A stretch of 64,000 nt of DNA, taken from an uncultured Candidatus Saccharibacteria bacterium. GTDB lineage: Bacteria; Patescibacteriota; Minisyncoccia; Portnoybacterales; UBA2143. The stretch is from NCBI GenBank assembly GCA_964403725.1, contig CAYOHI010000003.1:14374-78373 (forward strand). Direction: 5' to 3'. The translations under genes and the position numbers were made by a program. Numbering within the stretch: the stretch's first letter is position 1; each line of letters opens with the position of its first letter. Positions 1 to 64,000 of the stretch are shown piece after piece. The notes under the pieces are model-generated. The model saw only the letters and a list, made by a program, of their open reading frames with translations, had not been told where the DNA came from and did no database searches.

Positions 1-443
1 ATCGTCTTGTTAATCTTATGACGAACATGCAGATTCCTTTTCATTTTCTCTCTTCTGATATCTAAATATCTGTATTTCAATCTAATTTCTTCACCAGGCT
101 CTCCTTCATTGATTTCAAAAGGAGTAGTTTTAGCTTCGTTTAAGACTTTAAGTTGCTCTACTTCAATTTCAACCGTACCTGTAGGAATCTTATCATTAAT
201 CATTCCTTTAGGTCTTTCATTTACTTTACCGGTTACTTCAATAACCCATTCATTTCTTAGGGTATTAGCTAAATCATATGTTTCTTTCTTATCTGGTAGG
301 AAAACTAATTGAATCAGTCCGCTCTTGTCTCGAAGGTCAATGAAGATAATTTTTCCATGATCCCTTCTGACATGGACCCAACCGGCTAATCTAACTTGTT
401 CTCCCTGTTTTTTTATTGTTTTAACGTTTAAAATACGCTTCAT
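1..443 (-). CDS. aspS: aspartyl-tRNA synthetase, N-terminal part. The gene continues past the window start; the start codon is at 441-443 on the complement.
   Basis: The minus-strand translation begins MKRILNVKTIKKQGEQVRLAGWVHVRRDHGKIIFIDLRDKSGLIQLVF, which is an OB-fold anticodon-binding domain. It continues to the class II AspRS/AsnRS hallmark LKYRYLDIRR. Asp versus Asn specificity is not resolvable from the N-terminus alone. Confidence 0.8.
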   Translation of the reverse strand, partial: MKRILNVKTIKKQGEQVRLAGWVHVRRDHGKIIFIDLRDKSGLIQLVFLPDKKETYDLANTLRNEWVIEVTGKVNERPKGMINDKIPTGTVEIEVEQLKVLNEAKTTPFEINEGEPGEEIRLKYRYLDIRREKMKRNLHVRHKINKT

Positions 444-515
444 GTTTTTGTTTTATGAGCTTAATTAATGATATTATTTTATCACTTTATTGTTTATTAA
501 TCAATGTGGAAATGC

Positions 516-550
516 AAAAGCCCCGTGCATTGAACTACACGGGGCTTTTT
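516..550 (-). terminator. rho-independent terminator downstream of the HIT gene (hairpin is palindromic, so potentially bidirectional)
   Basis: A perfect 8-bp GC-rich stem (GCCCCGTG...CACGGGGC) is flanked by an A-run and a T-run. It lies directly 3' of the HIT gene stop on the minus strand. Confidence 0.6.
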
Positions 551-578
551 AACAGTTGGGTTCTGTCGAGTTGCTGAA

Positions 579-986
579 TTATCCCAGAAAATCTCCGATA
601 TCCCTTTTGAGATTCTCCAGAGACTCGTCGGTCATGATGGGCCTTTGTTCCTTTTTTAAGGGACGGAGGGGATCTGAGGAGAAGATGAGATGAATATGTA
701 GATGATCGCTGTGCGGTCCCGGTATTAGCTCCATTTTTGTGACCTTCGGGCCATACCCTCTTTCAAGCATCAGGTGTATAATGCGCCTGGCCGCCTTTTG
801 GATTCTCAGATATTTCGCCTCGCTCATCTCGAGAAATTCGCTATGAGAATCCGGTGAAATGAGGATATGCGCCGGCCTATCGCATTCCGGGTCTAAATCG
901 GGTCGAAAGCTGGTGTAAATTTTGAACCCATCGAATTTCCTCAAATAATACTTACCCTCTTCACACAAAAAACAGGGCTGTGACAT
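579..986 (-). CDS. HIT-family (histidine triad) nucleotide hydrolase/transferase
   Basis: The histidine-triad motif HLHIHLI is present. A strong Shine-Dalgarno AGGAGG precedes the start. The gene is G+C-richer than its neighbours. Confidence 0.7.
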   Translation of the reverse strand: MSQPCFLCEEGKYYLRKFDGFKIYTSFRPDLDPECDRPAHILISPDSHSEFLEMSEAKYLRIQKAARRIIHLMLERGYGPKVTKMELIPGPHSDHLHIHLIFSSDPLRPLKKEQRPIMTDESLENLKRDIGDFLG

Positions 987-1036
987 AACTATTCCTCCTT
1001 ATTTGGGTTAATTTTGCGTTTCTGAGTACTGGGAGT

Positions 1037-1065
1037 AATATACAATATATTTTGTTGTTAGTCAA
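1037..1065 (-). promoter_or_regulatory. sigma70-like promoter for the HIT gene
   Basis: On the minus strand: TTGACT, a 17-nt spacer, then TATATT, upstream of the AGGAGG-ATG of the HIT gene. Confidence 0.4.
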
Positions 1066-1077
1066 TGTGTGTTTATA

Positions 1078-1314
1078 TTATTCTCCCTTATGAAAGTCTA
1101 AAACCTCCTTATTAAAAGGTCCATCGTTATAGTGTGATTTGCATGGAAATTCATTGCAATCAAAACAGAATTCCATTCCTTTATTCTTAGCACATTTAGG
1201 CAAAGGACAAATATCTTCAGTGATTTTTGGAGAACATCCTTTACATTCATTGTTTATGAATTTATTGCATTTAAAGCAAGCTATACCGCAAACTCCTATT
1301 ATTTGATTGGTCAT
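1078..1314 (-). CDS. small cysteine-rich protein (DUF3795-like, putative metal-binding)
   Basis: 78 aa with 12 Cys arranged in CxxC and C-x-x-x-C pairs (CGIACFKCNKF...CKGCSP...CPLPKC...CFDCNEFPC). Its start overlaps the stop of the upstream GrpB gene (ATGA). Confidence 0.5.
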   Translation of the reverse strand: MTNQIIGVCGIACFKCNKFINNECKGCSPKITEDICPLPKCAKNKGMEFCFDCNEFPCKSHYNDGPFNKEVLDFHKGE

Positions 1315-1829
1315 ATTTCTATTCTCCTTAAAATATTATTAATAAATTTAATTTTGTTCTTATAATATTCTCTTAATGGTAAATTATTGCACTTTTGTTT
1401 TAATTTTTCATACTCTTTTAATGATTCTGGATTTTGTTTTAAATATTTTTCAAACTTAACTGAATCAAGCCAATCTTTTGATTCTTTATTAACCAAAAAT
1501 ATTTCTATCTTAATATCATCTATATATTTTACAAATCTCGCTCTTTTTAAAGAATAAACACTTCCTGGTTTTCCAAAATGACTAATTAGTATTTCTAAAT
1601 TTTTATTAAAGTCGTTTTCGATTACTGGAATATATAGATCGATTTCTCCTTGTCCTGAAATACCTAAAGCTGTAGAACCACGATGCTGTATATCTATATT
1701 GGGTAAAAATCCTTTAATTTCTTCTTTAATCTTATTAAATACCTCTTTTGTCTCTGGATTATATGGAATAATCTTTATTTTTTCAGTGCTTAGATGAGAT
1801 ATCCATTTTTCTTGGTCTTTAGTTAGCAT
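1311..1829 (-). CDS. GrpB-family nucleotidyltransferase-fold protein
   Basis: Motif HRGSTALGISGQGEIDLYIPV matches the nucleotidyltransferase GS...D.D signature of GrpB. Length is about 170 aa. Confidence 0.6.
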   Translation of the reverse strand: MLTKDQEKWISHLSTEKIKIIPYNPETKEVFNKIKEEIKGFLPNIDIQHRGSTALGISGQGEIDLYIPVIENDFNKNLEILISHFGKPGSVYSLKRARFVKYIDDIKIEIFLVNKESKDWLDSVKFEKYLKQNPESLKEYEKLKQKCNNLPLREYYKNKIKFINNILRRIEI

Positions 1830-1853
1830 ATGACATAAGAGTATATTTTATAC

Positions 1854-2429
1854 TTATTTCTTCACTAACATCTTAATAATCCCATGCTCATGTTTTCCAT
1901 CTGGACGATGATTGTCTTTAATGATCTTATCTTCTGTTTCCAAAATTATATTTTCAGAAAAATATTTCTTTAATTCTTCTACGGCAAAAAAGTGTTTTAA
2001 ATTTTTAGTTTCTTTTGAATAACTTGGATCTTTTTTAGAAAATACGGTTAAAAAGAATAATCCATCTTTTTTAAGTGATTTAATTACATTTCTTATTATT
2101 TCTCTAATATCTTTTAATTCTAAGAAATGCAAAACATTGATACAAGCTATCAAATCATATCCTTCCTTTGAAAAATTAAAATCTAAGATATTTTGATTTA
2201 AAGCATTTATTTTTGGATATTGTTTTTTAATTTCATCAATTACTTCCTTATCTGTATCTATGCAAGTTACTCTAAATCCTTGTTTATATAGAAATATACT
2301 ATTACCACCTAAACCCGTACCTAAATCTAAAATATTAGCATTTTTTGGTAATGTTTTTGCTAATGCTCTTATTTTTCCATTTACACCTTTGCCGAATTTG
2401 AGTTTGGTTATTTTTTTAAGTTTATTCAT
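1854..2429 (-). CDS. class I SAM-dependent methyltransferase (TehB-like)
   Basis: Motif I ILDLGTGLGGNS is present, and the acidic motif II CIDTD follows about 20 aa later. Length is 191 aa. Confidence 0.7.
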   Translation of the reverse strand: MNKLKKITKLKFGKGVNGKIRALAKTLPKNANILDLGTGLGGNSIFLYKQGFRVTCIDTDKEVIDEIKKQYPKINALNQNILDFNFSKEGYDLIACINVLHFLELKDIREIIRNVIKSLKKDGLFFLTVFSKKDPSYSKETKNLKHFFAVEELKKYFSENIILETEDKIIKDNHRPDGKHEHGIIKMLVKK

Positions 2430-2940
2430 TCCAATTTTTAATATATTTTTCTTTAGCTAATTTAATTAATTCCTCTCCTTTTTTACCCCAGTTAAGTTTT
2501 TCAGCTGCTTGGTCTGTTTTTATAATTACTCTGCCAATAGCTTTTTTATCTGGATCCTTTATTGGCTTGTCTATTAATTCTACTTTAGCTACTATTCTTA
2601 AGAAACAGTTTTGTTTTTTAGATTCTTTTTTGTTTGGATAATATATTTGTTCAAATCCTATTGTTTTCCAATCAATTAATTTTAATTGAGCTTCTTCAAT
2701 TAATTCTCTTTTGATTGTTGTTTCTATTGATTCTCCTTTTTCTATAGTTCCTCCTGGATTACCTAAGTATCCTTCTATATTTTTATAGAATACGATATTA
2801 TCTTTATCTAAAAAGCAGACCGCTTGAACTTGGTCTACTTTCGATAAATCACAATGATTATTTAGTGGATGTAATTCTAATTCATAATCATTGTTTTTCC
2901 ATTTTCCTTTTTCTGAGAATAGTGAGTTTTTAATATTCAT
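2422..2940 (-). CDS. Nudix hydrolase
   Basis: Nudix box GGTIEKGESIETTIKRELIEEAQL is present. The start was moved to the internal ATG at 2938-2940 (MNIKNS...) because the longer ORF overlaps the upstream phosphoesterase gene. Confidence 0.7.
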   Translation of the reverse strand: MNIKNSLFSEKGKWKNNDYELELHPLNNHCDLSKVDQVQAVCFLDKDNIVFYKNIEGYLGNPGGTIEKGESIETTIKRELIEEAQLKLIDWKTIGFEQIYYPNKKESKKQNCFLRIVAKVELIDKPIKDPDKKAIGRVIIKTDQAAEKLNWGKKGEELIKLAKEKYIKNWNE

Positions 2941-3517
2941 GTCCCTTCTGCTTGTTAAATTCAAATTCAATTTCTTTGAATTTCTTTTGTGATTCTTTAG
3001 TATTGGTCGTAATCCCGGAAAATTCAATTATTTCAGCATCATTTGTCTTTGTGTCATAAATTGCAAAGCTTGGATTGCCAGTTTTGTACGCTCCAATCTC
3101 ACCTGGATTTACAACTAAGCATTTGCCAATCTTTTCTTTATTTTTTGTATGATTATGCCCATAAAAAACCGCATCAAATTCTTTGGATTTAGCCATAGGT
3201 TTGGCTAAAATTGGAAAATGGGTTAAGAATATTTTTCTTTTATCAATTTCTATAATATCGTATGTCTCAAAACTGACTTCTAGATTACTATCCTTTTCAA
3301 GACTGAATTTAGTGATTAAGCTTTTATCTCCATCATTATTACCCCAGATTGCAAAAACAGGTATTGGCGAAGAGCATAAGAGATTAGCAATAGCAGCACC
3401 GGCAAAATCGCCTAAAAATAGGATTTTCTTGATGTTTTTATAACTATTGATTTTATCTAATGCCAGGACTAAGTTATGGGCATTATCATGGACATCAGCT
3501 ATGATTGCTATTTTCAT
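2930..3517 (-). CDS. YfcE/MJ0936-type metallophosphoesterase
   Basis: Calcineurin-like motifs IADVHDN, LGDF, GNNDGD and GHNH are present in the expected order. Confidence 0.75.
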   Translation of the reverse strand: MKIAIIADVHDNAHNLVLALDKINSYKNIKKILFLGDFAGAAIANLLCSSPIPVFAIWGNNDGDKSLITKFSLEKDSNLEVSFETYDIIEIDKRKIFLTHFPILAKPMAKSKEFDAVFYGHNHTKNKEKIGKCLVVNPGEIGAYKTGNPSFAIYDTKTNDAEIIEFSGITTNTKESQKKFKEIEFEFNKQKGHEY

Positions 3518-3531
3518 GAAACAATATTAAA

Positions 3532-3735
3532 TTAACATCTACTAGGTTTTTTTGTAACTTTATTTAAATTAGGGTAAATTGGTAGATTTAAAATTTTTTC
3601 TTCAATGGTAAAAGGCTTATCTTTTACTCTTTCATAATTTTTTTTCCTAATAATTCTTCCACTGGTAGAGATGTCATTTTTGATTATTATTCTGTATTTA
3701 TTAATTTTTGAATTTAAGTAATTTTTATTATGCAT
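3532..3735 (-). CDS. small basic hypothetical protein (67 aa)
   Basis: An ORF fills the gap between two flanking minus-strand genes. No recognisable motif. Confidence 0.25.
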   Translation of the reverse strand: MHNKNYLNSKINKYRIIIKNDISTSGRIIRKKNYERVKDKPFTIEEKILNLPIYPNLNKVTKKPSRC

Positions 3736-3757
3736 AATGTAATATATTATTTTTTAT

Positions 3758-4705
3758 TTAAGTAACACCATCTGTATCTTCATTGATATTTTCATGCTCT
3801 CCAGTTTGATCATCTTCAATCTGATTATTTTCTTCATAACAAATAAAATCTATAAAATTATCTATATTTTCTTCCATTAATAAATTAGATAACTCGCTTA
3901 TATTCATTTTATATTCCTGACTAATCGACTCTGGTTTTATGACATTTGGCAAAAACTTAGAAATAATATCATAATCAATTATATGACCGTGATCAGGACA
4001 TTCATTTACTAAATAATCAACCAATAAATTTCTTCTTTCTTTTGGTAAGTCGGAGTTAAAAATAGTTAATATTCTAGTTGCATATTTTTCACCAATATCG
4101 AGCTTTCTTTTTTTATTTCCTAGTTGATAAGGATTTATTTGTTTTAAAAGTGGTCCGTAAAATTTGTATAAATAGTCAAATATTTGCTTAGAAAGTTCTC
4201 CTCTTTTGATTCTCACTACTTTATTTTTATATAAATGATAGAACATCATTTGAAACATTTCTAATGATCTATTTTCAATTCTTTCTAATGATTTTTCATC
4301 TACCAAAGCACTTTCACGTTCATAATCAGGACTGTCTTCTCTTTCCTTAACTATTTGAACATCCAATGGGCCAAATTCACCAAAATCATCCATTATTATT
4401 TTTGAACCTCCCAAAGAGAGTAAAGTTGCAGCACTCTTTGCCCAGAAAGGAACAATAACATTAACCTTCTCAAAATTTTTCCTTAAAGTTCTGATGATTC
4501 TATATGCATCGCCAGGATCTCCTCCAGGGGAATTTATTATGAAATCAATTTCATTAACATTCTCTTTTCCGACAATAAACTCCTCAACCTTTTTCCTTAC
4601 AGTAATTACACTTTTAGGAAGTATTGGCGAAAGAAAAACAAATTGATCCTTCTCTCTAATTTCTGCGGTTTTTTTTATTTTATTTTTTAATTCTTCAATT
4701 GACAT
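3758..4705 (-). CDS. ClpP/crotonase-fold serine protease (S49 / SDH-proteinase-like)
   Basis: INSPGGDPGDAYRIIRTL...SAATLLSLGG is typical of SppA / serine-dehydrogenase-proteinase family active-site regions. Confidence 0.6.
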   Translation of the reverse strand: MSIEELKNKIKKTAEIREKDQFVFLSPILPKSVITVRKKVEEFIVGKENVNEIDFIINSPGGDPGDAYRIIRTLRKNFEKVNVIVPFWAKSAATLLSLGGSKIIMDDFGEFGPLDVQIVKEREDSPDYERESALVDEKSLERIENRSLEMFQMMFYHLYKNKVVRIKRGELSKQIFDYLYKFYGPLLKQINPYQLGNKKRKLDIGEKYATRILTIFNSDLPKERRNLLVDYLVNECPDHGHIIDYDIISKFLPNVIKPESISQEYKMNISELSNLLMEENIDNFIDFICYEENNQIEDDQTGEHENINEDTDGVT

Positions 4706-4772
4706 TATTCAATGTTAAAAAGTTAAAAGATTTCGATAAATTAGATATATGAGACAGGATTAATCTTCATAG

Positions 4773-4843
4773 TACCCCGCAAGGGAATCGAACCCCTATC
4801 AATTGGTTAAAAGCCAACTGCTCTACCACTGAGCTAGCGGGGC
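4773..4843 (-). tRNA. tRNA-Lys (anticodon UUU)
   Basis: The complement reads GCCCCGC-TA-GCTC-AGTGGTA-GAGC-A-GTTGG-CTTTTAA-CCAAT-...-TTCGATT-...-GCGGGGT-A. This is a cloverleaf with a TTCGATT T-loop and anticodon-loop CU-UUU-AA. No CCA is encoded. Confidence 0.8.
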
Positions 4844-4919
4844 ATGAGTACTTAAAATATTCTAACCTTATTCAAAATAAAAATCAAGCTAAAAACAAGC
4901 TTGATTGTCTCCACCCACC

Positions 4920-5474
4920 CTATTTCTTCCCATCCACCATCTTTTTCTTTCTCATCAATACCAAAACTAGAATTGGCAATGTAATCCAGATAAATTGAGC
5001 TTCAGGACCGATCAACAGCATCCTAATTACTGATCCTAAATTAGCTACTGCATCCTGAGGCAGAAACGAAAGAATAACCATGGCTAGTAAACCAACTTGA
5101 GCCACTGCCAATAGGAGTAATTGCCACCAAGATGCCAATCCCCTTTTTCTTAATCTAAATGTTGAAGTTAAAATTGATCTAGGAATTAGGAAATAGAATA
5201 AGAGGATAATTCCTAAAAAAAGAATTGTTTTCAAAGAAGATGATGGGTTTTGCTCAACTCCCAGCCAGCCAACTGAACTCAATTTCCACCAAGGAATTTT
5301 TTGAACAATTAAAAGTGAAAAATAGCTGCTAATAAGAAGGACTATCATTCTATTTCTTCCTAAGAACAATCCATAGACCAAAACAGCGACTAAGAAAACT
5401 ACGCCAATAAAAATATCCCAACCGGATGCATTGCCGATATTGAAACTGGATAAAAATGAATATATGGCAGCCAT
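4920..5474 (-). CDS. integral membrane protein (CvpA-like?)
   Basis: Four to five hydrophobic helices in a 184-aa protein. Weak resemblance to colicin-V-production CvpA topology. Confidence 0.4.
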   Translation of the reverse strand: MAAIYSFLSSFNIGNASGWDIFIGVVFLVAVLVYGLFLGRNRMIVLLISSYFSLLIVQKIPWWKLSSVGWLGVEQNPSSSLKTILFLGIILLFYFLIPRSILTSTFRLRKRGLASWWQLLLLAVAQVGLLAMVILSFLPQDAVANLGSVIRMLLIGPEAQFIWITLPILVLVLMRKKKMVDGKK

Positions 5475-6557
5475 TTAACTATTCTGTAATTCTTTAATTA
5501 ATTTTTTTTGTTGACGAGTCAATTTCTTTGGAACTTCAACTTGGATTTTAACAATTAAATCACCTTTTCCTCTGCTATACAGGCTAGGCATTCCCTTGTC
5601 TTTTAATTTTATCATACTCCCTGGCTGAGTTCCAGCAGGGATCTTTAATTTAACTTCACCCTCTAAAGTTGGTATCTGTATTTTATCACCTAATGTAGCT
5701 TGAGTGAAATTAATTGTTAAATCATATACTAAATTATCACTTATTCTTTCAAATTCCTTATGAGGCTTAACATGAATGTTTACAAACAGATCTCCAGCTT
5801 CTCCGCCATGTTTTCCTGCCTCACCCTGTCCATTCATCTTTAAAGTCTGGCCATCTTCAATTCCTTTAGGAACTTTAACTTTAATTTTGCTATCTTTTTT
5901 AATTCTTCCTTGACCATCACATTCTTTACATATCTTTTCTGGAATTTCTCCTCTGCCATGGCATTCTTCACAGATTCTTCTCTGGAATATCATTCCTAAA
6001 ATACTATTGTTTTGAACTTGCTGGTAGCCAGATCCGCCACAAATAGAACAAGTCTTTAATTTATCCCCTCCCTTGCCCTGACATTTATCGCAAGTAACTA
6101 ATTTTCTTAAATCAACTTCCTTTTCAAGCCCGTTATATACATCTTCTAAATTAATATTTAAATCAATAACAATATCTTGGCCATAAGAGTTAGCTTTTCT
6201 GGCCCTGCCGCCAAACATCTGTTCAAAAATACGTCCAAAGCCTAAATCTTCAAAAATATCTTCTCCGCCAAAAGCATCTTGGAAATGACTGAAATCTTGC
6301 TGTGAAAATCCCCTGCCGCCAAATCCTTGATTGTCAAAAGTCTGGCCAAATTGGTCATACTGGCTTTTCTTTTCCTTATCAGAAAGAACAGTGTAAGCTT
6401 CACTGATCTTTTTAAACTTCTCTTCGTATTCTTTCTTCTTATTCTCCGGTGCCTTATCCGGATGATATTTAAGCGCCAGTTTCCTATATGCTTTTTTAAT
6501 TTCAGAATCAGAAGCGTTCTCAGGCACTCCCAGTGTCTCGTAATATTCTTTAGCCAT
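5475..6557 (-). CDS. dnaJ: chaperone DnaJ
   Basis: J-domain with HPD (YHPDKAP), a G/F-rich linker, and four CxxCxGxG zinc-finger repeats ([32 protein letters not shown]). Confidence 0.95.
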
Positions 6558-6559
6558 AT

Positions 6560-7381
6560 TTATACCTCTATTATTTCCTTCAGAACTGCTTTTTCTTGAA
6601 TTTTAATTGCGCCTGAGGCAACTAGAATTTTAAAGATTACCCAAGTTAAGAAAATACTTATCCACATAAATGGAAAGCCAATGACTTTTAAGGCAAAGAA
6701 AATACCGACAGCTGAACCTAAAGTCAAATATTCCTTGTATGCCTGGCTCTGCTTGTTAATTTCAGAATTTATCTGGTTATACAAATCATCCTTAATTTCA
6801 TCACTGGCAATTGTCACATTCATATTTAAATCAATGCCGAATTGCTGGGCAACTTGATTAACTGGCAGGCTTCCCTCAATGTTTCCGATTATCGGACCGA
6901 TTACTTTGTCAAAAATTGGCCTTGGAATAGTAATTTGATTCTGGCCAGTTAAAGCTAAAGGAGAAAAGTAGTATGCTGTAGCAATTAACAGAGCTAGACC
7001 TGTCATAACTAGAGGCAATCCTCTTTTTAAGACCATGACTGCATCAATCTTAATTCTTCCTCTTTTCTCATCAACAGCTCTCTGTGATCCTAAATGAAAA
7101 AGAAGAAAAGCAACTATCAGGGCTAACAAGTATTCTACTTTAAATCCAAAAGGGAAAAGAAAGCTAATTAAGACAAAAAACAATGTAATTAAAAGAATTG
7201 TCTTTGATTTGGTTAAAAGCCAATTCAAACTTAAGAAAATTAACAGAACAAAAAAACCAATAACTGGTAAGACCCAATTGCCGTCTTTAGATAAGATATT
7301 TGACAGTCCAGCCCAAGCAGCAGTCGCTACTAAAGTGGTCAGACCGATAATAACTGATTGAGTAACCCTATTTTTTTGCAT
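6560..7381 (-). CDS. hypothetical polytopic membrane protein
   Basis: Multiple TM helices. No motif recognised. First gene downstream of the polysaccharide locus. Confidence 0.4.
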
Positions 7382-7402
7382 CTCAAGTATTATACTACAA
7401 AA

Positions 7403-8503
7403 TTAAGTATATTTCAAAACCAAACTCTCCACAATCTTATCCCAACTGTAGTGATGCCTGACATATTTCTTTAATTCTTTAGTTTTTCCTTTAGTAATTT
7501 TAGGATTCTTTAAAAGACAATCTAAAATTTCTTTTAAATCATTTGTATTCTTATTCTTAAAGAAGAATGGCAAGTCTTTTAAAATGAATTTATGGACTTT
7601 GATGTCTGATAAGAGAATTGGCCTGCCAAAGCTAGCTGCTTCTAAGACAACAATTGGCAATCCTTCTTGCTCTGAAGGATGGACGAAAAGATAGGCATTG
7701 CTGAACAGTTCCTGCATGACTTTGCCATGCTGTCCGCCTAGAAACATAATATTCTGGTTATCCCCTGCTATATCCTTTAATTTCTTCTCATATCCTTGAG
7801 TGTAGAATGGAGGCCCGACAATGACCAGTTTCTTATCAGTCTTAATTTGCTGATAAGCTTTAATTAGATATTGGATTCCTTTATGAGCAATTAGACGGCT
7901 GACTACGAAAATATATCCGTTTTTCTCTAATCCCCATTTCTTAATCAATTTAGCTGGAGTATATTCATCATGTCCTATGCCATTTGGAATGTAGGTTGCT
8001 CTTTGTTTAAATGTATCTAAAATGTATTCCTGGATTTCAGGAGAAACAGCAATAACTTCATCAGCGAAGAAACAGCCAATAGCTTCTCCTAATTTCAAAG
8101 AAAATCTGGCAAAGAAACCCCATTTCTGATGCTGGTAATCTCGGCAATGGAAAGTAAAGATAACTTTAGCCTGGGGATAGAATACTTTAGGAATCCAAGC
8201 ACATAGGGCTGGACCAATACCATGATAGTGAATAATATCAGGCTTGATTTTGAATAAGGAATGTATAGTTGAGAAAAATACGTGACTAATGGCATCTAAA
8301 TGCTTTGTCTTGATGCTTGGCATGTGAATCAGATTAACGCTTTTGTATTTCTTGGTTTCTTTAGATGTATAGTATGCTCTGACATAGGCGAAAACTTTGT
8401 AATTTTTCTTTTTAGCCAAACGTAAAGAAACCTCCTCCACATGTCGTTCAATTCCCCCGAAAAGAACAGGTATTCCTTTTTGACCGATCATTACTATTTT
8501 CAT
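7403..8503 (-). CDS. glycosyltransferase family 4 (GT-B)
   Basis: C-terminal EX7E-type motif EGLPIVVLEAASFGRPILLSDI. Confidence 0.75.
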   Translation of the reverse strand: MKIVMIGQKGIPVLFGGIERHVEEVSLRLAKKKNYKVFAYVRAYYTSKETKKYKSVNLIHMPSIKTKHLDAISHVFFSTIHSLFKIKPDIIHYHGIGPALCAWIPKVFYPQAKVIFTFHCRDYQHQKWGFFARFSLKLGEAIGCFFADEVIAVSPEIQEYILDTFKQRATYIPNGIGHDEYTPAKLIKKWGLEKNGYIFVVSRLIAHKGIQYLIKAYQQIKTDKKLVIVGPPFYTQGYEKKLKDIAGDNQNIMFLGGQHGKVMQELFSNAYLFVHPSEQEGLPIVVLEAASFGRPILLSDIKVHKFILKDLPFFFKNKNTNDLKEILDCLLKNPKITKGKTKELKKYVRHHYSWDKIVESLVLKYT

Positions 8504-9846
8504 CTATGATATATGACCCCCTCCCAGTCTTTTTTAATTACTTCTTCTAATTCAAGAATGGATTCTTGAATATTCTTGATAGAATATTTTACTGGCATTT
8601 CGTTAACACCTGGTTGTTTCTGGATTAGAATATTGTATTTCTCTTTGTATGATTCTGGCAGTAAGAATTTGAATTCAACTGTCTTTTCTTCTCCGGCTGG
8701 AACAATAATGTAATTGCCAAATGAAGTTCTGTTAAATTCATCAAAGAATCCTGTTTCATCTAATACTCCAATACTTTCAGTCAGATAGCTTCCCAATGGA
8801 ACGTAAACTCTTAGATAACACTTGTAATCATTGCTAAACCAATCTCTTTGCGCTCTTAAATGCTTGAATTTAATCTTTAAATTAGCTTCTGGTCTTTCTT
8901 TTGAATGATCAACAAAGTATTCTATTTCTCTTTCTAGATTAGCATTACTTTTAAGGCCCATCAAATTAGCTTCAACTAGTATTAGATAGTTTTCTTCATA
9001 ATCCTGATTTATTTCTCCACTCCAATTAAGCTTTGAAATGGTTTCTTGATCTTCAATATCTTTTAGAGATATTAATATATTCTTGTTGTCCAATTCACCG
9101 AGAATCAGATCACTGAATTCATTACTTTGCCAAATATTTTCTTTAGTTATCTTATCTAATATTTCACGGACCAGAGACTTGAAAATACTTTTTCTCTCAC
9201 CTGAAATGATGCCTCTGTCAATGTATCCTTTTTCAATCTCATATTCTACCTGGAACAAAACATCATCACTTTCAAATTCCTTATTAAATTCCTCTAAATA
9301 TATTGGTCCGGTTAATTTTAGCAATATTTGCAAAACAGTTGCATTGATTCCAATGACACCGTCAAATTCTTCTCTGCCACCTTGCAGATGATAGAAATGT
9401 TCTACTTGGCTAGCAGAAACCTGAAAATCAGGTGACCAGTTTCCATCTCTCATCTGCCAATTATCAATATTTAAATATGTTTTCAAGGCATATGGCGGTT
9501 CGGTGACTGTTTTTCCATAGCCGTCAAAGATATTAGTATCATGGACTTCAAAATTTATTGGCTTTCCATCCTTTACTTTCATTATTCCGAAAGTACCGAT
9601 GTATCCGCCAGTCGGTCTTAATTCTAAATTATTTTGGAAGAGTAATAGATAATTTCTTTCGCCTTCAAAGCCAGTTAATTTAGGAATTAATTTCAGAATT
9701 GATATTTTTTCAACTTTATCTTTAATATTGTCTGTTATTAAAGAAATTTTATTAAACCAGCCTTGCTGCCACATTAAAAGACCGCCTGTGATTAAAAAGA
9801 TTATAGTTAAAGATACTAATATTTTAATTATTTTTAATTCTTTCAT
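8500..9846 (-). CDS. DUF4012-domain membrane-anchored protein
   Basis: N-terminal TM helix followed by ERNYLLLFQNNLELRPTGGYIGTFGIMKV, which matches the DUF4012 core seen in cell-envelope polysaccharide loci. Confidence 0.65.
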   Translation of the reverse strand: MKELKIIKILVSLTIIFLITGGLLMWQQGWFNKISLITDNIKDKVEKISILKLIPKLTGFEGERNYLLLFQNNLELRPTGGYIGTFGIMKVKDGKPINFEVHDTNIFDGYGKTVTEPPYALKTYLNIDNWQMRDGNWSPDFQVSASQVEHFYHLQGGREEFDGVIGINATVLQILLKLTGPIYLEEFNKEFESDDVLFQVEYEIEKGYIDRGIISGERKSIFKSLVREILDKITKENIWQSNEFSDLILGELDNKNILISLKDIEDQETISKLNWSGEINQDYEENYLILVEANLMGLKSNANLEREIEYFVDHSKERPEANLKIKFKHLRAQRDWFSNDYKCYLRVYVPLGSYLTESIGVLDETGFFDEFNRTSFGNYIIVPAGEEKTVEFKFLLPESYKEKYNILIQKQPGVNEMPVKYSIKNIQESILELEEVIKKDWEGVIYHR

Positions 9847-11056
9847 AGGTTTTAATGAGTTTATTGTAATGCTTTTCTGGATTGTATTTCTCTAGAGATT
9901 CTTCTCTGGCTGTTTCTTTCATTTTCTTAATCTCTTTTGGATTATCAATAGCCCAATTTAATTTTTCAGCTAAATCATCTGAATCATTTAGCTTGAATAG
10001 CAGTCCTGTTTCTTTGTCTTTTATCATTTCTGTCATGCCGCCTATCTTAGAGGCTAGGACCGGTGTTTTTAAAGTTAGGCTTTCTAGGATTGAATATGGC
10101 AAATTTTCCGGCCAGACTGAAGGCATAACTGAAATATATGCATTATATATTAATTCTCTTAATTCTTTTCCTTTTTTCTTGCCTAAGAATTTAATTTGAT
10201 CACAATTTCTAGTTAATTCCTTTAATCTTTTCTCCTCTGGTCCATCTCCTACTATTTTCAAATCCATTTTAATGTCATTCTTTAAGTAAGTATTGATTAA
10301 TAGGTCTATTCCTTTCTCACTGCTTAGACGGCCGAAGTGCAGCATATATTTCAAATTGCTTTTTTCTAATTCTTTAGTATCTGAGAATTCCTCATTGACG
10401 AAATTTGGCAGATGGACAACCTTGTTTGCCGGAATTCCTGACTGGACAGCTTTTCTTTTGATGAAAAGGCTCGGGGCGATAAAGATGTCTATCTTATCAG
10501 CTGTTTTCAAGAAGTTCTTTTGCCAGACTCCTTCTAGATATCCTATTAGGCTTTTGGATTTTGAATTATCGATGCATTTCCTTTTCAAGCAAGATCTGAA
10601 ATTATTGTTTTTCAAGCATTTAAAGCAAATCTCGTTTTCAGAAAAGAATTTGTAATTAGGACACATTATCTTGTAATCATGCAATGTCATGACTACAGGA
10701 ATATTGTGCTTTTTCAGAGTAGAGATTATGGAAGGTGAAAAATGGCTGAAAATATTGTGCAGATGAGCGATATCAGGATTTTCCTTTTTGATCAGCTTTT
10801 CTAATTTTTTCTTAGCTTCCCTATTCCAGAATATTCTAATGACTTTCTTTAAATCTTTTTTAAATCCTTCTTTTCTTGAAAAATCACTGTACTCTGCAAA
10901 CAAATCTTCATTATTATATGGAAAATTCTTCATATTCTCAGTACTCCAAGCAATGACTTGGTGTTTCTTTTGGGATAAGAGTTCAGATAAATCGAAAAAA
11001 TACCTCTCGGATCCTCCTTTTAGAAAGAAAAATTTATTAATCTGGAGAATTTTCAT
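9824..11056 (-). CDS. glycosyltransferase family 4 (GT-B)
   Basis: ENLPYSILESLTLKTPVLASKIGGMTEMI matches the GT4 EX7E region. N-terminal Rossmann-like half is present. Confidence 0.75.
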   Translation of the reverse strand: MKILQINKFFFLKGGSERYFFDLSELLSQKKHQVIAWSTENMKNFPYNNEDLFAEYSDFSRKEGFKKDLKKVIRIFWNREAKKKLEKLIKKENPDIAHLHNIFSHFSPSIISTLKKHNIPVVMTLHDYKIMCPNYKFFSENEICFKCLKNNNFRSCLKRKCIDNSKSKSLIGYLEGVWQKNFLKTADKIDIFIAPSLFIKRKAVQSGIPANKVVHLPNFVNEEFSDTKELEKSNLKYMLHFGRLSSEKGIDLLINTYLKNDIKMDLKIVGDGPEEKRLKELTRNCDQIKFLGKKKGKELRELIYNAYISVMPSVWPENLPYSILESLTLKTPVLASKIGGMTEMIKDKETGLLFKLNDSDDLAEKLNWAIDNPKEIKKMKETAREESLEKYNPEKHYNKLIKTYERIKNN

Positions 11057-11058
11057 CT

Positions 11059-12138
11059 TTAGAAAAATGGATAAAAGAAACTATATTTCTTCTTTCTGAT
11101 GTTCTTCTTAATCCTGTTCTTAAACTTCTTGCCTTTGGTATAGAGACAGAACTTTTCCTTCAGTATCCATCTGATTACTTTTACAGCATGCTTTTTCATT
11201 GACTGGCGGGCCGTACAGATCATCCAGCTTGATGGATTCTTGGCATTTTGAATGATATCTCTAGTTCTCTCTGAGAAATCATTCCAGTTTCTGACGCTGT
11301 CTAAGTTACCGATTCCTAGGCTCCAGATATCTGAAGGATAAATCTTGCCCAATGGATCAATGAATATGGAACTTAGTCCAGAATAGTCCGGCAAGACTCT
11401 CTTGCCGGTTTGGATGAACTTGATCATACCCCAGGTAAAGTATGCTCTGAGCCATCTTTTTGGAGAATAGGTGCTTAATTCCTGTTCCATCAGCCACTTT
11501 AATTCATTGGTCATTTTCCTAATATTAGTGATAATATTGCTTTCTTTTTGGAAATAGTGGGATGAATTATGGTATACTGCTAGTGTGAACTCAACTCCTA
11601 ATTCTCTGCTTAAACGATAGATTCTTTTCAACTGATTAAAGTTCTTATCACCCATAGTAAAGGCAATCTTAATATCTTTGATTCCCAATTCTTTTAGTAA
11701 TTTGATAGTTTCTACAGCTAGACAGAAGCCACCTGGGAATCCTCTTAGTCTTTCATGAACTTTGCCAAAACCATCCAAGGAAATAGCTACGCCAATATTT
11801 TTTCTAAATTTGGCAACTCTGGTCATGGTTTGCTTGATTTTACTTGGTAAGAATCCATTGGTTGAGATGATAATTTTAGCCTTAGGACACTGACGGCTAA
11901 TGACTTTAATGATATCAACCAGATCATCTCTCATAAATGGCTCTCCGCCGCTTATGTTGACGTTTTTTAAATTATGTGGTAATTTTTTATAAGTCGTGGG
12001 TGAAATTGAGTTTTCTTCCTTGTTCTGCCAGATATTGCAGAATTGACAACGGCTGTTACATCTGTATGTCACAGCCAAAACGACATCTTCAATGAGATTT
12101 TTGGCTTTGTTATTAGTTTTAGATAAAAAGTTAAACAT
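11059..12138 (-). CDS. radical SAM domain protein
   Basis: CNSRCQFC (CxxxCxxC) lies near the N-terminus, with a GGEP glycine-rich motif. The start was moved from a TTG at 12162 to the ATG at 12138 (MFNFLS...). Confidence 0.7.
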   Translation of the reverse strand: MFNFLSKTNNKAKNLIEDVVLAVTYRCNSRCQFCNIWQNKEENSISPTTYKKLPHNLKNVNISGGEPFMRDDLVDIIKVISRQCPKAKIIISTNGFLPSKIKQTMTRVAKFRKNIGVAISLDGFGKVHERLRGFPGGFCLAVETIKLLKELGIKDIKIAFTMGDKNFNQLKRIYRLSRELGVEFTLAVYHNSSHYFQKESNIITNIRKMTNELKWLMEQELSTYSPKRWLRAYFTWGMIKFIQTGKRVLPDYSGLSSIFIDPLGKIYPSDIWSLGIGNLDSVRNWNDFSERTRDIIQNAKNPSSWMICTARQSMKKHAVKVIRWILKEKFCLYTKGKKFKNRIKKNIRKKKYSFFYPFF

Positions 12139-12167
12139 ATATTTATATCGATACTTTACCAAATATT

Positions 12168-13370
12168 ATGAAAAAAGTCAATACAAAAAGCGCTTTAAAT
12201 TTCTTGTTAATTCTAGTCCTGATTAGGCCTTCTTTGGATATTTTAAATAGATATGAGATTATTCCTTTTTTCAATTTTAGTACTTTGATTGGCGGATTAG
12301 TTTTCCTTATTGCTGCTTTCCTTTTGTTAAGAAATATTAAGAAAACTTATACTATTCCCCTATTCTATCCTATTCTAATATTCTTAATATTAGGATTTGT
12401 CAGTATTTTTTATTCAGTTAGCTATTCAGACAGCGTCAGGGAACTTATTAGGTTAACTAGTATTTTTGTATTGTATTTCTTGGCTTATAGGCTGGTTGAA
12501 AGCAAAGAAGATTTCTATCTATTATTAAAAGCTATTCTTTTCAGCTATATCATTCCTGCTTTAGTGGCTCTTATTCAATTGATTGGGGGCTGGGGCCTGC
12601 CTGATGACTTTGGCGGTTTTTTAAGGATTTATGGAACATTTGCCCATCCTAATCTTTTCGCCTTCTATACGTTCTTTGTCTTGGCCCTGACTCTTTCCTT
12701 ATTACTAGCCAAAAAGGAAGAAGTCAGATCATGGATTAGTAAGAATCCATATTTCTTGCCTGTTATTGGCATTACTTTGCTATTAGTCTTTACCTATACT
12801 AGAAGTGCTTTAGCATGCTTCTTTATCTTTATCCTCTTCTTTGGAATCTTTAAATACAGAAAACTGTTAATTTTTGGTTCTGTTTTCTTGATTCTATTGT
12901 ATTTTTCTTCTGAAATCTTTAGAGAAAGATTATTGGAATTATTCAGCCTGGATCCATATGGCTCAATTGTCTGGCGTTTTAGGCTTTGGAAAGACATGTT
13001 GCCAATGTTTTTATGGCAACCCTTATTCGGTCATGGACTAGGGACTTTCACTTATCTGGTTGAGTTTTACAGAGGATTCCAGTTTGGAAGCTTGGATCCG
13101 CATAATGACTATTTGAAAATATTGGTTGAAAACGGGATTGCCGGATTAATTTCATTCTTATCCATAGTTACTGGATTGTTGTTTTATCTCTGGAAAATAT
13201 TCAAAAAATCTTTAAACAAGGAAAAAATCCTTGGCTTGGGATTCTTAGTTATTGTCTTGAGCCTACTGATCGCTGGCAGCTTTGATAATATCTTAAGGAC
13301 CACTGCTCTGCAATGGAATCTATGGATTCTCTTAGGAGGTTGGCTGAAGATTAATAAATTTGGGAATTAA
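12168..13370 (+). CDS. O-antigen ligase / Wzy-like polymerase family membrane protein
   Basis: About 10 TM helices with a loop carrying YTRSALA. A large periplasmic loop with conserved H/R residues follows, as in Wzy_C proteins. Confidence 0.6.
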   Translation: MKKVNTKSALNFLLILVLIRPSLDILNRYEIIPFFNFSTLIGGLVFLIAAFLLLRNIKKTYTIPLFYPILIFLILGFVSIFYSVSYSDSVRELIRLTSIFVLYFLAYRLVESKEDFYLLLKAILFSYIIPALVALIQLIGGWGLPDDFGGFLRIYGTFAHPNLFAFYTFFVLALTLSLLLAKKEEVRSWISKNPYFLPVIGITLLLVFTYTRSALACFFIFILFFGIFKYRKLLIFGSVFLILLYFSSEIFRERLLELFSLDPYGSIVWRFRLWKDMLPMFLWQPLFGHGLGTFTYLVEFYRGFQFGSLDPHNDYLKILVENGIAGLISFLSIVTGLLFYLWKIFKKSLNKEKILGLGFLVIVLSLLIAGSFDNILRTTALQWNLWILLGGWLKINKFGN

Positions 13371-13371
13371 A

Positions 13372-13446
13372 AAAGCCCGAACTGGTTGTGTAACATGTTG
13401 CATTGTTTGCGTGTTTACAGTTACTTGCCCAGAACGGGCTCTTTTT
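13372..13446. terminator. bidirectional terminator region with nested hairpins
   Basis: The outer stem AGCCCGAACTGG / CCAGAACGGGCT encloses an inner GTAAC...GTTAC stem. It is flanked by an A-run on one side and a T-run on the other, between convergent genes. Confidence 0.45.
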
Positions 13447-13475
13447 ATATTTTAAATCCTCCTACCTCCTTTTTT

Positions 13476-14297
13476 TTATTTCTGCATATCGTAGCTTTTG
13501 GGGACCGTTCTCATCTCTCCCGTTTCGGTGTTTAACAGCCCTTCATAGGCCGGGTATCCCTCGACGTCCGGCGAGATCGGTTCGCTTTTCCGCATGTGCT
13601 TGTCCGCTTGGTTGATCCAACCAGGCTCGTCGAGAAGATTGTTGTACGTCCAGCCCCTGAACCAAATCCAGGGATTTTTCTTCTCGGGAAGTCTTACGAT
13701 GACTTCCAGTGATCCATCGGCGGTTTGCTGGCGGGTTACTCCGTTGGAGTAATTATCTCCCGTCGGAATAATGGGAATCCAGCTCTTACTATCAGTCCAG
13801 TGGATCCCGAAGAAAGACGTGAAGTTGTCCGGGTTTCCCCTGGAGATGTAATAGGGCATTTTGAACACCCCTTCTCCCCTTTGGACTTTCACGAGCTCAA
13901 ACGGCCCGGAGAAGCCTCCTGCTTCCGGCAGAACGATCCTCCCTTCATCGGGAGGAGGTTCCGATTCGAGGGCCATTGCTTCTGCTTCGGCATCGTGTTG
14001 TTCCACGCCCGCGGCGGCAAAAGAAGCATGTGCCGATGATAATGCCACACTAAACGCTTCTGAAGGAATCGCTCCTGCTGCCGCTGCTGCTTGAGCAGAT
14101 GAAAAAGCCGCTTCCATGGCTGCTTCTTTTTGAGCTTCTGTGGGATCCACAAAACTTTCCAAAGCACTCAAGTAACCGCTATTGGCAGCCGTCTGAATTT
14201 GCTCCGGACCCATTTCATCTTTTGTTTCCAACATCGCACACCCGCTCAGGAAAAATAGAGCGAGAACCCCTGCCAGTGAAAATCTTAACCATTTCAT
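13476..14297 (-). CDS. lipoprotein, Ala-rich (G+C-rich island gene 4)
   Basis: Signal peptide with lipobox MKWLRFSLAGVLALFFLSGC. SD GGAGGT is about 9 nt upstream of the ATG at 14295-14297. G+C is much higher than in flanking genes. Confidence 0.6.
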   Translation of the reverse strand: MKWLRFSLAGVLALFFLSGCAMLETKDEMGPEQIQTAANSGYLSALESFVDPTEAQKEAAMEAAFSSAQAAAAAGAIPSEAFSVALSSAHASFAAAGVEQHDAEAEAMALESEPPPDEGRIVLPEAGGFSGPFELVKVQRGEGVFKMPYYISRGNPDNFTSFFGIHWTDSKSWIPIIPTGDNYSNGVTRQQTADGSLEVIVRLPEKKNPWIWFRGWTYNNLLDEPGWINQADKHMRKSEPISPDVEGYPAYEGLLNTETGEMRTVPKSYDMQK

Positions 14298-14513
14298 CTT
14301 TCTATACCTCCACTTGTTGTAGTTACTAGTTAAAAGATATATATTTCTCAACAGAAACTATGTTTCCGGTAGAATCTCATATGACTTTGCCTATTATCCC
14401 AAACTTTTCATAAGCCATTTTGGCCTTTCCCGACATCTTGTCAAAGAACAGTTGGTGCCCATCTTGGGACTAATAATACACATTTTGTGTAAAATTATCA
14501 ACTGAAGAAAGCA

Positions 14514-15944
14514 TTAAGGACAATCTATGCAAAAGTCTTTCTTTGTTGGCGCAGTGATTTGCGAGGACCTATATGCCTTTATCAGTCCGCTGACCGATAA
14601 ATATCCAGAGATCCAGTGCCATTGGTCTCCATCTCCGCCCAAATTCTCTTTGTAATTCAGAGGAGAGACGGATAAGATATCCTCACCGTGCCAAGCCATG
14701 GTCAAACGAGGTCCGAATTGGATAAAATCCGGAGACTCTAAACCGTTTTCGTTGATATATGCCAAATTGACGCCAGGCGTCAACAGTAGGTTATCAGAGA
14801 TCTCAAAGTCATAGATATGCTGAGTTAAAGTAATCTCTAAGACCTGGTTGTTGTGCGGGTCAGGATCCAGAGGATTGCCATCCCAACTATGTTCATGTTT
14901 CTGATTGCTGGGTAAGGTAAACTCAACATTGAGTTCGGTCTTGGAAAACCCCTTTTCGCCTTGGACACGGCGATCATAGAGATTCACATGTGCCGAGGCT
15001 ACGAGAAGATCATCAGTCTGCTTGCTTCTGTACAGATTGATCTTCCCTTTGCTGACTTGTCTTCCCCAGCCTAAGTCAATGTCCATGTCCCAGTTGTCCT
15101 TGTGGCCGATTAACTTGAGCGACGGCCCGACAACGCCTTTCCACCAGTCATACAGATAATCTTCATCGTCTCCACCGCCGGTGGCGCCGAATCCGAATAC
15201 ACCCAGACAGGCAGAAATACGGTCAGTCACGTTGAATCCGAAAGGCCGAGCACGACCCTTGATCCAAGCGTACCAACCGTCATGGTAGTAATCCTTGTTG
15301 TTCGAGTTCATCCAGCGGTCGGTCTCGTAGATTCCGCCGCCAGTATAAAGGTCCAGACCACAGCTCTTCTTTTTCTTGAGCGCAGCTCCAGTCTCTTTGT
15401 ACCTCGGTACCGGTGGTAATACCGCCGCCTTAACCTTTGCTGGCTTCGGGAACGGGTTTTTCTTGTAGCGAAATCTCGGTACCGGCGGATATTCGGCAGC
15501 CGGTTTTGACTTCTTCCTGATTGCCCAGTTACCGCAGACAAGCGGGTACCAGAGTTCATACTCGTCATCGATGTCATAAACTCTGGCCATGACAGTCTTG
15601 TCAAAACCGACAACAATCGGCTCGTCTTGCCAAATCTTGTAGTTGCCGAAAATCATCTTTTCAAAGGTATCCCCGGTTTCAATCTGTCCCCACCGGGAAT
15701 TTCTGATTCGATGATTAGCGATGATTTCTTTTGCCTTCGTTTTGTCGAGACCAAGACGAATTAACGCCTTATAGTCTCGTCTCAGCTGTTGAGGTGAATA
15801 GAACTCCGGAGATTTCCGGAAGGAATTTCTTCCAGGCTCTTGCCAAATGCGTGCCTCTGCCGCGGAAGCGACAGAGAGCAACAGGATAATTAGCATACCT
15901 ACTGCTCGTTTCATCTGTCGCCTCCTTTGTTTTGCGATTTTCAT
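14514..15944 (-). CDS. large secreted protein of unknown function (island gene 3)
   Basis: N-terminal signal peptide (MKRAVGMLIILLLSVASAAEA). The C-terminal half is rich in G/D/N/W/Y, with alternating patterns reminiscent of beta-rich surface proteins. An alternative start at M11 (15914) is possible. Confidence 0.5.
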   Translation of the reverse strand: MKIAKQRRRQMKRAVGMLIILLLSVASAAEARIWQEPGRNSFRKSPEFYSPQQLRRDYKALIRLGLDKTKAKEIIANHRIRNSRWGQIETGDTFEKMIFGNYKIWQDEPIVVGFDKTVMARVYDIDDEYELWYPLVCGNWAIRKKSKPAAEYPPVPRFRYKKNPFPKPAKVKAAVLPPVPRYKETGAALKKKKSCGLDLYTGGGIYETDRWMNSNNKDYYHDGWYAWIKGRARPFGFNVTDRISACLGVFGFGATGGGDDEDYLYDWWKGVVGPSLKLIGHKDNWDMDIDLGWGRQVSKGKINLYRSKQTDDLLVASAHVNLYDRRVQGEKGFSKTELNVEFTLPSNQKHEHSWDGNPLDPDPHNNQVLEITLTQHIYDFEISDNLLLTPGVNLAYINENGLESPDFIQFGPRLTMAWHGEDILSVSPLNYKENLGGDGDQWHWISGYLSVSGLIKAYRSSQITAPTKKDFCIDCP

Positions 15945-16814
15945 CTATATCCTTACAAGCCTTCCGGCTTCAAGTTCCGTCCTAAAGACGGCTTCATCTT
16001 TTTTCAGAACGCCACCACTAGCTTTGGCTGCATCCTTGGCCTTTTCGTACAACACCCCCTTATACAAGGAAATAAACATACTGTCATCATCATTCCTTTG
16101 AGGAGTATAACGATAGGATTGGCCTTTGATCTTGAGCGGAAATGATTCTTGTACAGGTGATTGGACGTTCGGTTGAACTGTCGGCGGCGCTTGAACTTGA
16201 ATCTGATTATGATTATTCCCTCTCAGTGACCTGAGAAGAATAATGATTACGATAACCATTATCAAGGCAAATACAGCGCCTCCGATCATGAAGTACTTCA
16301 TGATTCTGTTTTCGGTCTGGTTGATTCTGGTCAGAAGATTATCACTACCCTTTTGGACCTGCCGCCTTAAACTAGCCTCGGTATCCTTTACTGCTGCCGC
16401 AACTTCTTGCTGGCCGTTTTGGATAGCGCGACCCGTGTCCTGAATAGTTCTGGTAGTTTGATATTGGCTGCTTTGGATAACACGACTCGTATCCTGAGCA
16501 GCTTGGCGTTGGCCAGAAATGATTTGTGCAGATTTCTCTGCTAAAACATCCCTAACCTCGGGTTGGATGTAATAGACGATTTCCTTGCCTTTCGGCAGGA
16601 TTCGCCAGTTTTTATTGATCCAAGGGTTCCACTCATGAATTTCCTTGGGTGAAGCCCCACAGAGTTTTCTAATCACGAGATAGATGTCACCAAGGGTCTC
16701 CCCTTTGGCGATAATATGGATTTTTCTCTCCCCTTCAGTTTGAGCGCTGACAAAGGGGCTAAGAGTTAACGTCAAAACACACGCTATTGCCAATATGATC
16801 GATGTTGCCTTCAT
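15945..16814 (-). CDS. LysM-domain membrane protein (island gene 2)
   Basis: Signal peptide MKATSIILAIACVLTL, then a LysM domain (HIIAKGETLGDIYLVIRKLCGASPKEIHEWNPWINKNWRILPKGKEIVYY). QDTxRxIQ repeats and one TM helix follow. The start was moved to the M preceded by GGAGGAGGA. Confidence 0.65.
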   Translation of the reverse strand: MKATSIILAIACVLTLTLSPFVSAQTEGERKIHIIAKGETLGDIYLVIRKLCGASPKEIHEWNPWINKNWRILPKGKEIVYYIQPEVRDVLAEKSAQIISGQRQAAQDTSRVIQSSQYQTTRTIQDTGRAIQNGQQEVAAAVKDTEASLRRQVQKGSDNLLTRINQTENRIMKYFMIGGAVFALIMVIVIIILLRSLRGNNHNQIQVQAPPTVQPNVQSPVQESFPLKIKGQSYRYTPQRNDDDSMFISLYKGVLYEKAKDAAKASGGVLKKDEAVFRTELEAGRLVRI

Positions 16815-16876
16815 TATTCCTCCTCCCCATCTTGGGATCTTCTCATCTTGAGGACTAATCATCCATCTTGGAGTAA

Positions 16877-17908
16877 TCAGTCTTTGAAAAGAAATAATTG
16901 GAATTTAAGCTCGTTGATGAGCTCTTGTTGTTTCAAAATTCGTTCATCGCGGTTTTTCAGAAGTTTCTTGTAGATCAGCACCATTTGCCTAAACAAAGGT
17001 GCTATTCGATAACGCAAAACCTCGGCCCGAGCAAAAGAGCCCGTCCAGCTGTCATCAACCCCGGCAACGATAGCATCGCTAGCCAGACTGACACCAGCTG
17101 AAGCCAAAAGCCCAATACCACTAAGCGGTAAGGCAATCAGCGGAACCTTGGCCCGTTTGAGGTAACGATCAACTCCGTTGAATCCGGGAATTTCAACCGC
17201 TGCCTTTTTAAACATCTCCAAAGGAAGAACGCCGCATCTGATTTCTCCATTGCCCATCTTGTAGTTATGAGGCATGATTCTGGACACCTTGTCCTTGTAA
17301 TCAAGCCAATCATCAGACGGAATGGAAATTTCCAGCATGCTGGACAAGTCAGTTGGCGGTTCAAGTCCCTTGTCTTTTAAATAATCGTGCCAGAATTGAT
17401 CGATTTGACTGATCATTTGGCCGTGATTATCAAAAAGAGACTTCCGATAGTCGTGGTTTTTGTCGAATTCTTTGGGATCATACTCAATCTGTTTCCCAAG
17501 AGGCGTGTAGGCAAACCCTGCATCTCTGTTGAAATACAGAATCTTGCCGCCTTGGATGTCCTTATAGGGACCCATGAAAACAAATTGAATCTGCCAGTCT
17601 CCCCAATAGGTAACGCTTGTCAAAAAAGCATCGCCGCTGAGGATCTCGCCGTAGGTGGTTTGGACCAAAAAAGACCATACTCCGCCGGCGTTTATGACCT
17701 CTACCCAAAGTCCAGGCTCCAATAACCCCTGGAAGGTTACAAATTTCTTAATTCCAGCTTTCTCAAGCTCGACCGGATGAAGGATTGATATCCCATCAGC
17801 CGGATCAAGGCGCGTATGTCCCGATATTTCTTTTGGAATATACTTATTGGGATTACTCGCGCATCCGATTAACAATAAGACGAATATCATTGCCAGTTTT
17901 TCTTTCAT
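16877..17908 (-). CDS. lipoprotein (island gene 1)
   Basis: Lipobox in MIFVLLLIGCAS. SD GAGGTG upstream. Higher G+C than flanking genes. Confidence 0.55.
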   Translation of the reverse strand: MKEKLAMIFVLLLIGCASNPNKYIPKEISGHTRLDPADGISILHPVELEKAGIKKFVTFQGLLEPGLWVEVINAGGVWSFLVQTTYGEILSGDAFLTSVTYWGDWQIQFVFMGPYKDIQGGKILYFNRDAGFAYTPLGKQIEYDPKEFDKNHDYRKSLFDNHGQMISQIDQFWHDYLKDKGLEPPTDLSSMLEISIPSDDWLDYKDKVSRIMPHNYKMGNGEIRCGVLPLEMFKKAAVEIPGFNGVDRYLKRAKVPLIALPLSGIGLLASAGVSLASDAIVAGVDDSWTGSFARAEVLRYRIAPLFRQMVLIYKKLLKNRDERILKQQELINELKFQLFLFKD

Positions 17909-18003
17909 TACTCACCTCTCTGTGTTTTTGTTTATCTTAGATTTCTAAGCCATTTCGGCTGTTTAGTTATTTAATTGACAAAGATCCTCTTAAAGCCTCC
18001 CTT

Positions 18004-18708
18004 TTACATAGAAACTTCGTTTCTATCCAAAGAGGAAGCTCCCTCATTATACCTGTAATCTTCCTTCATAGGAAGACTTTCAGGACTCTTGTCCTGAATC
18101 TTATCTTTCTTTATAAAAATCCAAGCTAAACTAATCAAAAACCCGAACAAAGCACCTAATAGGGTGCCTAGCCAGATATTAATAGTAACTGGATTTTGTG
18201 TAACTAAAGGCTTATCAATTACCTTAACTTCCACATTTTGGCCGCCACCATGGTAAAAGCCATGGTTTTTCTCTAAAGTCTTGGTAATAGCCCAGCTGAT
18301 TTGCTCAGCTTTTTCCTTTTCTGAATGCAAAACATCAATTTCCATGATTCCTAAATCACGGACAATAGATACTTTAACATCCTTTTTCCATTGTTTTCGT
18401 CTTTCTTTGGATTGGTTTGGAAAATCGCCTTCTTCAATCTTGTATCCTGATTTCAAGACACTTTCAAAGAAGATGTCTGAATAAACACCTTCTTGTAGGA
18501 TTTTTGTCAGATACTGGGCTGATTTTGAAACAGTATATATATCTTGACCGGAAGTCTGGTTCTGAACGACCAGTATTTTTGAGCTAGCCTTGTATTTCGG
18601 CTCTTGAATTACAGTCAGGTCGAAAAATAAAACTGCCCCCAAGACAGTTATCCAGAAAATTAACCATTTTTTCTGGTAAATTAATTTAATTGTTTGCTTT
18701 AAATCCAT
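18004..18708 (-). CDS. Wzz/chain-length-determinant-like (PCP family) protein
   Basis: An N-terminal TM helix, a roughly 150-aa extracytoplasmic domain and a C-terminal TM helix (WLGTLLGALFGFLISLAWIFI), as in the CpsC/YveK/Wzz topology. Its position beside the glycosyltransferases supports a polysaccharide role. Confidence 0.55.
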   Translation of the reverse strand: MDLKQTIKLIYQKKWLIFWITVLGAVLFFDLTVIQEPKYKASSKILVVQNQTSGQDIYTVSKSAQYLTKILQEGVYSDIFFESVLKSGYKIEEGDFPNQSKERRKQWKKDVKVSIVRDLGIMEIDVLHSEKEKAEQISWAITKTLEKNHGFYHGGGQNVEVKVIDKPLVTQNPVTINIWLGTLLGALFGFLISLAWIFIKKDKIQDKSPESLPMKEDYRYNEGASSLDRNEVSM

Positions 18709-18884
18709 TTATATAATTAAAAAGCCTGTCATTACAGGCAGCCATATACTACCAGAAATATATACTTTTTGTCAAGGGTTTTTTAAAGATGAATATACTC
18801 TGGACAAAAAATATTAAGCGTGCTATCGTAATCCCATCTTAAAAGATAATAAAGCTTCCTTAAAAATATGACATGGAGGGCATT

Positions 18885-19403
18885 ATGAAAACCTTTAGGT
18901 TTTTCTTGTTGACAGTTGTTTTCTTACTCTGGGCTTGTGAAAAGCCTGAGTTTGATCAGTTTTTAACCAGGCTTCAGGATCAGGGTTTTTCGACCAAAGT
19001 TGTTGAGATGATTGTCGGAGAAACAATCCCTGATGAGAAGAAAATTTCTTTCAGTCTTGACGGCGTAGATACCGCCAATATCTTTAAGCTCACCGGATAT
19101 CAGAACTTCCCTGTTTTGAAACTCCCTCTCGATGACGGGAATCCTGATTCTAATCTGGTAATTTTTAAAGATCTATGCGGCCGGGAAATGTACCTGGTTA
19201 AAACTGACAACGGCCAACGCAACGGCAAAATTACACACACTGTCAAGGTCAAAACCCAGTTTGTCATGTACATTGAAGAAATCCACAAAAGACTGGCTTT
19301 CGGTACCGATGTGGTTGCCAGCTACCCATCGGATGCCTGGAAGAAGATTGAATTCGATGATTTTGTTTTCATCGTCTTCATGCACAAACGCGAGAAAGCC
19401 TAA
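18885..19403 (+). CDS. secreted hypothetical protein (possible lipoprotein)
   Basis: Signal-like N-terminus MKTFRFFLLTVVFLLWAC. SD GGAGGG lies 5 nt upstream of the ATG at 18885. The ORF track's first ATG (18873) is inside the SD. Confidence 0.5.
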   Translation: MKTFRFFLLTVVFLLWACEKPEFDQFLTRLQDQGFSTKVVEMIVGETIPDEKKISFSLDGVDTANIFKLTGYQNFPVLKLPLDDGNPDSNLVIFKDLCGREMYLVKTDNGQRNGKITHTVKVKTQFVMYIEEIHKRLAFGTDVVASYPSDAWKKIEFDDFVFIVFMHKREKA

Positions 19404-19425
19404 AATAAACAAGAGGGCATCAAAA

Positions 19426-19459
19426 CAAAAAGGACACGTCAAACGACGTGCCCTTTTTG
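19426..19459. terminator. bidirectional rho-independent terminator between convergent genes
   Basis: GGACACGTC-AAAC-GACGTGCCC hairpin with an A-run upstream and TTTTTG downstream. Confidence 0.6.
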
Positions 19460-19473
19460 AATTTTCAAGTATT

Positions 19474-21324
19474 TTACTTCTCTTCTTTCTTTTCTTTCTT
19501 TACTTCCTCATATTCCCCTTCAACTGTCTCTTTCTTATCGTTTTTTCCCTTAATTTCAGGTTCTGATTGTTCAGCTTTTTCTTCTTCTACTTTTTGATAA
19601 AGCTGGGCGCCAATCTTCTGGATTACCTGAGATAATCCATCGATTGCTTTTTTAAGATCCTCAACATTGCTTTCATCTTTGAGTTTCTTAAGATTTTCCA
19701 ATTTCTCATCAACTTCCTTCCTATCTTCTTCCTTAACCTTATCACCTGCCTCTTTTAAGGCTTTTTCTGTTGAGAAAATTAGAGTATCAGCCTGGTTTCT
19801 GATTTCAATCAATTCTTTCTTCTTTCTATCCTCAGCTGCGTGCGATTCTGCTTCTTTTTTCATCTTTTCGATTTCTTCTTCAGACAAAGAAGATGAATCA
19901 GTAATGGTAATCTTCTGTTCTTTGCCGGTTCCTTTGTCCTTAGCGCTGACATTCATGATTCCGTTAGCGTCAATGTCAAAGGTAACCTCAATCTGAGGAA
20001 CTCCTCTTGGAGCTGGCGGAATGCCGTCTAGCATGAATCTACCCAAAGTCCTATTATCAGGAGCCATTGGCCTTTCGCCTTGCAGGACATGGATATCTAC
20101 AGCCGGCTGGTTATCAGCTGCTGTTGAGAAAACCTGGGATTTAGATGCAGGAATTGTAGTATTTCTTTCAATTAAAGGCGTCATTACCTGGCCCAAGGTT
20201 TCAATGCCCAGAGTCAATGGAGTAACGTCTAATAGGAGAACATCCTTGGTTTCTCCTGTCAGTATTCCGCCCTGAATTGCTGCTCCCATAGCTACTGATT
20301 CCATAGGATCAACTCCTCTTTCAATCTTCTTGCCAACGTAGTCTTCAACGAATTTTTGAACTACAGGCATTCTGGTCGGACCGCCAACCATAATGATCTT
20401 TGTAACATCATTAGGAGTCAGTTTGGCATCCTTTAGAGCCTGTTCTAAAGGGCTTTTGCACTTATCAACAACTGGTCTGACTAATTCTTCCAATTTAGCC
20501 CGTGTGATCTTCATGTTCAATTCCTTGTCTTGAGAGATGAAAGGAATGATAATATCTGTTTCAAGCGTGCTTGATAATTCGATCTTAGCCTTTTCAGCTG
20601 CATCCTTAATTCTTTCCATAGCTGTCTTATCTTCACTCAAATCAACATCATTTTGCTTTTTGAATTCTTCAACAACATATTTGACCAATATTTCATCCAT
20701 GTCCGTGCCACCCAATTGGGTGTCGCCTGAAGTTGATTTGACTTCAAAGACGCCTTCGCCAAAATCCATAACGGTGACATCCAGTGTTCCACCACCCAAG
20801 TCAAAGACCAGGATCTTTTCTTCTTGCCCTGCCTTGTCAACGCCGTAAGCCAGAGATGCTGCAGTTGGCTCATTGATGATACGATCAACTTCAAGCCCGG
20901 CAATCTTACCGGCATCTTTGGTAGCTTGCCTTTGTGAGTCATTAAAATATGCCGGTACGGTAATGACAGCTTTGCTAACTGCCTCGCCTAAGAAAGCTTC
21001 GGCATCCTTCTTGATCTTCTGCAGGACATACGCCGATAACTGTTCTGGCGTGTATTCCTTGCCGTTCAGCTTAATCTTATCCTTTGTTCCCATTTTGCGC
21101 TTGAAAGTGGAAACCGTGTTTTCCGGGTTGGTCACAGCCTGCCTTCTGGCTGGCTCGCCCACTAGTAAATTGCCATCTTTGTCAAAAGCGACATATGATG
21201 GGAACGCCTTTCCTCCGCCAACGACTGTTCCTTCAGCTGAAGGAATCATAGTTGGTTTTCCGGCCTCAACTACAGCCGCCGCTGAATTTGAGGTACCTAA
21301 ATCAATACCTATAATTTTACTCAT
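19474..21324 (-). CDS. dnaK: chaperone DnaK (Hsp70)
   Basis: [22 protein letters not shown] and VGGPTRMP ATPase signatures. A full substrate-binding domain and a charged C-tail are present. Confidence 0.97.
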
Positions 21325-21338
21325 AATTTTAATTTCCT

Positions 21339-21773
21339 TTATTTTATCTTAATGGGAATTTCTTTCCCTTTGGAAGCCTTGGCTACTTTTGGAATCGTCA
21401 CTTTCAAAACTCCGTTAACGCTTTCAGCCTTGGCTTTGCTGTCCTTGACCTGAACAGGCAGCTTGAGAGACCTCTTAAAGGATCCTCTCTTAATTTCTTT
21501 TCTCAGATAATCCTGTTCTTTGAGTTGCTTCTTTTCTTCAATCTTTCCTTCAATGGTTAAGATATTGTCTTCAATAGAAACTTTAACATCTTTGGGCTTG
21601 ATATTATTCAAAGATATCTCTATGTACAGGTTGCTTTTATCCTGGTAAATATCCAAAGCTGGTTCCTCAGCTCTGAAATGTGGGATAAAAGGAGCCCAGT
21701 CATCCTGACCTGGCATTTCAGGAAGCTGGAATGGGTTTCCTGAATCCCCAAATGGTTTCCATTTTATAGGCAT
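21339..21773 (-). CDS. Hsp20/alpha-crystallin small heat-shock protein
   Basis: The alpha-crystallin domain is recognisable: [38 protein letters not shown]...[10 protein letters not shown]...GVLKVTIPK. It sits between grpE and dnaK. Confidence 0.8.
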
Positions 21774-21786
21774 AGTTTTATTTTAT

Positions 21787-22272
21787 TTATTTACTTACTT
21801 TGACCTTGCTCGGTCTTAAAACTAAATTATTTAACAAATATCCTTTTTGGACTTCCTCAACGACAGTTCCTGATTTTTCTTTTGACTTGATCTGATCTAC
21901 GGCTTCATGGAATTCTGGATTAAATTCTTCACCTACTGACTTAATCTCTTTTAAGTCATACTTATCCAAAACATTTTTCATCTGTTCCTTTATCTGGCCG
22001 ATTCCTTCATTGTCTTTAGACCCCATTTCAAGACTGTCTAAGACCGGCAGTATCTCTTTTAATACGTTAGCCTGGCCGAAAGTTTTCAATTCTTCCAAGG
22101 CTTTTTCCTGTCTCTGGCGGTAATTAATTAAATCAGCCCGGGCACGCTGGGCCTGGGTCAAGTATTCCTCCTTTTCTTTTTGGCATTGCTTAAGCTTCTC
22201 TTTTAAGCCCTTTTTTTTCTTTTCATCCATACCTTCTTCAGAGATATATGTGATCTTTTTCTTCTTAATCAT
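21787..22272 (-). CDS. grpE: nucleotide exchange factor GrpE
   Basis: RARADLINYRQR, VLDSLE, FNPEFHEAV and QKGYLLNNLVLRPSKV match conserved GrpE blocks. Confidence 0.9.
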   Translation of the reverse strand: MIKKKKITYISEEGMDEKKKKGLKEKLKQCQKEKEEYLTQAQRARADLINYRQRQEKALEELKTFGQANVLKEILPVLDSLEMGSKDNEGIGQIKEQMKNVLDKYDLKEIKSVGEEFNPEFHEAVDQIKSKEKSGTVVEEVQKGYLLNNLVLRPSKVKVSK

Positions 22273-22281
22273 TCTTGTATC

Positions 22282-22309
22282 ATTGTATCACTTTTTTTAA
22301 AGTTGTCAA
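22282..22309 (-). promoter_or_regulatory. sigma70-like promoter of grpE-hsp20-dnaK (near-leaderless)
   Basis: On the minus strand: TTGACA, a 16-nt spacer, then TACAAT. Only about 9 nt separate it from the grpE ATG. No SD was found, and no CIRCE-like inverted repeat. Confidence 0.4.
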
Positions 22310-22323
22310 ATTTAATTAGCATA

Positions 22324-23274
22324 TTAATTATCTAAAATAACTTCTGCCTTTATTTCTAAAATACATATTTCTGAAGGGAAAATAAGCCCTTCTCCAGAGT
22401 TTTCAATACAGCGATCCTGGATAGAGATAATATCATAAAGAGAAATTTTCACCTGATTATTAAACTGTTCATAATTGCTTGGAAATACCATAATTTCAGT
22501 ATTTTTATTTCTTTCAATATCTCCAATCTTCGAAAAATTCTCGTCATTAATATACCCAATGACATATACTTCTTGATTGGATATCTTCTGTATTTCAAAC
22601 ATATAACTCCAAGCAAAAAAGTTTCTTTGACTACCATCAAATTTTAATCTTTCAATTCTTTCATCATTAACTGCACGTGATATATTACTATAACCGACAT
22701 AACCATATATTTCATCTGGCAATAAATTCAAAGATTCCTGAACTTCTAAAGATCTCACTAATCTTAAGTTATTATTTACAATCTCTGGTTTATCTGGTAC
22801 TCCTCCGTTATTTAAGGAATAAAAATAATAACCTATAGCAAAGCTAATTACTCCAGAGATGATTATCCCCAAAAAAGCTATAATCCACGGATTTTTCAGA
22901 AAATCAACTAGTTTACTAGTTCCTCTAAATAAATTCTTGGGTACATCTATTTTTTCATTTTCATCATAGACCTTAGTATATTTTTTACCATTATATCTCA
23001 CTTCAATAAACAATTTTTTTCTAACACGTTTAAACTCATCTGGAAATATATTATTGTAAATACCATCATAAAACAAAGTATTTCCGCTTATATTCTCAGA
23101 TAATTCCCTAGTTACATCTGTACCTTTGTTATCTAAATAACCTATTTTAGGATCATAATAAAAAGCTCTTACAAGCCTTAGACCTTTGGCAAATATAACA
23201 TATGATATTAACCAAATAATTAAAGCAGAACCTATTTCAACTACCCAAGAATTCATCATTATTTCTTTAAACAT
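22324..23274 (-). CDS. hypothetical membrane protein (2 TM)
   Basis: Two hydrophobic segments at about 10-30 and 135-155. No motif recognised. Confidence 0.4.
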   Translation of the reverse strand: MFKEIMMNSWVVEIGSALIIWLISYVIFAKGLRLVRAFYYDPKIGYLDNKGTDVTRELSENISGNTLFYDGIYNNIFPDEFKRVRKKLFIEVRYNGKKYTKVYDENEKIDVPKNLFRGTSKLVDFLKNPWIIAFLGIIISGVISFAIGYYFYSLNNGGVPDKPEIVNNNLRLVRSLEVQESLNLLPDEIYGYVGYSNISRAVNDERIERLKFDGSQRNFFAWSYMFEIQKISNQEVYVIGYINDENFSKIGDIERNKNTEIMVFPSNYEQFNNQVKISLYDIISIQDRCIENSGEGLIFPSEICILEIKAEVILDN

Positions 23275-23396
23275 ACTCTGATAATACCCCTTAAGTCAAT
23301 TTTAGTCAACGCTTAAAAACACCATTCTTAGCCCAAAACATTCCACTTGGTTAAAATATATGATAGAATAAATAAAAATATATGGAGGGTAAACTT

Positions 23397-24311
23397 ATGA
23401 AAAAAATGTCACATAATGATGTCACTTGGATTGACATCCAAAAACCAACCCAAAGCGATTTAGATAAATTAAAGAATGAATTTAAACTAAATCCCTTTAT
23501 TGAAGAGCAATTCTTGCCGCCTATTCACAGGCCTAAGATTGAAGAGTTCCCAGGCCAGCTGTTCATGGCCTTGCATTTCCCTGTTTACAAGAAAAATAGC
23601 AAAGATACAAGGAACGTTGAATTAGATCTAATTGTCCTAGAAAATACCTTGATTACAAGCCATGCCGGCTCTATCCCTGAATTGCAAAACTTCATTAAAG
23701 AATGCGAAGAAAAAGGATACCAACAAAGTCAATATTTCAAAAGCACAGGAACTTTGCTTTTTGAGCTTCTTGATCATTTAATTGACGAATGCCTGCCAAT
23801 GCTGGACCACATTGGAGAAAAGATTGAGAAGATTGAAAACAATGTCTTTAAAGGAAAAGAAAAAGAAATGGTTATGGAAATAGCTATGGTTAAAAAAGAC
23901 TTGATTGATTTTAGAAGAGCAATCAAGCCCCAACGTTCAGTTCTGGATATGCTAAACAGCAAATCAACCAGGCTATTTGATCCATCCATCAAGCCAATGG
24001 CCCAGGAAGTGGTCGGTTCGATTATCCGCGTCTGGAACGTTTTGGAAAACAACAGAGAACTGATCGGATCGATTGAAAGGACTAATAATTCGCTATTATC
24101 GCATAAGTTGAGCGATATTATGAAATTCCTGACTGTCGTGTCATTCATTACTTTCCCCCTTTCCGTCATTGTCGGATTCTTCGGAATGAACATATATACA
24201 GATGTGCCTTTTGTCAAAGAAAACCCTTTTGCCTGGCTATACATCCTTGGCTTGATGTTCGTTACCACAACAATTATGGTTGCTTACTTTAGAAAGAAAA
24301 AATGGCTTTAA
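23397..24311 (+). CDS. corA: CorA-family Mg2+/Co2+ transporter
   Basis: C-terminal VVGFFGMNIYTDVPF motif (GMN) and two C-terminal TM helices. The start was set at the ATG after SD GGAGGG. The ORF track's start at 23382 includes the SD. Confidence 0.8.
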   Translation: MKKMSHNDVTWIDIQKPTQSDLDKLKNEFKLNPFIEEQFLPPIHRPKIEEFPGQLFMALHFPVYKKNSKDTRNVELDLIVLENTLITSHAGSIPELQNFIKECEEKGYQQSQYFKSTGTLLFELLDHLIDECLPMLDHIGEKIEKIENNVFKGKEKEMVMEIAMVKKDLIDFRRAIKPQRSVLDMLNSKSTRLFDPSIKPMAQEVVGSIIRVWNVLENNRELIGSIERTNNSLLSHKLSDIMKFLTVVSFITFPLSVIVGFFGMNIYTDVPFVKENPFAWLYILGLMFVTTTIMVAYFRKKKWL

Positions 24312-25657
24312 AGATATATAATACTCTTACTCGAAAAAAGGAGGAATTCAAGCCTATCAATGGTAAGAAAGTAGGAATGTATGTCTGTGGCCCGACGGTC
24401 TACGATTCTGGCCATTTGGGACACGCCAAGACATACATCGTTTTTGATATCATTAGGAAATATCTGGAAGAATCAGGCTATGATGTAAAGTTCATTTCAA
24501 ATATCACTGATGTCCATGACAGCATCATCAATAGAGCTAAAAAAGAAAAAGCCACCGTTAAAGAAATCTCTGATAAATATACTGAGGAATTCTTAAAAGA
24601 AATTGATGAGTTGAAAATTAAAAGAGCCAGTGATTATCCAAGGGTTTCAGAATACGTTCCTCAAATCATTGAATTCATTAAGATCCTGGTTGATAAAGGT
24701 TATGCCTATGAAAAAGACGGCTCAGTATATTTCAGCGTTTCTAAGTTCAAGGAATACGGCAAGCTGTCCAGAAGAAAACTAGAGCAAGCCAAATCAGGCA
24801 CGCGCGTTGACCTGGATAAGCATGAAAAAGATGAAGCTGCTGATTTCGCTCTATGGAAAAAGACAGAAGATAGCGACAAAGGAGTCGAATCCAGCTGGGA
24901 TAGCCCCTGGGGACAAGGAAGACCAGGCTGGCATATCGAATGTTCAGTCATGTCCAAAGAGCTGTTAGGCGAGCAGTTCGATATCCATGCCGGCGCCAAT
25001 GATCTGACCTTCCCTCATCATGAAAATGAAGTTGCTCAAAGCGAAGCTGCTTCAGGCAAAAGCCCGTTTGTGAAATATTGGATGCATTCTGGACTTTTGA
25101 CTGTTGATGGGCAAAAGATGTCCAAATCACTTGGCAATTTCATTACCATTCCAGAAATTAAGGCTAAGGGATTCAATTTCTTAGCTCTAAGATATCTTTT
25201 CTTACAGGCCCATTACCGATCTCCCCAAAACTTCACCTGGGAACTGCTTGAAGCAGCCCAGAAGGGATACTTTAATCTTAAAAAACAAATTACAGAATTA
25301 GGAGATGAGATTGGAGATATCAATGAAGACTTAAAAAAAGAATTTAATGATAGAATGTCTGACGATTTCAACACTCCTCAGGCTCTGGTTATTCTCCAGA
25401 AAATACTGAAATCTGATTTAAAGAATGAAGATAAATTAGCCACTATCCTGTATTTTGATAAGATCTTAGGACTTGATTTAAAAGAGAAAGATAAGGTTGA
25501 AATCCCAGACAATATTCAAAAACTAACAGAAGAAAGAGAACAAGCAAGAAATGATAAGGATTTTAAAAAAGCAGACAAGCTAAGAAAAGAGATTGAAGAT
25601 AAGGGTTACCAAATAGAAGACACCGACAAAGGACCGAAAGTATCCCCAAAATACTAA
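24302..25657 (+). CDS. cysS: cysteinyl-tRNA synthetase
   Basis: YVCGPTVYDSGHLGHAKT (HIGH-type) and KMSKSLGNF (KMSKS) motifs. The zinc-binding Cys is present. Confidence 0.95.
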   Translation: MALKIYNTLTRKKEEFKPINGKKVGMYVCGPTVYDSGHLGHAKTYIVFDIIRKYLEESGYDVKFISNITDVHDSIINRAKKEKATVKEISDKYTEEFLKEIDELKIKRASDYPRVSEYVPQIIEFIKILVDKGYAYEKDGSVYFSVSKFKEYGKLSRRKLEQAKSGTRVDLDKHEKDEAADFALWKKTEDSDKGVESSWDSPWGQGRPGWHIECSVMSKELLGEQFDIHAGANDLTFPHHENEVAQSEAASGKSPFVKYWMHSGLLTVDGQKMSKSLGNFITIPEIKAKGFNFLALRYLFLQAHYRSPQNFTWELLEAAQKGYFNLKKQITELGDEIGDINEDLKKEFNDRMSDDFNTPQALVILQKILKSDLKNEDKLATILYFDKILGLDLKEKDKVEIPDNIQKLTEEREQARNDKDFKKADKLRKEIEDKGYQIEDTDKGPKVSPKY

Positions 25658-25729
25658 CAAGTTTTACCTTGCATTGATAAGGTGATATAATTTAGAATAT
25701 ATGGAGGAGGACCTCCATATTTTAATTCT

Positions 25730-27085
25730 ATGGCACAAAAAAAAGAAAAAGGAATACTTCCCCCTCAAAACATTGAAGCAGAACAATCTATTTTAGGCTC
25801 TTTAATGCTGGATAAAGAAGCTATTATTAGAATAGCTGATTCAATCCAGCCAGAAGATTTCTATAAAACGATCCATGGCAATATCTATCAAGCTATGCTT
25901 GATCTCTATGAAAAGAATGAGCCGATTGACCTACTGAGCTTAACTAACTGCTTAGAACAAAGAAAACAACTAGAAGAAGTTGGCGGCAATACATACTTGA
26001 CCAGTCTGGTTAATTCTGTTCCCACTGCTTCTCATGTCGGCCATTACGCTAAGATTGTCAAAAACAAAAAAGTCCTTCGTGATCTGATCGACAACTCAGC
26101 CCAAATCAGCCAATTAAGCTTTCAAGAACCAGAGGATATCGAAGAACTGGTTGACCAGGCTGAACAAAGAATATTCAGCATTTCTCAAAAATCAGTTGGC
26201 CAGAAATTCCATCATATCAAAGACAGCCTGGGAGGCGCTTTTGAAAGAATTGATAAATTACACAGAGGTGATGAAGTCATTCGTGGAGTTCCTACTGGAT
26301 TCATGGATTTAGACAATCATTTAGCCGGTTTCCAAAAAGCAGATATGATTGTTTTGGCAGCTAGACCTAGTTTGGGAAAAACTTCTCTAGCTTTAGACTT
26401 TGCCCGCCATGTTGTCACTAAAGAGAAAAAACCAGTAGCTATTTTTAGCATTGAAATGTCAAAAGAACAGTTAGTTGACAGATTGATTTGCTCTCAGGCC
26501 GGAGTTGATTCCTGGCGCATGAGAACAGGAAGACTATCTGGAGAGGGCCCGGATAATGACTTCCAGAAAATTCAACAGGCTTTAGACGAATTATCAAGCG
26601 CTCCTCTATACATTGACGACACGCCGTCTCCGACTGTCATGCAAATGAGGACCATGGCCAGGCGCCTTCAGTCAAAGAATGAATTAGGATTGATCGTTAT
26701 TGATTATCTGCAGATGATTCAGCCAAGAAGCGGCTTTGACTCGCCTGTCCAGCAAATGACTGAAATTTCCCGCAGCCTGAAAGCCTTAGCCCGTGAATTA
26801 GATGTTCCTGTCTTAGCCTTATCTCAGCTTAACAGGTCTGTTGAAAACAGATCCCCTGCTATTCCTAAATTATCTGATCTAAGGGAATCAGGCGCTATCG
26901 AACAGGACGCTGATGTAGTCCTATTCATTTATAGGGAGGATAAGGACAAGCCTAATCCTGAAAGAAGAAATATTGCTGAAATCCAGATAGCTAAGCATAG
27001 GAATGGTCCTACTGGGAAAATTGAACTGTTTTTCAATGAAAGCCAAATTAGCTTTAAGAACTTAGAAAGACATCTAGGAGAATAG
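25730..27085 (+). CDS. dnaB: replicative DNA helicase DnaB
   Basis: N-terminal primase-interaction domain. Walker A ARPSLGKTSLAL, plus H2/H3/H4 motifs (IVIDYLQM, ALSQLNR, IAKHRNGPTG). Confidence 0.95.
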   Translation: MAQKKEKGILPPQNIEAEQSILGSLMLDKEAIIRIADSIQPEDFYKTIHGNIYQAMLDLYEKNEPIDLLSLTNCLEQRKQLEEVGGNTYLTSLVNSVPTASHVGHYAKIVKNKKVLRDLIDNSAQISQLSFQEPEDIEELVDQAEQRIFSISQKSVGQKFHHIKDSLGGAFERIDKLHRGDEVIRGVPTGFMDLDNHLAGFQKADMIVLAARPSLGKTSLALDFARHVVTKEKKPVAIFSIEMSKEQLVDRLICSQAGVDSWRMRTGRLSGEGPDNDFQKIQQALDELSSAPLYIDDTPSPTVMQMRTMARRLQSKNELGLIVIDYLQMIQPRSGFDSPVQQMTEISRSLKALARELDVPVLALSQLNRSVENRSPAIPKLSDLRESGAIEQDADVVLFIYREDKDKPNPERRNIAEIQIAKHRNGPTGKIELFFNESQISFKNLERHLGE

Positions 27086-27095
27086 TTATTAACAC

Positions 27096-27124
27096 TTGAC
27101 AATATTATCGCACCACGTTAGTAT
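27096..27124 (+). promoter_or_regulatory. sigma70-like promoter of higBA (leaderless)
   Basis: TTGACA (27096-27101), a 17-nt spacer, then TAGTAT (27119-27124). The higB ATG follows 5 nt later, so the transcript would be leaderless. The overlapping ATATTAT/ATTATAT repeats could be the HigA operator. Confidence 0.45.
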
Positions 27125-27129
27125 TATAT

Positions 27130-27411
27130 ATGATAAAGAATTTTAAATGTAAAGAAACTAAAAAAATATTTAGTAGAGAATATTCCCGTAAATTTCCTCA
27201 TTTAATTCAAAGAATAGCTTTAAGAAAACTTTTAATGTTAGATGCTGCCTTAAAATTACAAGATCTTCGGATGCCGCCGTCTAATCATTTAGAAAAATTA
27301 AGCGGGAAAAGAAAAAGACAATATAGTATTCGCGTTAATAAGAAATGGAGAATATGCTTTCTTTGGCATCAAGGAAATGCTTTTGATGTTGAAATAGTTG
27401 ACTACCATTAA
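27130..27411 (+). CDS. higB: HigB toxin (RelE/ParE superfamily, 'plasmid maintenance system killer')
   Basis: C-terminal block KLSGKRKRQYSIRVNKKWRICFLWHQGNAFDVEIVDYH is the characteristic HigB signature (…QYSIRIN..WR.CF.W..G.A..VEIVDYH). Confidence 0.85.
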   Translation: MIKNFKCKETKKIFSREYSRKFPHLIQRIALRKLLMLDAALKLQDLRMPPSNHLEKLSGKRKRQYSIRVNKKWRICFLWHQGNAFDVEIVDYH

Positions 27412-27415
27412 AAAT

Positions 27416-27718
27416 ATGTCTAAGAAAATAAAAATAATACACCCTGGTGAAATTCTTAAAGAAGAATTCTTAAAGCCATTAAACATCACCGAATATCGAC
27501 TTTCTAAAGATATTGCCGTTTCCCCACGTAGAATAAATGAAATCACGCATGGAACAAGAGCAATTACTGCAAACACTGCCCTTCGTTTGGGTAAGTATTT
27601 TAGCGTTTCTCCACAATTCTGGTTAAATCTACAATCGCACTATGAATTAGAAATTCAGGCCGAACAATTGAATGATATTTTAGAAAACCAAGTGAAAACA
27701 TTGAATTACACGATGTAA
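27416..27718 (+). CDS. higA: HigA antitoxin (XRE-family HTH)
   Basis: MSKKIKIIHPGEILKEEFLKPLNITEYRLSKDIAVSPRRINEI is the canonical HigA N-terminus plus HTH. It begins 4 nt after the higB stop. An upstream ATG at 27398 overlaps higB and is less likely. Confidence 0.8.
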   Translation: MSKKIKIIHPGEILKEEFLKPLNITEYRLSKDIAVSPRRINEITHGTRAITANTALRLGKYFSVSPQFWLNLQSHYELEIQAEQLNDILENQVKTLNYTM

Positions 27719-27721
27719 TAT

Positions 27722-28309
27722 ATGTTTCCTCAATCAATCCAAGATTTAATTGATCAATTATCTAAATTACCAGATATTGGACCCCGGGCTGCTACCCGGC
27801 TGGTTTTTCATTTAATAAATCAAAATCAAGATGAATTAAATAACTTATCTGGTTCAATAAAGGAATTAAAATCAAAAATTAAACTATGTCCTAATTGTTT
27901 TAATTTAACTAATGACAATTTCTGCACTATTTGCTCAGATCAGAAAAGAGACAAAAGCACAATTTGTGTAGTTGAAACAATTTTAAATGTTCCAGTTATT
28001 GAAAAAACCAAACAATACGGTGGAGTTTACCATATCCTAGGCGGATTGATTTCTCCTGGTAACAATACTGGACCTAATAACTTAAGGATTCAGGAATTAG
28101 TTAATAGAGTTAAGAATAATTCTATTAAAGAGATTATATTCGCCCTATCTCCTACCACTGAAGGAGATACGACAACCTTATACATCGAAAAACTACTACA
28201 ACCTTTTAAAATTAAAACGAGCCGACTAGCACGTGGCTTAAGCGTCGGCTCGGATTTAGAATACGTTGATGAAAATACCCTTAGAAAAGCTCTAGAAGAT
28301 CGGCTTTAG
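27722..28309 (+). CDS. recR: recombination protein RecR
   Basis: N-terminal helix-hairpin-helix. C4 zinc finger CPNCFNLTNDNFCTIC. Toprim domain present. Confidence 0.9.
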   Translation: MFPQSIQDLIDQLSKLPDIGPRAATRLVFHLINQNQDELNNLSGSIKELKSKIKLCPNCFNLTNDNFCTICSDQKRDKSTICVVETILNVPVIEKTKQYGGVYHILGGLISPGNNTGPNNLRIQELVNRVKNNSIKEIIFALSPTTEGDTTTLYIEKLLQPFKIKTSRLARGLSVGSDLEYVDENTLRKALEDRL

Positions 28310-28571
28310 GTTTAGGTGCTTTAGGAATCGGTGCTTCAGAGACTCTTCCATAATGCTTATGAAGTAGATGAGTAACGCCGTAAAACACGGTCATTATGGC
28401 ATGGTAGTCGCAATGATCAGGTAATCCTGCTGCTATTGACGAACATCTCCATGCTAGTTTATCTAATTCTTTCCTAACATTGTGACCAGTTTTACGAAGA
28501 CGAGAGAGTTTACTAAACTCTCCGTTCAACTCATTTAATGACTTCTGGATTACTTCTCGAATTTCGTCCAT
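28281..28571 (-). CDS. hypothetical His/Cys-containing protein, G+C-rich
   Basis: SD AAAGGAGGGG directly precedes the ATG at 28569-28571. The ORF track's earlier ATG is part of the SD. It overlaps the recR 3' end convergently by 29 nt. No family recognised. Confidence 0.45.
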   Translation of the reverse strand: MDEIREVIQKSLNELNGEFSKLSRLRKTGHNVRKELDKLAWRCSSIAAGLPDHCDYHAIMTVFYGVTHLLHKHYGRVSEAPIPKAPKPKADLLELF

Positions 28572-28732
28572 GACCCCTCCTTTCATGAACGGATTCAGAA
28601 GGACTTCAACGGAATTGAGATCAGATTCAACTATTTCCTACAGGAACTCAACAACTACAGAAATGAATAATATTTATCCGGTTATCGTTTACCTACTGCC
28701 CTAGTCAAAAGTCTTTCATCCCTCCTTCCTTA

Positions 28733-29038
28733 TTATATTTTTAAAATTTCCACCTCCGTGAAGGGCTGCCTGTGCCCTTTTTTTACTTTATATCTTTTTT
28801 TAGCCTTGTATTTCAAAATAGTAACTTTCTTGTCCCTGTCCTGGGTCAGAACCTTAGCTTCAACTTTAGCGCCTTTGACAAAAGGAGTTCCGATCTTAGC
28901 ATCTTTTCCGTCAACTAAAAGAAGAACCTCTTTAAAGGTTATTTTCTTTCCTTCTTCTGCGTCCAGTTTCTCTACTTTAATTTTATCACCGGGGGAAACC
29001 AAATATTGCTTTCCGCCTGTTTTTATTACTGCAAACAT
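28733..29038 (-). CDS. rplU: 50S ribosomal protein L21
   Basis: MFAVIKTGGKQYLVSPGDKIKVEKL is the conserved bL21 N-terminus. Confidence 0.9.
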   Translation of the reverse strand: MFAVIKTGGKQYLVSPGDKIKVEKLDAEEGKKITFKEVLLLVDGKDAKIGTPFVKGAKVEAKVLTQDRDKKVTILKYKAKKRYKVKKGHRQPFTEVEILKI

Positions 29039-29060
29039 ATGTTTAAATATATCTTATTAA

Positions 29061-30155
29061 TCATTCATCGTCAAGGTCAAGCAACGGACGCTCAACGTCT
29101 TCAACCTCGATCTGAGGATTGCCATCGGTAATCTTAACCACGTCCTTATCGATTTTCTTGAATTCCTTGTTCGCCTTGTTGTAGCTATTAACAGTCGTGG
29201 TCAGATGATTGCCGACTTTTTTCATATAATCATTGTATGATCCCAAATGCCTTCCTAATTTCTCTACTTCCTTGATTATTCCCTGGGCTCTTTCAGAGAT
29301 CTGCTGCCTTCTCAATCCCTGCAGGACAGTCTGCAAATAAGCCAGGAAAGAAGTTGGCGAGACAATGACTACTTTCTTTTTAGCGGCATAGGAAATCAGA
29401 TCGTTGGTATTGCTGGTCACTGCTCCTACTTTGTTGATCAGCAAATCATAGTAAATTGCCTCAGATGGAATGAACATGAAGGCAAAATCCATTGTTTTTT
29501 CTTCCGGCTTTACATATTTGGAAGTCTCATCAATCCTGGTTTTCAGATCGCTGACAAAAGCAGATTCATGTTTCTTCTTCTCTTCAGGATTCTGAGCATC
29601 CAGTATCCTATTGTAATTCTCCAGTGAAAACTTTGAATCAACTGGAATGATCTGCTTATCAACGAAAACAACTGCGTCGACTATGACGCCGTTCTTGAAA
29701 GGATATTGGGTCTTGTAGGATCCTGGTGGCAGGACATTCTTCAAGACTGTTTCTAAATAGTATTCGCCTAAAACGCCGCGCTGTTTGGGATTCTTTAAGA
29801 TATCCTGTAAATTCTTCAATTGGTCAGCAAAGCTGATCACCTGCTTGTTGGTATTATCCAGATTAGTCAACTTCTCAGTAACGCTTTGGATAATCTTGCT
29901 GCTTTCCTTGAATTGGGTCTGGACCGATTTGGCTGACTCAGTCAGCTTGTTATCTACCACCTTGCCAAAATCATCAAACTTATCATAAGTCGACTTGATC
30001 GAATTATCTAAAGAATCTTTCAATTGGCCCATCTGCTGCTGCAGCAAAAGCATAGATTGGCCATCTTTTTTCTCAGGTTTTTTGAGTAATATTAAAATTG
30101 TTGAACCTAGTCCAATAATTACCAACATTAAGAGTGAAATGATAAATATTTCCAT
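29061..30155 (-). CDS. rmuC: DNA recombination protein RmuC
   Basis: N-terminal TM helix and coiled coil. The conserved RmuC core GVLGEYYLETVL...YKTQYPF...IIPVDSKF is present. Confidence 0.8.
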   Translation of the reverse strand: MEIFIISLLMLVIIGLGSTILILLKKPEKKDGQSMLLLQQQMGQLKDSLDNSIKSTYDKFDDFGKVVDNKLTESAKSVQTQFKESSKIIQSVTEKLTNLDNTNKQVISFADQLKNLQDILKNPKQRGVLGEYYLETVLKNVLPPGSYKTQYPFKNGVIVDAVVFVDKQIIPVDSKFSLENYNRILDAQNPEEKKKHESAFVSDLKTRIDETSKYVKPEEKTMDFAFMFIPSEAIYYDLLINKVGAVTSNTNDLISYAAKKKVVIVSPTSFLAYLQTVLQGLRRQQISERAQGIIKEVEKLGRHLGSYNDYMKKVGNHLTTTVNSYNKANKEFKKIDKDVVKITDGNPQIEVEDVERPLLDLDDE

Positions 30156-30195
30156 AAATGTATTTTAGCAGATATGTATTATTTAAACAAACGCA

Positions 30196-30234
30196 AAGCC
30201 CGGTCTGTTACGGACCGGACCGAGCTTTTGTCTT
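30196..30234 (-). terminator. putative terminator after the 30244-30525 ORF
   Basis: CCGGTC-CGTAAC-GACCGG hairpin on the minus strand, followed by a moderately U-rich tract. Confidence 0.35.
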
Positions 30235-30243
30235 TATTAATTA

Positions 30244-30525
30244 TTAAAGAAATTCAGGCTTCACAGGCTCTCTTTTTTTAATCTCTTCAATTGCATCTAC
30301 CCAGAAATCTGCCACATCAAGACACCTGTGTGTCTTGCAATTTTGCACAGCGATTAGGACAAATTGCCGTGCTTCCAAAAGTTCCTTTGTCCATTCTTCT
30401 ATGGCAGAGGAATATTCCTGGAAAGCCAAGTCTTGACGCCGTTGATTTTGATACTGTTGATAAAAAACAAAACTAGCCACCAACAAAGATACAACCGATG
30501 CAACTACGACCAATTTTTTAACCAC
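30244..30525 (-). CDS. small membrane-anchored hypothetical protein
   Basis: 93 aa. N-terminal TM helix (LVVVASVVSLLVASFVFY) plus a soluble domain containing CxxxxC. Confidence 0.4.
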   Translation of the reverse strand: MVKKLVVVASVVSLLVASFVFYQQYQNQRRQDLAFQEYSSAIEEWTKELLEARQFVLIAVQNCKTHRCLDVADFWVDAIEEIKKREPVKPEFL

Positions 30526-30597
30526 CAGATATCCCCTTATATATGAGTTATAGATAAGTTGTTAACTTGCTTCTAATATCAAAACACAAAACATAAA

Positions 30598-31548
30598 TTA
30601 AATCAATAGTTCAGCTACAACAAACAAGACATACAGTATTAACAAAACAGCAGCTTCATTCTTGGTAATCCTTCTCCCTGTCCTGATGAATAGCAAGAAA
30701 AATACAGCTGAAACTATTAAAAACAACCTGCCGATGACAAAAGGAGAAAAATCATTGATAATAATCGGATGAATCAAGGCATCTATTCCTAAAACCAAAG
30801 TTACTGGGAAAATGATAGCACCCATCAGGTTGCCAGCCACCATCCAGCTTTTTCCTTTTTTGGCTGCCTGGATACTGAAAAATATTTCAGGCAAAGCATT
30901 GCCTAGGCTAACTACCAAGATTCCAATCAAAACCAATGGCAAGTTTAAGAAACTGGAAAAATACGTGGCTGAGCGGACAATTCCTTCAGCAGCCAGTAAA
31001 AGCAAAGTTATGGCAAAGATAATTCTAAACAGATGCCCAAATACATCTTTAAATCCCAGCCTTTCTTCCATCTTGTTATACACCTTGCTAAACCTGTCTT
31101 TCTTTCCAAAAAGCCAGAAAGAATACACTAGGAAGGCGAAAATTAAAATTAATCCGTCTTCCCTAGAAATTTCCTTGTCAATCACCAAGGCCATTGGCAG
31201 AAGGGATAATAATAATGTAAAGACAGCTGTTCCCTGGACTGTCTTGCTAGCCAGTCTCAAGCCGTTCTTTGAAACCAAGACTGCCAGGGCCATAGCAATA
31301 GTGAGGTCGATGATATTGCCGCCGATAATTTCACTGAAAGACAGCTGAGGGATGCCATGTAAAGAAGAGCTGATTCCGATTGAAAGGTTCGGCAAAGTAG
31401 AAGCCATAGCCATAGTAAAGAAAGCTACCACAAATTCTTTCCAACCCAAGAATTTGGCCATGATCGTCAAAGAACCGACCAATTTCTTAGAAGCATAGGC
31501 CAAGATGAAAAATGAGATTATGAAGATTAGTAAATATGATAAGATCAT
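30598..31548 (-). CDS. Na+/Ca2+ exchanger family (CaCA, YrbG-like) membrane protein
   Basis: Two alpha-repeat regions, including GNALPEIFFS (similar to GNSAPE). About 10 TM helices. The stop overlaps the start of the upstream P-type ATPase gene. Confidence 0.7.
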   Translation of the reverse strand: MILSYLLIFIISFFILAYASKKLVGSLTIMAKFLGWKEFVVAFFTMAMASTLPNLSIGISSSLHGIPQLSFSEIIGGNIIDLTIAMALAVLVSKNGLRLASKTVQGTAVFTLLLSLLPMALVIDKEISREDGLILIFAFLVYSFWLFGKKDRFSKVYNKMEERLGFKDVFGHLFRIIFAITLLLLAAEGIVRSATYFSSFLNLPLVLIGILVVSLGNALPEIFFSIQAAKKGKSWMVAGNLMGAIIFPVTLVLGIDALIHPIIINDFSPFVIGRLFLIVSAVFFLLFIRTGRRITKNEAAVLLILYVLFVVAELLI

Positions 31549-34199
31549 GTCTCGTGCCTGGCAATAAAGTAATATTTAGTCATTTCAATCAGGAATATAT
31601 TCAGAACCCCTAATCCTAAGATTAGTCCCCAATCAAACATATTCAAAGGAACGGTTTTTAGCAGATTCTGCAAAGGCTCCAGATATATGGCGGCCCAAAG
31701 CATAATTATGCCAAACAACCAGGCTCCGATCAGCAGTCTATTTGAAAAAGGATTGATCTGCCAGATATTCCTTCTTAGGCTCTTGCATGAAAAGACATAG
31801 AACAAGGAATCGATAGTCAAGGCAGCAAATATGATGGAACGGATATGAGCTATCTCATAACCAGAATATTTCAATAAGTAATAGAATAGGCCCAATAGAA
31901 GAACATCTGTGATTATGCCGATTAAAAAGATTAATGTTTTCATTTCTCTGGTTAATAGAGGAACTTTATCGCTCTGTGGTTTTTGCTTCATCAAATCCTT
32001 TTCTTTTGATTCGAAGGCCAAAGCGACATTAGGCAAGCCATCTTCAATCAGATTGACCCACAGGATCTGGACAGCAATAATCGGCAAAGGCCAGCCAAAA
32101 AGCAGACTCACAGCGATTAAGATGATTTCAGTAAAGCTATCTGATAAAAGATATGTGATTACTTTCCTGGTATTATCGATAATGGCCCTGCCTTCTTCTA
32201 CAGCAGCGACAATGATACTGAAGTTATCCGTTAGCAAAACCAAATCAGAGACTTCCCTGGCTACATCCGTGCCTGATCCTAAGGCTACGCCAATATCAGC
32301 TTGCCTTAGGGCTGGCGCATCATTGATTCCATCCCCGGTCATAGCTACGACCTCTCCTCTTTTCTGCCAGGCCTCGACAATCCTTAATTTCTGCTTCGGC
32401 TCAACCCGAGCATAAATCTGGATATCCTTAATCTTCTTTTCCAATTCCTTATCAGACAGTTTAACCAAATCCTTTCCTTCTAGGATATTCTCTTTAGTAA
32501 CCTTAAAGCCAAGCTTTGTAGCTACGGCTTGAGCCGTCAGCTTATGATCTCCTGTGACAATGATCGGCTTCATGCCAGCCTGACGGCACAATTCGATAGA
32601 TTTCTTAGTTTCTTTTCTGATCGGGTCATGCAGGGCAAAGAATCCGACAAAGACCATTCTCTTATCCTTTTCTTCCTTTTCCCTATTAATCTTATCTTCT
32701 TTAGTCTTTCTGTATGAAACAGCCAATATTCTTAATCCTTGCTTGGTCAGATCCTCATATTCTCTCTTTAACTTCTTCAAGTCAGCTAGAAGCAGATCTT
32801 TTTTGTTTCCATTGATATCAATAAAGGAAGACATTTCTAAAATTCTCTCTGGGGAGCCGAGCATGTATAAAACATTGGCCTTATCTGATTTATGCAGCGT
32901 AGCAGCATATTTGTAATTTGAATCAAAGAGAAGCTGATCGATCTTAGGTCGTTCTTTTTCTAATTTCTCCTTAGATATGCCAGCTTGGACCCCGGCCAGA
33001 AACAGAGCCTTCTCAGTCGGCCGTCCCCTGATGATCCACTCTTCAGTCGGTTCTTCAAAGTTCTCAATGAATGATTCGTTGCAAAGCATGCCGATCTTCA
33101 AGATCTTGTCCTTATCATCTGGATCAGTCTCTTTTCCGATAATCTCTGAAGCGGTATGGATTCCAGCCACTTCCATCTTGGCCTCGGTCAAAGTCCCCGT
33201 CTTATCAGTCAGGATTATCGAAGTGCTGCCCAAAGTCTCGGCTGAAGCCAGTTTCCTAACCAATCCTTTTCTTCTCAAGATCCTTTCCATGCCAATAGCC
33301 AAAATGACAGTCATAGCCACAGGCAAACCCTCAGGAATAGCTGCTACAGCCACAGCAATGGATGTCTTGAGCATCATAATGAATCCTTCACCCGTAATCA
33401 GGCCTTCAAAGAAAATCATCAGAGACACAAAGGCGACAATGATGCCAATTGTCTTGCTCAGGATGGATATTTTCCTTTGATAAGGTGTTTTCTTCTCTTC
33501 TGTTTCCTTGACTAGCTTGGCTACTTGTCCCAGTTCTGTTCTTTTCCCCGTACTGACTACTACAGCCTTGCCCCAGCCAGATTCAATAACGGTTCCTAAA
33601 TAGACCATATTATCCCTGTCAGCCAGAGAGATACCCTTATCCAAAGATTCTGTTTTCTTTTCAGCTGCCAGCCATTCGCCAGTCAAAGCTGACTCGTTAA
33701 CCTTTAGGTCATTAGATTCGATTATCCTGGCATCAGCCGATACCTTATTCCCTGCTCGCAGAAGAATGACATCTCCCGGCACGACATATTTCTGAGGAAT
33801 TTCTTTTTCGCTTCCATCTCTAATGACGACTGTTTTTAATTGCAGGAATTTTTTCAATTTATTCAAAGCCTGATTGGCTTTGCTTTCTTGCAGGTATCCA
33901 ACAATAGTATTTAAAAAAACAGCACCGAAAATTACGATACTGTCCGTATATTCCCTCAAAACCAAAGTCACTATTCCAGCAATTAACAGAATGTAAATCA
34001 GAGGGCTTGTTAATTGTCCTAAAAATATCTTTAGTCTAGAAAAGGATTTTTCCACAGGTAATCTATTCAAGCCGAATTTTCTCAATCTTTTCTTAACTTC
34101 TGATTGGTCCAATCCCTTCTTATTTGATTTTAATTCTTGAAAAGTTTTTTCAACTGAAAAACTATGCCAGTTATTTTGCATATGCATATATTGTATCAT
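31545..34199 (-). CDS. P-type ATPase, cation-transporting (P2-type, Ca2+-ATPase-like)
   Basis: DKTGTLT phosphorylation motif, TGES-like actuator region, hinge [22 protein letters not shown], and 10 TM helices. Co-operonic with the CaCA exchanger. Confidence 0.9.
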   Translation of the reverse strand: MIQYMHMQNNWHSFSVEKTFQELKSNKKGLDQSEVKKRLRKFGLNRLPVEKSFSRLKIFLGQLTSPLIYILLIAGIVTLVLREYTDSIVIFGAVFLNTIVGYLQESKANQALNKLKKFLQLKTVVIRDGSEKEIPQKYVVPGDVILLRAGNKVSADARIIESNDLKVNESALTGEWLAAEKKTESLDKGISLADRDNMVYLGTVIESGWGKAVVVSTGKRTELGQVAKLVKETEEKKTPYQRKISILSKTIGIIVAFVSLMIFFEGLITGEGFIMMLKTSIAVAVAAIPEGLPVAMTVILAIGMERILRRKGLVRKLASAETLGSTSIILTDKTGTLTEAKMEVAGIHTASEIIGKETDPDDKDKILKIGMLCNESFIENFEEPTEEWIIRGRPTEKALFLAGVQAGISKEKLEKERPKIDQLLFDSNYKYAATLHKSDKANVLYMLGSPERILEMSSFIDINGNKKDLLLADLKKLKREYEDLTKQGLRILAVSYRKTKEDKINREKEEKDKRMVFVGFFALHDPIRKETKKSIELCRQAGMKPIIVTGDHKLTAQAVATKLGFKVTKENILEGKDLVKLSDKELEKKIKDIQIYARVEPKQKLRIVEAWQKRGEVVAMTGDGINDAPALRQADIGVALGSGTDVAREVSDLVLLTDNFSIIVAAVEEGRAIIDNTRKVITYLLSDSFTEIILIAVSLLFGWPLPIIAVQILWVNLIEDGLPNVALAFESKEKDLMKQKPQSDKVPLLTREMKTLIFLIGIITDVLLLGLFYYLLKYSGYEIAHIRSIIFAALTIDSLFYVFSCKSLRRNIWQINPFSNRLLIGAWLFGIIMLWAAIYLEPLQNLLKTVPLNMFDWGLILGLGVLNIFLIEMTKYYFIARHET

Positions 34200-34213
34200 T
34201 TTTTAAAGAAACA

Positions 34214-34245
34214 AAAAAGCAGCGGAACTTCATGTTTCGCTGCTT
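34214..34245 (-). terminator. rho-independent terminator after the GC-rich small-protein unit
   Basis: The minus strand has an AGCAGCG...CGCTGCT hairpin followed by TTTTTTGTTTCTTT. Confidence 0.55.
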
Positions 34246-34270
34246 TCTCTTTGAGATTCCTCCTCATTAC

Positions 34271-34501
34271 TTATTTTTGAGATTTTTCAATTGCCCTAAA
34301 GGCATCGGCAATAGCCACCGGTAATCCCGGTGCTTTTGTCGAAGCGCCACCAGAAGTGCAAATTCGAACAGCGCGACCCAACGTTCCTTCCCCCTTAGGA
34401 ACCACAGCAGCATACCAATCGCCGTTACCGCCGATACCGATAACTAGCTCATGAGGATTGCGAGCATCCCTGTCATCGGTTAAATACCTTACTTCGCTCA
34501 T
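34271..34501 (-). CDS. small Gly-rich protein with double-glycine-like N-terminal segment (76 aa)
   Basis: Own SD (GAGAGGGAA). N-terminal 25 aa end in ...HELVIGIGG, followed by a Gly/Ala-rich 51-aa tail. G+C-rich. No family recognised. Confidence 0.45.
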   Translation of the reverse strand: MSEVRYLTDDRDARNPHELVIGIGGNGDWYAAVVPKGEGTLGRAVRICTSGGASTKAPGLPVAIADAFRAIEKSQK

Positions 34502-34502
34502 G

Positions 34503-34778
34503 CTAATTCCCTCTCTTATGTGTTACTACGCCAAAAGGTTGTTTTTTTGCCTCGGGATGATCCCCCCGATATTCAAACTCAGCGATACATCCGGGACAAT
34601 TAACATTGACTGTACTACTCATCAAAGTGATCATAATCTTCATTGATCTCCCGCAAGCAGTGATCTCATCTGGAACAGAGCCAATACAAATAATGCCAGA
34701 ACTTTCAACAGTACAACCCAGCCAAGGCGAAAAATCTGGCAATGGACCGATTTTAATAACTTTTTCCTTATCCGACAT
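34503..34778 (-). CDS. small Cys-containing hypothetical protein (91 aa)
   Basis: Own SD TAGGAGTG. Cys residues at GCTV, CIGS, ACGR and NCPGC. G+C-rich. Its stop is 1 nt before the next gene's start. Confidence 0.45.
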   Translation of the reverse strand: MSDKEKVIKIGPLPDFSPWLGCTVESSGIICIGSVPDEITACGRSMKIMITLMSSTVNVNCPGCIAEFEYRGDHPEAKKQPFGVVTHKRGN

Positions 34779-34798
34779 CTTATCACTCCTACTTTGAT

Positions 34799-35425
34799 CT
34801 AAAAGTTTATCACCCCAACCTTGGGCCCAACAGTCAACGTATCAAAGGTATCAGGAAACCAGATGGATTTGCGCGATGACTTTATGCCAGCTTGATTCAG
34901 ATATTCAGCTACGCCTGGTTTTTTCAGTAGTTCATTAGCAGGTGTCGAGGGAGCCCAGATATTACAGTCTTCACAGCTATCACTCAACATTATCGGAAAA
35001 TCTGTGCAATTGATTGTTCCTTCATCGCCAGCATAGGTCCAAGGAGTTCCCTCAATTGAATCGAAGAAGGGTTTTAAACATGAAGGTGAACAATTAATAC
35101 GCCGGACATCTCCGATAAAACCTTTGGCATATTCCGATATTTCAAGAAAAGACATAACAGTACAGCCATGTTTTGAGCGACATCCGTAAAAATACCAAAC
35201 GCCGTTTTTAATATGGAGAATTTCCAGGTGCCAGTACTTTCCTTTGAAGCCTGCTAATCTGGACATCTCGAAGATAAGATGATCAGGGTTGCTTTTAGCT
35301 CCAATTAAAACCAGATATACTCCATCGGTTAACCATTCATCACTTGATTGAGTTTGAAACCAGGCACAGCCAGACATCAAGACAAACACTAAAAAGACCA
35401 TTAAAGATCTTTTGAAATAAAGCAT
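34799..35425 (-). CDS. Cys-rich lipoprotein
   Basis: Lipobox VFVLMSGC. 13 Cys in the mature part. Perfect SD AGGAGG 5 nt upstream. G+C-rich. Confidence 0.55.
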   Translation of the reverse strand: MLYFKRSLMVFLVFVLMSGCAWFQTQSSDEWLTDGVYLVLIGAKSNPDHLIFEMSRLAGFKGKYWHLEILHIKNGVWYFYGCRSKHGCTVMSFLEISEYAKGFIGDVRRINCSPSCLKPFFDSIEGTPWTYAGDEGTINCTDFPIMLSDSCEDCNIWAPSTPANELLKKPGVAEYLNQAGIKSSRKSIWFPDTFDTLTVGPKVGVINF

Positions 35426-35459
35426 GATTACCTCCTGAATTCTGTTTTGAAGTTATATA

Positions 35460-36149
35460 TCAAGTCCGATTATCTTTTTGTAAAAAAACAAATACTCCTA
35501 ATATGATAATTAAACCAATCCATTGGCTAGAAGTCAAGTTTAGGTATCTTGGATCCCCATATCTAAAGAATTCCAAGAAAAATCTTGAAATACTGTAATA
35601 TGTTAAAAATATCAAAAAAAGATATCCTGGTTTTTGAAATCTATCCCTTAAAAACCACAATATTAAAAACAAAATCAAGCCATTGACGGATAAATATAAA
35701 GCTACAGGATGACGTACTATTCCATCAGGCCATAAAATACCCCAAGGCAGATTAGTAATAGTTCCTGGATGATCTTTAATGAAAAAACAGCCCATTCGGC
35801 CGAAAAATATTCCCAGAGCCACGCTTGGCGCGAATAAATCTGCTAATTTTAAGAATTCTTTCTTATTTCTCAAATAATATAGACCTATCAAAACAGCACC
35901 GAATAATCCTCCATAGAACATAAAGCCATGGATTTCAAAAAACAACAAAGAGAATAAACGGGCAAACACAATACTGAATAAGAATATTAGAACAGTTAAG
36001 ATTAAAATTTTGTTTTCTTCAATTCCCTTTTTCTTTCCTTTAAATAGGGCTAATAAGTATCCAAGGAAAAAACCGAGGCCTACCATTAAGCCCCAGGTAT
36101 ATATGGTAATTGACCCTAAATTAAATTGGGTAAACGTGAAATATGGCAT
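35460..36149 (-). CDS. lgt: prolipoprotein diacylglyceryl transferase
   Basis: Seven TM helices. Lgt signature region FFGRMGCFFIKDHPG. N-terminal ...YTWGLMVGLGFFLG. Confidence 0.8.
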   Translation of the reverse strand: MPYFTFTQFNLGSITIYTWGLMVGLGFFLGYLLALFKGKKKGIEENKILILTVLIFLFSIVFARLFSLLFFEIHGFMFYGGLFGAVLIGLYYLRNKKEFLKLADLFAPSVALGIFFGRMGCFFIKDHPGTITNLPWGILWPDGIVRHPVALYLSVNGLILFLILWFLRDRFQKPGYLFLIFLTYYSISRFFLEFFRYGDPRYLNLTSSQWIGLIIILGVFVFLQKDNRT

Positions 36150-37054
36150 TACTTTTTCATCTTAGGAGAATATTTGATCATCAATTCCTTAGCTTTAATT
36201 AATGATTCCTCAAGTATTTCATCTTTTCCTCTGATTAAGATGCTGGGTCCTGGGAAACCTTTGGGTTCAATTACAACATCTCCCTTGATTTTTAATTCTT
36301 GAATCTCTTCATTCTCTTCCTTGTTCCTTCCGACTAGAACTAGATTATCATTAATCCAGAAATGCCTGCCAATTCTCAATAATTTTACATCATGACCTTG
36401 GCAGTCAGGCCAATTGCTCAACATTTCTTTGAATCTTTTAGCAAACTGTATTTCTGTTAAAAGACAGCCTCCAGCTGGCGTTGGATATTCCTTGATTCCA
36501 TATTCATCCGCCAGTTTCATTTGCGGCTTCCTATTCCTGCCTGAAATATCCATTAATTCATCCCTATCAATTAATCCTTTTTCCTCAATAATAGTCGGAT
36601 TCAATAATTTAGCTGATAAGGGCCTTAGGAGATATCCTTTAAGTCCTGATTCTTTTTCAATCAAATTCAAAGCTTCTTTGTTCTGAGACATAGGCCGTTC
36701 GCCCAAGACTTCACCTGTGGCCACAAAGTCGAAATTCTCTTCTTCCATGATGACTTTGGCTTTCTTAAGCATTAAAAGATGGCAATCGATACATGGATTG
36801 ATCGCCTTGCCGTATCCGCGAGGCGGATTTTTGACTATCTCTAAATGGTCATCTGAAAAATCAAATTCCCTGAACTTAATATTTAAATCATTAGCTGCTT
36901 TTTTTGCCTGTTTAGAGGAAAAAAAATAACTGACAAAACTTATGCCAGTCACATCTATACCCTGGTTTTGCAATATTTTTACAGCTAAAATAGAATCCAA
37001 GCCACCTGATAAAAGCACCAGAGCTCTGGCTTCTTCTTTTTTTGTTTTCATCAT
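36149..37054 (-). CDS. PP-loop ATP pyrophosphatase (ThiI-like C-terminal domain, no THUMP), probable tRNA thiolation or sulfur-transfer enzyme
   Basis: PP-loop LLSGGLDS. ATGEVLGERPMSQ resembles ThiI ATGESLGQVASQT. A CxxC (CIDC) is also present. Confidence 0.55.
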   Translation of the reverse strand: MMKTKKEEARALVLLSGGLDSILAVKILQNQGIDVTGISFVSYFFSSKQAKKAANDLNIKFREFDFSDDHLEIVKNPPRGYGKAINPCIDCHLLMLKKAKVIMEEENFDFVATGEVLGERPMSQNKEALNLIEKESGLKGYLLRPLSAKLLNPTIIEEKGLIDRDELMDISGRNRKPQMKLADEYGIKEYPTPAGGCLLTEIQFAKRFKEMLSNWPDCQGHDVKLLRIGRHFWINDNLVLVGRNKEENEEIQELKIKGDVVIEPKGFPGPSILIRGKDEILEESLIKAKELMIKYSPKMKK

Positions 37055-37065
37055 TTAAATCTTGA

Positions 37066-37320
37066 TTATTTCGCAATAAAGACTTGATCGCCTTCTCTGA
37101 CTTGCTGATCAACCTTCAATCCGACTGAATCGCCCTTCTTAGCTTTTTCTACGTTCTCGTGCTCTACCTGCATCGAATCGATTGATTGCTCGAAATCGCT
37201 AGTCGCGCCCTTAACATGGATCTTATCTCCCACACTCAAGCCGCCCTCAGTCATTTCAACCACAGCTACGCCAATATTTGTGAAATAATGGGTAATCTTA
37301 CCAACTAATTTTTCTTCCAT
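37066..37320 (-). CDS. small EF-Tu-domain-2-like beta-barrel protein
   Basis: 84 aa. HYFTNIGVAVVEMTEGGLSVGDKIHVKG resembles the translation-factor beta-barrel (GTP_EFTU_D2-like) small-protein family. Confidence 0.45.
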   Translation of the reverse strand: MEEKLVGKITHYFTNIGVAVVEMTEGGLSVGDKIHVKGATSDFEQSIDSMQVEHENVEKAKKGDSVGLKVDQQVREGDQVFIAK

Positions 37321-37345
37321 TTTTACATAATCACCCCCTTTCGGG

Positions 37346-37417
37346 CAGCCCCACGGGGAATCGAACCCCGGTTACCAGAATGAGAATCTGGCGTCCTAGC
37401 CACTAGACGATGGGGCC
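37346..37417 (-). tRNA. tRNA-Glu (anticodon CUC)
   Basis: The complement reads GGCCCCA-TC-GTCT-AGTGGCTAG-GACG-C-CAGAT-TCTCATT-CTGG..CGGGG-TTCGATT-CCCCG-TGGGGCT-G. The anticodon loop is UU-CUC-AU. No CCA is encoded. Confidence 0.8.
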
Positions 37418-37456
37418 ATAGGATTTAAAACTAACATAAATTATTTAATTTGTCTA

Positions 37457-38725
37457 TTAGACTAATAATTTGCCCGCTTTTTCAGGATGAAGCATAATCT
37501 CTTTTGTAACTTTCTCCATCCTAATGCCACGAGACCCTTTAATTAATACCAAATCACCTTCTTGAATTTCTTCTTGGACTGGAATAGCTGCATCTTCCGA
37601 TTGTGAAAATTCAAATACATTTTCCATGCCTTGCTTTCTAGCCTCTTCAGCCATAAAGATCGATCTTTCACCAACGGCAAAAAGAATATTGGCAACCTCA
37701 GCTGCTTTTTTGCCGACCTGCCTGTGTCCTTCTTCCATATTTTCCCCTAATTCCAGCATATCACCCAAAGCTGCTATTCTCCTGCCTTCACAAGGAAAAT
37801 TCTTCAAAATATCCAAAGCACCCAAAACTGATAATGGAGATGCGTTGTATGAGTCATCAATCAGCCAAGTTTTCTTAATTCCTTTCAGTAGCCTGGTTCT
37901 TCCGGCAATAGTCCTGTATTTTCTCAAAGCGCCGGAAATCTGGACCAGATTAAGGCCGAAATATAGTCCTACTGCTGCAGCTGAAGCTGTAATAGAGGCC
38001 TGGTGCCTGCCCATTACCCTTATTAGCCTGACTGGCACAGTGCTTCCCTCGTGTTCCAGTTTGAAATTAACTCCGAAATCCTTCTTATTCAAATCACCTA
38101 CTGTTAATTCATAATTGCTAATATTCAAGTCAGCCCCATCATCAAAGCCGAAATACATTTTCTTGATCTTATCAGATAATTTTTCACCTGATTCTTTAAT
38201 CGACGGGTCATCATAATTCAAGACCGCTAATCCATCTTTTGGAACAGATTCTACTAACTTAGCCTTTTCTCCAACTAAGCTGCTTTTCCCCGGAAAATGC
38301 TTCATATGGACTGGAAACTGGCCGATTGACGTAAAAACCCCTACTTTGATTGGTATAAAGCTCATTAAATATTCCATATCCCCCGGTTTGGCAATGCCCA
38401 TTTCTAAAACTAGGATTTCCGGATAGTTAGGCTGGTAGATTATCGTAAGCACCGATCTTGTAAATATCTTAAACCAACCCCATAATCCCTTGAAATTAGT
38501 TGAAGGAGAGACATATGAACCAAGGACCGTCAAAGGAACGCCTACCTCATTGTTGTAATTCTTAATATTCCTTCTGACCTTGAATCTTTTCTTTAAAACG
38601 TGGTAAATGGCTTCTTTAGTTCCTGTCTTGCCAGCGCTGCCAGTCACAGCAACAATGGCCGGCCTGTATCGCCAGATAACGATCTTTGCAAATATTTTTA
38701 AAATATATTCTAGTGTCTTTCTCAT
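37457..38725 (-). CDS. murF: UDP-N-acetylmuramoyl-tripeptide--D-alanyl-D-alanine ligase
   Basis: P-loop VAVTGSAGKTGTKE and C-terminal IDDSYNASPLS (matches MurF IDDSYNANP). Confidence 0.9.
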   Translation of the reverse strand: MRKTLEYILKIFAKIVIWRYRPAIVAVTGSAGKTGTKEAIYHVLKKRFKVRRNIKNYNNEVGVPLTVLGSYVSPSTNFKGLWGWFKIFTRSVLTIIYQPNYPEILVLEMGIAKPGDMEYLMSFIPIKVGVFTSIGQFPVHMKHFPGKSSLVGEKAKLVESVPKDGLAVLNYDDPSIKESGEKLSDKIKKMYFGFDDGADLNISNYELTVGDLNKKDFGVNFKLEHEGSTVPVRLIRVMGRHQASITASAAAVGLYFGLNLVQISGALRKYRTIAGRTRLLKGIKKTWLIDDSYNASPLSVLGALDILKNFPCEGRRIAALGDMLELGENMEEGHRQVGKKAAEVANILFAVGERSIFMAEEARKQGMENVFEFSQSEDAAIPVQEEIQEGDLVLIKGSRGIRMEKVTKEIMLHPEKAGKLLV

Positions 38726-38726
38726 A

Positions 38727-40451
38727 TTATTGCGGTGGTATTTCTAAATAGTTGAATAGGTATTCAGCTAATCTCTTAAAGACAGGACTAACTGAATCCG
38801 AGGCAAAGCGGATGCCTTGAGGCTTGTCTAATTTTACTAAAATGACAAATTCTGGATCAAAAGCGGGAGCATAGCCGACAAAACTGTGGATTGTCTCTTC
38901 TGAATAGCCTCCCTGCTCCATATCAGCCATTTGGGCTGTTCCCGTTTTACCAGCAATATCATAGCCTGTCAAACGTGCTGGTTTCCCATATCCGTTTTCT
39001 ACTACGCTGACCAGCATCTCACTTATCTCTTCTGATGTCTCAGGAGTGATGACCCGGTCAATCAATTCAGGCTGGATGTCTGTTTCTTCTCCATCTGAGT
39101 AGATGATTTTTTCAACTACATAGGGCCTCATCAGCTTGCCGTCATTAGCCAGGGCTCCTATGGCTGCAACCAGTCCTAGCGGAGTCATTGTTATTCCCTG
39201 CCCGAAAGAAATGGTAGCTAAGTTGATTTCTCTGCCCGTGAACAAGTTGTTAATATTCCCTCCTATCTCACCTACCAGATCAACGCCGGTCGGCTGGTCG
39301 AAATTGAATCTCTGGACGTAATTTTGGAAAATCTCTTCACCTACCAATTGCTGGACATAGACTGCTCCGGTATTGAGAGATTTTTCCAATACCTGGGTCA
39401 TGGTTTGCTCGTTATATACCTTCCCGTCAACATTGCTGATATTGCTTCCCTTTATCTGCAGATATCCCCTGTCCATATATACTGAATCTGGGGTGACTTT
39501 GTCAGCATCCAGGCCAATAGCCATAGTAATCGGCTTGAATACAGAGCCTGGCTCATACACTTCTGAGATGGATGGATTAAGAAAGACATCAATGTTTTCT
39601 ACCTTGCCATATTCATTAGGGTCAAATACCGGCCAATTAGCCATAGCCCTGATAGCGCCAGTTTTTGGATCCATGATGATGATGGTGCCGCTTTCAGCTT
39701 TCCATTTCTCAGCCACTTCTTTCAATTCTTTTTCGGCCCTGAACTGAATGTTCTCATCAAGGGTCAAAATGATATCAGCTCCATCTTGAGCCGGTTCAAC
39801 CTGCCTGTTAAGCGAAGGTATCCAATAGCCAGCGGTATCTTTTTCTCCAGCTAAGAATCCAAATCTTCCTTTCAAGTCGTTCTCATAATATCCTTCCAAT
39901 CCATATTGCCCGATTTTTTTCTTATCAACCATACCGACAAAGCCTGTTATATGGCTAGCCAGCGTATTATTCGGATAATATCGCCATTCCTCAGAAGTCA
40001 GGCCAACGCCCGCAGCTTCCAGTTCCTTGACCTTGTCAGCTATTTCCTGATCTACCTTGTATTTCAAAGGTTCATAAGGGTCATCTTTCTTATTGATCCT
40101 TCTTGAAACATCTTCTTTGTCCAAATCGAGTATTTCGACCAGCTTATTGGCCAAACCATCCTTTTCTTCTTCATTGATATCTTGAGGAACCAGATATATT
40201 CTTTGGAATTCCTTGTTGACAGCTAAGGGACAATGATGGTCTTCTTCTCTCTGCTGGCTGGATAGGTCCTGCATGAATATCTCGCCCCTTTGAGGGAAAA
40301 GGGTTGCATAAAGCTTATGCTGGCCTTGGGCTAGGGCGTAATAGTTGTCATATTGAAGGATCTGGAGAATAAACAAGCGGGCAAATACCCCGCTCCCTAA
40401 AAGAAAAATGATGGTTATTAAGAAATATATGCGCCAATTACTTGCCTTCAT
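38727..40451 (-). CDS. ftsI: penicillin-binding protein 2 / FtsI-type transpeptidase
   Basis: N-terminal TM helix. SxxK (GSVFKP), SxN (SLN) and KTG (AGKTGTA) motifs. Positioned between ftsL and murF. Confidence 0.9.
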   Translation of the reverse strand: MKASNWRIYFLITIIFLLGSGVFARLFILQILQYDNYYALAQGQHKLYATLFPQRGEIFMQDLSSQQREEDHHCPLAVNKEFQRIYLVPQDINEEEKDGLANKLVEILDLDKEDVSRRINKKDDPYEPLKYKVDQEIADKVKELEAAGVGLTSEEWRYYPNNTLASHITGFVGMVDKKKIGQYGLEGYYENDLKGRFGFLAGEKDTAGYWIPSLNRQVEPAQDGADIILTLDENIQFRAEKELKEVAEKWKAESGTIIIMDPKTGAIRAMANWPVFDPNEYGKVENIDVFLNPSISEVYEPGSVFKPITMAIGLDADKVTPDSVYMDRGYLQIKGSNISNVDGKVYNEQTMTQVLEKSLNTGAVYVQQLVGEEIFQNYVQRFNFDQPTGVDLVGEIGGNINNLFTGREINLATISFGQGITMTPLGLVAAIGALANDGKLMRPYVVEKIIYSDGEETDIQPELIDRVITPETSEEISEMLVSVVENGYGKPARLTGYDIAGKTGTAQMADMEQGGYSEETIHSFVGYAPAFDPEFVILVKLDKPQGIRFASDSVSPVFKRLAEYLFNYLEIPPQ

Positions 40452-40455
40452 ATGT

Positions 40456-40794
40456 CTATTCTCTAATTGCTACTGCTTTATCTTCACCCAAATATGTTAT
40501 TTCTCCTACTTCAATCATTTTCAGAGAACCAACTAATCTTTCCAAATTAGCTGGTGATTGCCATTGGGCGATATCTATCTCCATTCTTTCTGCTTCAACT
40601 TCAAGCTGACTTATTTTTTTCTGGTGGTCCCTAATTTCAAAATTACAACTAACCAAACTATTGGTTTGGAATAGATAGAGGAATGATAAGGCGACAACTG
40701 AAAAAGTAATCAAAACGCTTAATATGGCTAAACCGCGATTATGTTTAGATCCACAGAATTTTTTTGATTTGATACAGTGATTTTTGACAGTCAT
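40456..40794 (-). CDS. ftsL: cell division protein FtsL
   Basis: 112 aa. A single TM helix followed by a coiled coil (KKISQLEVEAERMEIDIAQ). Canonical position between rsmH and ftsI. Confidence 0.7.
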   Translation of the reverse strand: MTVKNHCIKSKKFCGSKHNRGLAILSVLITFSVVALSFLYLFQTNSLVSCNFEIRDHQKKISQLEVEAERMEIDIAQWQSPANLERLVGSLKMIEVGEITYLGEDKAVAIRE

Positions 40795-40795
40795 C

Positions 40796-41659
40796 TTATA
40801 TCCTTATTCCGGCCCGGAGTTTGGCGCTCCGGCTCCTCTTATTTATTTCAATTTCCTCTGGGCTTGGCCCAATTGGTTTTTTAGTTAAGATTTTTAAATG
40901 ATCCTTGCGGGCTGATTCTCTGAAGAAATTCTTAACGATCCTGTCTTCTAAAGAATGAAATGAAATTACTACCAGTCGCCCACCTTTTTCTAAAAGTTCC
41001 AGAGCCTGCGGCAAGGCTTTCTCTAGATTATTCAATTCATCATTAACTGCTATTCTCAAAGCCTGGAAGGTTTTGGTAGCAAAATGTATCTTGCCATGCC
41101 TGTATCCGCTCGGAACCGCTCTTTTGATAAGATCTACTAATTGGTCAGTTGTCTTGATTTGCCTATTCTGTCTTTCTCTGTGAATTATCTCAGCGATCCT
41201 TCTGGCAAACCTTTCTTCTCCATATTCTCTAAATATTCTAATTAATTCATCCTTGGTCCATTGGTTAATGATATCCTCAGCTGTTAATCCGTGATCTGAG
41301 CAATTCATTTTCAATGGCTCGTCTACCTTAAAAGTGAATCCCCGACCACTTTTATCAAAGTGCCAAGACGAGATACCAAGGTCCAGCAATATACCGTTAA
41401 TTCTATGAAATTCATTTTTCTCTGCTATTTCCTTTAAATTATTGAAATTGTCTTTTATTAAAACCAGTCTTTCATTTTTAGGGGCTTGTTTTAGGACTTC
41501 CTTGTCTTGTTCTATTCCTAAAACTTTTCCATCGGGCTTGCTCTTTTCTAAAATTGCCAAACTATGCCCACCGAATCCAAAAGTGCAATCTATGAAATTC
41601 TCGTTACTCTTTGGATCAAGATATTCTAAGGTTTCTTTTAATAGGGCTGGTACGTGCAT
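40796..41659 (-). CDS. rsmH: 16S rRNA (cytosine1402-N4)-methyltransferase
   Basis: MHVPALLKETLEYL...DCTFGFGGHS is the conserved RsmH/MraW N-terminus and SAM motif. Confidence 0.95.
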   Translation of the reverse strand: MHVPALLKETLEYLDPKSNENFIDCTFGFGGHSLAILEKSKPDGKVLGIEQDKEVLKQAPKNERLVLIKDNFNNLKEIAEKNEFHRINGILLDLGISSWHFDKSGRGFTFKVDEPLKMNCSDHGLTAEDIINQWTKDELIRIFREYGEERFARRIAEIIHRERQNRQIKTTDQLVDLIKRAVPSGYRHGKIHFATKTFQALRIAVNDELNNLEKALPQALELLEKGGRLVVISFHSLEDRIVKNFFRESARKDHLKILTKKPIGPSPEEIEINKRSRSAKLRAGIRI

Positions 41660-41660
41660 A

Positions 41661-42092
41661 TTACAGACCCAACTCTCCTAATTTACCTGCCAGATCTCCA
41701 ACTTCTTTTTCAGCTTTTTGCCTGTAATTATCCCATTTGTCTTCTGACCAGATTTCCAGACGATTATACAGACCAATGACAACCGCATTCTTTTTCAAAG
41801 ATGCATATTTTTTTAAGTAATCTGGGATTAGGATTCTTCCTAATCTATCAAAGTTTACAGACATCGCTCCGGCTAGCATGACTCTGGCAAAGCTCCTGGC
41901 TTCAACCTGGCTAGCTGGCAGCTTGCCTAACTTGTCAGCCATGTTTTCCCATTCTTTTAAAGAGTATAAAACCAGACAATTATCAATTCCACGGGTAATG
42001 ACAGCTCCCTTGCTAAAGGAAGGCCTAAATTTAGCTGGAACAGCCAATCTTTTCTTAGTGTCTATTGTATGTTTGTATTCTCCTATGAGCAT
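41661..42092 (-). CDS. mraZ: transcriptional regulator MraZ
   Basis: Two MraZ (SpoVT/AbrB-like) repeats (DTKKRLAVPAKFR and DRLGRILIPDYLKK). The start was set at the ATG (MLIGEYKH), matching canonical MraZ N-termini. The ORF track's TTG start is 15 nt upstream. Confidence 0.85.
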   Translation of the reverse strand: MLIGEYKHTIDTKKRLAVPAKFRPSFSKGAVITRGIDNCLVLYSLKEWENMADKLGKLPASQVEARSFARVMLAGAMSVNFDRLGRILIPDYLKKYASLKKNAVVIGLYNRLEIWSEDKWDNYRQKAEKEVGDLAGKLGELGL

Positions 42093-42097
42093 GTTAG

Positions 42098-42289
42098 TTA
42101 TCCACAATTACCCTTGTTTATCCCCACTTTTATCCACAATTGATTACCTTACATCCATTATATGTTACTAATTATTCCCTGTCAAACACTCAAAACCCAC
42201 TTATTTTGCTGTTAAGAAAAATACAAAAATGGCTTATTCAAGCCATTTTATGTAAAAACACCGTATTTTCTATCCACATATTATCCCCA
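42098..42289 (+). promoter_or_regulatory. cluster of DnaA-box-like 9-mers (TTATCCACA) upstream of mraZ. Candidate DnaA-regulated dcw promoter, MraZ operator, or replication-related element.
   Basis: TTATCCACA at 42098-42106 and 42130-42138 are perfect matches to the E. coli consensus. TTATCCCCA at 42118-42126 and 42281-42289, and CTATCCACA at 42270-42278, match at 8 of 9 positions. All are in the same orientation and separated by AT-rich DNA. Confidence 0.5.
42229..42248 (-). terminator. rho-independent terminator of the 42281-42730 gene
   Basis: AATGGCTT-ATTC-AAGCCATT is a perfect 8-bp hairpin. The minus strand then continues TTTTTGTATTTTT. Confidence 0.6.
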
Positions 42290-42730
42290 TTTACGCTTCA
42301 AGGCGTAAAAAGAGATTAAAATTATCAATATTAAGGCTGGCAAACCTTGCCAAAAACTCAATCCAGACCAATAGTGGATAGTATTGTGAAAACCTATCAA
42401 TGGTTTTAATGATTCTAAATTTAAATTAACATAGGCAAAATTAAGGAAATCAGGAAAGATCGACACCCCAGCACCAAGAAATATTAATTCTCTTTTCTTT
42501 CTAGGATATTTTAAAGATAACAATATTACTATAATTATTCCTATTAAAAGATCTATCCCTATCTTGATCAAATCATTAAAGCCTTCTAAAGCAACCTTAT
42601 CTAGATAATCCCAATGAGGTAGAAAGTCTAATAAGTAATGACTCGCTAAAGCCAAAATAAAAACGGACCAGACTCTTTTGGCCCGTATTCCAACAACTGA
42701 ACCAACTAACATATGTGGAAAAAGTATCAT
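42281..42730 (-). CDS. membrane-bound metal-dependent hydrolase-like protein (DUF457/YdjM-like)
   Basis: Small polytopic membrane protein with conserved His residues (HMLVGS..., SHYLLDFLPHWD) typical of the YdjM family. Confidence 0.45.
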   Translation of the reverse strand: MILFPHMLVGSVVGIRAKRVWSVFILALASHYLLDFLPHWDYLDKVALEGFNDLIKIGIDLLIGIIIVILLSLKYPRKKRELIFLGAGVSIFPDFLNFAYVNLNLESLKPLIGFHNTIHYWSGLSFWQGLPALILIILISFYALKRKWG

Positions 42731-42763
42731 AATACAAAACGCAAACGCTGATCTAATCGTCCT

Positions 42764-43339
42764 TTAAATTTTTAACCTATTGATTAATTTCTCATGGGGC
42801 TTTTCCAAGACATCCCTTAAGAACCGATCAAACATATCATATCGATATTTAAAGTCTTCGCTTGAAAGAAGCACATAATCGATTTCCTTACCTACTTCTG
42901 CTTCTAAATCTCTTAGAAAACCAGAGAGATTTTTCTTCTTAACACTATCCCCGACTATTAAAAGATCTACTCTTGTGTTATCAGCATCAACAAAGATACC
43001 AGAGAGGATAGCTAAGCTAATTTTCCCGATACTTCTTAATCTCTTTAATATTCTTTCTTTAGAAGCAGGACTAGACTTTAGAACTAGGGTTTTTAGTTCC
43101 TTGTAAAAGACAAACCCGGGATTTATTGAATAATACTTCTTATTCCTCTTAACTCGACTATTGATGAATTTGATGCTTTCTAATTTCTTAATTTGTCTCT
43201 GACAGGCGGATGAATCACTCCTGATTCTTTTAGCTATCTCCTGTAAGTAAAAAGATTGACCTTTGTTGCGCAAAAACAACTTTAGCAATCTAACTTTAAC
43301 TGGAGAATCAAAAAGCTGTTCCAAGATTTCTTTACCCAT
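42764..43339 (-). CDS. winged-helix transcriptional regulator with C-terminal nucleotidyltransferase-like domain
   Basis: N-terminal ArsR/MarR-like wHTH (LQEIAKRIRSDSSACQRQIKKLESIKFI). The C-terminal part has a G..D.D-like pattern (LSGIFVDADNTRVDLLIVGD). Confidence 0.45.
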   Translation of the reverse strand: MGKEILEQLFDSPVKVRLLKLFLRNKGQSFYLQEIAKRIRSDSSACQRQIKKLESIKFINSRVKRNKKYYSINPGFVFYKELKTLVLKSSPASKERILKRLRSIGKISLAILSGIFVDADNTRVDLLIVGDSVKKKNLSGFLRDLEAEVGKEIDYVLLSSEDFKYRYDMFDRFLRDVLEKPHEKLINRLKI

Positions 43340-43430
43340 AATACTCCCTTCTCCTCCTTATATATAAATTAAACCTACTATCTCTAGTAGGTTTAATTCT
43401 ATCAAAATATTTGATTTGATTCAATAAGAA

Positions 43431-43868
43431 TTACTTCAAATCAACACCGGCACCAGCTTCTTCTAATTTCTTCTTCATCTCTTCGGCTTCTTCTTTCTTG
43501 ACTCCTTCTTTTAGAGTCTTAGGAGCTCCGTCAACTAAATCTTTGGCTTCTTTTAGACCAAGACCGGTAATTTCTTTAACTACCTTGATTACAGCGATCT
43601 TTTGGTCTCCAGCGCTAGTTAATTCAACATTGAACTCGCTTTTTTCTTCAGCGGCTTCACCGCCATCAGCAGCGCCAGCTGCTGGAGCTGCAGCCATAGG
43701 CACAGCACTAACACCGAACTTTTCTTCTAAGACTTTGACTAATTCAGCTAAGTCCAATACGCTAAGCTCTTCAATTTGTTTTACTAAATCTTTAAACTTA
43801 GAAGGAACTTTGACTTCCTTAGTTTCTTCCTTAGTTTCTTCTTTTTTCTCTTTTTTTTCTTCTGCCAT
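43431..43868 (-). CDS. rplL: 50S ribosomal protein L7/L12
   Basis: The C-terminal domain [31 protein letters not shown] is canonical. An Ala-rich hinge is present. Confidence 0.95.
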
Positions 43869-43924
43869 TTTTTTATTGAAACCTATATCTTATCTATTTC
43901 ATTAATTAATGAAATAGATAAGAT

Positions 43925-44446
43925 TTAAGCTTCCTTCTTTATATTACTTAATACAAAAACTAATTTTCTCAAATTACCCTGCAAAGCATTGGCTAATCCA
44001 TACATAGGGCTTGAAATATTGCCTACTAGCTTGGATAGAAGCTCTTGCTTTGATGGCAATTTGGCTAAACTAATTATTGCTTCATTTTCTAAATGATTTC
44101 CTTCAATAATACCTGTTAAAATCTTTACTTCTTCATTTTCTTTAGAAAACTCATGTAAGATCTTAGCTGGGATAACTTCATCTTCATAACCTAAAATTAA
44201 AGCAACTTGGCCAGGCACTTCCTTGATTTTCTCGGGAATCTTCAAACCAGCTTTTTCTAAAGACAAGTCAATTAAGGTTTTCTTAATTACCTGACAATCA
44301 ATTCCTTCTTCTCTTAATTTACCTCTTAATTCTTGGAATTGATCTACTTTAAGGCCGGTATAGTCAAAAAACACAACTGCTTTATGACGATTCAGCTTAT
44401 CGACTAAATCACTGATTAATTCTTTTTTCTTGTCTTTTGTAATCAT
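43925..44446 (-). CDS. rplJ: 50S ribosomal protein L10
   Basis: The uL10 N-terminus AVVFFDYTGLKVDQFQELRGKLRE is present, and the gene lies immediately upstream of rplL. Confidence 0.9.
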   Translation of the reverse strand: MITKDKKKELISDLVDKLNRHKAVVFFDYTGLKVDQFQELRGKLREEGIDCQVIKKTLIDLSLEKAGLKIPEKIKEVPGQVALILGYEDEVIPAKILHEFSKENEEVKILTGIIEGNHLENEAIISLAKLPSKQELLSKLVGNISSPMYGLANALQGNLRKLVFVLSNIKKEA

Positions 44447-44596
44447 ATTTTTTAGATTAAAAAATCCGTGACCACAGACACGGACTACTCCTCAAAGAAT
44501 TTTGAGTTTTCGCCTCTATAGGGTTTATTGGATACCTATGGTCTATGGCATTTATTTGATTATCTCTATCTTATTGTATCTATATTGATATGTCAA
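44447..44596 (-). promoter_or_regulatory. rplJL promoter plus structured leader with attenuator-like hairpin (putative L10 leader)
   Basis: On the minus strand: TTGACA, a 17-nt spacer, then TAAGAT. A roughly 115-nt leader follows, containing CCGTG-TCTGTGGT-CACGG and then UUUUUU, 15 nt before the rplJ ATG. Known L10(L12)4 autoregulation acts on such leaders. Confidence 0.4.
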
Positions 44597-44600
44597 GAGT

Positions 44601-45590
44601 CTACCTCAAGTACTTATTCTTATTCGCCACGTGCTCTTCAAAGGTTCTACTGTAAATAGTTTGTCCCCCTGGAGCTGAAAGGAAGAAATAGTAATCTGTA
44701 TCAATTGGATAAACAGCTGCTTTAATCGACAGTATTCCAGGGTTATTAATCGGGCCAGGAGGCAGTCCCTTGTTCTGATATGTATTGTATGGTGATTCAA
44801 TCTTTGTATCTTCAGTTGAATAGATCCATTTATCCACCCCTAGGATATATGCGATCGTCGCACATGACTGCAAAGGATAATTATCTCCTATCCTGTTCCA
44901 GAAAATTCCTGAAATTATTCTCTTGTCATAATACAAAGGCAGTTCCTTTTCAATAATACTGGCCATAGCTATAATTTCTTTGATCGTCTTGCCCTGTCTT
45001 TCAATTTCAGCAACTAAATTCTTGCTCAATTTCTTATCGAAATTATCCATCATAGTGACTATAATTTCATCGACAGTTGCATCTTTTTCAAAATCATATG
45101 TATCAGGAAACAGATACCCTTCAAGTTCCGGCCTAGCCAATATTTCACCTGGTTCAATCAATCCCTTACTAGCCAATCTGGCATCAATCTGTTTGTTTGT
45201 AAATCCTTCAGGAATGGTTACTCTAATTTCATTGGTCAGAGTATCTCCTCCTACGATCTTGCGGGAAATCTGACGAATGCTTAAAGCAGAGCTTAAGACG
45301 TATTCTCCTGCTTGCAGTTTGGCAGCCCAGCCTTTATACATGATATATCCGGTAAACCATATTTTGCCCCGTATTAGACCAGCTTCGTCTAGATTCTCTG
45401 AAATCTCTTTCAATCCTTGGCCTTGCTCGATATTGAAGGTTTGATTAGCGCCGTTCATGAATAAGGGAGTATCAAGCTGATAGTCAATTACAAAAACAAT
45501 ATTTAAAGAATAGAAGAAGATCACAAAAAGGCTTATTAGTAAAATAAACCTTTTTTTGTTTTCAATTTTTATCCTGTTAATAAATTTCAT
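44601..45590 (-). CDS. mltG: endolytic murein transglycosylase MltG (YceG-like)
   Basis: N-terminal TM helix, YceG core (...GEYVLSSALSIRQISRKIVGG...) and C-terminal FLSAPGGQTIYSRTFEEHVAN. Confidence 0.8.
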   Translation of the reverse strand: MKFINRIKIENKKRFILLISLFVIFFYSLNIVFVIDYQLDTPLFMNGANQTFNIEQGQGLKEISENLDEAGLIRGKIWFTGYIMYKGWAAKLQAGEYVLSSALSIRQISRKIVGGDTLTNEIRVTIPEGFTNKQIDARLASKGLIEPGEILARPELEGYLFPDTYDFEKDATVDEIIVTMMDNFDKKLSKNLVAEIERQGKTIKEIIAMASIIEKELPLYYDKRIISGIFWNRIGDNYPLQSCATIAYILGVDKWIYSTEDTKIESPYNTYQNKGLPPGPINNPGILSIKAAVYPIDTDYYFFLSAPGGQTIYSRTFEEHVANKNKYLR

Positions 45591-46210
45591 TTATTTACCA
45601 GAGGCACGAAAGAAAATCCTGGATATTCAATACTTTCAAACTTATTCTTACTTTTTTTAATTAATAGCCAAATGCTGCTTTTGACTGGCGTGACCAGTCG
45701 TCCACCAATTTTTAATTGTTCTTTCCAGGTGTTTGGAATTTCTTTGGCTGAAGCAGCTGCAATGATCTTGTCAAAAGGCGCTTCGCTGGGCAAGCCTTTT
45801 GATCCATCACCTGTAATGAATTCCACATTTTTAAAATTATACTTATCCACGTTCTTTTCTCCAAATTCTTTCAGTTCTGGAATTAACTCAATTGCATAGA
45901 CAAAGCCTTTTTTTGCAATCTGGCAAAGCATGGCTGTCTGCCAACCAGATCCAGAACCAATATCTAGAATTTTATCATTTTTTTGTGGCTGGAGCAATTC
46001 CAACATGAAGGCTAAAGTCAAAGGCTGGGATATTGTTTGTTTAAAACCAATAGGAATAGGCGCGTTATATTGGTTAACAAACTCTTTTCCCTTATCCTTT
46101 ATTATCTTCTTCGGCAAAAAATTAGCCCTTTCAATTTTTCTGAAAGCTTTGATGATACTTTTAGTCTTGAGATATTTCTGCTCAATGAGTTGGTTTACTA
46201 ATTTAGGCAT
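45587..46210 (-). CDS. pcm: protein-L-isoaspartate O-methyltransferase
   Basis: TISQPLTLAFMLELL and the SAM motif ILDIGSGSGWQTAML. Confidence 0.85.
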   Translation of the reverse strand: MPKLVNQLIEQKYLKTKSIIKAFRKIERANFLPKKIIKDKGKEFVNQYNAPIPIGFKQTISQPLTLAFMLELLQPQKNDKILDIGSGSGWQTAMLCQIAKKGFVYAIELIPELKEFGEKNVDKYNFKNVEFITGDGSKGLPSEAPFDKIIAAASAKEIPNTWKEQLKIGGRLVTPVKSSIWLLIKKSKNKFESIEYPGFSFVPLVNK

Positions 46211-46227
46211 AATAGTATCTTAACATA

Positions 46228-46373
46228 TTGACTTTTAAGTAACAATGATATATAATGCAAATACACGTAAGTTTCTCTAAAAGTTTTCTCTTTCCTTATG
46301 CTTGTGCGTAAGTCAAAAAAAGAAACCATAAAAGAAGAAAGTCGACTTACGCTTTAACAACACGAAAGAACAT
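46228..46373 (+). promoter_or_regulatory. promoter (TTGACT, 17-nt spacer, TATAAT) and long structured 5' UTR of the RRM-protein gene
   Basis: Perfect -10 at 46251-46256. The roughly 110-nt leader contains a 9-bp long-range stem GCGTAAGTC (46306-46314) / GACTTACGC (46344-46352), plus a repeated CGTAAGT. Confidence 0.4.
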
Positions 46374-46667
46374 ATGAATAAGAAATTATATGTAGGTGGT
46401 CTACCTTATGAAACCACCGAAGATGAGTTGAAGGAAGCCTTTGCTAAGGCCGGTACCGTTGAGTCAGCAGTTATTATTACTGACAAAATGACTGGTCGTT
46501 CAAAAGGATTTGGCTTTGTTGAGATGTCTTCTGAAGAAGAAGCTCAAGCAGCCATTGAAATGTGGAATGGCAAAGAGTTTGGTGGTCGCAACTTGACCGT
46601 CAACGAAGCCCGTCCAATGAAGGAACGCCCACAAGGCAACTTCAACCAAGATAACAAAAATTGGTAA
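46374..46667 (+). CDS. RRM-type RNA-binding protein
   Basis: RNP2 LYVGGL and RNP1 KGFGFVEM motifs. 97 aa. Confidence 0.85.
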   Translation: MNKKLYVGGLPYETTEDELKEAFAKAGTVESAVIITDKMTGRSKGFGFVEMSSEEEAQAAIEMWNGKEFGGRNLTVNEARPMKERPQGNFNQDNKNW

Positions 46668-46686
46668 ATTTATTTATCGATATATC

Positions 46687-46712
46687 AAAAACAGCCCATC
46701 TGGGCTGTTTTT
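46687..46712. terminator. bidirectional rho-independent terminator
   Basis: CAGCCCA-TC-TGGGCTG hairpin with flanking A-run and T-run, between convergent genes. Confidence 0.65.
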
Positions 46713-46733
46713 GAATTCAAGATTTAATTAATA

Positions 46734-47678
46734 TTAATCTAATTCCCTAATTGGAGTAAGAACTTCTTTTTTTAAATGATCCTCGATGCTTTTTTCAATA
46801 CATTGATTACCCTTTTCATGCGGCCAGATTTCCCTATAATATTCATATCTAGAATTATCATCATCTAAATTAGAAGTTCTGAAATTAGCACACAGTTCAA
46901 AATCAGTCTCACTTAAAACACTGTATTCATAATTTGTCTTTGTCTCTGGATCAGTTACTGTTTCTGAAGTTATGAATTTAATCTTTTCACTTAAAACAGA
47001 CAGATCTTCTGGCAATTTTTCATTAGAACTATAATATTGATTTATCCCGTCATTGATCATGTTGAAATTATTTAGAACAGCCTGATCTAATTTCCTGTCT
47101 CTGGCTTCCATTGGGCTTTCTCCAAAAATTAAGGCTGAAGGCAAGACTATTAGAACAATAATTAAAGAAACGAAGAAATATGTTCTAATAATACCATCTT
47201 TAACGCCTAGGATATTCCTGCGGCGGATGTCATACAGATAGAAGCTAAAGATTAGACCTGAAATGATAATTGAGGTTAAAGCCTTCAAGCCGAATTTAAG
47301 GGTTAATTCCCCTCCTAAGAAAATATTAACTAAGCCGATGAACCAGCCTAGAATAACAATTGAAGAAATCAGAAGAATGAAATAGTTTAAGACTTTCCTG
47401 ACTTTCGAATCTTCAGCTAAAGCTCCTTTAAAAAGATTCTTGTGGATGAAGTAATTAACAACAAAGAATACTGGAGCAGCCACTATCAAGGCTGAAACAG
47501 CAAAGCGCAATGCCTCAGGATCAAAGCTATACCTGAACTGATTAATGGCGTCAGGAATATATTTATTAATAATTTGAAAAACAATCATGCCTACTGAAAA
47601 ACCAGTAAATCCTAGAGAAACTAAGGAAAGCATGTATAGGAAAGCGTATTTTGGTGAATCGTAATTATTTGTATCCAT
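46734..47678 (-). CDS. hypothetical membrane protein (N-terminal multi-TM domain plus C-terminal soluble domain)
   Basis: About 6 TM helices, then a Cys-containing acidic domain. No family recognised. Confidence 0.4.
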   Translation of the reverse strand: MDTNNYDSPKYAFLYMLSLVSLGFTGFSVGMIVFQIINKYIPDAINQFRYSFDPEALRFAVSALIVAAPVFFVVNYFIHKNLFKGALAEDSKVRKVLNYFILLISSIVILGWFIGLVNIFLGGELTLKFGLKALTSIIISGLIFSFYLYDIRRRNILGVKDGIIRTYFFVSLIIVLIVLPSALIFGESPMEARDRKLDQAVLNNFNMINDGINQYYSSNEKLPEDLSVLSEKIKFITSETVTDPETKTNYEYSVLSETDFELCANFRTSNLDDDNSRYEYYREIWPHEKGNQCIEKSIEDHLKKEVLTPIRELD

Positions 47679-47695
47679 ATTTTTATCTTAATTAT

Positions 47696-48436
47696 CTATT
47701 TAATCATACCATCTTGCCTAATTTTTTCATAGATAATGATGGCTGCGCTAACCCCGACATTAAGAGAATCGATTTCCCTATTCATTGGAATAGATATTTT
47801 TTTATCACAGCGGCTTGATACTTTTTCTGAAACGCCTTCTCCTTCAGCGCCCAGAACAAAAGCAGTCGGACCCGTGAAATCTTCTTTGAAATATGAATTG
47901 CCGCCCATCTGGAGAGAAACAGTCCTAACTCCATATTTTTTTAATTCTTTTAGAGACTCAAAAATACTCATCTTAACCAAAGGGATTCTGGCAATAGCGC
48001 CCATTGAGAAATGAAGGGTTTCGTCATTTAAGAAACGGTCTTGTTCACCTTGAAAAATTAAACCGTTTATGCCAGCAGCAAAGGCAGTCCTGGCAATCAC
48101 ACCAACATTACTGGTATACCCCACTCTGTTTATTAAGAGAAAAAACGGATCTTCATTTTTCTTTTCAAGATTATTTAAAATTTCCTTAAGCGGAAAGATA
48201 TTCTTAGGAACCATGTATGCTACTAAGCCTTCTCTGGTATTCCCGCTTCTTCCTTTGGCCATTTTGCGACGAAGCATTTTTTCAACAGGAATATTTTGGC
48301 TATGAGCGATAGATAAGATATCTCTTATCTGATTATCTTTTCTCAAATCATCTGCCAGAGTAATCCTTTCAAAATGAGCTTTATCTTTTAGAAGTTCTAG
48401 TAAAGCATTTTTATTTCTAACTTTTATTGTTTTCAT
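47696..48436 (-). CDS. SpoU/TrmH-family RNA 2'-O-methyltransferase (RlmB-like)
   Basis: N-terminal L7Ae-like substrate-binding domain. C-terminal SPOUT motifs (LLINRVGYTSNVGVIARTA...ISIPMNREIDSLNVGVSAAIIIYE). Confidence 0.75.
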   Translation of the reverse strand: MKTIKVRNKNALLELLKDKAHFERITLADDLRKDNQIRDILSIAHSQNIPVEKMLRRKMAKGRSGNTREGLVAYMVPKNIFPLKEILNNLEKKNEDPFFLLINRVGYTSNVGVIARTAFAAGINGLIFQGEQDRFLNDETLHFSMGAIARIPLVKMSIFESLKELKKYGVRTVSLQMGGNSYFKEDFTGPTAFVLGAEGEGVSEKVSSRCDKKISIPMNREIDSLNVGVSAAIIIYEKIRQDGMIK

Positions 48437-48512
48437 ATATTTAATGTTATCATGAATGGGTTTGTTAGTCTATTTTGGATATGAAAAAACCGAAGGTTTA
48501 AATCAATAAGAT

Positions 48513-50675
48513 TCATTTTGTGAAATTCCTTATTCTTAAGCTATTGCCGATCACAGAAACGCTACTAAAGCTCATGGCAGCAGCTGCAATCATGGGACTA
48601 AGCAAACCAACAGCAGCTAGAGGAATAGCTATAATGTTATAGAAAAAAGCAAAAAATAGGTTTTGTTTGATTGTGGTAAAAGTTTTCTTAGATAAGTCAA
48701 TCGCTTGCACGATTTTTAAGGGATCCCCCTTCATCAAAACAATACTGCCAGCTTCAATAGCGATATCCGTACCACTGCCAACGGCCATGCCTAAATCAGC
48801 CTGAGCCAGAGCTGGCGCATCGTTTATTCCATCACCTACAAAGGCTACCGTCTTATTGCCTCGCTGTAGCTTTTTAATGGCATCTGCCTTCTGATCAGGC
48901 AATACACCAGCTACAATGTACTCAATTCCTAATTGCTCCCCAATGGCTTGGGCTGTCGTTTTATGATCTCCAGTAACCATATACACCGCAATTCCCTTTT
49001 GTCTCAATTGCGCTACAGCTTGAGCCGAGTTTCCACGCACAACGTCAGCCACACCGATAACCCCCTGAATTTGCTTGCCTCTGATAAAAAACATGGCTGT
49101 TTTGCCTTGGCTAGCATACTCATTAAATATACTTCTTTGAACTGAATTCAAATCAATGCCTTGGTCTTCAATTAACGCTCTATTACCTATCAAAATCTCC
49201 TCATTATTAATATATCCACTCAAACCTTTGCCAGATATAGCTTTGATATTTGTTGCATTTGTTAAGTTTAAATTATTGTCTTTGGCATATTTACTAAAAG
49301 CATTGGCTAATGAATGCTCGCTGTTCTTTTCTATAGAACAGGCCAATTCCATCATTTTCTTTTCAGATAAACTATCATTTAAGACCTGTATATCTGTAAT
49401 TTGAGGTTCGCCCTTAGTCAAAGTACCAGTCTTATCAAAAACTACTGTATCTATTTTATGAGCGGTTTCTAAGCTTTGAGATTCTTTAATCAATATCCCC
49501 TTTTCAGCGCCTTTGCCGCTGCTTACCATTATGGCTGTAGGCGTGGCAAGACCAAGAGCGCATGGACAAGCGATGACAAGCACTGCCACAGCGTTAACCA
49601 AGCTATTTTCAAATCCTCCGCTTCCAAATATTTGCCAAGCTAAAAATGTAGCTGTGGCAACAATCATAACAATGGGCACAAATATTCCAGCTACTTTGTC
49701 TGCTAATTTTTGGATAGGAGCCTTAGAACTTTGAGCGTCTTCTACTAATTTAATAATTTGGGCCAGTACTGTATCTTGGCCAATTTTAGTTACTTTGACT
49801 TTAATTGCGCCGTTATTGTTCATGGTTGCTCCATAAACAGTGTCACCCCGCCTTTTTTCTACAGGCATGCTTTCGCCCGTTAGCATAGATTCATCAATGG
49901 AAGTCTCACCTTCAATAATTCGGCCATCTAAAGGAATTTTTTCGCCAGGCTTAATCAATATGATGTCATCAATTTTTACCAAATCAATATCAATTTCTTG
50001 AATTTTGCCTTTTTTAATAACTCTAGCTTTTTTAGCAGCCAACGTTAGCAGCTTTTTAATAGCCATAGAAGCCCGGCCTTTGCTTTTTTCTTCCAAGTAT
50101 TTGCCAAGCAGTATTAAAGTAATTATGACTGCAGCTGTCTCATAATATATATGGGAGTTGTTAAGCATGGCGTATAAGCTATAGAAGTAAGCGGATAATG
50201 TGCCAATAGAAATTAAGGTATCCATATTGGCTTTAAATCTTTTAAGCTGCTTGAGCATACCAGAGTGAAATTGCCAGCCGATAATAAATACCACAATGAA
50301 GGTCAAATTATGCAAAATCCAATTTTTTACACTAACTCCTAAGAATTGCCTGGGCAGATCATATGAAATGAACATTGATGAAAAAACGGGAATTGTAATT
50401 ATTAACGCCCAGATAAATTTACGGAATGATTTATTGACCGTATCGTCTCCTTGTTCATCATTTGCCTTAACAATTTGATAATCTCCAGCTTTTGAAATTG
50501 CCTTTTGAATCTTGTCTTGGCTAGTTAGATTTTCATCAAATTCTAAATAGGCCTTACCTAAACCATAATTAACATTGGCGCTTTTCACGCCTTTTTCCTT
50601 TTTCAGGGCTTTTTCAATATTAATTGCACAAGCTGCACAGTGCATTCCCTTAATTTTAAAGTCTTTTTTTATCAT
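48513..50675 (-). CDS. copA: copper-translocating P1B-type ATPase
   Basis: N-terminal HMA domain [15 protein letters not shown]. Also CPC ([11 protein letters not shown]), DKTGTLT, HP and [10 protein letters not shown] motifs. Confidence 0.92.
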
Positions 50676-50678
50676 ATA

Positions 50679-52094
50679 TTAATTGCTACATTCATTAATA
50701 ACACAATATTGAACTTCAGGCGGATCAGCTGATTCTCGGTTAATTGATCCATCTTCCGATTCTATAACAAACTTGCCCCAAACCATTTGCATCCAGCAAG
50801 AAAATTTAATTTCTCCAGTTCCTTTTGGTAAAAACTCAATAATATTTTCTCCTTTTGTTAATTCCTGTCTAATATCGTAGTCACTTAATAATATTTCATC
50901 TGTGCACCCTGTCATTTGCTTAACATTAATAATCCAACGCACAGGGATGCCTTGTCTAATGTGCAATACATTTGGGCTGTATCCTTTATATGAAAGCTCC
51001 ATATTTATTACCTGATACTCCATATCATCAGAAATCATATATTCTGACTGGCCAATCTGATCAGAGGCTGATATGCCCCGAAATCCATAACCAAAATTAA
51101 TTAATCCTCGATTAAACATGAATAAACCCAAGACTATTACTATAATGCCAGAAACTTTCATTATCTGCTTAATTCTGTGTTGGCTAATTAATGTTACAAA
51201 ACTTCCAAAACCAAACATTAATGGAACAGTTCCTAGGCCATAAATTCCCATAGACAAAGCACCGCTAATAATACTGCCTGAAGCAAGAGCGTATAGCTGC
51301 ATAGCTTGTAAAGGACCACATGGCATAAATCCATTTAAAAGTCCTATAACAAATGGTCCTTTGGGACTCTTGCTGTAACGCTGATTGTAAAGATAACGAG
51401 CAATAAAGGACGGCGTTCTTAATTTAATAATTTCCAACCATTTAAAATTAGTTACCAATGATAATCCTAGTAAAGCCATAAAAATGCCAGCTCCTATGGT
51501 AACTATGCCAGTAAATATGGAGTTAATTGCAAAAAAAGAGCCAAAACCACCTAAGATAGCGCCAATAACTGCATATGAAATTATTCTACCCAGATTATAT
51601 TGCCAGTGCCTAATATATTTACCATGGCATTTAGAGCTTTGGTTAACGCTATAGGCAACAACCAATCCTCCACACATACCAATACAATGAAATCCTGCTA
51701 ACAGGCCAATAACCAAGATTAACCAATAACTGATTTTCTGTTCATCTAATATTGAAAATATCTCAAGCAAACCATAATCACGAATTAACTGATAAGCAAT
51801 GATAAATAGGAAGATTAGGATCAAGCTAATTAGAATATTTCTGAATAAATGACCTGGTTTTCTCTTTTTTTGATTCGGCAAATCATGTTCCATTTCATAG
51901 CCAAGCTCTTTAACTCTTTTGGCAATATTTTTTTGACTAATCTTATCATCATCATACTCAATTTGAGCCTGTCCAGTTTGATGATTTACTTTAATGTGAT
52001 TGACGCCTTTAAGCGCGTCCAGTTCTGATTCCAAAAGTATTTTACAGCTTTTACAATAGATGCCTTGGATATGTCCTTTGATTTTTTTAAGCAT
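50679..52094 (-). CDS. three-module metal-handling membrane protein: HMA-like domain, polytopic membrane domain, and C-terminal Cys/Met-containing extracytoplasmic domain
   Basis: N-terminus IYCKSCKILLESELDAL resembles an HMA domain with CxxC. The membrane core carries GFHCIGMCGG. The C-terminal roughly 110 aa contain GCTDE and SCWMQM (Cys/Met, cupredoxin-like?). Confidence 0.5.
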   Translation of the reverse strand: MLKKIKGHIQGIYCKSCKILLESELDALKGVNHIKVNHQTGQAQIEYDDDKISQKNIAKRVKELGYEMEHDLPNQKKRKPGHLFRNILISLILIFLFIIAYQLIRDYGLLEIFSILDEQKISYWLILVIGLLAGFHCIGMCGGLVVAYSVNQSSKCHGKYIRHWQYNLGRIISYAVIGAILGGFGSFFAINSIFTGIVTIGAGIFMALLGLSLVTNFKWLEIIKLRTPSFIARYLYNQRYSKSPKGPFVIGLLNGFMPCGPLQAMQLYALASGSIISGALSMGIYGLGTVPLMFGFGSFVTLISQHRIKQIMKVSGIIVIVLGLFMFNRGLINFGYGFRGISASDQIGQSEYMISDDMEYQVINMELSYKGYSPNVLHIRQGIPVRWIINVKQMTGCTDEILLSDYDIRQELTKGENIIEFLPKGTGEIKFSCWMQMVWGKFVIESEDGSINRESADPPEVQYCVINECSN

Positions 52095-52096
52095 AA

Positions 52097-52417
52097 TTAA
52101 TTTAAATCCTTTTTCTTTTCTTCAAATTCTTTCTTATCTATCTCGCCCCTAACATAGCGCTTTTTTAAAATATCCAAAGCACTATTATTAACTTCTTCAT
52201 TCTTCGGGCCCACGGCCCATCTAATAATTAGAACCACTCCAATAATCAGCAAAGGCCAGAACAATATTGATGAAACGAATCCATGGCTTCCCATAAGAAA
52301 ATCCCCCATCATAGAATCCATGGCAAAATGATTGTTATTAGAATCACCGTGGGCCAATAATACTGACGGCAGGATCAAAAGAAAACCCAGAACTATGATT
52401 GATATTGTTATTTTCAT
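52097..52417 (-). CDS. small membrane protein with Met/His-rich segment and SHOCT-like C-terminus
   Basis: HFAMDSMMGDFLMGSHG, then a TM helix, then ALDILKKRYVRGEIDKKEFEEKKKDL (SHOCT-like). Confidence 0.45.
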   Translation of the reverse strand: MKITISIIVLGFLLILPSVLLAHGDSNNNHFAMDSMMGDFLMGSHGFVSSILFWPLLIIGVVLIIRWAVGPKNEEVNNSALDILKKRYVRGEIDKKEFEEKKKDLN

Positions 52418-52422
52418 ATTTA

Positions 52423-52947
52423 CTAAAACAAGTCAGCTACCTGTTCAAGTTCTGACTCATTTATTATTATCTTTCCATTATCGACTTTCAAATTAGGGTT
52501 AATTGGCCCTGGATTGCAGCCGCCTTTTTCTGTGGCAATTTTTTCTAGTGGATATTTATTGCCACAAGTGGCACAAACCATGAAATTACCCTCTTGAGTA
52601 AAGCCCATTCTGGCACCATAGCAAACCTGACAAGCATTAGCCGCAGCCCGATAAACACCAGACCGATCTTTAACAACAAAGTAATAAATAGTCTTACCTG
52701 AAGACAGCTTAGTGTTATAGTATTGGACTATATTATCATCTAACTTGTCTGCAGATAGAACGACCTGGCCATTAGTCAACTCCACACTTTGTCCATTTTT
52801 ACCAGTAAATTCAACTTCACTAACTTGATCTTGTCTTTGGCCATTTGGTTCAGCTAACTTGCTATTACCGGTATTTTTTAACAAGATATAGCCGCCAGCC
52901 AAGATAATAATGCCAATTAGGATATAATTTACAGTTTTGCTATTCAT
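52423..52947 (-). CDS. membrane-anchored zinc-ribbon protein (DUF2318-like)
   Basis: N-terminal TM helix. ACQVCYGARMGF...CATCGNKY (CxxC...CxxC). Confidence 0.45.
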   Translation of the reverse strand: MNSKTVNYILIGIIILAGGYILLKNTGNSKLAEPNGQRQDQVSEVEFTGKNGQSVELTNGQVVLSADKLDDNIVQYYNTKLSSGKTIYYFVVKDRSGVYRAAANACQVCYGARMGFTQEGNFMVCATCGNKYPLEKIATEKGGCNPGPINPNLKVDNGKIIINESELEQVADLF

Positions 52948-52956
52948 AGATTTCTA

Positions 52957-53229
52957 TTATTTATTTGCTAATTTGGTTACTTTTAAGATTTCTTGTATCA
53001 TCTCCTGCTTCCTTTTCTCGTTATTGGTTGACATTGCTTTCCTAAAACAATGATTGAGATGATTTTCCATTAACATTTGATGCGCTGACTTTAATAGCCC
53101 AATAGCAGCTAAGTTTTGCTGCATAATATCTATACAATACTCATTGTCATCTGACATTCTAATTAGTTTAGCTAGAAGACTCTGAGCTTTTTTAAAGTTT
53201 ATTGATGTTTTTTGTTTGTACTTTTCCAT
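52957..53229 (-). CDS. csoR: CsoR/RcnR-family metal-sensing repressor
   Basis: 90 aa helical protein with the C-H-C ligand pattern (YCIDIMQQ...SAHQ...NHCF) at CsoR spacing. First gene of the copper operon. Confidence 0.7.
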   Translation of the reverse strand: MEKYKQKTSINFKKAQSLLAKLIRMSDDNEYCIDIMQQNLAAIGLLKSAHQMLMENHLNHCFRKAMSTNNEKRKQEMIQEILKVTKLANK

Positions 53230-53250
53230 AATTGTTTAAAGTTTATTTAT

Positions 53251-53278
53251 TATACCCTGACCATAGGTATAGGTATAT
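53251..53278 (-). promoter_or_regulatory. candidate CsoR operator
   Basis: TATACCCTGACCATAGGTATAGGTATAT, with ATACC...GGTAT inverted symmetry, 22 nt upstream of the csoR start. Confidence 0.3.
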
Positions 53279-53332
53279 ACACTTTATCTCTTATAGAAAT
53301 TCTTGTCAAGCTCCCATCTCTTCTAAATAAAA

Positions 53333-53360
53333 AAACCGCCTAATACAGCGGTTTTTCTAT
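53333..53360 (-). terminator. terminator downstream of tRNA-Trp
   Basis: ACCGC-TGTATTAG-GCGGT hairpin on the minus strand, followed by UUUUUUU. Confidence 0.5.
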
Positions 53361-53372
53361 AAACATACTATA

Positions 53373-53447
53373 TGGCAGGCGCGGAGGGACTCGAACCCCC
53401 AGGATCGGTTTTGGAGACCGACCGTTTACCAGTTAACGGACGCGCCC
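53373..53447 (-). tRNA. tRNA-Trp (anticodon CCA), with the 3' CCA encoded
   Basis: The complement reads GGGCGCG...TCGGT-CTCCAAA-ACCGA...GGTTCGAGTCC...CGCGCCT-G-CCA. The anticodon loop is CU-CCA-AA. Confidence 0.8.
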
Positions 53448-53450
53448 ATA

Positions 53451-53795
53451 TTACTCATTCCAGTCTCTTCTTGTAACTTTACCGTAATTTTTTAAAGCAA
53501 ATCCTTTGGGATGTCTTTTATTCAGTTTTTTTATATTCTCATCCATCACTTCCTGTAAATCCCATCCATAAGAATTGCAAATCATTGCCATATACCATAA
53601 GGTATCACCTAGGTTTTCCCGGGTACCTTTTCTTTCATCGCTTCCCCTACCATGGCCATGGGTCTTTTTGATGCATCCGGCAACATCGCCAGCTTCTCCA
53701 GCAATGCCTAATCCCCAGATGAGAATCTCCTTTTCTTTGTCCTTGTACTTCTTAGCAGTTCTTTTACAAAGTTTTTGGTATTCTCTTAAATCCAT
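53451..53795 (-). CDS. MazG-like nucleoside triphosphate pyrophosphohydrolase (small all-alpha NTP-PPase)
   Basis: LGIAGEAGDVAGCIKK...ENLGDTLWYMAMICNSYGWDL matches the MazG EExxE/D...LGD.LWY pattern. Confidence 0.65.
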   Translation of the reverse strand: MDLREYQKLCKRTAKKYKDKEKEILIWGLGIAGEAGDVAGCIKKTHGHGRGSDERKGTRENLGDTLWYMAMICNSYGWDLQEVMDENIKKLNKRHPKGFALKNYGKVTRRDWNE

Positions 53796-53796
53796 A

Positions 53797-53955
53797 TTAC
53801 TTCTTCATTTCTTTATGAGGAGTATGTTTTTTGCACCATTTGCAAAACTTCTTCAGTTCTAATTTATCCTGAGTTGTTTTTTTGTTTTTACGAGACCAAT
53901 AATTGATTCTCTTGCATTCAGTGCATTGAAATTTTACTAAAAAATCTTGTGACAT
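53797..53955 (-). CDS. rpmG: 50S ribosomal protein L33 (52 aa, below the ORF-track size cutoff)
   Basis: The minus-strand translation MSQDFLVKFQCTECKRINYWSRKNKKTTQDKLELKKFCKWCKKHTPHKEMKK has the bL33 CxxC...CxxC zinc ribbon and NY..RKN/LELKK blocks. Confidence 0.85.
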   Translation of the reverse strand: MSQDFLVKFQCTECKRINYWSRKNKKTTQDKLELKKFCKWCKKHTPHKEMKK

Positions 53956-53979
53956 ATTTTTATCTTTCTTTTTACCTCC

Positions 53980-54261
53980 TGGAGCCGATGGTGAGAGTCG
54001 AACTCACGACCTACTCCTTCTCTTGCACCTCTATTTATTTAAATACATATTAGAGGAATAGACTGTATCTTAGACATATCTTTTTTAAGACTTAGTCTCC
54101 CTTGTCAGTCGTTCGAGCGCTTCAAATTGATTGGCGCTACGGTCTGAACCTTGTATCAGGCCTTTAACCGTAATTCGGGATTCAATTAGATGTTTCTATC
54201 TAAATGGGCAGAGATCGAGGAGATCTACCATGGAGGTGCTCTACCACTGAGCTACATCGGC
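53980..54261 (-). tRNA. tRNA-Thr (anticodon GGU), interrupted in the anticodon loop by a roughly 207-nt intron, with the 3' CCA encoded
   Basis: Exon 1 (54261 down to 54227) reads GCCGATG-TA-GCTC-AGTGGTA-GAGC-A-CCTCC-ATGGT. Exon 2 (54019 down to 53980) reads AA-GGAGT-AGGTC-GTGAG-TTCGACT-CTCAC-CATCGGC-T-CCA. Joined, they form a complete cloverleaf with a perfect 7-bp acceptor stem. This closely resembles bacterial tRNA-Thr(GGU). Confidence 0.7.
54020..54226 (-). mobile_element. putative group I self-splicing intron in the tRNA-Thr anticodon loop (boundaries ±2 nt)
   Basis: It follows U36 of the tRNA and ends in G. Internal elements resemble group I cores: UACGG...CCGUA (P4-like), GAGACUA...AGUCU (P7 with G-site-like GACUA), UCUUA...UAAGA (P8-like), and CCUCUA...UAGAGG (P9-like). 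Size is comparable to the smallest known tRNA group I introns. Confidence 0.55.
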
Positions 54262-54845
54262 TTATATATTGTTAACATTTCGTTTATTATATCTCTTAAC
54301 TTCTTATTACTATAATAAACAGTTAAAACACCATATTTTGATTTCTTTTTATAACTTCCTAAACCACGAGAAGGCGTCACTATTACTTTTTGGAATTGAT
54401 CTGATTTAACATTCAATCTATTTTTCCAAAATTTCAGCGCTTTATTCGGGTCTGTATCGCTAAAAATCTGTAATCCAAATCTTAATTTGCTAATTTGAAT
54501 ATTGCATATTTTCACAAGAAATTCAATAAATTTATTTATCAAGTCGGGATCACTATTACCAAGTCTAATTGAATCCTTATTTCTTTTTGTACCTTCACCC
54601 CAATAAAGACCCAATCCTAAACCCTTCAATTCTTTCTCTTGTGAAGTTAATCTATTTTTAATCTTAAACGGATCACCTTTTGGATTTCTTTTTATATAAG
54701 TAGCTTCACTTCTTGATCTCCTAGGAATACTGTATCTTCGCATCCAATAAGCAATCTTTGAATGACTTAAACCAGTCTTATCTGATATTTCTTTCATTGA
54801 TAAGCCATTACTATATAAATCTTCTAATTTTTCTTTATTTACCAT
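54252..54845 (-). CDS. free-standing LAGLIDADG-family homing endonuclease-like protein with N-terminal HTH
   Basis: LKGLGLGLYWGEGTK is a LAGLIDADG-type motif (single copy, so homodimer class). N-terminal HTH (LSMKEISDKTGLSHSKIAYWMRRY). The stop codon overlaps the first nucleotides of the intron-containing tRNA-Thr. Confidence 0.6.
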   Translation of the reverse strand: MVNKEKLEDLYSNGLSMKEISDKTGLSHSKIAYWMRRYSIPRRSRSEATYIKRNPKGDPFKIKNRLTSQEKELKGLGLGLYWGEGTKRNKDSIRLGNSDPDLINKFIEFLVKICNIQISKLRFGLQIFSDTDPNKALKFWKNRLNVKSDQFQKVIVTPSRGLGSYKKKSKYGVLTVYYSNKKLRDIINEMLTIYKPM

Positions 54846-55167
54846 CCCTCAATGATTTCTTTTTTGTTTTCTTCTTAATAAAGCTCTTACCTACCATAAC
54901 TGATACTATTACAGAAAGCAAGGTTATGGCTAAGGAATAGAATATCTTATCAGATAAGAGATCTAAATCACCAAATAGTCTGATATATATTTCCTTTAAG
55001 GTGCTGTCCCAAGCTAGAGCTGTGACAATACCTAAAGAAGCAATAATCAGAGTGACTACTCTTCTTCTGAATTCATCTTCAACCTTATCAATCCTATAAT
55101 CCTTAAGGAATTCTTTAATATCCTTAACGCTGATTCTTAAATCTTTAATATTCTTTAAATTTTTCAT
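54835..55167 (-). CDS. small two-TM hypothetical protein
   Basis: The start was set at the ATG at 55165-55167 (MKNLKNIKDL...). The longer ORF-track N-terminus is a translation of tRNA-Tyr. Two hydrophobic helices. Confidence 0.35.
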   Translation of the reverse strand: MKNLKNIKDLRISVKDIKEFLKDYRIDKVEDEFRRRVVTLIIASLGIVTALAWDSTLKEIYIRLFGDLDLLSDKIFYSLAITLLSVIVSVMVGKSFIKKKTKKKSLRDGK

Positions 55168-55171
55168 AATG

Positions 55172-55253
55172 TGGGCGGTGAGGGACTCGAACCCCCGTAG
55201 TCCGAAGACGTCAGGTTTACAGCCTGATGCAATTGCCGCTATGCGAACCGCCC
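55172..55253 (-). tRNA. tRNA-Tyr (anticodon GUA), type II with long variable arm
   Basis: The complement reads GGGCGGT...TCAGG-CTGTAAA-CCTGA-CGTCTTCGGACTACG-GGGGG-TTCGAGT-CCCTC-ACCGCCC-A. Confidence 0.8.
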
Positions 55254-55259
55254 ATAGAA

Positions 55260-56045
55260 TCAAGAATTCTTATATTCCCAATTACTGATTAAACTAGCAT
55301 ATTTCTCTTCTAATTTCAAATAATCTTCTTTTAAGATTAACAAAAGATCTAAATCAGGATACTTTTTCCTAAATTCCCTATCTCTTCTTTTTGAATAATC
55401 ATTGAGGAAATTTTTAACTTCTACATAGAAATCATATTCTGGTAAATAAAAGTCTGGAGTATAGTTTTGAAAACCTAAGTCAAAAACCTTCGGCTGGTGT
55501 ATCCATTTAATTTTTAAAAAATCACATAATCGCGCTATATTTGCTTCCCATCTGCTATAAAAATATGTACTTTTATCTATGTCATTTCTAATACCAGCTT
55601 TACCTCTTGCTGCTTTTGGAGATGTAGGATTACCTCCAATTGTTTTCATAGCACAATCAACACTACAATATTTCCTATTCATCCAACGCTTCTCTAAAAA
55701 AGATTTCCCGCAATTAACACAAATTATTTCCTCTTTTGGTATTTTTTCAATCCCTTTATACGGATTTTCTCTTCCTTTTAGAGATTTTGATATTTTTAAC
55801 TTCGTTTCTTTTGATCTAGATCCTCTGTTTTTATTACTAACCTTTGCAGCACAACTATGACAACAATAAACCTTAGGATCACTAGGCTTTATTTCAAAAG
55901 AATTACTACAACCCTTTCTTTTACAAATTCTTTTCTCTTTCTTCAAATGAAAATTAAATATGCCTTTCTCCCAATTCTTTTTCATTAAAGAACTCTGTTT
56001 TTCTCTATACTCTTTTGACTTATAAAAGCTATAAGGCATAGTCAA
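55260..56045 (-). CDS. homing-endonuclease-like protein: NUMOD3 motifs, two Cys4-type zinc-finger candidates, and a C-terminal PD-(D/E)xK-like nuclease motif
   Basis: SKETKLKISKSLKGRENPYKG and SKEYREKQSSLMKKNWEKG are NUMOD3-like. CKRKGC...CCHSC and CVNCG...CSVDC are Cys pairs. C-terminal YTPDFYLPEYDFYVEVK fits PD...(D/E)xK. The gene is wedged between two tRNAs with gaps of 7 nt or less. Confidence 0.5.
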   Translation of the reverse strand: MTMPYSFYKSKEYREKQSSLMKKNWEKGIFNFHLKKEKRICKRKGCSNSFEIKPSDPKVYCCHSCAAKVSNKNRGSRSKETKLKISKSLKGRENPYKGIEKIPKEEIICVNCGKSFLEKRWMNRKYCSVDCAMKTIGGNPTSPKAARGKAGIRNDIDKSTYFYSRWEANIARLCDFLKIKWIHQPKVFDLGFQNYTPDFYLPEYDFYVEVKNFLNDYSKRRDREFRKKYPDLDLLLILKEDYLKLEEKYASLISNWEYKNS

Positions 56046-56052
56046 CTTCTAG

Positions 56053-56126
56053 AGCCGAGGAGAGGATTCGAACCCCCAAAACCTTCGCTTTACAAAAGCG
56101 CTGCTCTACCGTTGAGCTACCTCGGC
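56053..56126 (-). tRNA. tRNA-Thr (anticodon UGU)
   Basis: The complement reads GCCGAGG-TA-GCTC-AACGGTA-GAGC-A-GCGCT-TTTGTAA-AGCGA-...-TTCGAAT-CCTCT-CCTCGGC-T. The anticodon loop is UU-UGU-AA. The variable/T-stem region is slightly atypical. Confidence 0.7.
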
Positions 56127-56129
56127 TAA

Positions 56130-56813
56130 CTACTTAATATCTGATTTTTTAATCTCTTCTAAAGTTTCTTTTACTTTCTTATCTTTACAGCCAAGCTTAA
56201 TAGCCATTTCTAAAGAAGATTTAGCATCAATGTAGTTGTGCTGTTTGAAGTAAAGCAATCCTAGGAATTTGTATGCCGTAATATTTTTAGGATCTTCAAC
56301 TATTAAATCAATCCATTTCTGTTCTTCTTTGATCGGCTTTTTCAATTCGCTGATTGGCAACTCATCATCATCTTCAATAGTTTCTTGCTTGATTTCTTCT
56401 TTCTTTTCTTCCTTGTTAATCTTAACAAAAACTGGCTCATCTGTCTCTTTTTTGCCCTCCTTAGACTTATTCCTTTTCTCTTCTCTTTGCCTGATCCATT
56501 CTTTGGATTTCTGAGTCATAATCTGGGAACGGTTTCTCAGAAAAACAATACACTTACTAAGCAAGTTCTCTATCTTGAGAAAAACTATCTTTATCTTCCT
56601 TAAAAGCTTTTCTAGAGCAATTATGAAATTAAGCCAGTGCTGCTTGTAATCAACTTCTCTAATCTTTTGAACAATACCCTTTTTTCTACTTAAAATAGAT
56701 ATCTCCTCATCTGAGAGACGAGCTAATGCTGGAATCTTGTGATAGACAATGACTGCTAAGCCAATTATACTAGAGGCTATCAAGAAATATAGGATAATGT
56801 TTAGATTAGACAT
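56130..56813 (-). CDS. membrane-anchored TPR-repeat protein
   Basis: N-terminal TM helix, a Lys/Glu-rich linker, and a C-terminal TPR-like repeat (AYKFLGLLYFKQHNYIDAKSSLEMAIKLG). Confidence 0.45.
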   Translation of the reverse strand: MSNLNIILYFLIASSIIGLAVIVYHKIPALARLSDEEISILSRKKGIVQKIREVDYKQHWLNFIIALEKLLRKIKIVFLKIENLLSKCIVFLRNRSQIMTQKSKEWIRQREEKRNKSKEGKKETDEPVFVKINKEEKKEEIKQETIEDDDELPISELKKPIKEEQKWIDLIVEDPKNITAYKFLGLLYFKQHNYIDAKSSLEMAIKLGCKDKKVKETLEEIKKSDIK

Positions 56814-56815
56814 CT

Positions 56816-57265
56816 TTATATCGCTATTCGAGAAAACTTGCCTATTTTAATATTCTCCCCTAGTTTGCCAACTAATTCTTTGACCAAGCCATCAACAGTC
56901 TTTTCCGGGTCCTTGATGAAAGGCTGTTCAGCTAATTCTTTTTCATCTTTTGGATCCATAGCTGCAATATGCATGGCAATATCATGGGCTAAAGATTTAA
57001 ATTCTTCATTTTTAGCAACAAAGTCAGTTTCGCAGTTCAGTTCAAAAAGAACACCAACTTTGCCATTGTTATGAATATATGGCTCGATTGTTCCTTGCTT
57101 AGCTTCCCTATCTGATTTTTTAAGAGCTTTTTCTGCTCCTTTTGCTTCTAGAACTTTAATAGCTTTTTTTTCGTCTCCTTCAGCTTCCTCCAGGGCTTTC
57201 TTGCATTCCATGATTGAGAAGCCTGTCTTCTGACGAAATTCTTTGATTTGGTCCATTGAAATCAT
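56816..57265 (-). CDS. tsf: elongation factor Ts (short form)
   Basis: N-terminal UBA-like FRQKTGFSIMECKKALEEAEGDEKKAIKVLEAKG. Core GKVGVLFELNCETDFVAKNEEF. Confidence 0.85.
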   Translation of the reverse strand: MISMDQIKEFRQKTGFSIMECKKALEEAEGDEKKAIKVLEAKGAEKALKKSDREAKQGTIEPYIHNNGKVGVLFELNCETDFVAKNEEFKSLAHDIAMHIAAMDPKDEKELAEQPFIKDPEKTVDGLVKELVGKLGENIKIGKFSRIAI

Positions 57266-57275
57266 AGTTTTCTCC

Positions 57276-58028
57276 CTATTTATTAATTACTTTGACAATT
57301 GATCCCAAAATTAGCTTTAATGCAGAGATTGCATCATCGTTAGTTGGAATAGGATAATCAATAATAGTCGGATCAGCATTAGTATCGCATAGGCCAACAA
57401 CTGGAATATTCTTCATTTTGGCTTCTTTAACAGCTGCTTTTTCTTTGTGTGTGTCAATGACAAATATTGCATCTGGTAATTTAGTCATTTCCTTGATTCC
57501 GCCAAACTGTCTGTTCAGTTTCTGTATTTCAATATTGAAATCATGCTGTTCCTTCTTAGTATATTTCTTCAATTCGCCAGATTTTTGCTTTTCTTCCAGA
57601 TCTCGGATATGCTCCAGTCTTTTAGAGATAACTTTGAAATTTGTCAAAGTACCGCCAATCCATCTTTCTGTGACATAGAACATCTTAGTCTCTTCTGCTG
57701 TTTCTTTGACAATTTCCTTAGCTGCCACTTTTGTGCCGACAAAGATAATCTTGCCTTTTTTCTGTACAACCTCATAAAGAAATTCCAAGGCTTTTTTGAA
57801 TTTTTCCTCAGTTTTCTCCAAATCAAGAATATGCACATTATTACGCGTAGTATGGATATATTCCTTCATTTTGGCATTCCATTTGGATGTGCGATGACCA
57901 AAATGAACCCCGGCCTTCAGCATCTCTTCAAGGCTTGGAGTTATCTTATCTAACTTAGATTGACTAATCTTTTTGATTTTGACAACCTTTTCTTCTTTTT
58001 GTTTTTTTGTCTTTTTTTCTTCAGCCAT
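57276..58028 (-). CDS. rpsB: 30S ribosomal protein S2
   Basis: MLKAGVHFGHRTSKWNAKMKEYI is the conserved uS2 N-terminus, and the gene lies upstream of tsf. Confidence 0.95.
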   Translation of the reverse strand: MAEEKKTKKQKEEKVVKIKKISQSKLDKITPSLEEMLKAGVHFGHRTSKWNAKMKEYIHTTRNNVHILDLEKTEEKFKKALEFLYEVVQKKGKIIFVGTKVAAKEIVKETAEETKMFYVTERWIGGTLTNFKVISKRLEHIRDLEEKQKSGELKKYTKKEQHDFNIEIQKLNRQFGGIKEMTKLPDAIFVIDTHKEKAAVKEAKMKNIPVVGLCDTNADPTIIDYPIPTNDDAISALKLILGSIVKVINK

Positions 58029-58154
58029 AATTTAAAAACCAAAGATGTGTAACTACATCCTTGTTGCTTTACTTTGAATTAAGATTAGTATATCATATTG
58101 TAAAATTAAATCAAGAGTATTGCCATAATTAATTCAATCTGCTATTATAAAACC

Positions 58155-58421
58155 ATGAAAAAAGACATTCATCCAAAATATTTTAAAAAAGCTAAAGCTA
58201 AATGCGCCTGTGGCGCCACTTTTGATATTGGCTCAACCAAAGAAAATACAGAAGTGGAAATCTGTTCTCAGTGTCATCCTTTCTACACTGGCAAAGAAAA
58301 AATCATTGAAACTGGCCAAGTAGAGAAATTCAGAGCTAGATTAGCTAAAAAGCAGGAAAACAAGCCTAAAAAAGAAAAGCGAAAAAAGATAAAGGCAAAA
58401 AAGAAGAAGAAAAATGAGTAA
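58155..58421 (+). CDS. rpmE: 50S ribosomal protein L31 (Cys4 type) with Lys-rich C-terminal extension
   Basis: [22 protein letters not shown]...[11 protein letters not shown]. Confidence 0.9.
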
Positions 58422-59148
58422 AGCTATCATTATTGAAATACGAGCTGGTGCTGGTGGTGACGAAGCAGCACTTTTTGCCGCTGATCTTTTCAGAATGTAT
58501 TCCCGCTTTGCCGAAAAAAACGACTGGAAAACTTCTTTGATTAACAGCAATCAAATCGGCATTGGCGGATACAAGGAATTAATCTTTGAAATTAAAGGTG
58601 AAGACGCCTTTGAAAAGCTTCAATATGAAGGTGGTGTTCATCGTGTCCAAAGAATCCCATCAACTGAAAAATCTGGGAGAATCCACACTTCTACTGTTTC
58701 AGTTGCCATCATGCCCCAGGCCACTGAAACTGAAGTTAAAATCAATCCATCAGAAATCAGAATTGATGTCCTGCGAGCTTCTGGTCCTGGAGGCCAGCAT
58801 GTTAACAAAACTGAATCAGCTGTCCGAATCACTCACCTAGCTACTGGTATAATGGTCACTTGTCAGGAAGAAAGGCATCAAATACAAAATAGAGAACGAG
58901 CCATGAATGTACTACGAGCTCGTTTACTTGATAGAAAAAGAAAAGAAGAGCTTACTGCCAGAGGTGATGAAAGAAAAAACCAGATTGGAACTGCTGATCG
59001 GAGTGAAAAAATTAGGACTTACAATTACCCTCAAAACAGGATTACTGATCACCGTATCAAAAAATCCTGGCATAATTTGGAAAAAATCATGGATGGCGAC
59101 CTAAAACCCATCCTCAAAGCTTTTAATAAATTAAAAAAGAAAAGGTAA
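58414..59148 (+). CDS. prfA: class I peptide chain release factor, RF1-like, lacking N-terminal domain 1
   Basis: It begins at the domain-2 block [23 protein letters not shown]. It has the decoding tripeptide region [14 protein letters not shown] (PST, compared with RF1 PAT) and GGQ ([19 protein letters not shown]). The roughly 105-aa N-terminal domain present in canonical RF1 is absent. The start overlaps the rpmE stop. Confidence 0.7.
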
Positions 59149-59149
59149 C

Positions 59150-60127
59150 ATGAAAAAAAGAATCTTTAGCGGCATTCAGCCAACCGGTTCAATCCATATC
59201 GGCAATTATCTAGGTGCCATAAAGAACTGGGTTGAACTCCAGGAGGAATATGATTCAATTTTCTGTGTGGTTGATCTGCACGCTTTAACTAATCCTGAAG
59301 CTTCCAAAGGATTACAGAAGAATATCTATGATTTAGCTACTGATTTAATGGCATCCGGGCTAGATCCTAAAAAATGCACTCTTTTTGTCCAATCGCACGT
59401 TCCAGAACATACTGAACTGACTTGGCTTTTAAATACTATTACTCCTATCGCTGAATTAGAAAGGATGACCCAATTCAAAGACAAGGCTAAGCAGTTTAAA
59501 AATAGTATTAATATGGGATTGTTTGGCTATCCTGTCCTAATGGCTGCTGATATTCTAATTTACCAGACAAATACTGTACCAGTTGGCGAAGACCAGAAAC
59601 AACACGTTGAATTAGCCAGAATTATTTCCAGGAAATTCAATAACCAATTTGGAGAAATGTTTACCGTTCCTGAATCATTAGTTTACAAAAGCGGAGCTAG
59701 AATAATGTCTCTAGCTGATCCATCTAAGAAGATGTCTAAAAGCGTTCCTCAAGGATGTTTAGAAATGAATGATTCCCCTAGTGTTATTGAAGAAAAGATT
59801 AAAAAAGCAGTAACTGATTCAGAGCAAGGCATTGAATACAATCCCAAAAAACCAGCTATCGCTAACTTAATGACAATCTATTCAATTTTCTCAAAGCTAT
59901 CATTTGATGAGATTGAAAAGAAATACAAGGATAAAGGATATGCTGAATTCAAGAAAGATTTGGCAGATGTAGTAATTAAAGGATTAAAACCATTCCAAGA
60001 CAAGAAAAAGGAATTAGATAAGAATCCTGATTATGTTAAGAAATCACTGGCAGATGGAGCCAAAAAAGTCCAGAAAATTGCTCAAAAGAATCTATTGGAA
60101 GCAAAAAAGAAAATGGGCCTTGTATAG
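59150..60127 (+). CDS. trpS: tryptophanyl-tRNA synthetase
   Basis: IFSGIQPTGSIHIGNYLGA (HIGH-type) and KMSKS motifs. Confidence 0.95.
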   Translation: MKKRIFSGIQPTGSIHIGNYLGAIKNWVELQEEYDSIFCVVDLHALTNPEASKGLQKNIYDLATDLMASGLDPKKCTLFVQSHVPEHTELTWLLNTITPIAELERMTQFKDKAKQFKNSINMGLFGYPVLMAADILIYQTNTVPVGEDQKQHVELARIISRKFNNQFGEMFTVPESLVYKSGARIMSLADPSKKMSKSVPQGCLEMNDSPSVIEEKIKKAVTDSEQGIEYNPKKPAIANLMTIYSIFSKLSFDEIEKKYKDKGYAEFKKDLADVVIKGLKPFQDKKKELDKNPDYVKKSLADGAKKVQKIAQKNLLEAKKKMGLV

Positions 60128-60145
60128 CCCACTTGAATATCTATT

Positions 60146-60172
60146 AAAAACTACCCTCCGGGGTAGTTTTTT
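60146..60172. terminator. bidirectional rho-independent terminator after trpS
   Basis: CTACCC-TCCG-GGGTAG hairpin followed by TTTTTT. Confidence 0.65.
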
Positions 60173-60956
60173 ATTTTCTTTCTCTAAAATATTCCAACAG
60201 AAACTTAGCTAATAGTTCCCCACCAAGTTCATCTTCCTTATGATCAACAAAATATTCTGCCTCTACTCTTTTAGGATCAACTGTTACTCCCTTGCCCACT
60301 TGAAGCATTTCTGCATCATTATAGTTATTCCCTGTGGTCATAATCTGTTTTGGATCAATTTTTAGCTGCTTGGCTAAGTTTTCAATAGCTACTCCCTTAG
60401 ACATTATTTTACTACCAATATCATATCCTTCATTAGTCCATAGACAATACAATTCATCTTTCCCAATATCTTTGACCAAATTTGGAATCTCTTCCATTTC
60501 TTCACAATGGACTGTTAAAAGAAGAAGTTTTGGTTCAAATCCCCTAATTCTTTTATCAGTTTTTTTCATTTCCCTTATTTTAATCTTTAAATCTCTTAAT
60601 TTATTAAAATATTCATTATTATAAACAGGATGAGTTATTTTGTTATCCAACAAGGTAATATTTCCATTCTCAGCTTGAAGAATAGTATTTTCATCAAAAA
60701 TCTGATTAGTCAGAGTTTTTAAGTATAGAATATTCCTACCTGATGAAAAATTCAATCTGACATGTTTTTCTAATTCTTTTAAATTATCAATGAATTCATC
60801 TGATAGTTTTTTTGATTCCATATATAGATCAATACTATCTTCATCTATAGTTTCTTTAACTATTGTCCCCGTATGAGCAATAACGCCATCAATATCAAAA
60901 GTAATAACCTTAATATTGTCTAATTCCTCTTTTGTAATTTCTTTAATATTTTTCAT
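60171..60956 (-). CDS. HAD-superfamily hydrolase (Cof/IIB-like)
   Basis: Motif I FDIDGV and motif IV GNNYNDAEML. The start was set at 60956 (MKNIKEIT), preceded by an extended -10 (TGGTATAAT). The longer ORF would run into the upstream terminator. Confidence 0.7.
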   Translation of the reverse strand: MKNIKEITKEELDNIKVITFDIDGVIAHTGTIVKETIDEDSIDLYMESKKLSDEFIDNLKELEKHVRLNFSSGRNILYLKTLTNQIFDENTILQAENGNITLLDNKITHPVYNNEYFNKLRDLKIKIREMKKTDKRIRGFEPKLLLLTVHCEEMEEIPNLVKDIGKDELYCLWTNEGYDIGSKIMSKGVAIENLAKQLKIDPKQIMTTGNNYNDAEMLQVGKGVTVDPKRVEAEYFVDHKEDELGGELLAKFLLEYFRERK

Positions 60957-60986
60957 ATTTACATTATACCAAAATCTCAAGGATTG

Positions 60987-61025
60987 AAAAAGGACCGTCG
61001 CTTTGACGCGCATCGGTCCTTTTCG
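60987..61025 (-). terminator. rho-independent terminator of the 36-aa peptide gene
   Basis: The minus strand reads AAAAGGACCG-...-CGGTCCTTTTT, a long GC-rich hairpin followed by UUUUU. Confidence 0.6.
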
Positions 61026-61058
61026 TTTGTATAGCCATTCCTAGGCCTCCTTTTCTTC

Positions 61059-61169
61059 TCATTGAGTTTGTGTTTCTTCTTTCCGTTTACGATGAACAAG
61101 GTCATAGACCAGGACGTAAACGGAAAGCGCGAAAGTCAGCAGCCATAATGCGCTGATGAGCAGTTCCAT
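61059..61169 (-). CDS. 36-aa hydrophobic peptide with charged C-terminal tail (type I toxin-like or small membrane peptide)
   Basis: MELLISALWLLTFALSVYVLVYDLVHRKRKEETQTQ. A strong SD AAGGGGGTG lies 7 nt upstream. It has its own promoter and terminator. G+C-rich. Too short for the ORF track. Confidence 0.5.
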   Translation of the reverse strand: MELLISALWLLTFALSVYVLVYDLVHRKRKEETQTQ

Positions 61170-61197
61170 TTCTTCACCCCCTTCTGCAAAGAATTAT

Positions 61198-61230
61198 CTA
61201 TATCATACATCATAAAGTATGTTTTGTCAA
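61198..61230 (-). promoter_or_regulatory. sigma70-like promoter of the 36-aa peptide gene
   Basis: On the minus strand: TTGACA, a 17-nt spacer, then TATGAT. About 30 nt separate it from the SD. Confidence 0.45.
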
Positions 61231-61239
61231 TCATAAACA

Positions 61240-61269
61240 AGAAAAACCTGACAGATTTTTCTTGTCAGG
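61240..61269 (-). terminator. terminator of the 61265-61669 gene
   Basis: CCTGACA...TGTCAGG hairpin overlapping the stop codon. On the minus strand it is followed by TTTTTCTTGTTT. Confidence 0.5.
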
Positions 61270-61669
61270 CTTCTTTCCTCATTTCCACCTCCCTTTTCAC
61301 GAAAATATGGGCTTCGATGATATCAATGATATCCTGGAAGCATCCTTCCAGAATCGCCTTCATATCCACATATCTCACTCCATTATTGTACTCTTCCTTC
61401 CAATCAGCTCCAAATTTCAATAATGTAGGATCGCTCTCCCCGTTTATCATATATACATCAATCATGTGCTGACCGGGCTTGAAGTTATAGAAGCCATCAA
61501 GAGTTGCCTTAACGCCGATAGCGACGAAGAAATTGTCGCTCCCTTCAGGATTGAAATCAAATAGTCTTTGATAAAAATCCCTTAATCTTGTATTTTTTAC
61601 GGCTTTTATTTCTTCCTGGTCGACATATCCATCTATCAGATATCCCCTATTTCTTTTTTTGATTTTCAC
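61265..61669 (-). CDS. hypothetical cytoplasmic protein (134 aa)
   Basis: Good coding potential and no TM helix. No recognised motif. Confidence 0.45.
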   Translation of the reverse strand: MKIKKRNRGYLIDGYVDQEEIKAVKNTRLRDFYQRLFDFNPEGSDNFFVAIGVKATLDGFYNFKPGQHMIDVYMINGESDPTLLKFGADWKEEYNNGVRYVDMKAILEGCFQDIIDIIEAHIFVKREVEMRKEA

Positions 61670-61692
61670 ATTGTCCTCCTTATAAAAAGGTG

Positions 61693-62928
61693 CTATCCAA
61701 AAACCAAAAAATCTGGTTTAAATATCATTAATAATCCTAGTAGGATAATTAACAATCCCCCAATCAATGTGCTCCATTTTGTATATTTATCAGTAAACCC
61801 TATTTTCTTCAAAGTTACAAGAGCAATAGCAAAAACTATCATATCATCCAGCATGAAAATGACTGTGTATAGCAGGAGGTATAGGTAATAGCTAAGCGGG
61901 CTCAAATTACTCAAAGACAAGACTTTTGCATAAATAGCCGGCAGACCGGCTGAGCAGAAGAACTCAACTAAATTAACAGCAAAAGCCAGAACTATTATGC
62001 CTAAGATAGATAAGATCATAACTGGGTTGTTAACAATCTTTTCAGCTTGATTCTGCAAACCACTCTTGATCTTAGATCCATCAGGCGCTATCTCGCAAAC
62101 CCCAGGCTTGAAAGTAATGAATTTCTTGATTTGCCATATTCCAAAAAACAAAGCTGCCCCACCGATAAGATACCTGGTCAATTTAACATAGCTGATAGCT
62201 AAGAATAGATTCAGCCAAGCTGATAAAAGCAAGAAATATACGATTCCAGAAACTAGAATAAAGGTACCGGCAATCAGCCAGATTTTCTTGCGTGATTGAA
62301 TATTAATCAACATAGCCAGAAGGAAAAACAAAATCCACATAGCGCATGGATTAAATCCATCAAGCGTAGCCAAGGCGATTGTCAAAACAGGCAAGGATAA
62401 TTTTGAAATATTTAATTCTCCGATAAATGGGTATGAAATGATTTCATCCTCTTGACTATTAGCCTGACAAGTACAAGTTTGGCAATGACACAACTCCCCT
62501 TGTTCACCTTCGCATTGGCATAACTCACATTCATCCATTTTATCTAAAGGATCAGGACACTCGTTTTCCAAACACTCATCAATCCTGTTCTCAATAGCCC
62601 TGCCCGTTATCTGATCACTCATATATCCCCTGATCGCCTCTTGGCCGATAAAAATAGCCGGTACTCTGGCTATTTGCTTCTCATCACAGGCTTCTAGAAA
62701 TTTTAAAAGCAGATCTGCATTTTCTTTGTTATCAAAAACCTCATAGGAAATGATTTCCAACTGAGGATATTTCTCTTCCATCTGTTCTAGGAAGGCAGAT
62801 GCTTTCTTGCAATGAGGACAGCCATCGCCATAGAAATAGTGGAGCTTTACTTTGTCTTCAGCCAATGCAAAATTAGCTATGCCTAAGAAAACAAATAATA
62901 TTAGAAGTATGATAATTAATTTCTTCAT
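61693..62928 (-). CDS. thioredoxin-fold domain fused to DsbD/CcdA-like membrane domain, joined by a Cys-rich linker
   Basis: Signal/TM helix, then GCPHCK (CxxC thioredoxin motif). The linker is ECLENECPDPLDKMDECELCQCEGEQGELCHCQTCTCQ. The membrane domain has GFNPCAMW (DsbD-type) and a second Cys, FFCSAG. Confidence 0.6.
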   Translation of the reverse strand: MKKLIIILLILFVFLGIANFALAEDKVKLHYFYGDGCPHCKKASAFLEQMEEKYPQLEIISYEVFDNKENADLLLKFLEACDEKQIARVPAIFIGQEAIRGYMSDQITGRAIENRIDECLENECPDPLDKMDECELCQCEGEQGELCHCQTCTCQANSQEDEIISYPFIGELNISKLSLPVLTIALATLDGFNPCAMWILFFLLAMLINIQSRKKIWLIAGTFILVSGIVYFLLLSAWLNLFLAISYVKLTRYLIGGAALFFGIWQIKKFITFKPGVCEIAPDGSKIKSGLQNQAEKIVNNPVMILSILGIIVLAFAVNLVEFFCSAGLPAIYAKVLSLSNLSPLSYYLYLLLYTVIFMLDDMIVFAIALVTLKKIGFTDKYTKWSTLIGGLLIILLGLLMIFKPDFLVFG

Positions 62929-64000
62929 TCTATTATCCCCCCTCCTAAACAGCTGTCACCCTGATAAAAGACAGCCCATTGTCCAGGTGTTACTGCCTTT
63001 TGCGGCTTTTCAAAAACTAATTTCAATTTTTTTCCTTTTGGCGGATAAATCTTAGCCGTAGCCAGTTTCTGATGATATCTGGTTTTTGCTTCAACCTCAA
63101 TTACTTTTTTAGGATTCTGACCGGAAACAAATTGGAAATCAGTAATATTGATTTCGCTTGTGTAAAGCGCAGAATCATTTTCATCATTAGTTACGACTAA
63201 ATGATTCTTTTCTTTGTCTAATTTAATCACCCACCAAGGACCGTCTGGCAGGCCAACTCCTTTTCTCTGGCCGATAGTATAGAAATGAAGTCCCTGGTGC
63301 TGACCCAAGACTTTTCCTTTCTTATTAACAATATCACCCGGTTCAAAGCCAATTTCTTCTTCTAAATATGATCCAATCGATTGTTTGGCTACAAAGCATA
63401 AATCCTGGCTTTGCTTTATCTTGCTAAAAAACTGAAATCCTTCCTTCTGGGCAATCTTATATACATTTTCCTTGTTATAGCTCCCTAATGGGAAAATTAT
63501 CTTACTCAGCTGGTTTTGCTTTAAAAGACACAGGAAATATGACTGGTCTTTTCTTTCATCCTTGCCTTTTAATAATTCAAATTTCTTAGTATCTTTGTTT
63601 TTAAAAACTCTGGCATAATGCCCAGTGGCTACATATTTAGCTCCTTTTTTCTTAGCAAAATCAAATAGTTTGTTAAATTTAACCATCTTGTTGCATACCA
63701 AGCATGGATTAGGCGTTTTCTTATCCTTTAAGACTTTTAAGAAATATCCAATAACCTTATCTTTAAAGTCCAATTCATGGTCTATGATATGGTATGGCAC
63801 ATTCAATTCCTTGCAGATATTCTTGGCAATATTAAAAGAAGCTTCAGAACAGCAGACATTTTCCTTTAAAATATTCTTTCTGTTTTCCCAAACTGAATAT
63901 TTTAAGGAAACGCCAATCGGCTCATATCCTTGTTTTTTGAGCAATAATAAAGAAACGGAGGAATCAACTCCGCCTGAAAGACCCACTACTACTTTCCTAT
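62925..64000 (-). CDS. mnmA: tRNA-specific 2-thiouridylase MnmA, C-terminal and central part. The N-terminus lies beyond the window end.
   Basis: PP-loop (V)GLSGGVDSSV at the window edge. Catalytic cysteine region NPCLVCNKMVKF and ATGHYAR are present. Confidence 0.85.
   Translation of the reverse strand, partial: RKVVVGLSGGVDSSVSLLLLKKQGYEPIGVSLKYSVWENRKNILKENVCCSEASFNIAKNICKELNVPYHIIDHELDFKDKVIGYFLKVLKDKKTPNPCLVCNKMVKFNKLFDFAKKKGAKYVATGHYARVFKNKDTKKFELLKGKDERKDQSYFLCLLKQNQLSKIIFPLGSYNKENVYKIAQKEGFQFFSKIKQSQDLCFVAKQSIGSYLEEEIGFEPGDIVNKKGKVLGQHQGLHFYTIGQRKGVGLPDGPWWVIKLDKEKNHLVVTNDENDSALYTSEINITDFQFVSGQNPKKVIEVEAKTRYHQKLATAKIYPPKGKKLKLVFEKPQKAVTPGQWAVFYQGDSCLGGGIIE

Follow-up and report, generated by a model that had tools for sequence, protein, structure and literature searches.

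Four genes for exported proteins form a G+C-rich island in the surface-polysaccharide locus of an uncultured, ultra-small CPR bacterium, which raises the question of whether they were inserted from elsewhere or belong to the locus, and of what their products might build. Very little is known of the CPR cell envelope, and debates on outer-membrane evolution generally count CPR among the monoderms. A sharp composition island with uncharacterized secreted proteins mimics textbook horizontal transfer; here, the relatives reveal a native locus. Our preferred reading, to which we give a probability of about 0.6 together with the function and the composition mechanism proposed below, is that the four genes of the island are a native envelope cassette with a fixed place in the surface-glycan locus of a CPR/Patescibacteria family.

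Composition and genomic position of the cassette

The window (the whole 64-kb stretch of DNA that was analyzed) has a G+C content of 46.8% between positions 13476 and 17908 and of 35.9% in the remainder. The former is the highest value among all 4.4-kb segments (mean 36.9%, sd 3.3%). A 200-bp profile steps upward at about 13.4 kb and downward at about 17.9 kb. The GC3 of the four genes, here called A to D, is 0.46–0.54 versus 0.26–0.41 in neighboring genes and, lying side by side, they are four of the seven genes with the highest GC3 among 64 ranked open reading frames. The abrupt change in composition reported by the first-pass annotation is thus seen in both the sliding profile and GC3. G+C is not raised in the genes of other exported proteins of the window (DUF4012, Wzz, YceG), nor in those of DnaK and ribosomal protein S2. 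A neighboring orphan lipoprotein gene, unrelated to the cassette, has a GC3 of 0.51.

The G/C surplus lies at synonymous sites. In five loci, the synonymous GC3 of the cassette exceeds the expectation from the codon usage of the flanks (0.488 against 0.325, 0.403 against 0.208, 0.403 against 0.340, 0.298 against 0.135, and 0.280 against 0.176). The surplus touches nearly all codon families, and amino-acid composition does not account for it. It is found again in every AT-rich relative, the loci from metagenomes have the same GC3 offset as other relatives, and the offset scales with host G+C.

Table 1. Features of the cassette and its immediate surroundings (window positions)
Feature	Position	Strand	Description
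Wzy_C / O-antigen-ligase-like membrane protein	12168-13370	+	PF04932, E 6.4e-19
D–Wzy intergenic region	13371-13475	.	convergent; lower border of G+C step and divergence hot spot
Gene D, 273-aa lipoprotein	13476-14297	-	lipobox LSGC; open reading frame to 14351
C–D intergenic region	14298-14513	-	promoter-like TTGACA-N16-CAAAAT (14444-14417)
Gene C, 476 aa (466 from second Met)	14514-15944	-	signal peptide, predicted β-barrel
Gene B, 305 aa	15945-16862	-	degenerate LysM, coiled coil, membrane helix
Gene A, 343-aa lipoprotein	16877-17908	-	lipobox LIGC
Wzz–A intergenic region	17909-18003	-	upper border of G+C step and divergence hot spot
Wzz-like chain-length-determinant protein	18004-18708	-	PF02706, E 4.7e-7
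Element upstream of Wzz	18724-18775	-	promoter-like TTGACA-N18-TAGTAT with TG, hairpin GCCTGTAATGACAGGC, T-run

The open reading frames and their translations confirm four co-directional genes for exported proteins (Table 1). For gene D, the ATG at 14297 is a more likely start than the end of the open reading frame. The position of the cassette between a Wzy-like and a Wzz-like gene, as first annotated, is borne out by matches to PF04932 and PF02706. The glycan-locus set defined by Pfam (Wzy_C, Wzz, two GT4 genes, radical SAM, and DUF4012) is conserved in relatives, and the clustering of Wzy_C, a Wzz co-polymerase, and glycosyltransferases is that of a Wzx/Wzy-type surface-glycan locus. The Wzy_C gene, convergent with gene D, is the conserved right-hand anchor and adjoins the cassette in all relatives having flanks. 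The Wzz gene, immediately upstream of A, is the conserved left-hand anchor; in every relative, distant ones included, its neighbor is A or C.

The gene order DnaK–Wzz–A–B–C–D–Wzy–rSAM–GT4–DUF4012–GT4–DnaJ was recovered from independent assemblies (JGI, ENA, and NCBI) of more than ten related CPR lineages, across which DnaK is only 76–85% identical. All relatives with both flanks keep the order Wzz–A–(B)–C–D–Wzy, with gene B missing in the L030/L031/L032 lineage. Distant relatives (A 26–31% identical, C barrel about 29%) retain B-like, A, and C genes in a differing order, adjoining Wzz, Wzy_C, GT4, radical-SAM, and DUF4012 genes. Because A, B, and C are kept beside Wzz, Wzy_C, and GT4 genes even there, the cassette belongs to the glycan locus; its linkage to the glycan genes could mean co-regulation only. 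The odd composition and the sharp borders are long-lived properties of this native locus.

Several signals are found between the genes. The D–Wzy intergenic region contains an inverted repeat (GAGCCCG...CGGGCT) and then a T-run, a sequence compatible with a two-way terminator, and relatives have GC-rich hairpins in this region. Three short palindromes (CCCAAGATGGG, GACAAGATGTC, and GCCAAAATGGC) lie between C and D, where relatives have similar arrays. The Wzz–A intergenic region contains a palindrome (AGCCGAAATGGCT, 17942–17959) with counterparts in relatives, as well as a Shine-Dalgarno sequence (GAGAGGTGAG). Judging from its sequence, the element upstream of Wzz is a candidate start of a Wzz–A–B–C transcript. 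Its TTGACA element is present in five of five relatives read, and the hairpin with the T-run occurs in the window and in L002, L004, and L008 (the L003 stretch ends before the site).

The first-pass annotation had proposed either an assembly chimera or a horizontally acquired surface-protein cassette. In an assembly or binning chimera, a fragment of a higher-GC organism would be embedded in an AT-rich contig, as the composition step by itself could suggest. However, along 21.4 kb that include both island borders, the window shows 100% identity to a separately assembled 52-kb contig from JGI, the same junctions are found in many other samples and with other assemblers, and the borders lie in normal intergenic regions with Shine-Dalgarno, promoter-like, and terminator-like sequences. 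We regard the chance of a chimera as negligible. Recent acquisition from a compositionally foreign donor into a contiguous glycan locus fits the real and sharp G+C step at the gene borders, as well as the four proteins without annotated families. Against it, the cassette occupies the same site in every flanked relative despite the divergence of DnaK, A and C have diverged along with the flanks, and the family is found only in CPR-labeled or unlabeled MAGs.

A classical genomic island shares with the cassette a deviating composition, here in G+C and in GC3 at synonymous sites, and a step at gene borders. It would be absent from the same site in relatives, all of which have the cassette, and it would bring an integrase, a tRNA target, direct repeats, and typical cargo. 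No integrase, transposase, tRNA target, or flanking direct repeats were found at the cassette (the nearest tRNA is at 4772), nor any viral relatives, plasmid relatives, or PHROG matches. Relatives carry the same genes with similarly odd composition, an observation that the first-pass annotation had itself named as the mark of native genes. Given the same order in more than ten lineages and the identical JGI contig, the cassette is no chimera and did not split the locus by a recent insertion, and a recent foreign origin is highly improbable. What stands of the acquisition claim is that the products are surface or exported proteins and that alleles may have been replaced.

The four encoded proteins

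Proteins A and D have the lipoboxes first reported for them, which were read directly in the translations as LLLIGC/AS in A (MKEKLAMIFVLLLIGC) and FFLSGC/AM in D (MKWLRFSLAGVLALFFLSGC). Both agree with the lipoprotein pattern [LVI][ASTVI][GAS]C, and an Lgt gene lies in the same window (35460–36149; PF01790, E 4e-44). Protein A is composed of a β-sandwich and helical ectodomain, a hydrophobic helix (residues ~258–285), and, at the C-terminus, a long amphipathic helix of basic character. Its predicted fold, modeled with confidence, has no solved relative in the PDB.

Family D consists of small secreted proteins or lipoproteins; among the orthologs examined, the lipobox occurs in the window copy and L008 only. 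Protein D has a conserved W-rich domain of ~140 aa and an Ala/Ser/Glu-rich insertion of ~95 aa specific to the window, and gave no match in Pfam, NCBIfam, PHROG, PADLOC, or PDB sequences. Its orthologs are 25–32% identical to the window copy, 25–44% identical among six lineages, and 70% identical in the closest pair. In most lineages examined, no other cassette gene has a GC3 as high as that of gene D. Searches of the same five resources and further searches returned no characterized member for any of the families A, B, C, and D.

Protein B, with a signal peptide probably starting at Met17, contains a Q/T-rich coiled-coil region, the length of which varies among orthologs, and one membrane helix followed by a conserved C-terminal domain of ~65 aa, which we infer to be cytoplasmic. 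It had been described as a LysM membrane protein with QDTxRxIQ repeats. The repeats are present (QDTSRVIQ, QTTRTIQ, and QDTGRAIQ) and orthologs reach LysM PF01476 with 22.1–32.9 bits (cut-off 20.9), whereas the window protein falls below the Pfam threshold, with no PF01476 match even at E ≤ 10 in the profile search. The B-family profile aligns with the LysM region of the C family (hhalign 95.7%, E 1e-8) and matches the LysM domains of LytN and MltD in the PDB (E 7e-5). By these profile comparisons, the window protein B is a degenerate member of the LysM family.

The translation of gene C agrees with the earlier description, with a signal peptide (SAAEA/RI) and a β-rich C-terminal half. The protein is arranged as an N-terminal domain of ~120 aa, a Pro-rich PPVPxF/Y linker, a predicted barrel (~197–450), and a tail of ~25 aa that ends in CxxC(L/P). 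Modeling predicts a 12-stranded transmembrane β-barrel resembling autotransporter β-domains, from an alignment of nine sequences and with an overall pLDDT of 52. Alternating hydrophobicity in the barrel region is only modest (period-2 z = 2.2), and OmpM1 is a weak Foldseek match (E 5e-4). Orthologs carry one or two N-terminal LysM domains, which are lost from the window copy; the part preceding the barrel is ~160 aa here and ~250 aa in relatives with LysM. In BAM substrates, the aromatic β-signal is normally located at the last barrel strand, at the chain end, whereas the chain of C runs on beyond this strand. Pfam searches gave no Autotransporter (PF03797), IAT_beta, or SLH match to C or its orthologs.

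Divergence and allele exchange among relatives

The cassette evolves unusually fast and is a divergence hot spot, with the same borders as the G+C step. Between L008 and L030, nucleotide identity is 84–90% in the flanks and about 68% in A and C, with B and D unalignable. Identity breaks at the Wzz/A and D/Wzy junctions: the HSPs stop at the point equivalent to the Wzz–A intergenic region, and alignable DNA starts again at the 3′ end of Wzy. Four-fold sites of this pair differ by 48–62% in the cassette versus 15–33% in the flanks; in L020/L022, cassette and flanks are equal. In one close pair, gene B is present in one genome and absent from the other. The sharp drop in identity at the island borders and the excess of synonymous divergence make allele replacement among relatives plausible, suggesting that the cassette is now and then swapped for the allele of a related lineage. 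Among close relatives, its behavior is that of a hypervariable unit open to exchange, and the sharply bordered excess divergence of close pairs is compatible with exchange within the family, not with foreign origin.

Across pairs, identity in A and in C tracks identity in the flanks (Spearman 0.84 for A and 0.74 for C). In close pairs, the nearest neighbor by cassette is also the nearest neighbor by flanks, and two near-identical strains show zero cassette variation. We propose that surface exposure of the assembly would place it under diversifying pressure and that alleles of related lineages may occasionally enter through recombination within Wzz and Wzy, the conserved flanks. Such exchange, possibly with GC-biased gene conversion, could keep the G+C of the cassette above that of the AT-drifting backbone. 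The cassette is a useful case for the study of recombination and biased gene conversion in AT-rich reduced genomes.

Alternatively, the cassette may be native and strictly vertical, with a G+C excess maintained by selection that acts on the coding sequence itself (through an mRNA property, for instance, or through rare GC-ending codons by which exported proteins are translated more slowly) and fast divergence caused by positive selection without exchange. The presence of the offset in all AT-rich relatives, its scaling with host G+C, the agreement of nearest neighbors, and the GC3 of the unrelated orphan lipoprotein gene nearby are in line with this. Polarized substitution counts also have a similar balance in cassette and flanks, a weak observation to which parsimony bias applies. 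However, positive selection does not raise synonymous divergence, and at four-fold sites some pairs differ about twice as much in the cassette as in the flanks, and others equally in both. The abrupt identity step, the presence or absence of B within a close pair, and the ordinary G+C of the DUF4012, Wzz, YceG, DnaK, and S2 genes also argue against a strictly vertical history, which we consider unlikely.

A possible envelope assembly and its known counterparts

All four products are exported, and their functions are inferred from the features above. A and B would be located in the cytoplasmic membrane, with ectodomains facing outward and short tails facing inward. Protein B would bind peptidoglycan via LysM, as would C in most relatives; the 12-stranded barrel of C could provide an outer layer of the envelope with a pore or an anchor, and D could be a peripheral surface subunit. 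Together, A–D may form a peptidoglycan-anchored envelope assembly that, with the Wzz/Wzy_C glycan pathway, could serve as an outer device for export or anchoring, or could accept the glycan. A module of peptidoglycan-binding domains, a lipoprotein of unknown fold, and a predicted outer-membrane-type barrel inside a surface-glycan locus provides concrete candidate genes for the outermost layer of the CPR envelope or for a cell–cell interface.

CPR bacteria have been described as monoderm (PMC8871954; bioRxiv 10.1101/2021.05.31.446380), so the barrel of C has no obvious home membrane. If the barrel reading is true, it would imply an unrecognized outer lipid layer, BAM-independent barrel insertion, or delivery into a partner membrane. 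We know of no BAM machinery in CPR. The most specific form of our proposal is that a CPR family makes a genuine single-chain 12-stranded membrane barrel, LysM-tethered to peptidoglycan (in cis in most members, in trans via B here), together with a new-fold lipoprotein, from a hypervariable recombining locus in which exchange holds G+C above that of the genome. We regard this combination as doubtful.

The first-pass annotation had suggested that the cassette might mediate attachment to a host or partner cell. In this reading, an epibiotic CPR cell would use it chiefly for attachment to its host or partner, or for feeding, with LysM acting on the peptidoglycan of the partner, the C barrel inserted in the partner's membrane instead of the envelope of the producing cell, and the glycan linkage incidental. 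LysM domains bind peptidoglycan or chitin, hypervariability is expected of an interaction interface, and a barrel without an obvious home membrane suits a monoderm. Cultured CPR representatives are epibionts (PMC8080830). However, the membrane anchors and putative cytoplasmic tails of A and B suggest a resident envelope complex, and the tight Wzz/Wzy linkage has lasted across deep divergence. Single-chain 12-stranded barrels are not known to act as secreted pore-formers. An attachment device thus seems quite improbable to us, and we retain the resident envelope assembly.

In OmpM/SlpA-type and OmpA-type tethers, a peptidoglycan-binding domain is fused to a β-barrel. Protein C of relatives resembles them in its signal peptide, LysM, linker, and predicted membrane barrel. 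It differs in having LysM and not SLH or OmpA_C, in the absence of sequence homology, and in a barrel of ~12 strands that is autotransporter-like and only weakly matched by OmpM1. Furthermore, the window copy has lost LysM, and the host lineage is considered monoderm. OmpM of diderm Terrabacteria consists of SLH plus barrel (bioRxiv 10.1101/2021.05.31.446380). With SLH missing, C departs from the OmpM type, which is defined by an N-terminal SLH joined to a porin barrel and by a diderm host possessing BAM.

Type Va autotransporters (BrkA, Hbp, AIDA-I, EspP, and NalP) are characterized by a large passenger, an α-helical segment in the barrel, and an aromatic β-signal. Protein C has no long passenger: N-terminal to its barrel there is a domain of ~120–250 aa, and C-terminal to it just ~25 aa. 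Its linker is Pro-rich, not an α-helical plug. The type Ve inverse autotransporters intimin and invasin also combine LysM with a 12-stranded barrel, but C does not correspond to their arrangement of LysM, IAT_beta barrel, and Ig-like C-terminal passenger.

Variable cassettes in glycan loci are known from O-antigen and capsule locus switching and from S-layer glycosylation clusters, where a Wzy_C-family O-oligosaccharyltransferase is encoded beside the S-layer gene. By analogy, one may speculate that A–D are glycosylated. The cassette shares with variable surface-antigen cassettes a fixed position between conserved anchors, an atypical composition, a drop in identity at the borders, the presence or absence of a member gene among close relatives, and a Wzy_C gene beside surface-protein genes. 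Here, the variable unit consists of four envelope proteins and not of sugar-pathway genes, and whereas glycan-locus cassettes are usually A+T-enriched, the A–D cassette is G+C-enriched.

Gene content and native position of the cassette

The interval 13476-17908 is an uncharacterised, hypervariable envelope module of the Candidate Phyla Radiation (CPR), with persistent G+C enrichment, a predicted outer-membrane-type barrel and an unproven function. Its four minus-strand reading frames, genes A–D, lie between genes for a Wzy_C protein and a Wzz-like protein, with radical-SAM (rSAM), GT4 and DUF4012 genes farther out. The G+C content is 46.8%, compared with 35.9% in the rest of the window (window average 36.7%), and is the highest among all 4.4-kb windows (mean 36.9%, s.d. 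3.3%). A 200-bp profile places the shifts at ~13.4 and ~17.9 kb. GC3 is 0.46-0.54 in A–D compared with 0.26-0.41 in adjoining genes, and A–D are four of the seven top-GC3 ORFs among the 64 in the window. The first-pass annotation had described a G+C-rich island of four co-directional genes for exported proteins, and this description is borne out: lipoboxes in A (LIGC) and D (LSGC), a signal peptide in C and QDTxRxIQ repeats in B are seen in the sequence. An Lgt gene is also encoded in the window.

Features of the cassette, its flanks and other outliers in the window
Feature	Coordinates	Strand	Length	Remarks
Protein with histidine-triad-like motif HLHIHLI	579-986	minus	135 aa	46.6% G+C, GC3 0.54
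Five-gene block, including SDH_protease-family protein	1311-4705	minus		24-32% G+C, GC3 0.15-0.27
tRNA-Lys	4772-4843
Wzy_C protein (flank)	12168-13370	plus
D, small secreted protein/lipoprotein	13476-14351	minus	273 aa	from likelier start, ATG at 14297
C–D spacer	14352-14513	minus		palindromes
18-mer sites	14407-14424, 17942-17959
C, predicted barrel protein	14514-15944	minus	476 aa	tail at 14514-14540
B, LysM/coiled-coil membrane protein	15945-16862	minus	305 aa
A, lipoprotein	16877-17908	minus	343 aa
Wzz–A spacer	17909-18003	minus		palindrome
Wzz-like protein (flank)	18004-18708
Promoter-like TTGACA-N18-TAGTAT with TG	18724-18775	minus		strong
Orphan lipoprotein, lipobox LWAC	18873-19403	plus	176 aa	GC3 0.51
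AT-rich membrane-protein gene	22324-23274	minus	316 aa	27.9% G+C, GC3 0.20

The same annotation had read the island as foreign or as an assembly chimera, which is contradicted by both an independent contig and synteny. The exact C protein is also found on JGI contig 3300009374 (52 kb), which is 100% identical to window positions 4514-25944 and covers both island borders. Homologues of C are scarce (9 clusters initially, 13 with the barrel profile, of 5.8 billion). Their contigs share the order DnaB-CysS-CorA-GrpE-HSP20-DnaK-Wzz-A-B-C-D-Wzy(opposite strand)-rSAM-GT4-DUF4012-GT4-x-DnaJ, read in the related loci L002, L003, L004-L007, L008 and L018; 15 more metagenome loci keep it wherever the flanks are retained. 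Relatives thus carry the same genes, with a similarly odd composition, the observation that the annotation had itself listed as pointing to native genes. An assembly chimera is rejected on the identical contig and the common order. A new foreign insertion is rejected on that order and on the absence of signs of mobility or of a viral or plasmid source: no tRNA, integrase or flanking repeat was found at the borders, a direct-repeat search picked up nothing beyond the internal PPVP repeat of the linker and two intergenic motif copies, and viral contigs scanned for A and C and plasmids searched as DNA gave no relatives in the collections covered.

The genome scan for A used a profile from 11 sequences. 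More remote relatives, with identities of 26-31% for A and ~29% for the C barrel, differ in gene order, and in them the cassette still lies in the same kind of glycan locus. The order is B-like, A, C, Wzz, D-like gene, x, Wzy, GT4 in L014/L015; B, A, C, Wzz, D-like gene, rSAM, Wzy, three GT4 genes, DUF4012 in L016/L017; and Wzz-like gene, x, A, C in L012/L013. The cassette-bearing genomes, which include the MAGs GCA_964556655.1, GCA_964510185.1 and GCA_023261605.1, belong to the CPR; they encode DUF4012 and DUF5671 proteins, and one homologue bears the label Candidatus Portnoybacteria. In L007, gene D seemed to be deleted, a reading that was rejected because a run of N masks that region.

G+C enrichment and divergence among relatives

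The G+C enrichment of the cassette is conserved: A–D are richer in G+C than the flanks in each AT-rich relative. GC3 is 0.12-0.21 in the flanks and 0.28-0.40 in the cassette of L004, and 0.14-0.19 in the flanks of L028, compared with 0.30, 0.27, 0.32 and 0.53 in its A, B, C and D. The offset is smaller in the G+C-richer L018 and gone in L014 and L016.

The cassette is also a hot spot of divergence that shares its borders with the G+C island. Among six lineages, protein identity is 44-64% for A, 40-57% for C, 26-47% for B and 28-44% for D, compared with 48-85% for flank proteins; a four-lineage comparison gave similar identities. In the deep comparison, identities of A and C follow those of the flanks (Spearman 0.84 and 0.74). 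Nucleotide identity of flanks and cassette is 80-95% and 77-90% for L004/L022, and 80-87% and 65-74% for L004/L028. For L008/L030, the flanks are 84-90% identical, A and C ~68%, and B and D unalignable; the alignment stops at the end of the Wzz–A spacer and restarts at the 3' end of Wzy. Synonymous divergence, taken as differences at four-fold sites of conserved codons, is 48-62% in the cassette versus 15-33% in the flanks for L008/L030, and 61% (A), 58% (B) and 43% (C) versus 26-45% for L020/L028; for L020/L022, cassette and flanks are equal. In close pairs, the nearest neighbour by cassette is also the nearest by flanks. Gene B is missing in the L030 lineage (L030, L031, L032), leaving the order A-C-D. 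In L028, a frameshift or sequencing error divides A (about 4695-5634) into two ORFs, 90 and 255 aa long.

Several explanations of the composition were weighed. We calculated the GC3 that codon usage in the flanks of each genome would predict for the amino-acid content of the cassette, excluding Met and Trp. Observed and expected values are 0.488 and 0.325 in the window, and 0.403/0.208, 0.403/0.340, 0.298/0.135 and 0.280/0.176 in four relatives. Amino-acid composition is rejected as the cause, because GC3 exceeds this expectation and nearly every codon family, including the purine-ending ones, is shifted to G/C. Ordinary high-expression codon bias is likewise rejected, since neither DnaK nor ribosomal protein S2 shows the elevation and codons ending in G rise along with those ending in C. 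One ancient import still undergoing amelioration is unlikely, because flank GC3 has settled at widely different values (0.13-0.44) across lineages. Polarised four-fold counts contrasting a decaying import with an offset maintained by biased conversion or selection were small and parsimony-biased.

As for the divergence, a synonymous excess is not expected from positive selection by itself, and a uniformly higher mutation rate would affect all pairs alike. The simplest reading is that the cassette is occasionally replaced by diverged alleles from related lineages. Recombination in the conserved Wzz and Wzy flanks would swap these alleles, a behaviour like that of surface-antigen loci. Recombining bacterial genes tend toward higher GC3. 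Allele exchange, with or without GC-biased gene conversion, would also hold the cassette's composition above an AT-drifting backbone. The claim of horizontal transfer therefore survives in part: foreign origin is rejected, and the abrupt identity borders and synonymous excess suggest that the cassette is exchanged among relatives.

L004 and L007, of the same species and from different samples, show 0-1 differences in the cassette. Their divergence is a mosaic (DnaB 9%, CysS 4%, Wzy 2.75%), with most other genes and the cassette identical, suggesting recent recombination tracts in the flanks.

Predicted envelope assembly and spacer elements

Searches of A–D against Pfam, NCBIfam, PHROGs and PADLOC gave no meaningful match, B yielding weak coiled-coil noise. 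With family profiles against the PDB, A and D had no match and the C and B families matched LysM only. B comprises a signal peptide, LysM (degenerate in the window), a coiled coil of highly variable length, one membrane helix and a conserved ~65-aa C-terminal domain. Its annotation as a LysM protein stands for the orthologues (22-33 bits in Pfam; B-family hhalign 95.7%; PDB LysM matches), whereas the window protein falls below the Pfam threshold. D contains a W-rich ~140-aa domain with no relatives detected by PDB profile search. It is a lipoprotein in the window and L008 only, and the window copy has an additional ~95-aa Ala/Ser/Glu-rich segment.

Orthologues of C begin with one or two LysM domains, which the window protein and its homologue P0002 lack; next come a conserved ~120-aa domain and a PPVPxF/Y linker. 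In the structural model, the last conserved part, the C-terminal 260 aa, forms 12 long antiparallel strands (pLDDT 60-88; overall pLDDT 52, from a nine-sequence alignment). Foldseek matched this model to Hbp (E 3e-7) and BrkA (target-normalised TM-score 0.64). The strands have an alternating hydrophobic face (mean Kyte-Doolittle +0.88 vs -0.96), with modest periodicity (z = 2.2). Pfam and PDB profile searches found no sequence similarity to barrel families. We consider the barrel real with a probability of about 0.65. The architecture of C recalls that of OmpM/OmpA-type tethers and, in its N-terminal half, that of inverse autotransporters

The tail of C ends in a conserved CxxC(L/P) in close homologues (6 of 8 aligned in alignment A1), and in CCN in P0006; P0008, P0009 and L008, which are more distant, lack the motif. 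Most close homologues also carry conserved Cys within the first barrel strands and immediately ahead of them. These residues could form disulfides stapling the tail to the barrel.

The position of A–D beside a chain-length regulator and a Wzy_C enzyme points to an envelope assembly that would be anchored to peptidoglycan and work together with the glycan pathway. A and B would be bitopic membrane proteins, alongside peptidoglycan-binding modules, the barrel C and a peripheral subunit, and the assembly could serve either as an outer device for export or anchoring or as the protein to which the glycan is attached; the latter role is conceivable because the Wzy_C family includes O-oligosaccharyltransferases. 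The cassette is a variation on known kinds, a variable surface locus and the pairing of a peptidoglycan-binding domain with a barrel. The barrel, if real, is its most surprising element, given that CPR are treated as monoderm (PMC8871954; bioRxiv 10.1101/2021.05.31.446380). An unrecognised outer layer, or a new insertion or delivery route for the barrel, seems rather unlikely.

Short palindromes (xxCCAA-N1-3-TTGGxx or GACAAnnTGTC) form an array of three to four in the C–D spacer and occur singly in the Wzz–A spacer. They recur in both equivalent spacers of L002, L003, L004 and L008, which are otherwise unalignable. The 18-mer GCCRAAATGGCTTAKRAA occurs at two sites only in the window. A consensus fold of the C–D spacer recovered a single 7-bp hairpin. 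These palindromes may be operators or RNA hairpins controlling A and D. The promoter-like site lies a short way upstream of the Wzz start codon, with a GC hairpin and T-run directly after it. Its TTGACA element is present in five of five lineages read, and the hairpin and T-run in the window, L002, L004 and L008 (the sequence read for L003 stops short of it). The hairpin and T-run could be a 5' stabiliser or attenuator.

Other compositional outliers in the window

The protein with the histidine-triad-like motif is as G+C-rich as the cassette and has no Pfam match. The AT-rich membrane-protein gene lies between CorA and GrpE, two genes that are direct neighbours in relatives and have no such gene between them. 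The five-gene block may be a genuine AT-rich island; it abuts tRNA-Lys, and relatives carry different genes after the DnaJ-hypY pair. The gene for the orphan lipoprotein sits on the opposite strand between DnaK and Wzz; its product matches no family, and none of the related loci encodes a homologue. The cassette is a poorer candidate for lineage-specific acquisition than this gene.

Follow-up and report, generated by a model that had tools for sequence, protein, structure and literature searches.

Five 9-mers resembling DnaA boxes, all in one orientation, lie at positions 42098–42289 of the window (the whole 64-kb stretch of DNA analysed) immediately upstream of mraZ, and we consider it most probable (with a probability of about 0.78) that they constitute the operator of the MraZ autorepressor encoded directly downstream. 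Judged by its sequence, the array is most likely a control element of an already known kind whose repeat here happens to spell the DnaA-box sequence, and because MraZ operators are such a known kind, the finding is largely ordinary. MraZ is among the most widely conserved bacterial transcription factors, with its engagement of DNA resolved structurally only in 2026, on the four-box operator of Mycoplasma (PMC12957436). The original prediction had presented the array chiefly as a cluster of DnaA boxes. Its literal sequence match holds, but the emphasis was misleading, an MraZ operator being the better supported reading. This operator had also been named as a candidate, and it is favoured by the position at the promoter, the sense orientation, a 10-nt lattice of cores, recurrence in 69 of 81 related loci, likeness to the operator of E. 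coli and the conserved contact residues of the protein.

On the forward strand, the 9-mers read TTATCCACA at 42098 and 42130, TTATCCCCA at 42118 and 42281, and CTATCCACA at 42270, in agreement with the earlier description of five same-strand copies, two of them perfect and three matching at 8 of 9 positions. As mraZ lies on the minus strand, the boxes read in its sense as TGTGGATAA or TGGGGATAA, and as TGTGGATAG in the case of distal box D2. The window as a whole is not enriched for such sequences (24 matches with at most one mismatch to TTATCCACA versus 19 expected); the exceptional feature is their clustering, with a maximum same-strand count of 5 in any 192 bp. Among 200 first-order Markov sequences the largest same-strand cluster held three matches, and this was reached in 2 of the 200. 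The Poisson probability of a five-box cluster was 1.3e-10 for any one stretch of 192 bp and, with Bonferroni correction, 1.6e-5, bearing out the earlier claim that the cluster was unlikely to have arisen by chance. When the 64 kb were scanned with a matrix built from relatives, no second cluster was found.

The boxes fall into two groups, two located 5′ of a hairpin and three located 3′ of a promoter, with all of these elements read on the minus strand. Distal box D1 (TGGGGATAA, 42281..42289) contains a TAA that is the stop codon of the upstream ORF (42281-42730), and is followed 11 nt later, with two bases between them, by D2 (TGTGGATAG, 42270..42278); D2 and D1 lie 140-151 bp upstream of box 1. 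Between this doublet and the promoter is a terminator-like hairpin (42226..42249), AAAATGGCTT-GAAT-AAGCCATTTT followed by a T-run, with a folding energy of -13.3 kcal/mol (z = -4.07), the only hairpin of its kind in the window; its stem is 10 bp long, rather than the 8 bp originally given. The mraZ (dcw) promoter, TTGACA-17-TATAAT at 42185-42157, is a perfect sigma-70 consensus, its -35 (42180..42185) and -10 (42157..42162) hexamers matching at 12 of 12 positions across a 17-nt spacer, and the usual promoter spacing would place the start of transcription at ~42150. Proximal box 1 (TGTGGATAA, 42130..42138) begins eighteen nt past the -10, at about +12 from this predicted start. In box 2 (GTGGGGATAA, 42118..42127) the TGG core stands exactly 10 nt after that of box 1, while box 3 (TGTGGATAA, 42098..42106) follows box 1 by 32 nt and is separated from the ATG by CTAAC, a gap of five nt where six had been reported. 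Boxes 1-3, which with the doublet make five direct repeats in the sense of mraZ, would thus span about +12 to +52 of the predicted transcript, and lie between the -10 and the ATG of the mraZ-led dcw operon. An Rfam search at gathering thresholds gave five tRNAs as its only matches in the window, and no match in the leader of mraZ.

The gene that follows (41661..42092, minus strand, ATG start) encodes a protein of 143 aa with a Pfam MraZ match of 6.2e-36, presumed to be the cognate repressor. Its ATG start is confirmed by its homologues, since nearly all of them are likewise 143 aa long. Downstream on the same strand are rsmH (40796-41659; Methyltransf_5, 4e-103), an ftsL-like ORF assigned by its position only (40456-40794, without a Pfam hit) and the ftsI/PBP gene, encoding a class B PBP (38727-40451; Transpeptidase, 3e-75, together with PBP_dimer); these three (38727..41659) are presumed to be the regulated genes. 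The close MraZ homologues come from MAGs; those with a source name are labelled Patescibacteria, Parcubacteria or Portnoybacteria. Across 34 MraZ homologues, D11, K13, R15, D82 and R86 are invariant. The MraZ of the window aligns without gaps to that of M. genitalium (9qlr) over residues 1-128, with identical numbering, and possesses both DXXXR motifs and the base-contact residues K13, R15 and R86, as would be expected of a cognate MraZ. Two genes upstream of mraZ, a protein with a weak HTH_20 match is encoded (42764-43339).

Conservation was assessed in 80 mraZ loci from species-representative genomes (58-86% MraZ identity), giving 81 with the window; the counts below treat these loci singly and ignore their shared ancestry. 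Within the 200 nt upstream of mraZ, TGTGGAT occurred 103 times versus 0.8 expected, in 61 loci, and with a sense to antisense ratio of 103:5. An iterated matrix, built on 301 boxes, gave a-t-T-G-[T/G]-G-G-A-[T/A]-A-A, and contains the T-G-[T/G]-G-G that corresponds to the GTG(G/T) or TGGG core of MraZ operators. Box density was 12.5 per kb in the 300 nt upstream of mraZ versus 0.46 per kb over the remainder of the loci, with a sharp peak at -200 to 0 relative to mraZ, and over the 81 loci 301 boxes were in the sense of the gene versus 8 antisense.

The arrangement of the boxes is conserved together with their sequence. The distance from box 1 to box 3 was 31-32 nt in 69 of the 81 Patescibacteria mraZ loci, so that the repeats and their spacing withstand the alignment of related upstream regions that had been proposed as a check. 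Measured from box 1, most of these 69 loci have the start of the -35 at -45 +/-1, the end of the -10 at -16 +/-1 and box 2 at +10 to +12, and GTGG occupies the position of box 1 in all 69. By contrast, anything from 44 to 489 nt separates the array from the ATG in the same loci, a variation indicating that it is the promoter, and not the start codon, that anchors the array. Among the 8 closest loci, invariance is confined to the five boxes (D2 in part), the -35, the -10 and the hairpin stem, and the rest of the sequence drifts. The -35 region GTTTGACA is invariant in relatives, and the identical stem sequence was found at the matching place in 11 of 81 loci. D1 shows no change at any of its 9 positions in these 8 loci, L004 among them, where the upstream neighbour is a tRNA and not ORF 42281-42730. 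Within the clade of the window, the invariance of D2 is limited to the T-TGGA of its TGTGGA half, and the part corresponding to DnaA positions 1-3 varies. In 8 loci box 2 reads ATGTTAATAA, a poor fit to both the MraZ core and the DnaA box.

Beneath the 9-mers lies a more regular pattern of GTGG cores. In 37 of 39 loci the TGG cores of boxes 1 and 2 stood 10 nt apart, and this held for box 2 in the form of TGGGGATAA, TGGGATAA or TGGGAAAA. When the 69 loci were aligned with box 1 as zero, GTGG peaks appeared at -28 (in the promoter spacer), -7, +3, +13 and +35, describing a lattice of ~10.5 nt that includes sites without a DnaA-like tail. The cores therefore stand about one helical turn (10 nt) apart, and the lattice is complete except at the -10 hexamer and at one position between boxes 2 and 3. 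The window's own sites at -28 and -7 are degenerate. Outlying lineages (for example L077, L032 and L048) have kept contiguous GTGG arrays at 10 nt and lost the DnaA-like tail: GTGGTGAAT occurs three times in L077, and L032 carries four GTGG at exactly 10 nt.

The distal doublet also recurs. A distal box at least 55 nt upstream of box 1 was present in 59 of 69 loci, the D1-D2 spacing was exactly 11 nt in 35 of 35 strict doublets, and twelve more loci had a degenerate partner at 11 nt. In at least 17 loci with enough room, inspection suggested a terminator-like hairpin and T-run after D2. The distances from D2 to box 1 are clumped, in steps of about 10.8 bp, at 63-64, 73-75, 85, 93-101, 105-107, 116, 125-128, 137-143 (the window, at 140, falls here), 151, 161 and 184 nt, with outliers at 156 and 228. 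These clumps were used for a phasing test in place of single-linkage grouping of the DNA between doublet and promoter, which had put 35 of 47 loci in one group. The 13 clump means gave a best period of about 10.95 nt with R = 0.71, matched by 0.4% of random sets (periods of 10 to 11.5 nt), and all 47 loci gave R ~0.5 at 10.7-11 nt; as the clumps were set after seeing the data and shared ancestry was left uncorrected, the phasing is only suggestive. These data are suggestive of a doublet that keeps to the same helix face as the proximal boxes, irrespective of the intervening DNA. If the phasing is real, such same-face placement would be a requirement of looping or of one large MraZ assembly. 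MraZ rings of 8 to 12 subunits have been described, and looping is not among the described features (PMC12957436).

Comparison with defined MraZ operators supports the assignment. Eraso et al. 2014 reportedly defined the operator at E. coli Pmra as three direct repeats with a GTGGG/TGGGN core. In the sequence taken directly from NC_000913.3, this region reads TAAACT-cctttc-aGTGGGaaattGTGGGgcaaaGTGGGaataagg...ATG, with the repeats after the -10 being aGTGGGaaattGTGGGgcaaaGTGGGaataa, and the Patescibacteria matrix selects these same three repeats. E. coli and the window have in common sense-strand repeats between the -10 and the mraZ ATG, a 10-nt core period and an A-rich 3′ flank. Repeat 3 of E. 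coli (GTGGGAATAA) is one base apart from box 2 of the window (GTGGGGATAA), and TTGTGG is common to E. coli repeat 2 and box 1 of the window. The two differ in that the E. coli repeats are three and contiguous, with no known distal doublet and no DnaA-box matches, whereas in the window only boxes 1 and 2 are contiguous, box 3 follows a skipped lattice position and stands 32 nt from box 1, and a doublet lies 140 nt upstream.

In B. subtilis, three MBRs (GTGG[A/T]G) separated by 4-nt spacers are needed for repression by MraZ, which acts via R15 and R86 (bioRxiv 10.1101/2022.02.09.479790). The window resembles this operator in its GTGG core, 10-nt period, location at the mra promoter and the presence of R15 and R86; it differs in its flank (ATAA versus [A/T]G) and in having a distal site, a feature not described in B. 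subtilis, and the function demonstrated there is predicted here. For M. genitalium, cryo-EM resolved four GTG(G/T) boxes with 6-nt spacers and a start site inside box 1 (PMC12957436; PDB 9qlr, 9qlg, 9sx6), a single subunit of an opened ring touching each box through its K13, R15 and R86, and neighbouring subunits cooperating in binding (PMC12957436). GTG(G/T) boxes on one helix face are common to M. genitalium and the window, as is an MraZ of identical numbering without gaps. The four boxes of M. genitalium are however contiguous, conform to a Mollicutes consensus (AAAGTG[T/G]) that is not DnaA-like, and have no bipartite layout described.

By analogy with these systems, MraZ subunits held in an oligomer would each dock a DNA-binding motif in a GTGG/TGGG core, the cores all facing the same side of the helix, and cooperative occupancy of boxes 1-3 would block initiation or promoter escape at what is a very strong consensus promoter. 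The result would be negative autoregulation of mraZ-rsmH-ftsL-ftsI, with repression as the direction of control predicted from E. coli and B. subtilis. The distal doublet would be part of the same element, acting as a second anchor that probably contacts the same MraZ assembly, and the loop so formed would take in the terminator and the promoter and stabilise repression. Some features sit less easily with an MraZ operator: characterised MraZ operators have no counterpart of the distal doublet or of the gap that separates box 2 from box 3, and boxes 1 and 3 are a perfect DnaA consensus within a conserved block of exactly 9 nt.

The last of these features raises the question of whether DnaA also uses the array. 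DnaA would probably recognise boxes 1 and 3, going by their sequence, and the array could serve both as MraZ operator and as a DnaA target at box 1, box 3 and the distal doublet, in which case the status of the initiator would modulate expression of the division operon through competition or cooperation with MraZ. In favour of this, boxes 1 and 3 are perfect copies of TTATCCACA, the conserved block of the 301 boxes covers the nine DnaA-box positions, its T/A variation falls at the W of TTWTNCACA, and the 11-nt period of D1-D2 recurs beside dnaA in 16 of 80 metagenome loci. We nevertheless judge such dual use to be unlikely. Compared with TTWTNCACA, a consensus from the literature that may not be this lineage's own DnaA box, two of the five boxes (42098 and 42130) fit, two (TTATCCCCA) violate A7, and one violates T1. 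Over the 301 boxes, the equivalent of N5, which DnaA leaves free, is G in 299, a constancy that argues against DnaA specificity, and the equivalent of A7, a strict position for DnaA, is T in 215 and G in 86, so that TGGGG stands for TGTGG in 29% (on the other strand, C in place of A7), systematically in box 2 and D1. D2 is kept only in its TGTGGA half within the window's clade, and the outlying lineages keep the GTGG lattice and drop the DnaA-like tail. The DnaA-dependent control proposed by the original prediction thus retains its consensus match, but is weakened by the invariant N5, by the C at A7 in box 2 and D1, and by the uniform orientation.

A contrast set of 80 loci, obtained by scanning metagenomes for the perfect tandem doublet TGTGGATAA-NN-TGTGGATAA, bears on the same question. 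None of the 80 encoded MraZ, and 16 had DnaA motifs within ~1 kb; these 16 are probably origin or dnaA-promoter clusters. Around the dnaA-linked doublets, which are spread over many phyla, with no known Patescibacteria among them, boxes in the same and opposite orientation numbered 69:54, versus 246:6 in mraZ arrays. N5 varied in 12 cases among the dnaA-linked boxes versus 4 in the mraZ arrays, and TGGGGATAA accounted for 8 of 123 versus 50 of 246. Like the window, oriC and dnaA-promoter clusters can display perfect and one-mismatch matches (here two and three, respectively) and a tandem pair with a 2-bp spacer; unlike them, the window has uniform orientation, a lock to the mraZ promoter, an invariant N5, a substituted A7, no dnaA and no skew switch. 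As a 2-bp-spaced tandem pair like D1-D2 is a normal arrangement next to dnaA in diverse bacteria, co-binding by DnaA is kept as a minority reading.

Control of the mraZ promoter by DnaA alone, with MraZ binding elsewhere or not at all, would account for the match to the DnaA consensus, and DnaA is a known transcription factor in other bacteria, as at gidAB-parAB of P. aeruginosa (PMC13438810). All the observations that count against dual use count equally against DnaA alone, however, and the GTGG lattice reaches sites at -28 and -7 that are not DnaA-like, the position and sequence of the array correspond to the MraZ repeats of E. coli, and the MraZ contact residues are kept, so we regard sole control by DnaA as very unlikely. 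The clustering of five DnaA-like boxes in AT-rich DNA had also suggested a replication origin or a DnaA-titrating (datA-like) locus, a proposal to which we attach next to no likelihood: the boxes have a single orientation, their offset from the mraZ promoter is constant in 69 loci, and in all relatives the array keeps to that promoter. Six-frame translations of the 64-kb window contained no DnaA signature, and GC skew was negative throughout with no switch, in line with the earlier observation that neither a dnaA gene nor a strand-bias switch was nearby. With no DnaA signature, no skew switch and boxes on one strand, identification as oriC was rejected. A different, lineage-specific transcription factor might be sought in the 9-bp extended consensus and the distal doublet, which are not features of characterised MraZ operators, and in the weak HTH_20 protein encoded two genes upstream (42764-43339). 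Yet the array accompanies mraZ even where the upstream neighbours differ (in L004 the neighbour is a tRNA), and it agrees with MraZ operators in GTGG core, period, strand and position; the probability of such a factor is accordingly very low indeed.

A search of the literature on mraZ with DnaA boxes or with Patescibacteria found nothing relevant, and the literature searched contains no description of a Patescibacteria MraZ-box consensus identical to the DnaA box, of an empty lattice position between boxes 2 and 3, or of a conserved, apparently phased distal doublet. A consensus identical to that of DnaA suggests that replication and division control might engage in cross-talk where regulators are very few, and the steps of about one helical turn in the doublet distance point to looping or to an MraZ assembly larger than the known four-subunit complex. 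It is conceivable, though doubtful, that the Patescibacteria MraZ operator converged on or retained the DnaA-box 9-mer, and that MraZ and DnaA share the phased bipartite array; if so, the initiation of replication would be directly coupled to how the division and cell-wall operon is transcribed in very small, regulator-poor genomes. For scans of DnaA boxes or oriC in Patescibacteria, a false positive is to be expected at every mraZ promoter. Elsewhere in the window, a third perfect 9-mer at 6658-6666 stands singly within an ORF (6560-7381), with no partner, and is taken as a chance occurrence.

The hairpin upstream of the mraZ promoter (42226–42249; stem AATGGCTT/AAGCCATT), which occurs once within the 64-kb window, retains its stem sequence, around a loop that varies, in 11 of 81 mraZ loci (the window and 80 from relatives' species-representative genomes). 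In all 11 (the window, L001, L002, L003, L005, L006, L011, L016, L026, L043 and L072), some at just 61–69% MraZ identity, the stem lies upstream of the mraZ promoter and, where the distal doublet of DnaA-like repeats was mapped, 3' of it; no second copy was found elsewhere in the same loci. Such retention at the level of sequence is unusual for a terminator stem, and on that ground the stem might also serve as a protein-binding palindrome.

No Shine-Dalgarno-like GGAGG was found 5' of the mraZ ATG (window 42093–42110). Box 3, the last of three proximal DnaA-like repeats between promoter and ATG, lies 5 nt from the start codon in the window and only 2–7 nt from it in many relatives, and thus overlaps the ribosome-binding region, where its GGA might act as a weak ribosome-binding site. 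At box 2, ATGTTAATAA replaces (G)TGGGGATAA in eight mraZ loci (L007, L026, L040, L050, L052, L075, L079 and L080); this variant, a poor fit to both the GTGG core of MraZ repeats and the DnaA consensus, is kept across several lineages. The divergent locus L077, whose MraZ is 58% identical to that of the window, carries three GTGGTGAAT-type operator repeats with a 10-nt period (about 2400–2500), to which the GTGG[A/T]G repeat type of B. subtilis is the nearer match. The L077 record is titled 'uncultured Gammaproteobacteria'; as bin labels, many of the 'Saccharibacteria' and 'Gammaproteobacteria' titles carried by the loci seem unreliable.

Among 80 metagenome loci (L082–L161) defined by TGTGGATAA-NN-TGTGGATAA, DnaA Walker-A or domain-IV signatures lay no more than about 1 kb from the doublet in 16, and these span GC contents of 0.26–0.65; tandem consensus DnaA boxes with 2-bp spacing are therefore widespread near dnaA. 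The window's third exact copy of TTATCCACA (6658–6666), inside a minus-strand ORF (6560–7381) and with no partner box nearby, is probably a chance match.

Directly upstream of the array, the putative MraZ operator, a minus-strand ORF (42281–42730) encodes a hydrophobic protein of 149 aa that no Pfam family matches. The ORF beyond it (42764–43339, minus strand) matched only HTH_20, below threshold (20.6 bits versus a cut-off of 27). Several close relatives have an upstream ORF with a similar end, sharing C-terminal coding sequence; in L004, a relative's mraZ locus, a tRNA stands in its place. All five tRNA genes of the window (4773–4843, 37346–37417, 53376–53447, 55172–55253 and 56053–56126) and most of its genes are on the minus strand. 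GC skew is negative from end to end, consistent with a single replichore.

Follow-up and report, generated by a model that had tools for sequence, protein, structure and literature searches.

The tRNA-Thr(GGU) gene on the minus strand of the 64,000-nt stretch of DNA analyzed here (hereafter, the window) is genuinely interrupted by a 207-nt group I-type intron, which is a new member of an intron kind that is already known. The complete split gene spans 282 nt (53980..54261, minus strand) and is composed of a 35-nt exon 1 (54227..54261) carrying tRNA positions 1-36 and ending with the anticodon G34 G35 U36, the intron itself (54020..54226), which ends in G, and a 40-nt exon 2 (53980..54019) carrying tRNA positions 37-76, which starts with A37 A38 and includes an encoded CCA. 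The exons were delimited by sequence alignment, and the intron by exon alignment, homologous introns, and covariation. Joined together, exon 1 (GCCGAUGUAGCUCAGUGGUAGAGCACCUCCAUGGU, window 54261-54227) and exon 2 (AAGGAGUAGGUCGUGAGUUCGACUCUCACCAUCGGCUCCA, window 54019-53980) form a canonical 75-nt cloverleaf tRNA-Thr(GGU) that aligns to intact orthologues, in agreement with the original prediction that the tRNA is complete only when two minus-strand segments are joined. In the window copy the junction slides by one base, with an A on either side, and can be read as either 36/37 or 37/38. Among the 216 family introns listed, 135 have G, U, or C in place of A as their first base and so can only be inserted at 36/37, which upholds the predicted split after U36, with exon 2 running from A37 A38 through the CCA.

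The split gene occupies the same syntenic slot as an intact gene in related genomes. The adjacent gene in the window encodes ribosomal protein L33 (rpmG), the closest homologues of which are from Patescibacteria, several of them labelled Candidatus Portnoybacteria; an exact-sequence look-up of the window L33 protein returned no match. The relatives compared (L001-L007, with L005 lacking the upstream region) share the order S2, EF-Ts, a protein of ~220 aa, tRNA-Thr(UGU), tRNA-Tyr, tRNA-Thr(GGU), rpmG, and tRNA-Trp, and the tRNA-Thr(GGU) gene is uninterrupted throughout. The comparison of orthologous loci proposed with the original prediction thus finds an intact tRNA-Thr(GGU) in the same slot, and the spliced window sequence aligns with the intact genes of the relatives without a gap through the anticodon loop (...CCAUGGUAAGGA...), which together identify the window gene as the syntenic orthologue with an insertion. 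The three tRNA genes span 263 nt in the closest relative (L33 92% identical), whereas the window cluster also includes an ORF for a DUF5654 protein and two ORFs that are endonuclease-like.

The pre-tRNA has a folding energy of -87.5 kcal/mol (z = -4.17), with none of 200 shuffles as good, and the exon 1 and exon 2 halves of its anticodon stem covary across the intron in 97 homologues (RNAalifold; columns 3-7 with 269-273), which speaks for selection on the split gene to yield a functional tRNA. ARAGORN with default settings called five other tRNA genes in the 64-kb window and did not call the split tRNA-Thr(GGU), and the gene was not detected by Rfam at gathering thresholds. An intact tRNA-Thr(GGU) nearby, which had been named as the sign that this locus is a pseudogene, was not found by ARAGORN in the 64-kb window.

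Three complete genomes of Patescibacteria have already been reported to carry introns of this type, named 'divergent group I introns', in tRNA-Thr(GGU) at 36/37 (Nakagawa et al., 2026, mSystems, PMC13011429, Table 1), a listing that overturns the earlier expectation of tRNA-Thr(GGU) as an unusual host. The Thr type accounts for 3 cases in 95 complete genomes (PMC13011429), found with the tFind model gpI_bact_tRNA (Williams, 2020, bioRxiv 10.1101/2020.01.27.920355; PMC13011429), and PMC13011429 credits the term 'divergent group I introns' to Castelle et al. (2018). Thr introns escape the Rfam group I model RF00028 and receive no reliable ARAGORN call (PMC13011429). A match to RF00028 had been put forward as a check on the original prediction, and a permissive Rfam search of 53900-54350 returned none for the window copy at E <= 10, a miss that is not decisive because the Thr family is reported to escape this model (PMC13011429). 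The window intron shares the host tRNA, insertion site, phylum, size range, and RF00028 escape of the published Thr introns and differs from them as a new copy, found in another metagenome-assembled genome. PMC13011429 gives no structure model or covariation for Thr-type introns.

The intron belongs to a large family, recovered by two scans that relied on patterns from different parts of the intron. The first, with the core pattern GACTGACAAGGG, a gap, and AAGATACAGTC, yielded at least 120 loci in metagenome contigs, and the second, with CCCGAATNACGGTNAA, a gap, and AGACCGT, at least 120 loci in species-representative genomes. Nearly all of the at least 240 loci from both scans carry the Thr intron, which is far commoner than the three published cases suggest. 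The records matched by the second scan are almost all from Patescibacteria, including Saccharibacteria, Kaiser-, Taylor-, Wolfe-, Yanofsky-, and Peregrinibacteria, and others. Among them is the complete Wolfebacteria genome CP011209 (L181), which we take to be one of the three genomes of the published Thr cases. One family member comes from a record whose title names a cultured isolate of Bacteroidota (Niastella populi).

With the junctions set from the exons alone, by means of the anticodon and acceptor stems, at least 216 complete introns were obtained, 201 of them unique, with lengths of 169-269 nt and a median of 193. All 216 introns listed are inserted after U36 of tRNA-Thr(GGU), 214 of them end in a 3' terminal G, and all are too short for an ORF. 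The window intron is at most 72-79% identical to the other copies listed, with a median identity of 52%. Core motifs of one scan are near-invariant in the other, where they were left unconstrained: in the 111 loci of a scan without the respective constraint, CGAACGACUGACAAGGG is exact in 106 and CAGUC is present in 110, and CC[CU][GU]AAUNACGGUNAA occurs in 114 of 117 such loci. The prediction of a compact group I-type intron that follows a U and ends in G is supported by orthology, ~200 homologues, covariation, and the literature.

A structure model was drawn on the window copy and tested on a MAFFT alignment of 97 sequences; intron position i corresponds to window position 54227 - i, and all elements described below lie on the minus strand. 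Across the 97 sequences, 92.3% of the cells assigned to helices are paired, as compared with 75.5% among shuffled controls and 28-45% among controls in which the partners were slid. Changes on both sides occur at 35 pairs, and the covariation score is 0.465 versus 0.154, with the observed scores reached by none of 500 shuffles, although these counts come from related sequences and do not represent independent events. Covariation is present in P1, P2, P5, P6, P8, P9, and P9.0, and RNAalifold, run without the model, recovers P1, P2, and P4-P9 together with the covarying anticodon stem.

P1 and its internal guide, which had been left unplaced in the original prediction, are formed by exon G34 G35 U36 and intron nt 1-2 (54225..54229), with the 5' splice site after U36, and by the guide CUGCC at intron 16-20 (54207..54211). 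The U.G pair and two G-C pairs that involve the exon (U36.G18, G35-C19, and G34-C20) are found in 97 of 97 sequences, and the pairs made by the first two intron bases vary in type (GU, AU, GC, and UA), with intron nt 1 paired in 96 and nt 2 in 91 of the 97. The GCC guide lies 8-21 nt into the intron in 201 of the 201 unique introns listed. A bulged P1 register (intron 1-5 with 11-15), in which ~45-80% of cells are paired, was rejected, as the continuous RNAalifold register fits better. P2 is a hairpin at intron 21-44 (54183..54206), with nine of nine pairs changed on both sides, and is closed by an L2 loop of GAAA (31-34), the corresponding loop being a GNRA tetraloop in most family members. 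The P3 5' strand, CCC (48-50; 54177..54179), is 100% paired with the 3' strand, GGG (126-128; 54099..54101), in a putative pseudoknot with P7. P3 is only 3 bp long; 3 C-to-U changes in it keep wobble pairing, and a compensatory CUC/GAG is found in one lineage (L258) that was reached independently via the neighboring protein. An extension of P3 by U47-A129 was rejected, given that 129 pairs with 155 in P8.

P4 (56-61 with 83-88), the A-rich J4/5, and P5 (65-69 with 76-80) occupy 54139..54171, where RNAalifold predicts both helices and four pairs of P5 are changed on both sides. The P4 helix proposed originally, UACGG/CCGUA, was correctly located and its register was one base out, the pairing being ACGGU/ACCGU; an extension by U55-A89 was rejected, since 89 covaries with 111 in P6. 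P6 (89-93 with 107-111; 54116..54138) has both-sided changes at five of five pairs and 95.7% of its cells paired. It is followed at 54102..54115 by J6/7, UCGAAC (with A115 and the bulged C116), the P7 5' strand, GACUG (117-121), and J7/3, ACAA. P7 is made up of 117-121 with 162-166, plus A115-U167, with C116 bulged, and both P4 and P7 are invariant within the family and thus without internal covariation support. The overall topology fits a group I core built from P4-P6 and P3-P7-P8 domains.

P8 (129-155; 54072..54098) has its four outer pairs changed on both sides and contains a CUAAG/UAUG internal loop resembling a tetraloop receptor. Downstream of it, J8/7, AAGAUA (156-161), the P7 3' strand, CAGUC (162-166), and U167 occupy 54060..54071, with an exact pattern match at 54061-54071. 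The P7 first proposed, GAGACUA...AGUCU, has to be abandoned, as it needs a 1-nt loop and lies in a stretch that covaries as P8; the actual P7 pairs GACUG with the CAGUC that follows J8/7. P9.0 (169-170 with 205-206) encloses the P9 hairpin (171-176 with 194-199) at 54021..54058. The two P9.0 pairs (169:206 and 170:205) are 100% paired, one as GC 53, AU 35, UA 4, and CG 1 and the other as CG 47, UA 41, and UG 5, and the predicted P9 hairpin, CCUCUA/UAGAGG, stands, with six of six pairs changed on both sides. The terminal guanosine, omega-G207 (54020..54020), marks the 3' splice site.

The receptor-like CUAAG/UAUG loop is found in P8 in 75 of the 97 members with a GAAA L2 and in none of the 89 members with a GUAA, GCAA, GCGA, GGAA, or GUGA L2 (Fisher 2e-32, in which independence is overstated, the sequences being related). 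This co-variation of L2 with P8 is the signature of a tertiary clamp between P2 and P8. In the Azoarcus structure, the P2 tetraloop docks on P8. P10 is weak, amounting to 0-1 contiguous pairs in 147 of the 201 unique introns listed, and a P10 helix was dropped from the model at 1-2 bp at most in most members.

The best family member tested against RF00028 (L057) gives a full-length match of 21.4 bits versus a gathering threshold of 50 (E = 0.0015 for a search space of 261 nt). The J6/7-P7 element of the family, CGAACGACUGACAAGGG, resembles the Rfam group I consensus, AAAGACUAAAC, and the J8/7-P7' element has 10 of its 11 positions in common with AAGAUAUAGUC, the RF00028 consensus. Set against each other, the RF00028 consensus, AAAGACUAAAC + AAGAUAUAGUCUA, and the family, AACGACUGACA + AAGAUACAGUCUA, are similar. 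The end of P7 is a G-C pair in the family (GACUG/CAGUC) and an A-U pair in the consensus (GACUA/UAGUC), and these two differences (A to G and U to C) compensate for each other and thereby support the P7 pairing.

The IC3 introns of Azoarcus tRNA-Ile(CAU) and cyanobacterial tRNA-Leu(UAA) resemble the Thr intron in their size of ~200-250 nt, lack of an ORF, and position in the anticodon loop, as well as in having ~3 exon bp in P1, a terminal G, and an anticodon stem that helps exon alignment. Their RF00028 scores are good, their P3 is longer, and their R element is of the GUAGAGACUA type, whereas the Thr intron has a 3-bp P3 and ACGACUGACAAGGG as its R element, such that the R element, the long P3, and the RF00028 match of IC3 introns are absent and the L2-P8 contact is present. 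Subgroup IA introns typically carry P7.1 and P7.2 helices between P7/P3' and P8. The Thr intron has no room for P7.1/P7.2, with only ACAA from P7 to P3' and P8 directly after P3'. Its anatomy therefore appears to fit neither IA (P7.1/P7.2) nor IC3 (R element), and the published Thr introns form a long branch inside the IA clade, not IC (PMC13011429).

The tRNA-Asn, -Asp, and -Tyr group I introns of Patescibacteria share with the Thr intron their phylum and their location in anticodon loops. They differ in sitting at 35/36, as opposed to 36/37, and in having canonical R and S elements, GUAGAGACUAGA...AAGAUAUAGUCC, and a 6-bp P3. Introns in tRNA-Tyr occur within the same tRNA clusters as the Thr intron (L210, L078, and others), and the L210 copy scores 47 bits on RF00028, with the elements CCGUAGAGACUAGAUACC...AAGAUAUAGUCC. 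The blocks AUAACGGU and ACCGUGG are common to tRNA-Tyr introns and the Thr family. A sequence-only profile of the Thr family (nhmmer), run against the collected loci, did not reach the canonical tRNA-Tyr introns, for which reason it is structure and short motifs that tie the family to bona fide group I introns.

Directly 5' of the tRNA gene lies a free-standing gene (54252..54845, minus strand) for a 197-aa protein that combines a helix-turn-helix at the N terminus with a LAGLIDADG-fold domain. The stop codon of the gene falls inside tRNA positions 8-10, and the gene ends within the acceptor-stem region. The protein qualifies as LAGLIDADG-fold and contains the motif GLGLYWGEG, in which G83, E84, and G85 are invariant in 69 sequences; Pfam LAGLIDADG_3 matches are below threshold, with E = 0.079 for the window protein and E <= 0.01 in 3 of the 69 members. 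The protein has over 2,000 homologues, every one of them annotated as hypothetical. The upstream DNA was surveyed at the 186 intron-carrying loci for which it extended over 650 nt or more. At 66 of them a same-strand, near-full-length orthologue ends no more than 155 nt upstream of the tRNA, ~10 have adjacent fragments of the gene, and in 93 no LAGLIDADG-fold homologue was detected in the locus DNA compared. Eight orthologue clusters were also sampled via the protein, with no use of the RNA patterns, and each of them is located immediately 5' of tRNA-Thr(GGU), which carries the intron in five and lacks it in three (L249, L266, and L278). Relative to the published 3 in 95 genomes, this constitutes an enrichment of the intron (Fisher 3e-5) that is rough, the samples being different. 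Distant paralogues (23-38% identity) are found directly 5' of tRNA-Trp, Tyr, Thr(UGU), Met, and Gln genes.

The window locus very probably contains a compact group I-type ribozyme intron that sits at 36/37 of the syntenic tRNA-Thr(GGU) gene and is spliced as group I introns are. Beyond what is established for the split gene, its orthology and family membership, the covarying helices, and the conserved U.G pair, omega-G, and P9.0, we infer guanosine-dependent self-splicing chemistry and the exact guanosine-binding site. The gene would be transcribed as a 282-nt precursor, in which the intron would fold into the P1-P9 architecture, its core consisting of the P4-P6 and P3-P7-P8 domains with the P3/P7 pseudoknot. 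The guide CUGCC (16-20) would pair with exon G34 G35 U36 and the first two intron bases, placing U36 in the U.G wobble, and the GAAA loop of P2 would dock into the receptor-like loop of P8. Exogenous guanosine bound at P7 (G117-C166, beside the bulged C116) would attack after U36; P9.0 would subsequently deliver the terminal G207 to the same guanosine site, and the freed 3'-OH of U36 would attack after G207, ligating the exons into mature tRNA-Thr(GGU). Exon alignment is probably provided by the anticodon stem and not by P10, as is reported for the Anabaena pre-tRNA intron (reference 29 of PMC13011429). The splicing assays in PMC13011429 cover only the Asn and Asp introns, both of which self-splice in vitro.

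The short P3, the weak P10, and a divergence large enough to escape RF00028 would also suit a group I-derived intron that needs a protein in vivo, be it a maturase or a chaperone, and possibly the upstream LAGLIDADG-fold protein, the gene for which abuts the tRNA gene. Some LAGLIDADG proteins are group I maturases. Dependence on a protein is nonetheless unlikely: the 93 of 186 intron loci without a detectable homologue in the locus DNA compared speak against a maturase, as do the occurrence of the protein beside the three intron-less tRNA-Thr(GGU) genes and of its paralogues beside uninterrupted tRNA genes, and the invariance of its putative catalytic E84 fits a nuclease better than a pure maturase. 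The intron could alternatively be removed by a protein endonuclease and ligase, as in archaeal bulge-helix-bulge splicing at the canonical 37/38, a position at which the window junction can indeed be read. This is scarcely credible, however, with the junction fixed at 36/37 by the 135 of 216 homologues, and it would leave the conserved ribozyme-like core, P9.0, and omega-G unexplained; bulge-helix-bulge splicing is, moreover, unknown in bacteria (PMC13011429, introduction).

It is likewise very improbable that the locus is a dead gene, that is, a tRNA-Thr(GGU) pseudogene with a non-splicing insertion whose function is supplied by another copy. Such a state would agree with the lack of a call in standard tRNA and Rfam searches, in a genome that was seen only within the window, but it is at odds with an insert whose position is conserved to the nucleotide across over 200 diverse genomes and with changes in it that preserve structure. 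The exon halves co-evolve in a manner that keeps the anticodon stem, and the locus is the sole syntenic slot for tRNA-Thr(GGU). In the sampled rows of Table S2 of PMC13011429, furthermore, a complete intron-carrying genome has 2 tRNA-Thr genes by tRNAscan-SE versus 3 in most rows, which implies that the split gene is the sole GGU copy in that complete genome.

With splicing as a group I intron remaining the preferred reading, the neighboring LAGLIDADG-fold gene bears on how such an intron may move. The concept of 'trans homing', or collaborative homing, has been described (PMC3984707), and the Thr locus is similar to that system in that an ORF-less intron stands beside a free-standing endonuclease-like gene, the intron is patchy among close relatives, and the gene is full-length, fragmentary, or absent. 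It differs in that the endonuclease-like gene is also present beside intron-less tRNA-Thr(GGU) and its paralogues beside other tRNAs. The presence of the gene beside intron-less genes implies that the intron is not needed to protect the host copy, and strict 'collaborative homing', with the intron as endonuclease immunity, is weakened by the three of eight clusters located beside intron-less tRNA-Thr(GGU). The pattern, as read from sequence, fits a putative family of free-standing homing endonucleases that would target tRNA genes, with the intron enriched nearby, and is compatible with co-conversion.

This leads to the tentative and rather doubtful proposal that the ORF-less Thr intron hitch-hikes with a previously unnoticed LAGLIDADG-fold family homing to tRNA 5' flanks in Patescibacteria. 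The putative endonuclease would cut tRNA-Thr(GGU) alleles lacking the endonuclease gene, and repair from the donor would co-convert the intron located 50-250 bp downstream. Hitch-hiking, if true, would explain both the patchy presence of the intron among close relatives and its occurrence in the Niastella populi record. It would also contradict the published inference of low mobility for the tRNA introns of this phylum, most of which are without internal endonuclease genes (PMC13011429). The least expected observation is the free-standing LAGLIDADG-fold family beside tRNA genes, and if the gene encodes an active endonuclease, these tRNA clusters would constitute a natural system for the movement of ORF-less introns in minimal genomes.

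The split gene is missed or mislabelled by default ARAGORN, tRNAscan-type models, and Rfam, and intron-carrying Patescibacteria consequently seem to be without tRNA-Thr(GGU), which distorts completeness and codon-usage inferences. The diversity of the family suffices for a covariation-backed model of a reduced group I core and for a dedicated covariance model, the core being unusually reduced in its 3-bp P3, invariant P4 and P7, and putative L2-P8 clamp. In its intron-search mode, ARAGORN calls family members Arg(GCG), Pro, Leu, or His, and the mislabelling of the host as Arg(GCG) with an intron at 34/35 is common to the published Thr introns and the window family.

Directly 5' of the split tRNA-Thr(GGU) of the window lies ORF197 (54252-54845, minus strand), a free-standing gene whose 197-aa product combines an N-terminal helix-turn-helix with a LAGLIDADG-fold domain, and whose 3' end falls within the acceptor stem of the tRNA. 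Orthologues occupy the same position directly 5' of tRNA-Thr(GGU) in many Patescibacteria, paralogues are found directly 5' of other tRNA genes, and all of them are annotated as hypothetical.

The tRNA cluster of the window holds two further open reading frames, both missing from the compact cluster of the closest relatives, in which tRNA-Thr(GGU) is uninterrupted. The larger, located between tRNA-Thr(UGU) and tRNA-Tyr (55260-56045, minus strand), encodes a 261-aa protein with a NUMOD3 motif and a weakly phage endonuclease I-like C-terminus, and near-full-length homologues (48-55% identity) are present in five loci from other genomes or metagenome contigs, all intron-bearing (L014, L042, L142, L149, and L219). 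This protein probably represents, alongside ORF197, a second homing endonuclease encoded by a free-standing gene of the cluster. The smaller, between tRNA-Tyr and ORF197 (54835-55167, minus strand), encodes a membrane protein of the DUF5654 family. A further insertion of a different kind is found in this same cluster in another relative (L004 3410-3757; L006 2659-3006; positions within each locus, here and for all such loci below): there, tRNA-Thr(GGU) is intact, and the spacer that separates it from tRNA-Tyr contains a 115-aa ORF belonging to PF05635, the "23S rRNA intervening sequence protein" family.

In related loci, group I introns also interrupt other tRNA genes. The tRNA-Tyr of the window is intact; in several related loci, the neighboring tRNA-Tyr(GUA) gene carries its own intron, ∼190 nt long, in which the R and S elements are canonical (L210 7162-7436, minus strand; L078 766-1036, plus strand), and more such genes lie beside the Thr locus in L082, L144, L161, L193, L219, and L233. 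The tRNA-Tyr intron of L210 scores 47 bits against the Rfam group I model RF00028, slightly below its gathering score of 50 bits, and short sequence blocks are common to the tRNA-Tyr introns and the Thr intron. In both L210 and L078, an ORF197 paralogue lies shortly upstream of the intron-bearing tRNA-Tyr. In the related locus L237 (6140-6428, minus strand), tRNA-Met(CAU) contains a group I intron of canonical type that scores 60.6 bits against RF00028, with an ORF197 paralogue ∼110 nt away.

Two occurrences carry labels from outside the Patescibacteria. A related element that resembles a ribozyme and has variant core motifs (CGAGAGACUGACAAAGG...GACAUACAGUCC) is present on a contig labeled uncultured Ruminococcaceae (L186 1103-1266, plus strand), with no recognizable tRNA gene around it. 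A typical member of the Thr intron family interrupts tRNA-Thr(GGU) on a 300-kb contig (L183 5196-5450, minus strand) from a record that bears the name of a cultured Bacteroidota isolate, Niastella populi CCTCC AB 208238. The split gene is immediately followed by two ORFs, one resembling a tyrosine integrase and the other an NTPase. The intron could have arrived by horizontal transfer on an integrative element. If the contig truly belongs to Niastella populi, it would provide a culturable organism for tests.

In its intron-search mode, ARAGORN miscalled many of the split tRNA-Thr(GGU) genes because it picked the wrong junction, reporting them as tRNA-Arg(GCG) 34/35 (L059, L078, L108, L183, L210, L237, and L277) or as tRNA-Pro (L037), tRNA-Leu (L095), or tRNA-His (L204), a hazard in the annotation of Patescibacteria genomes.
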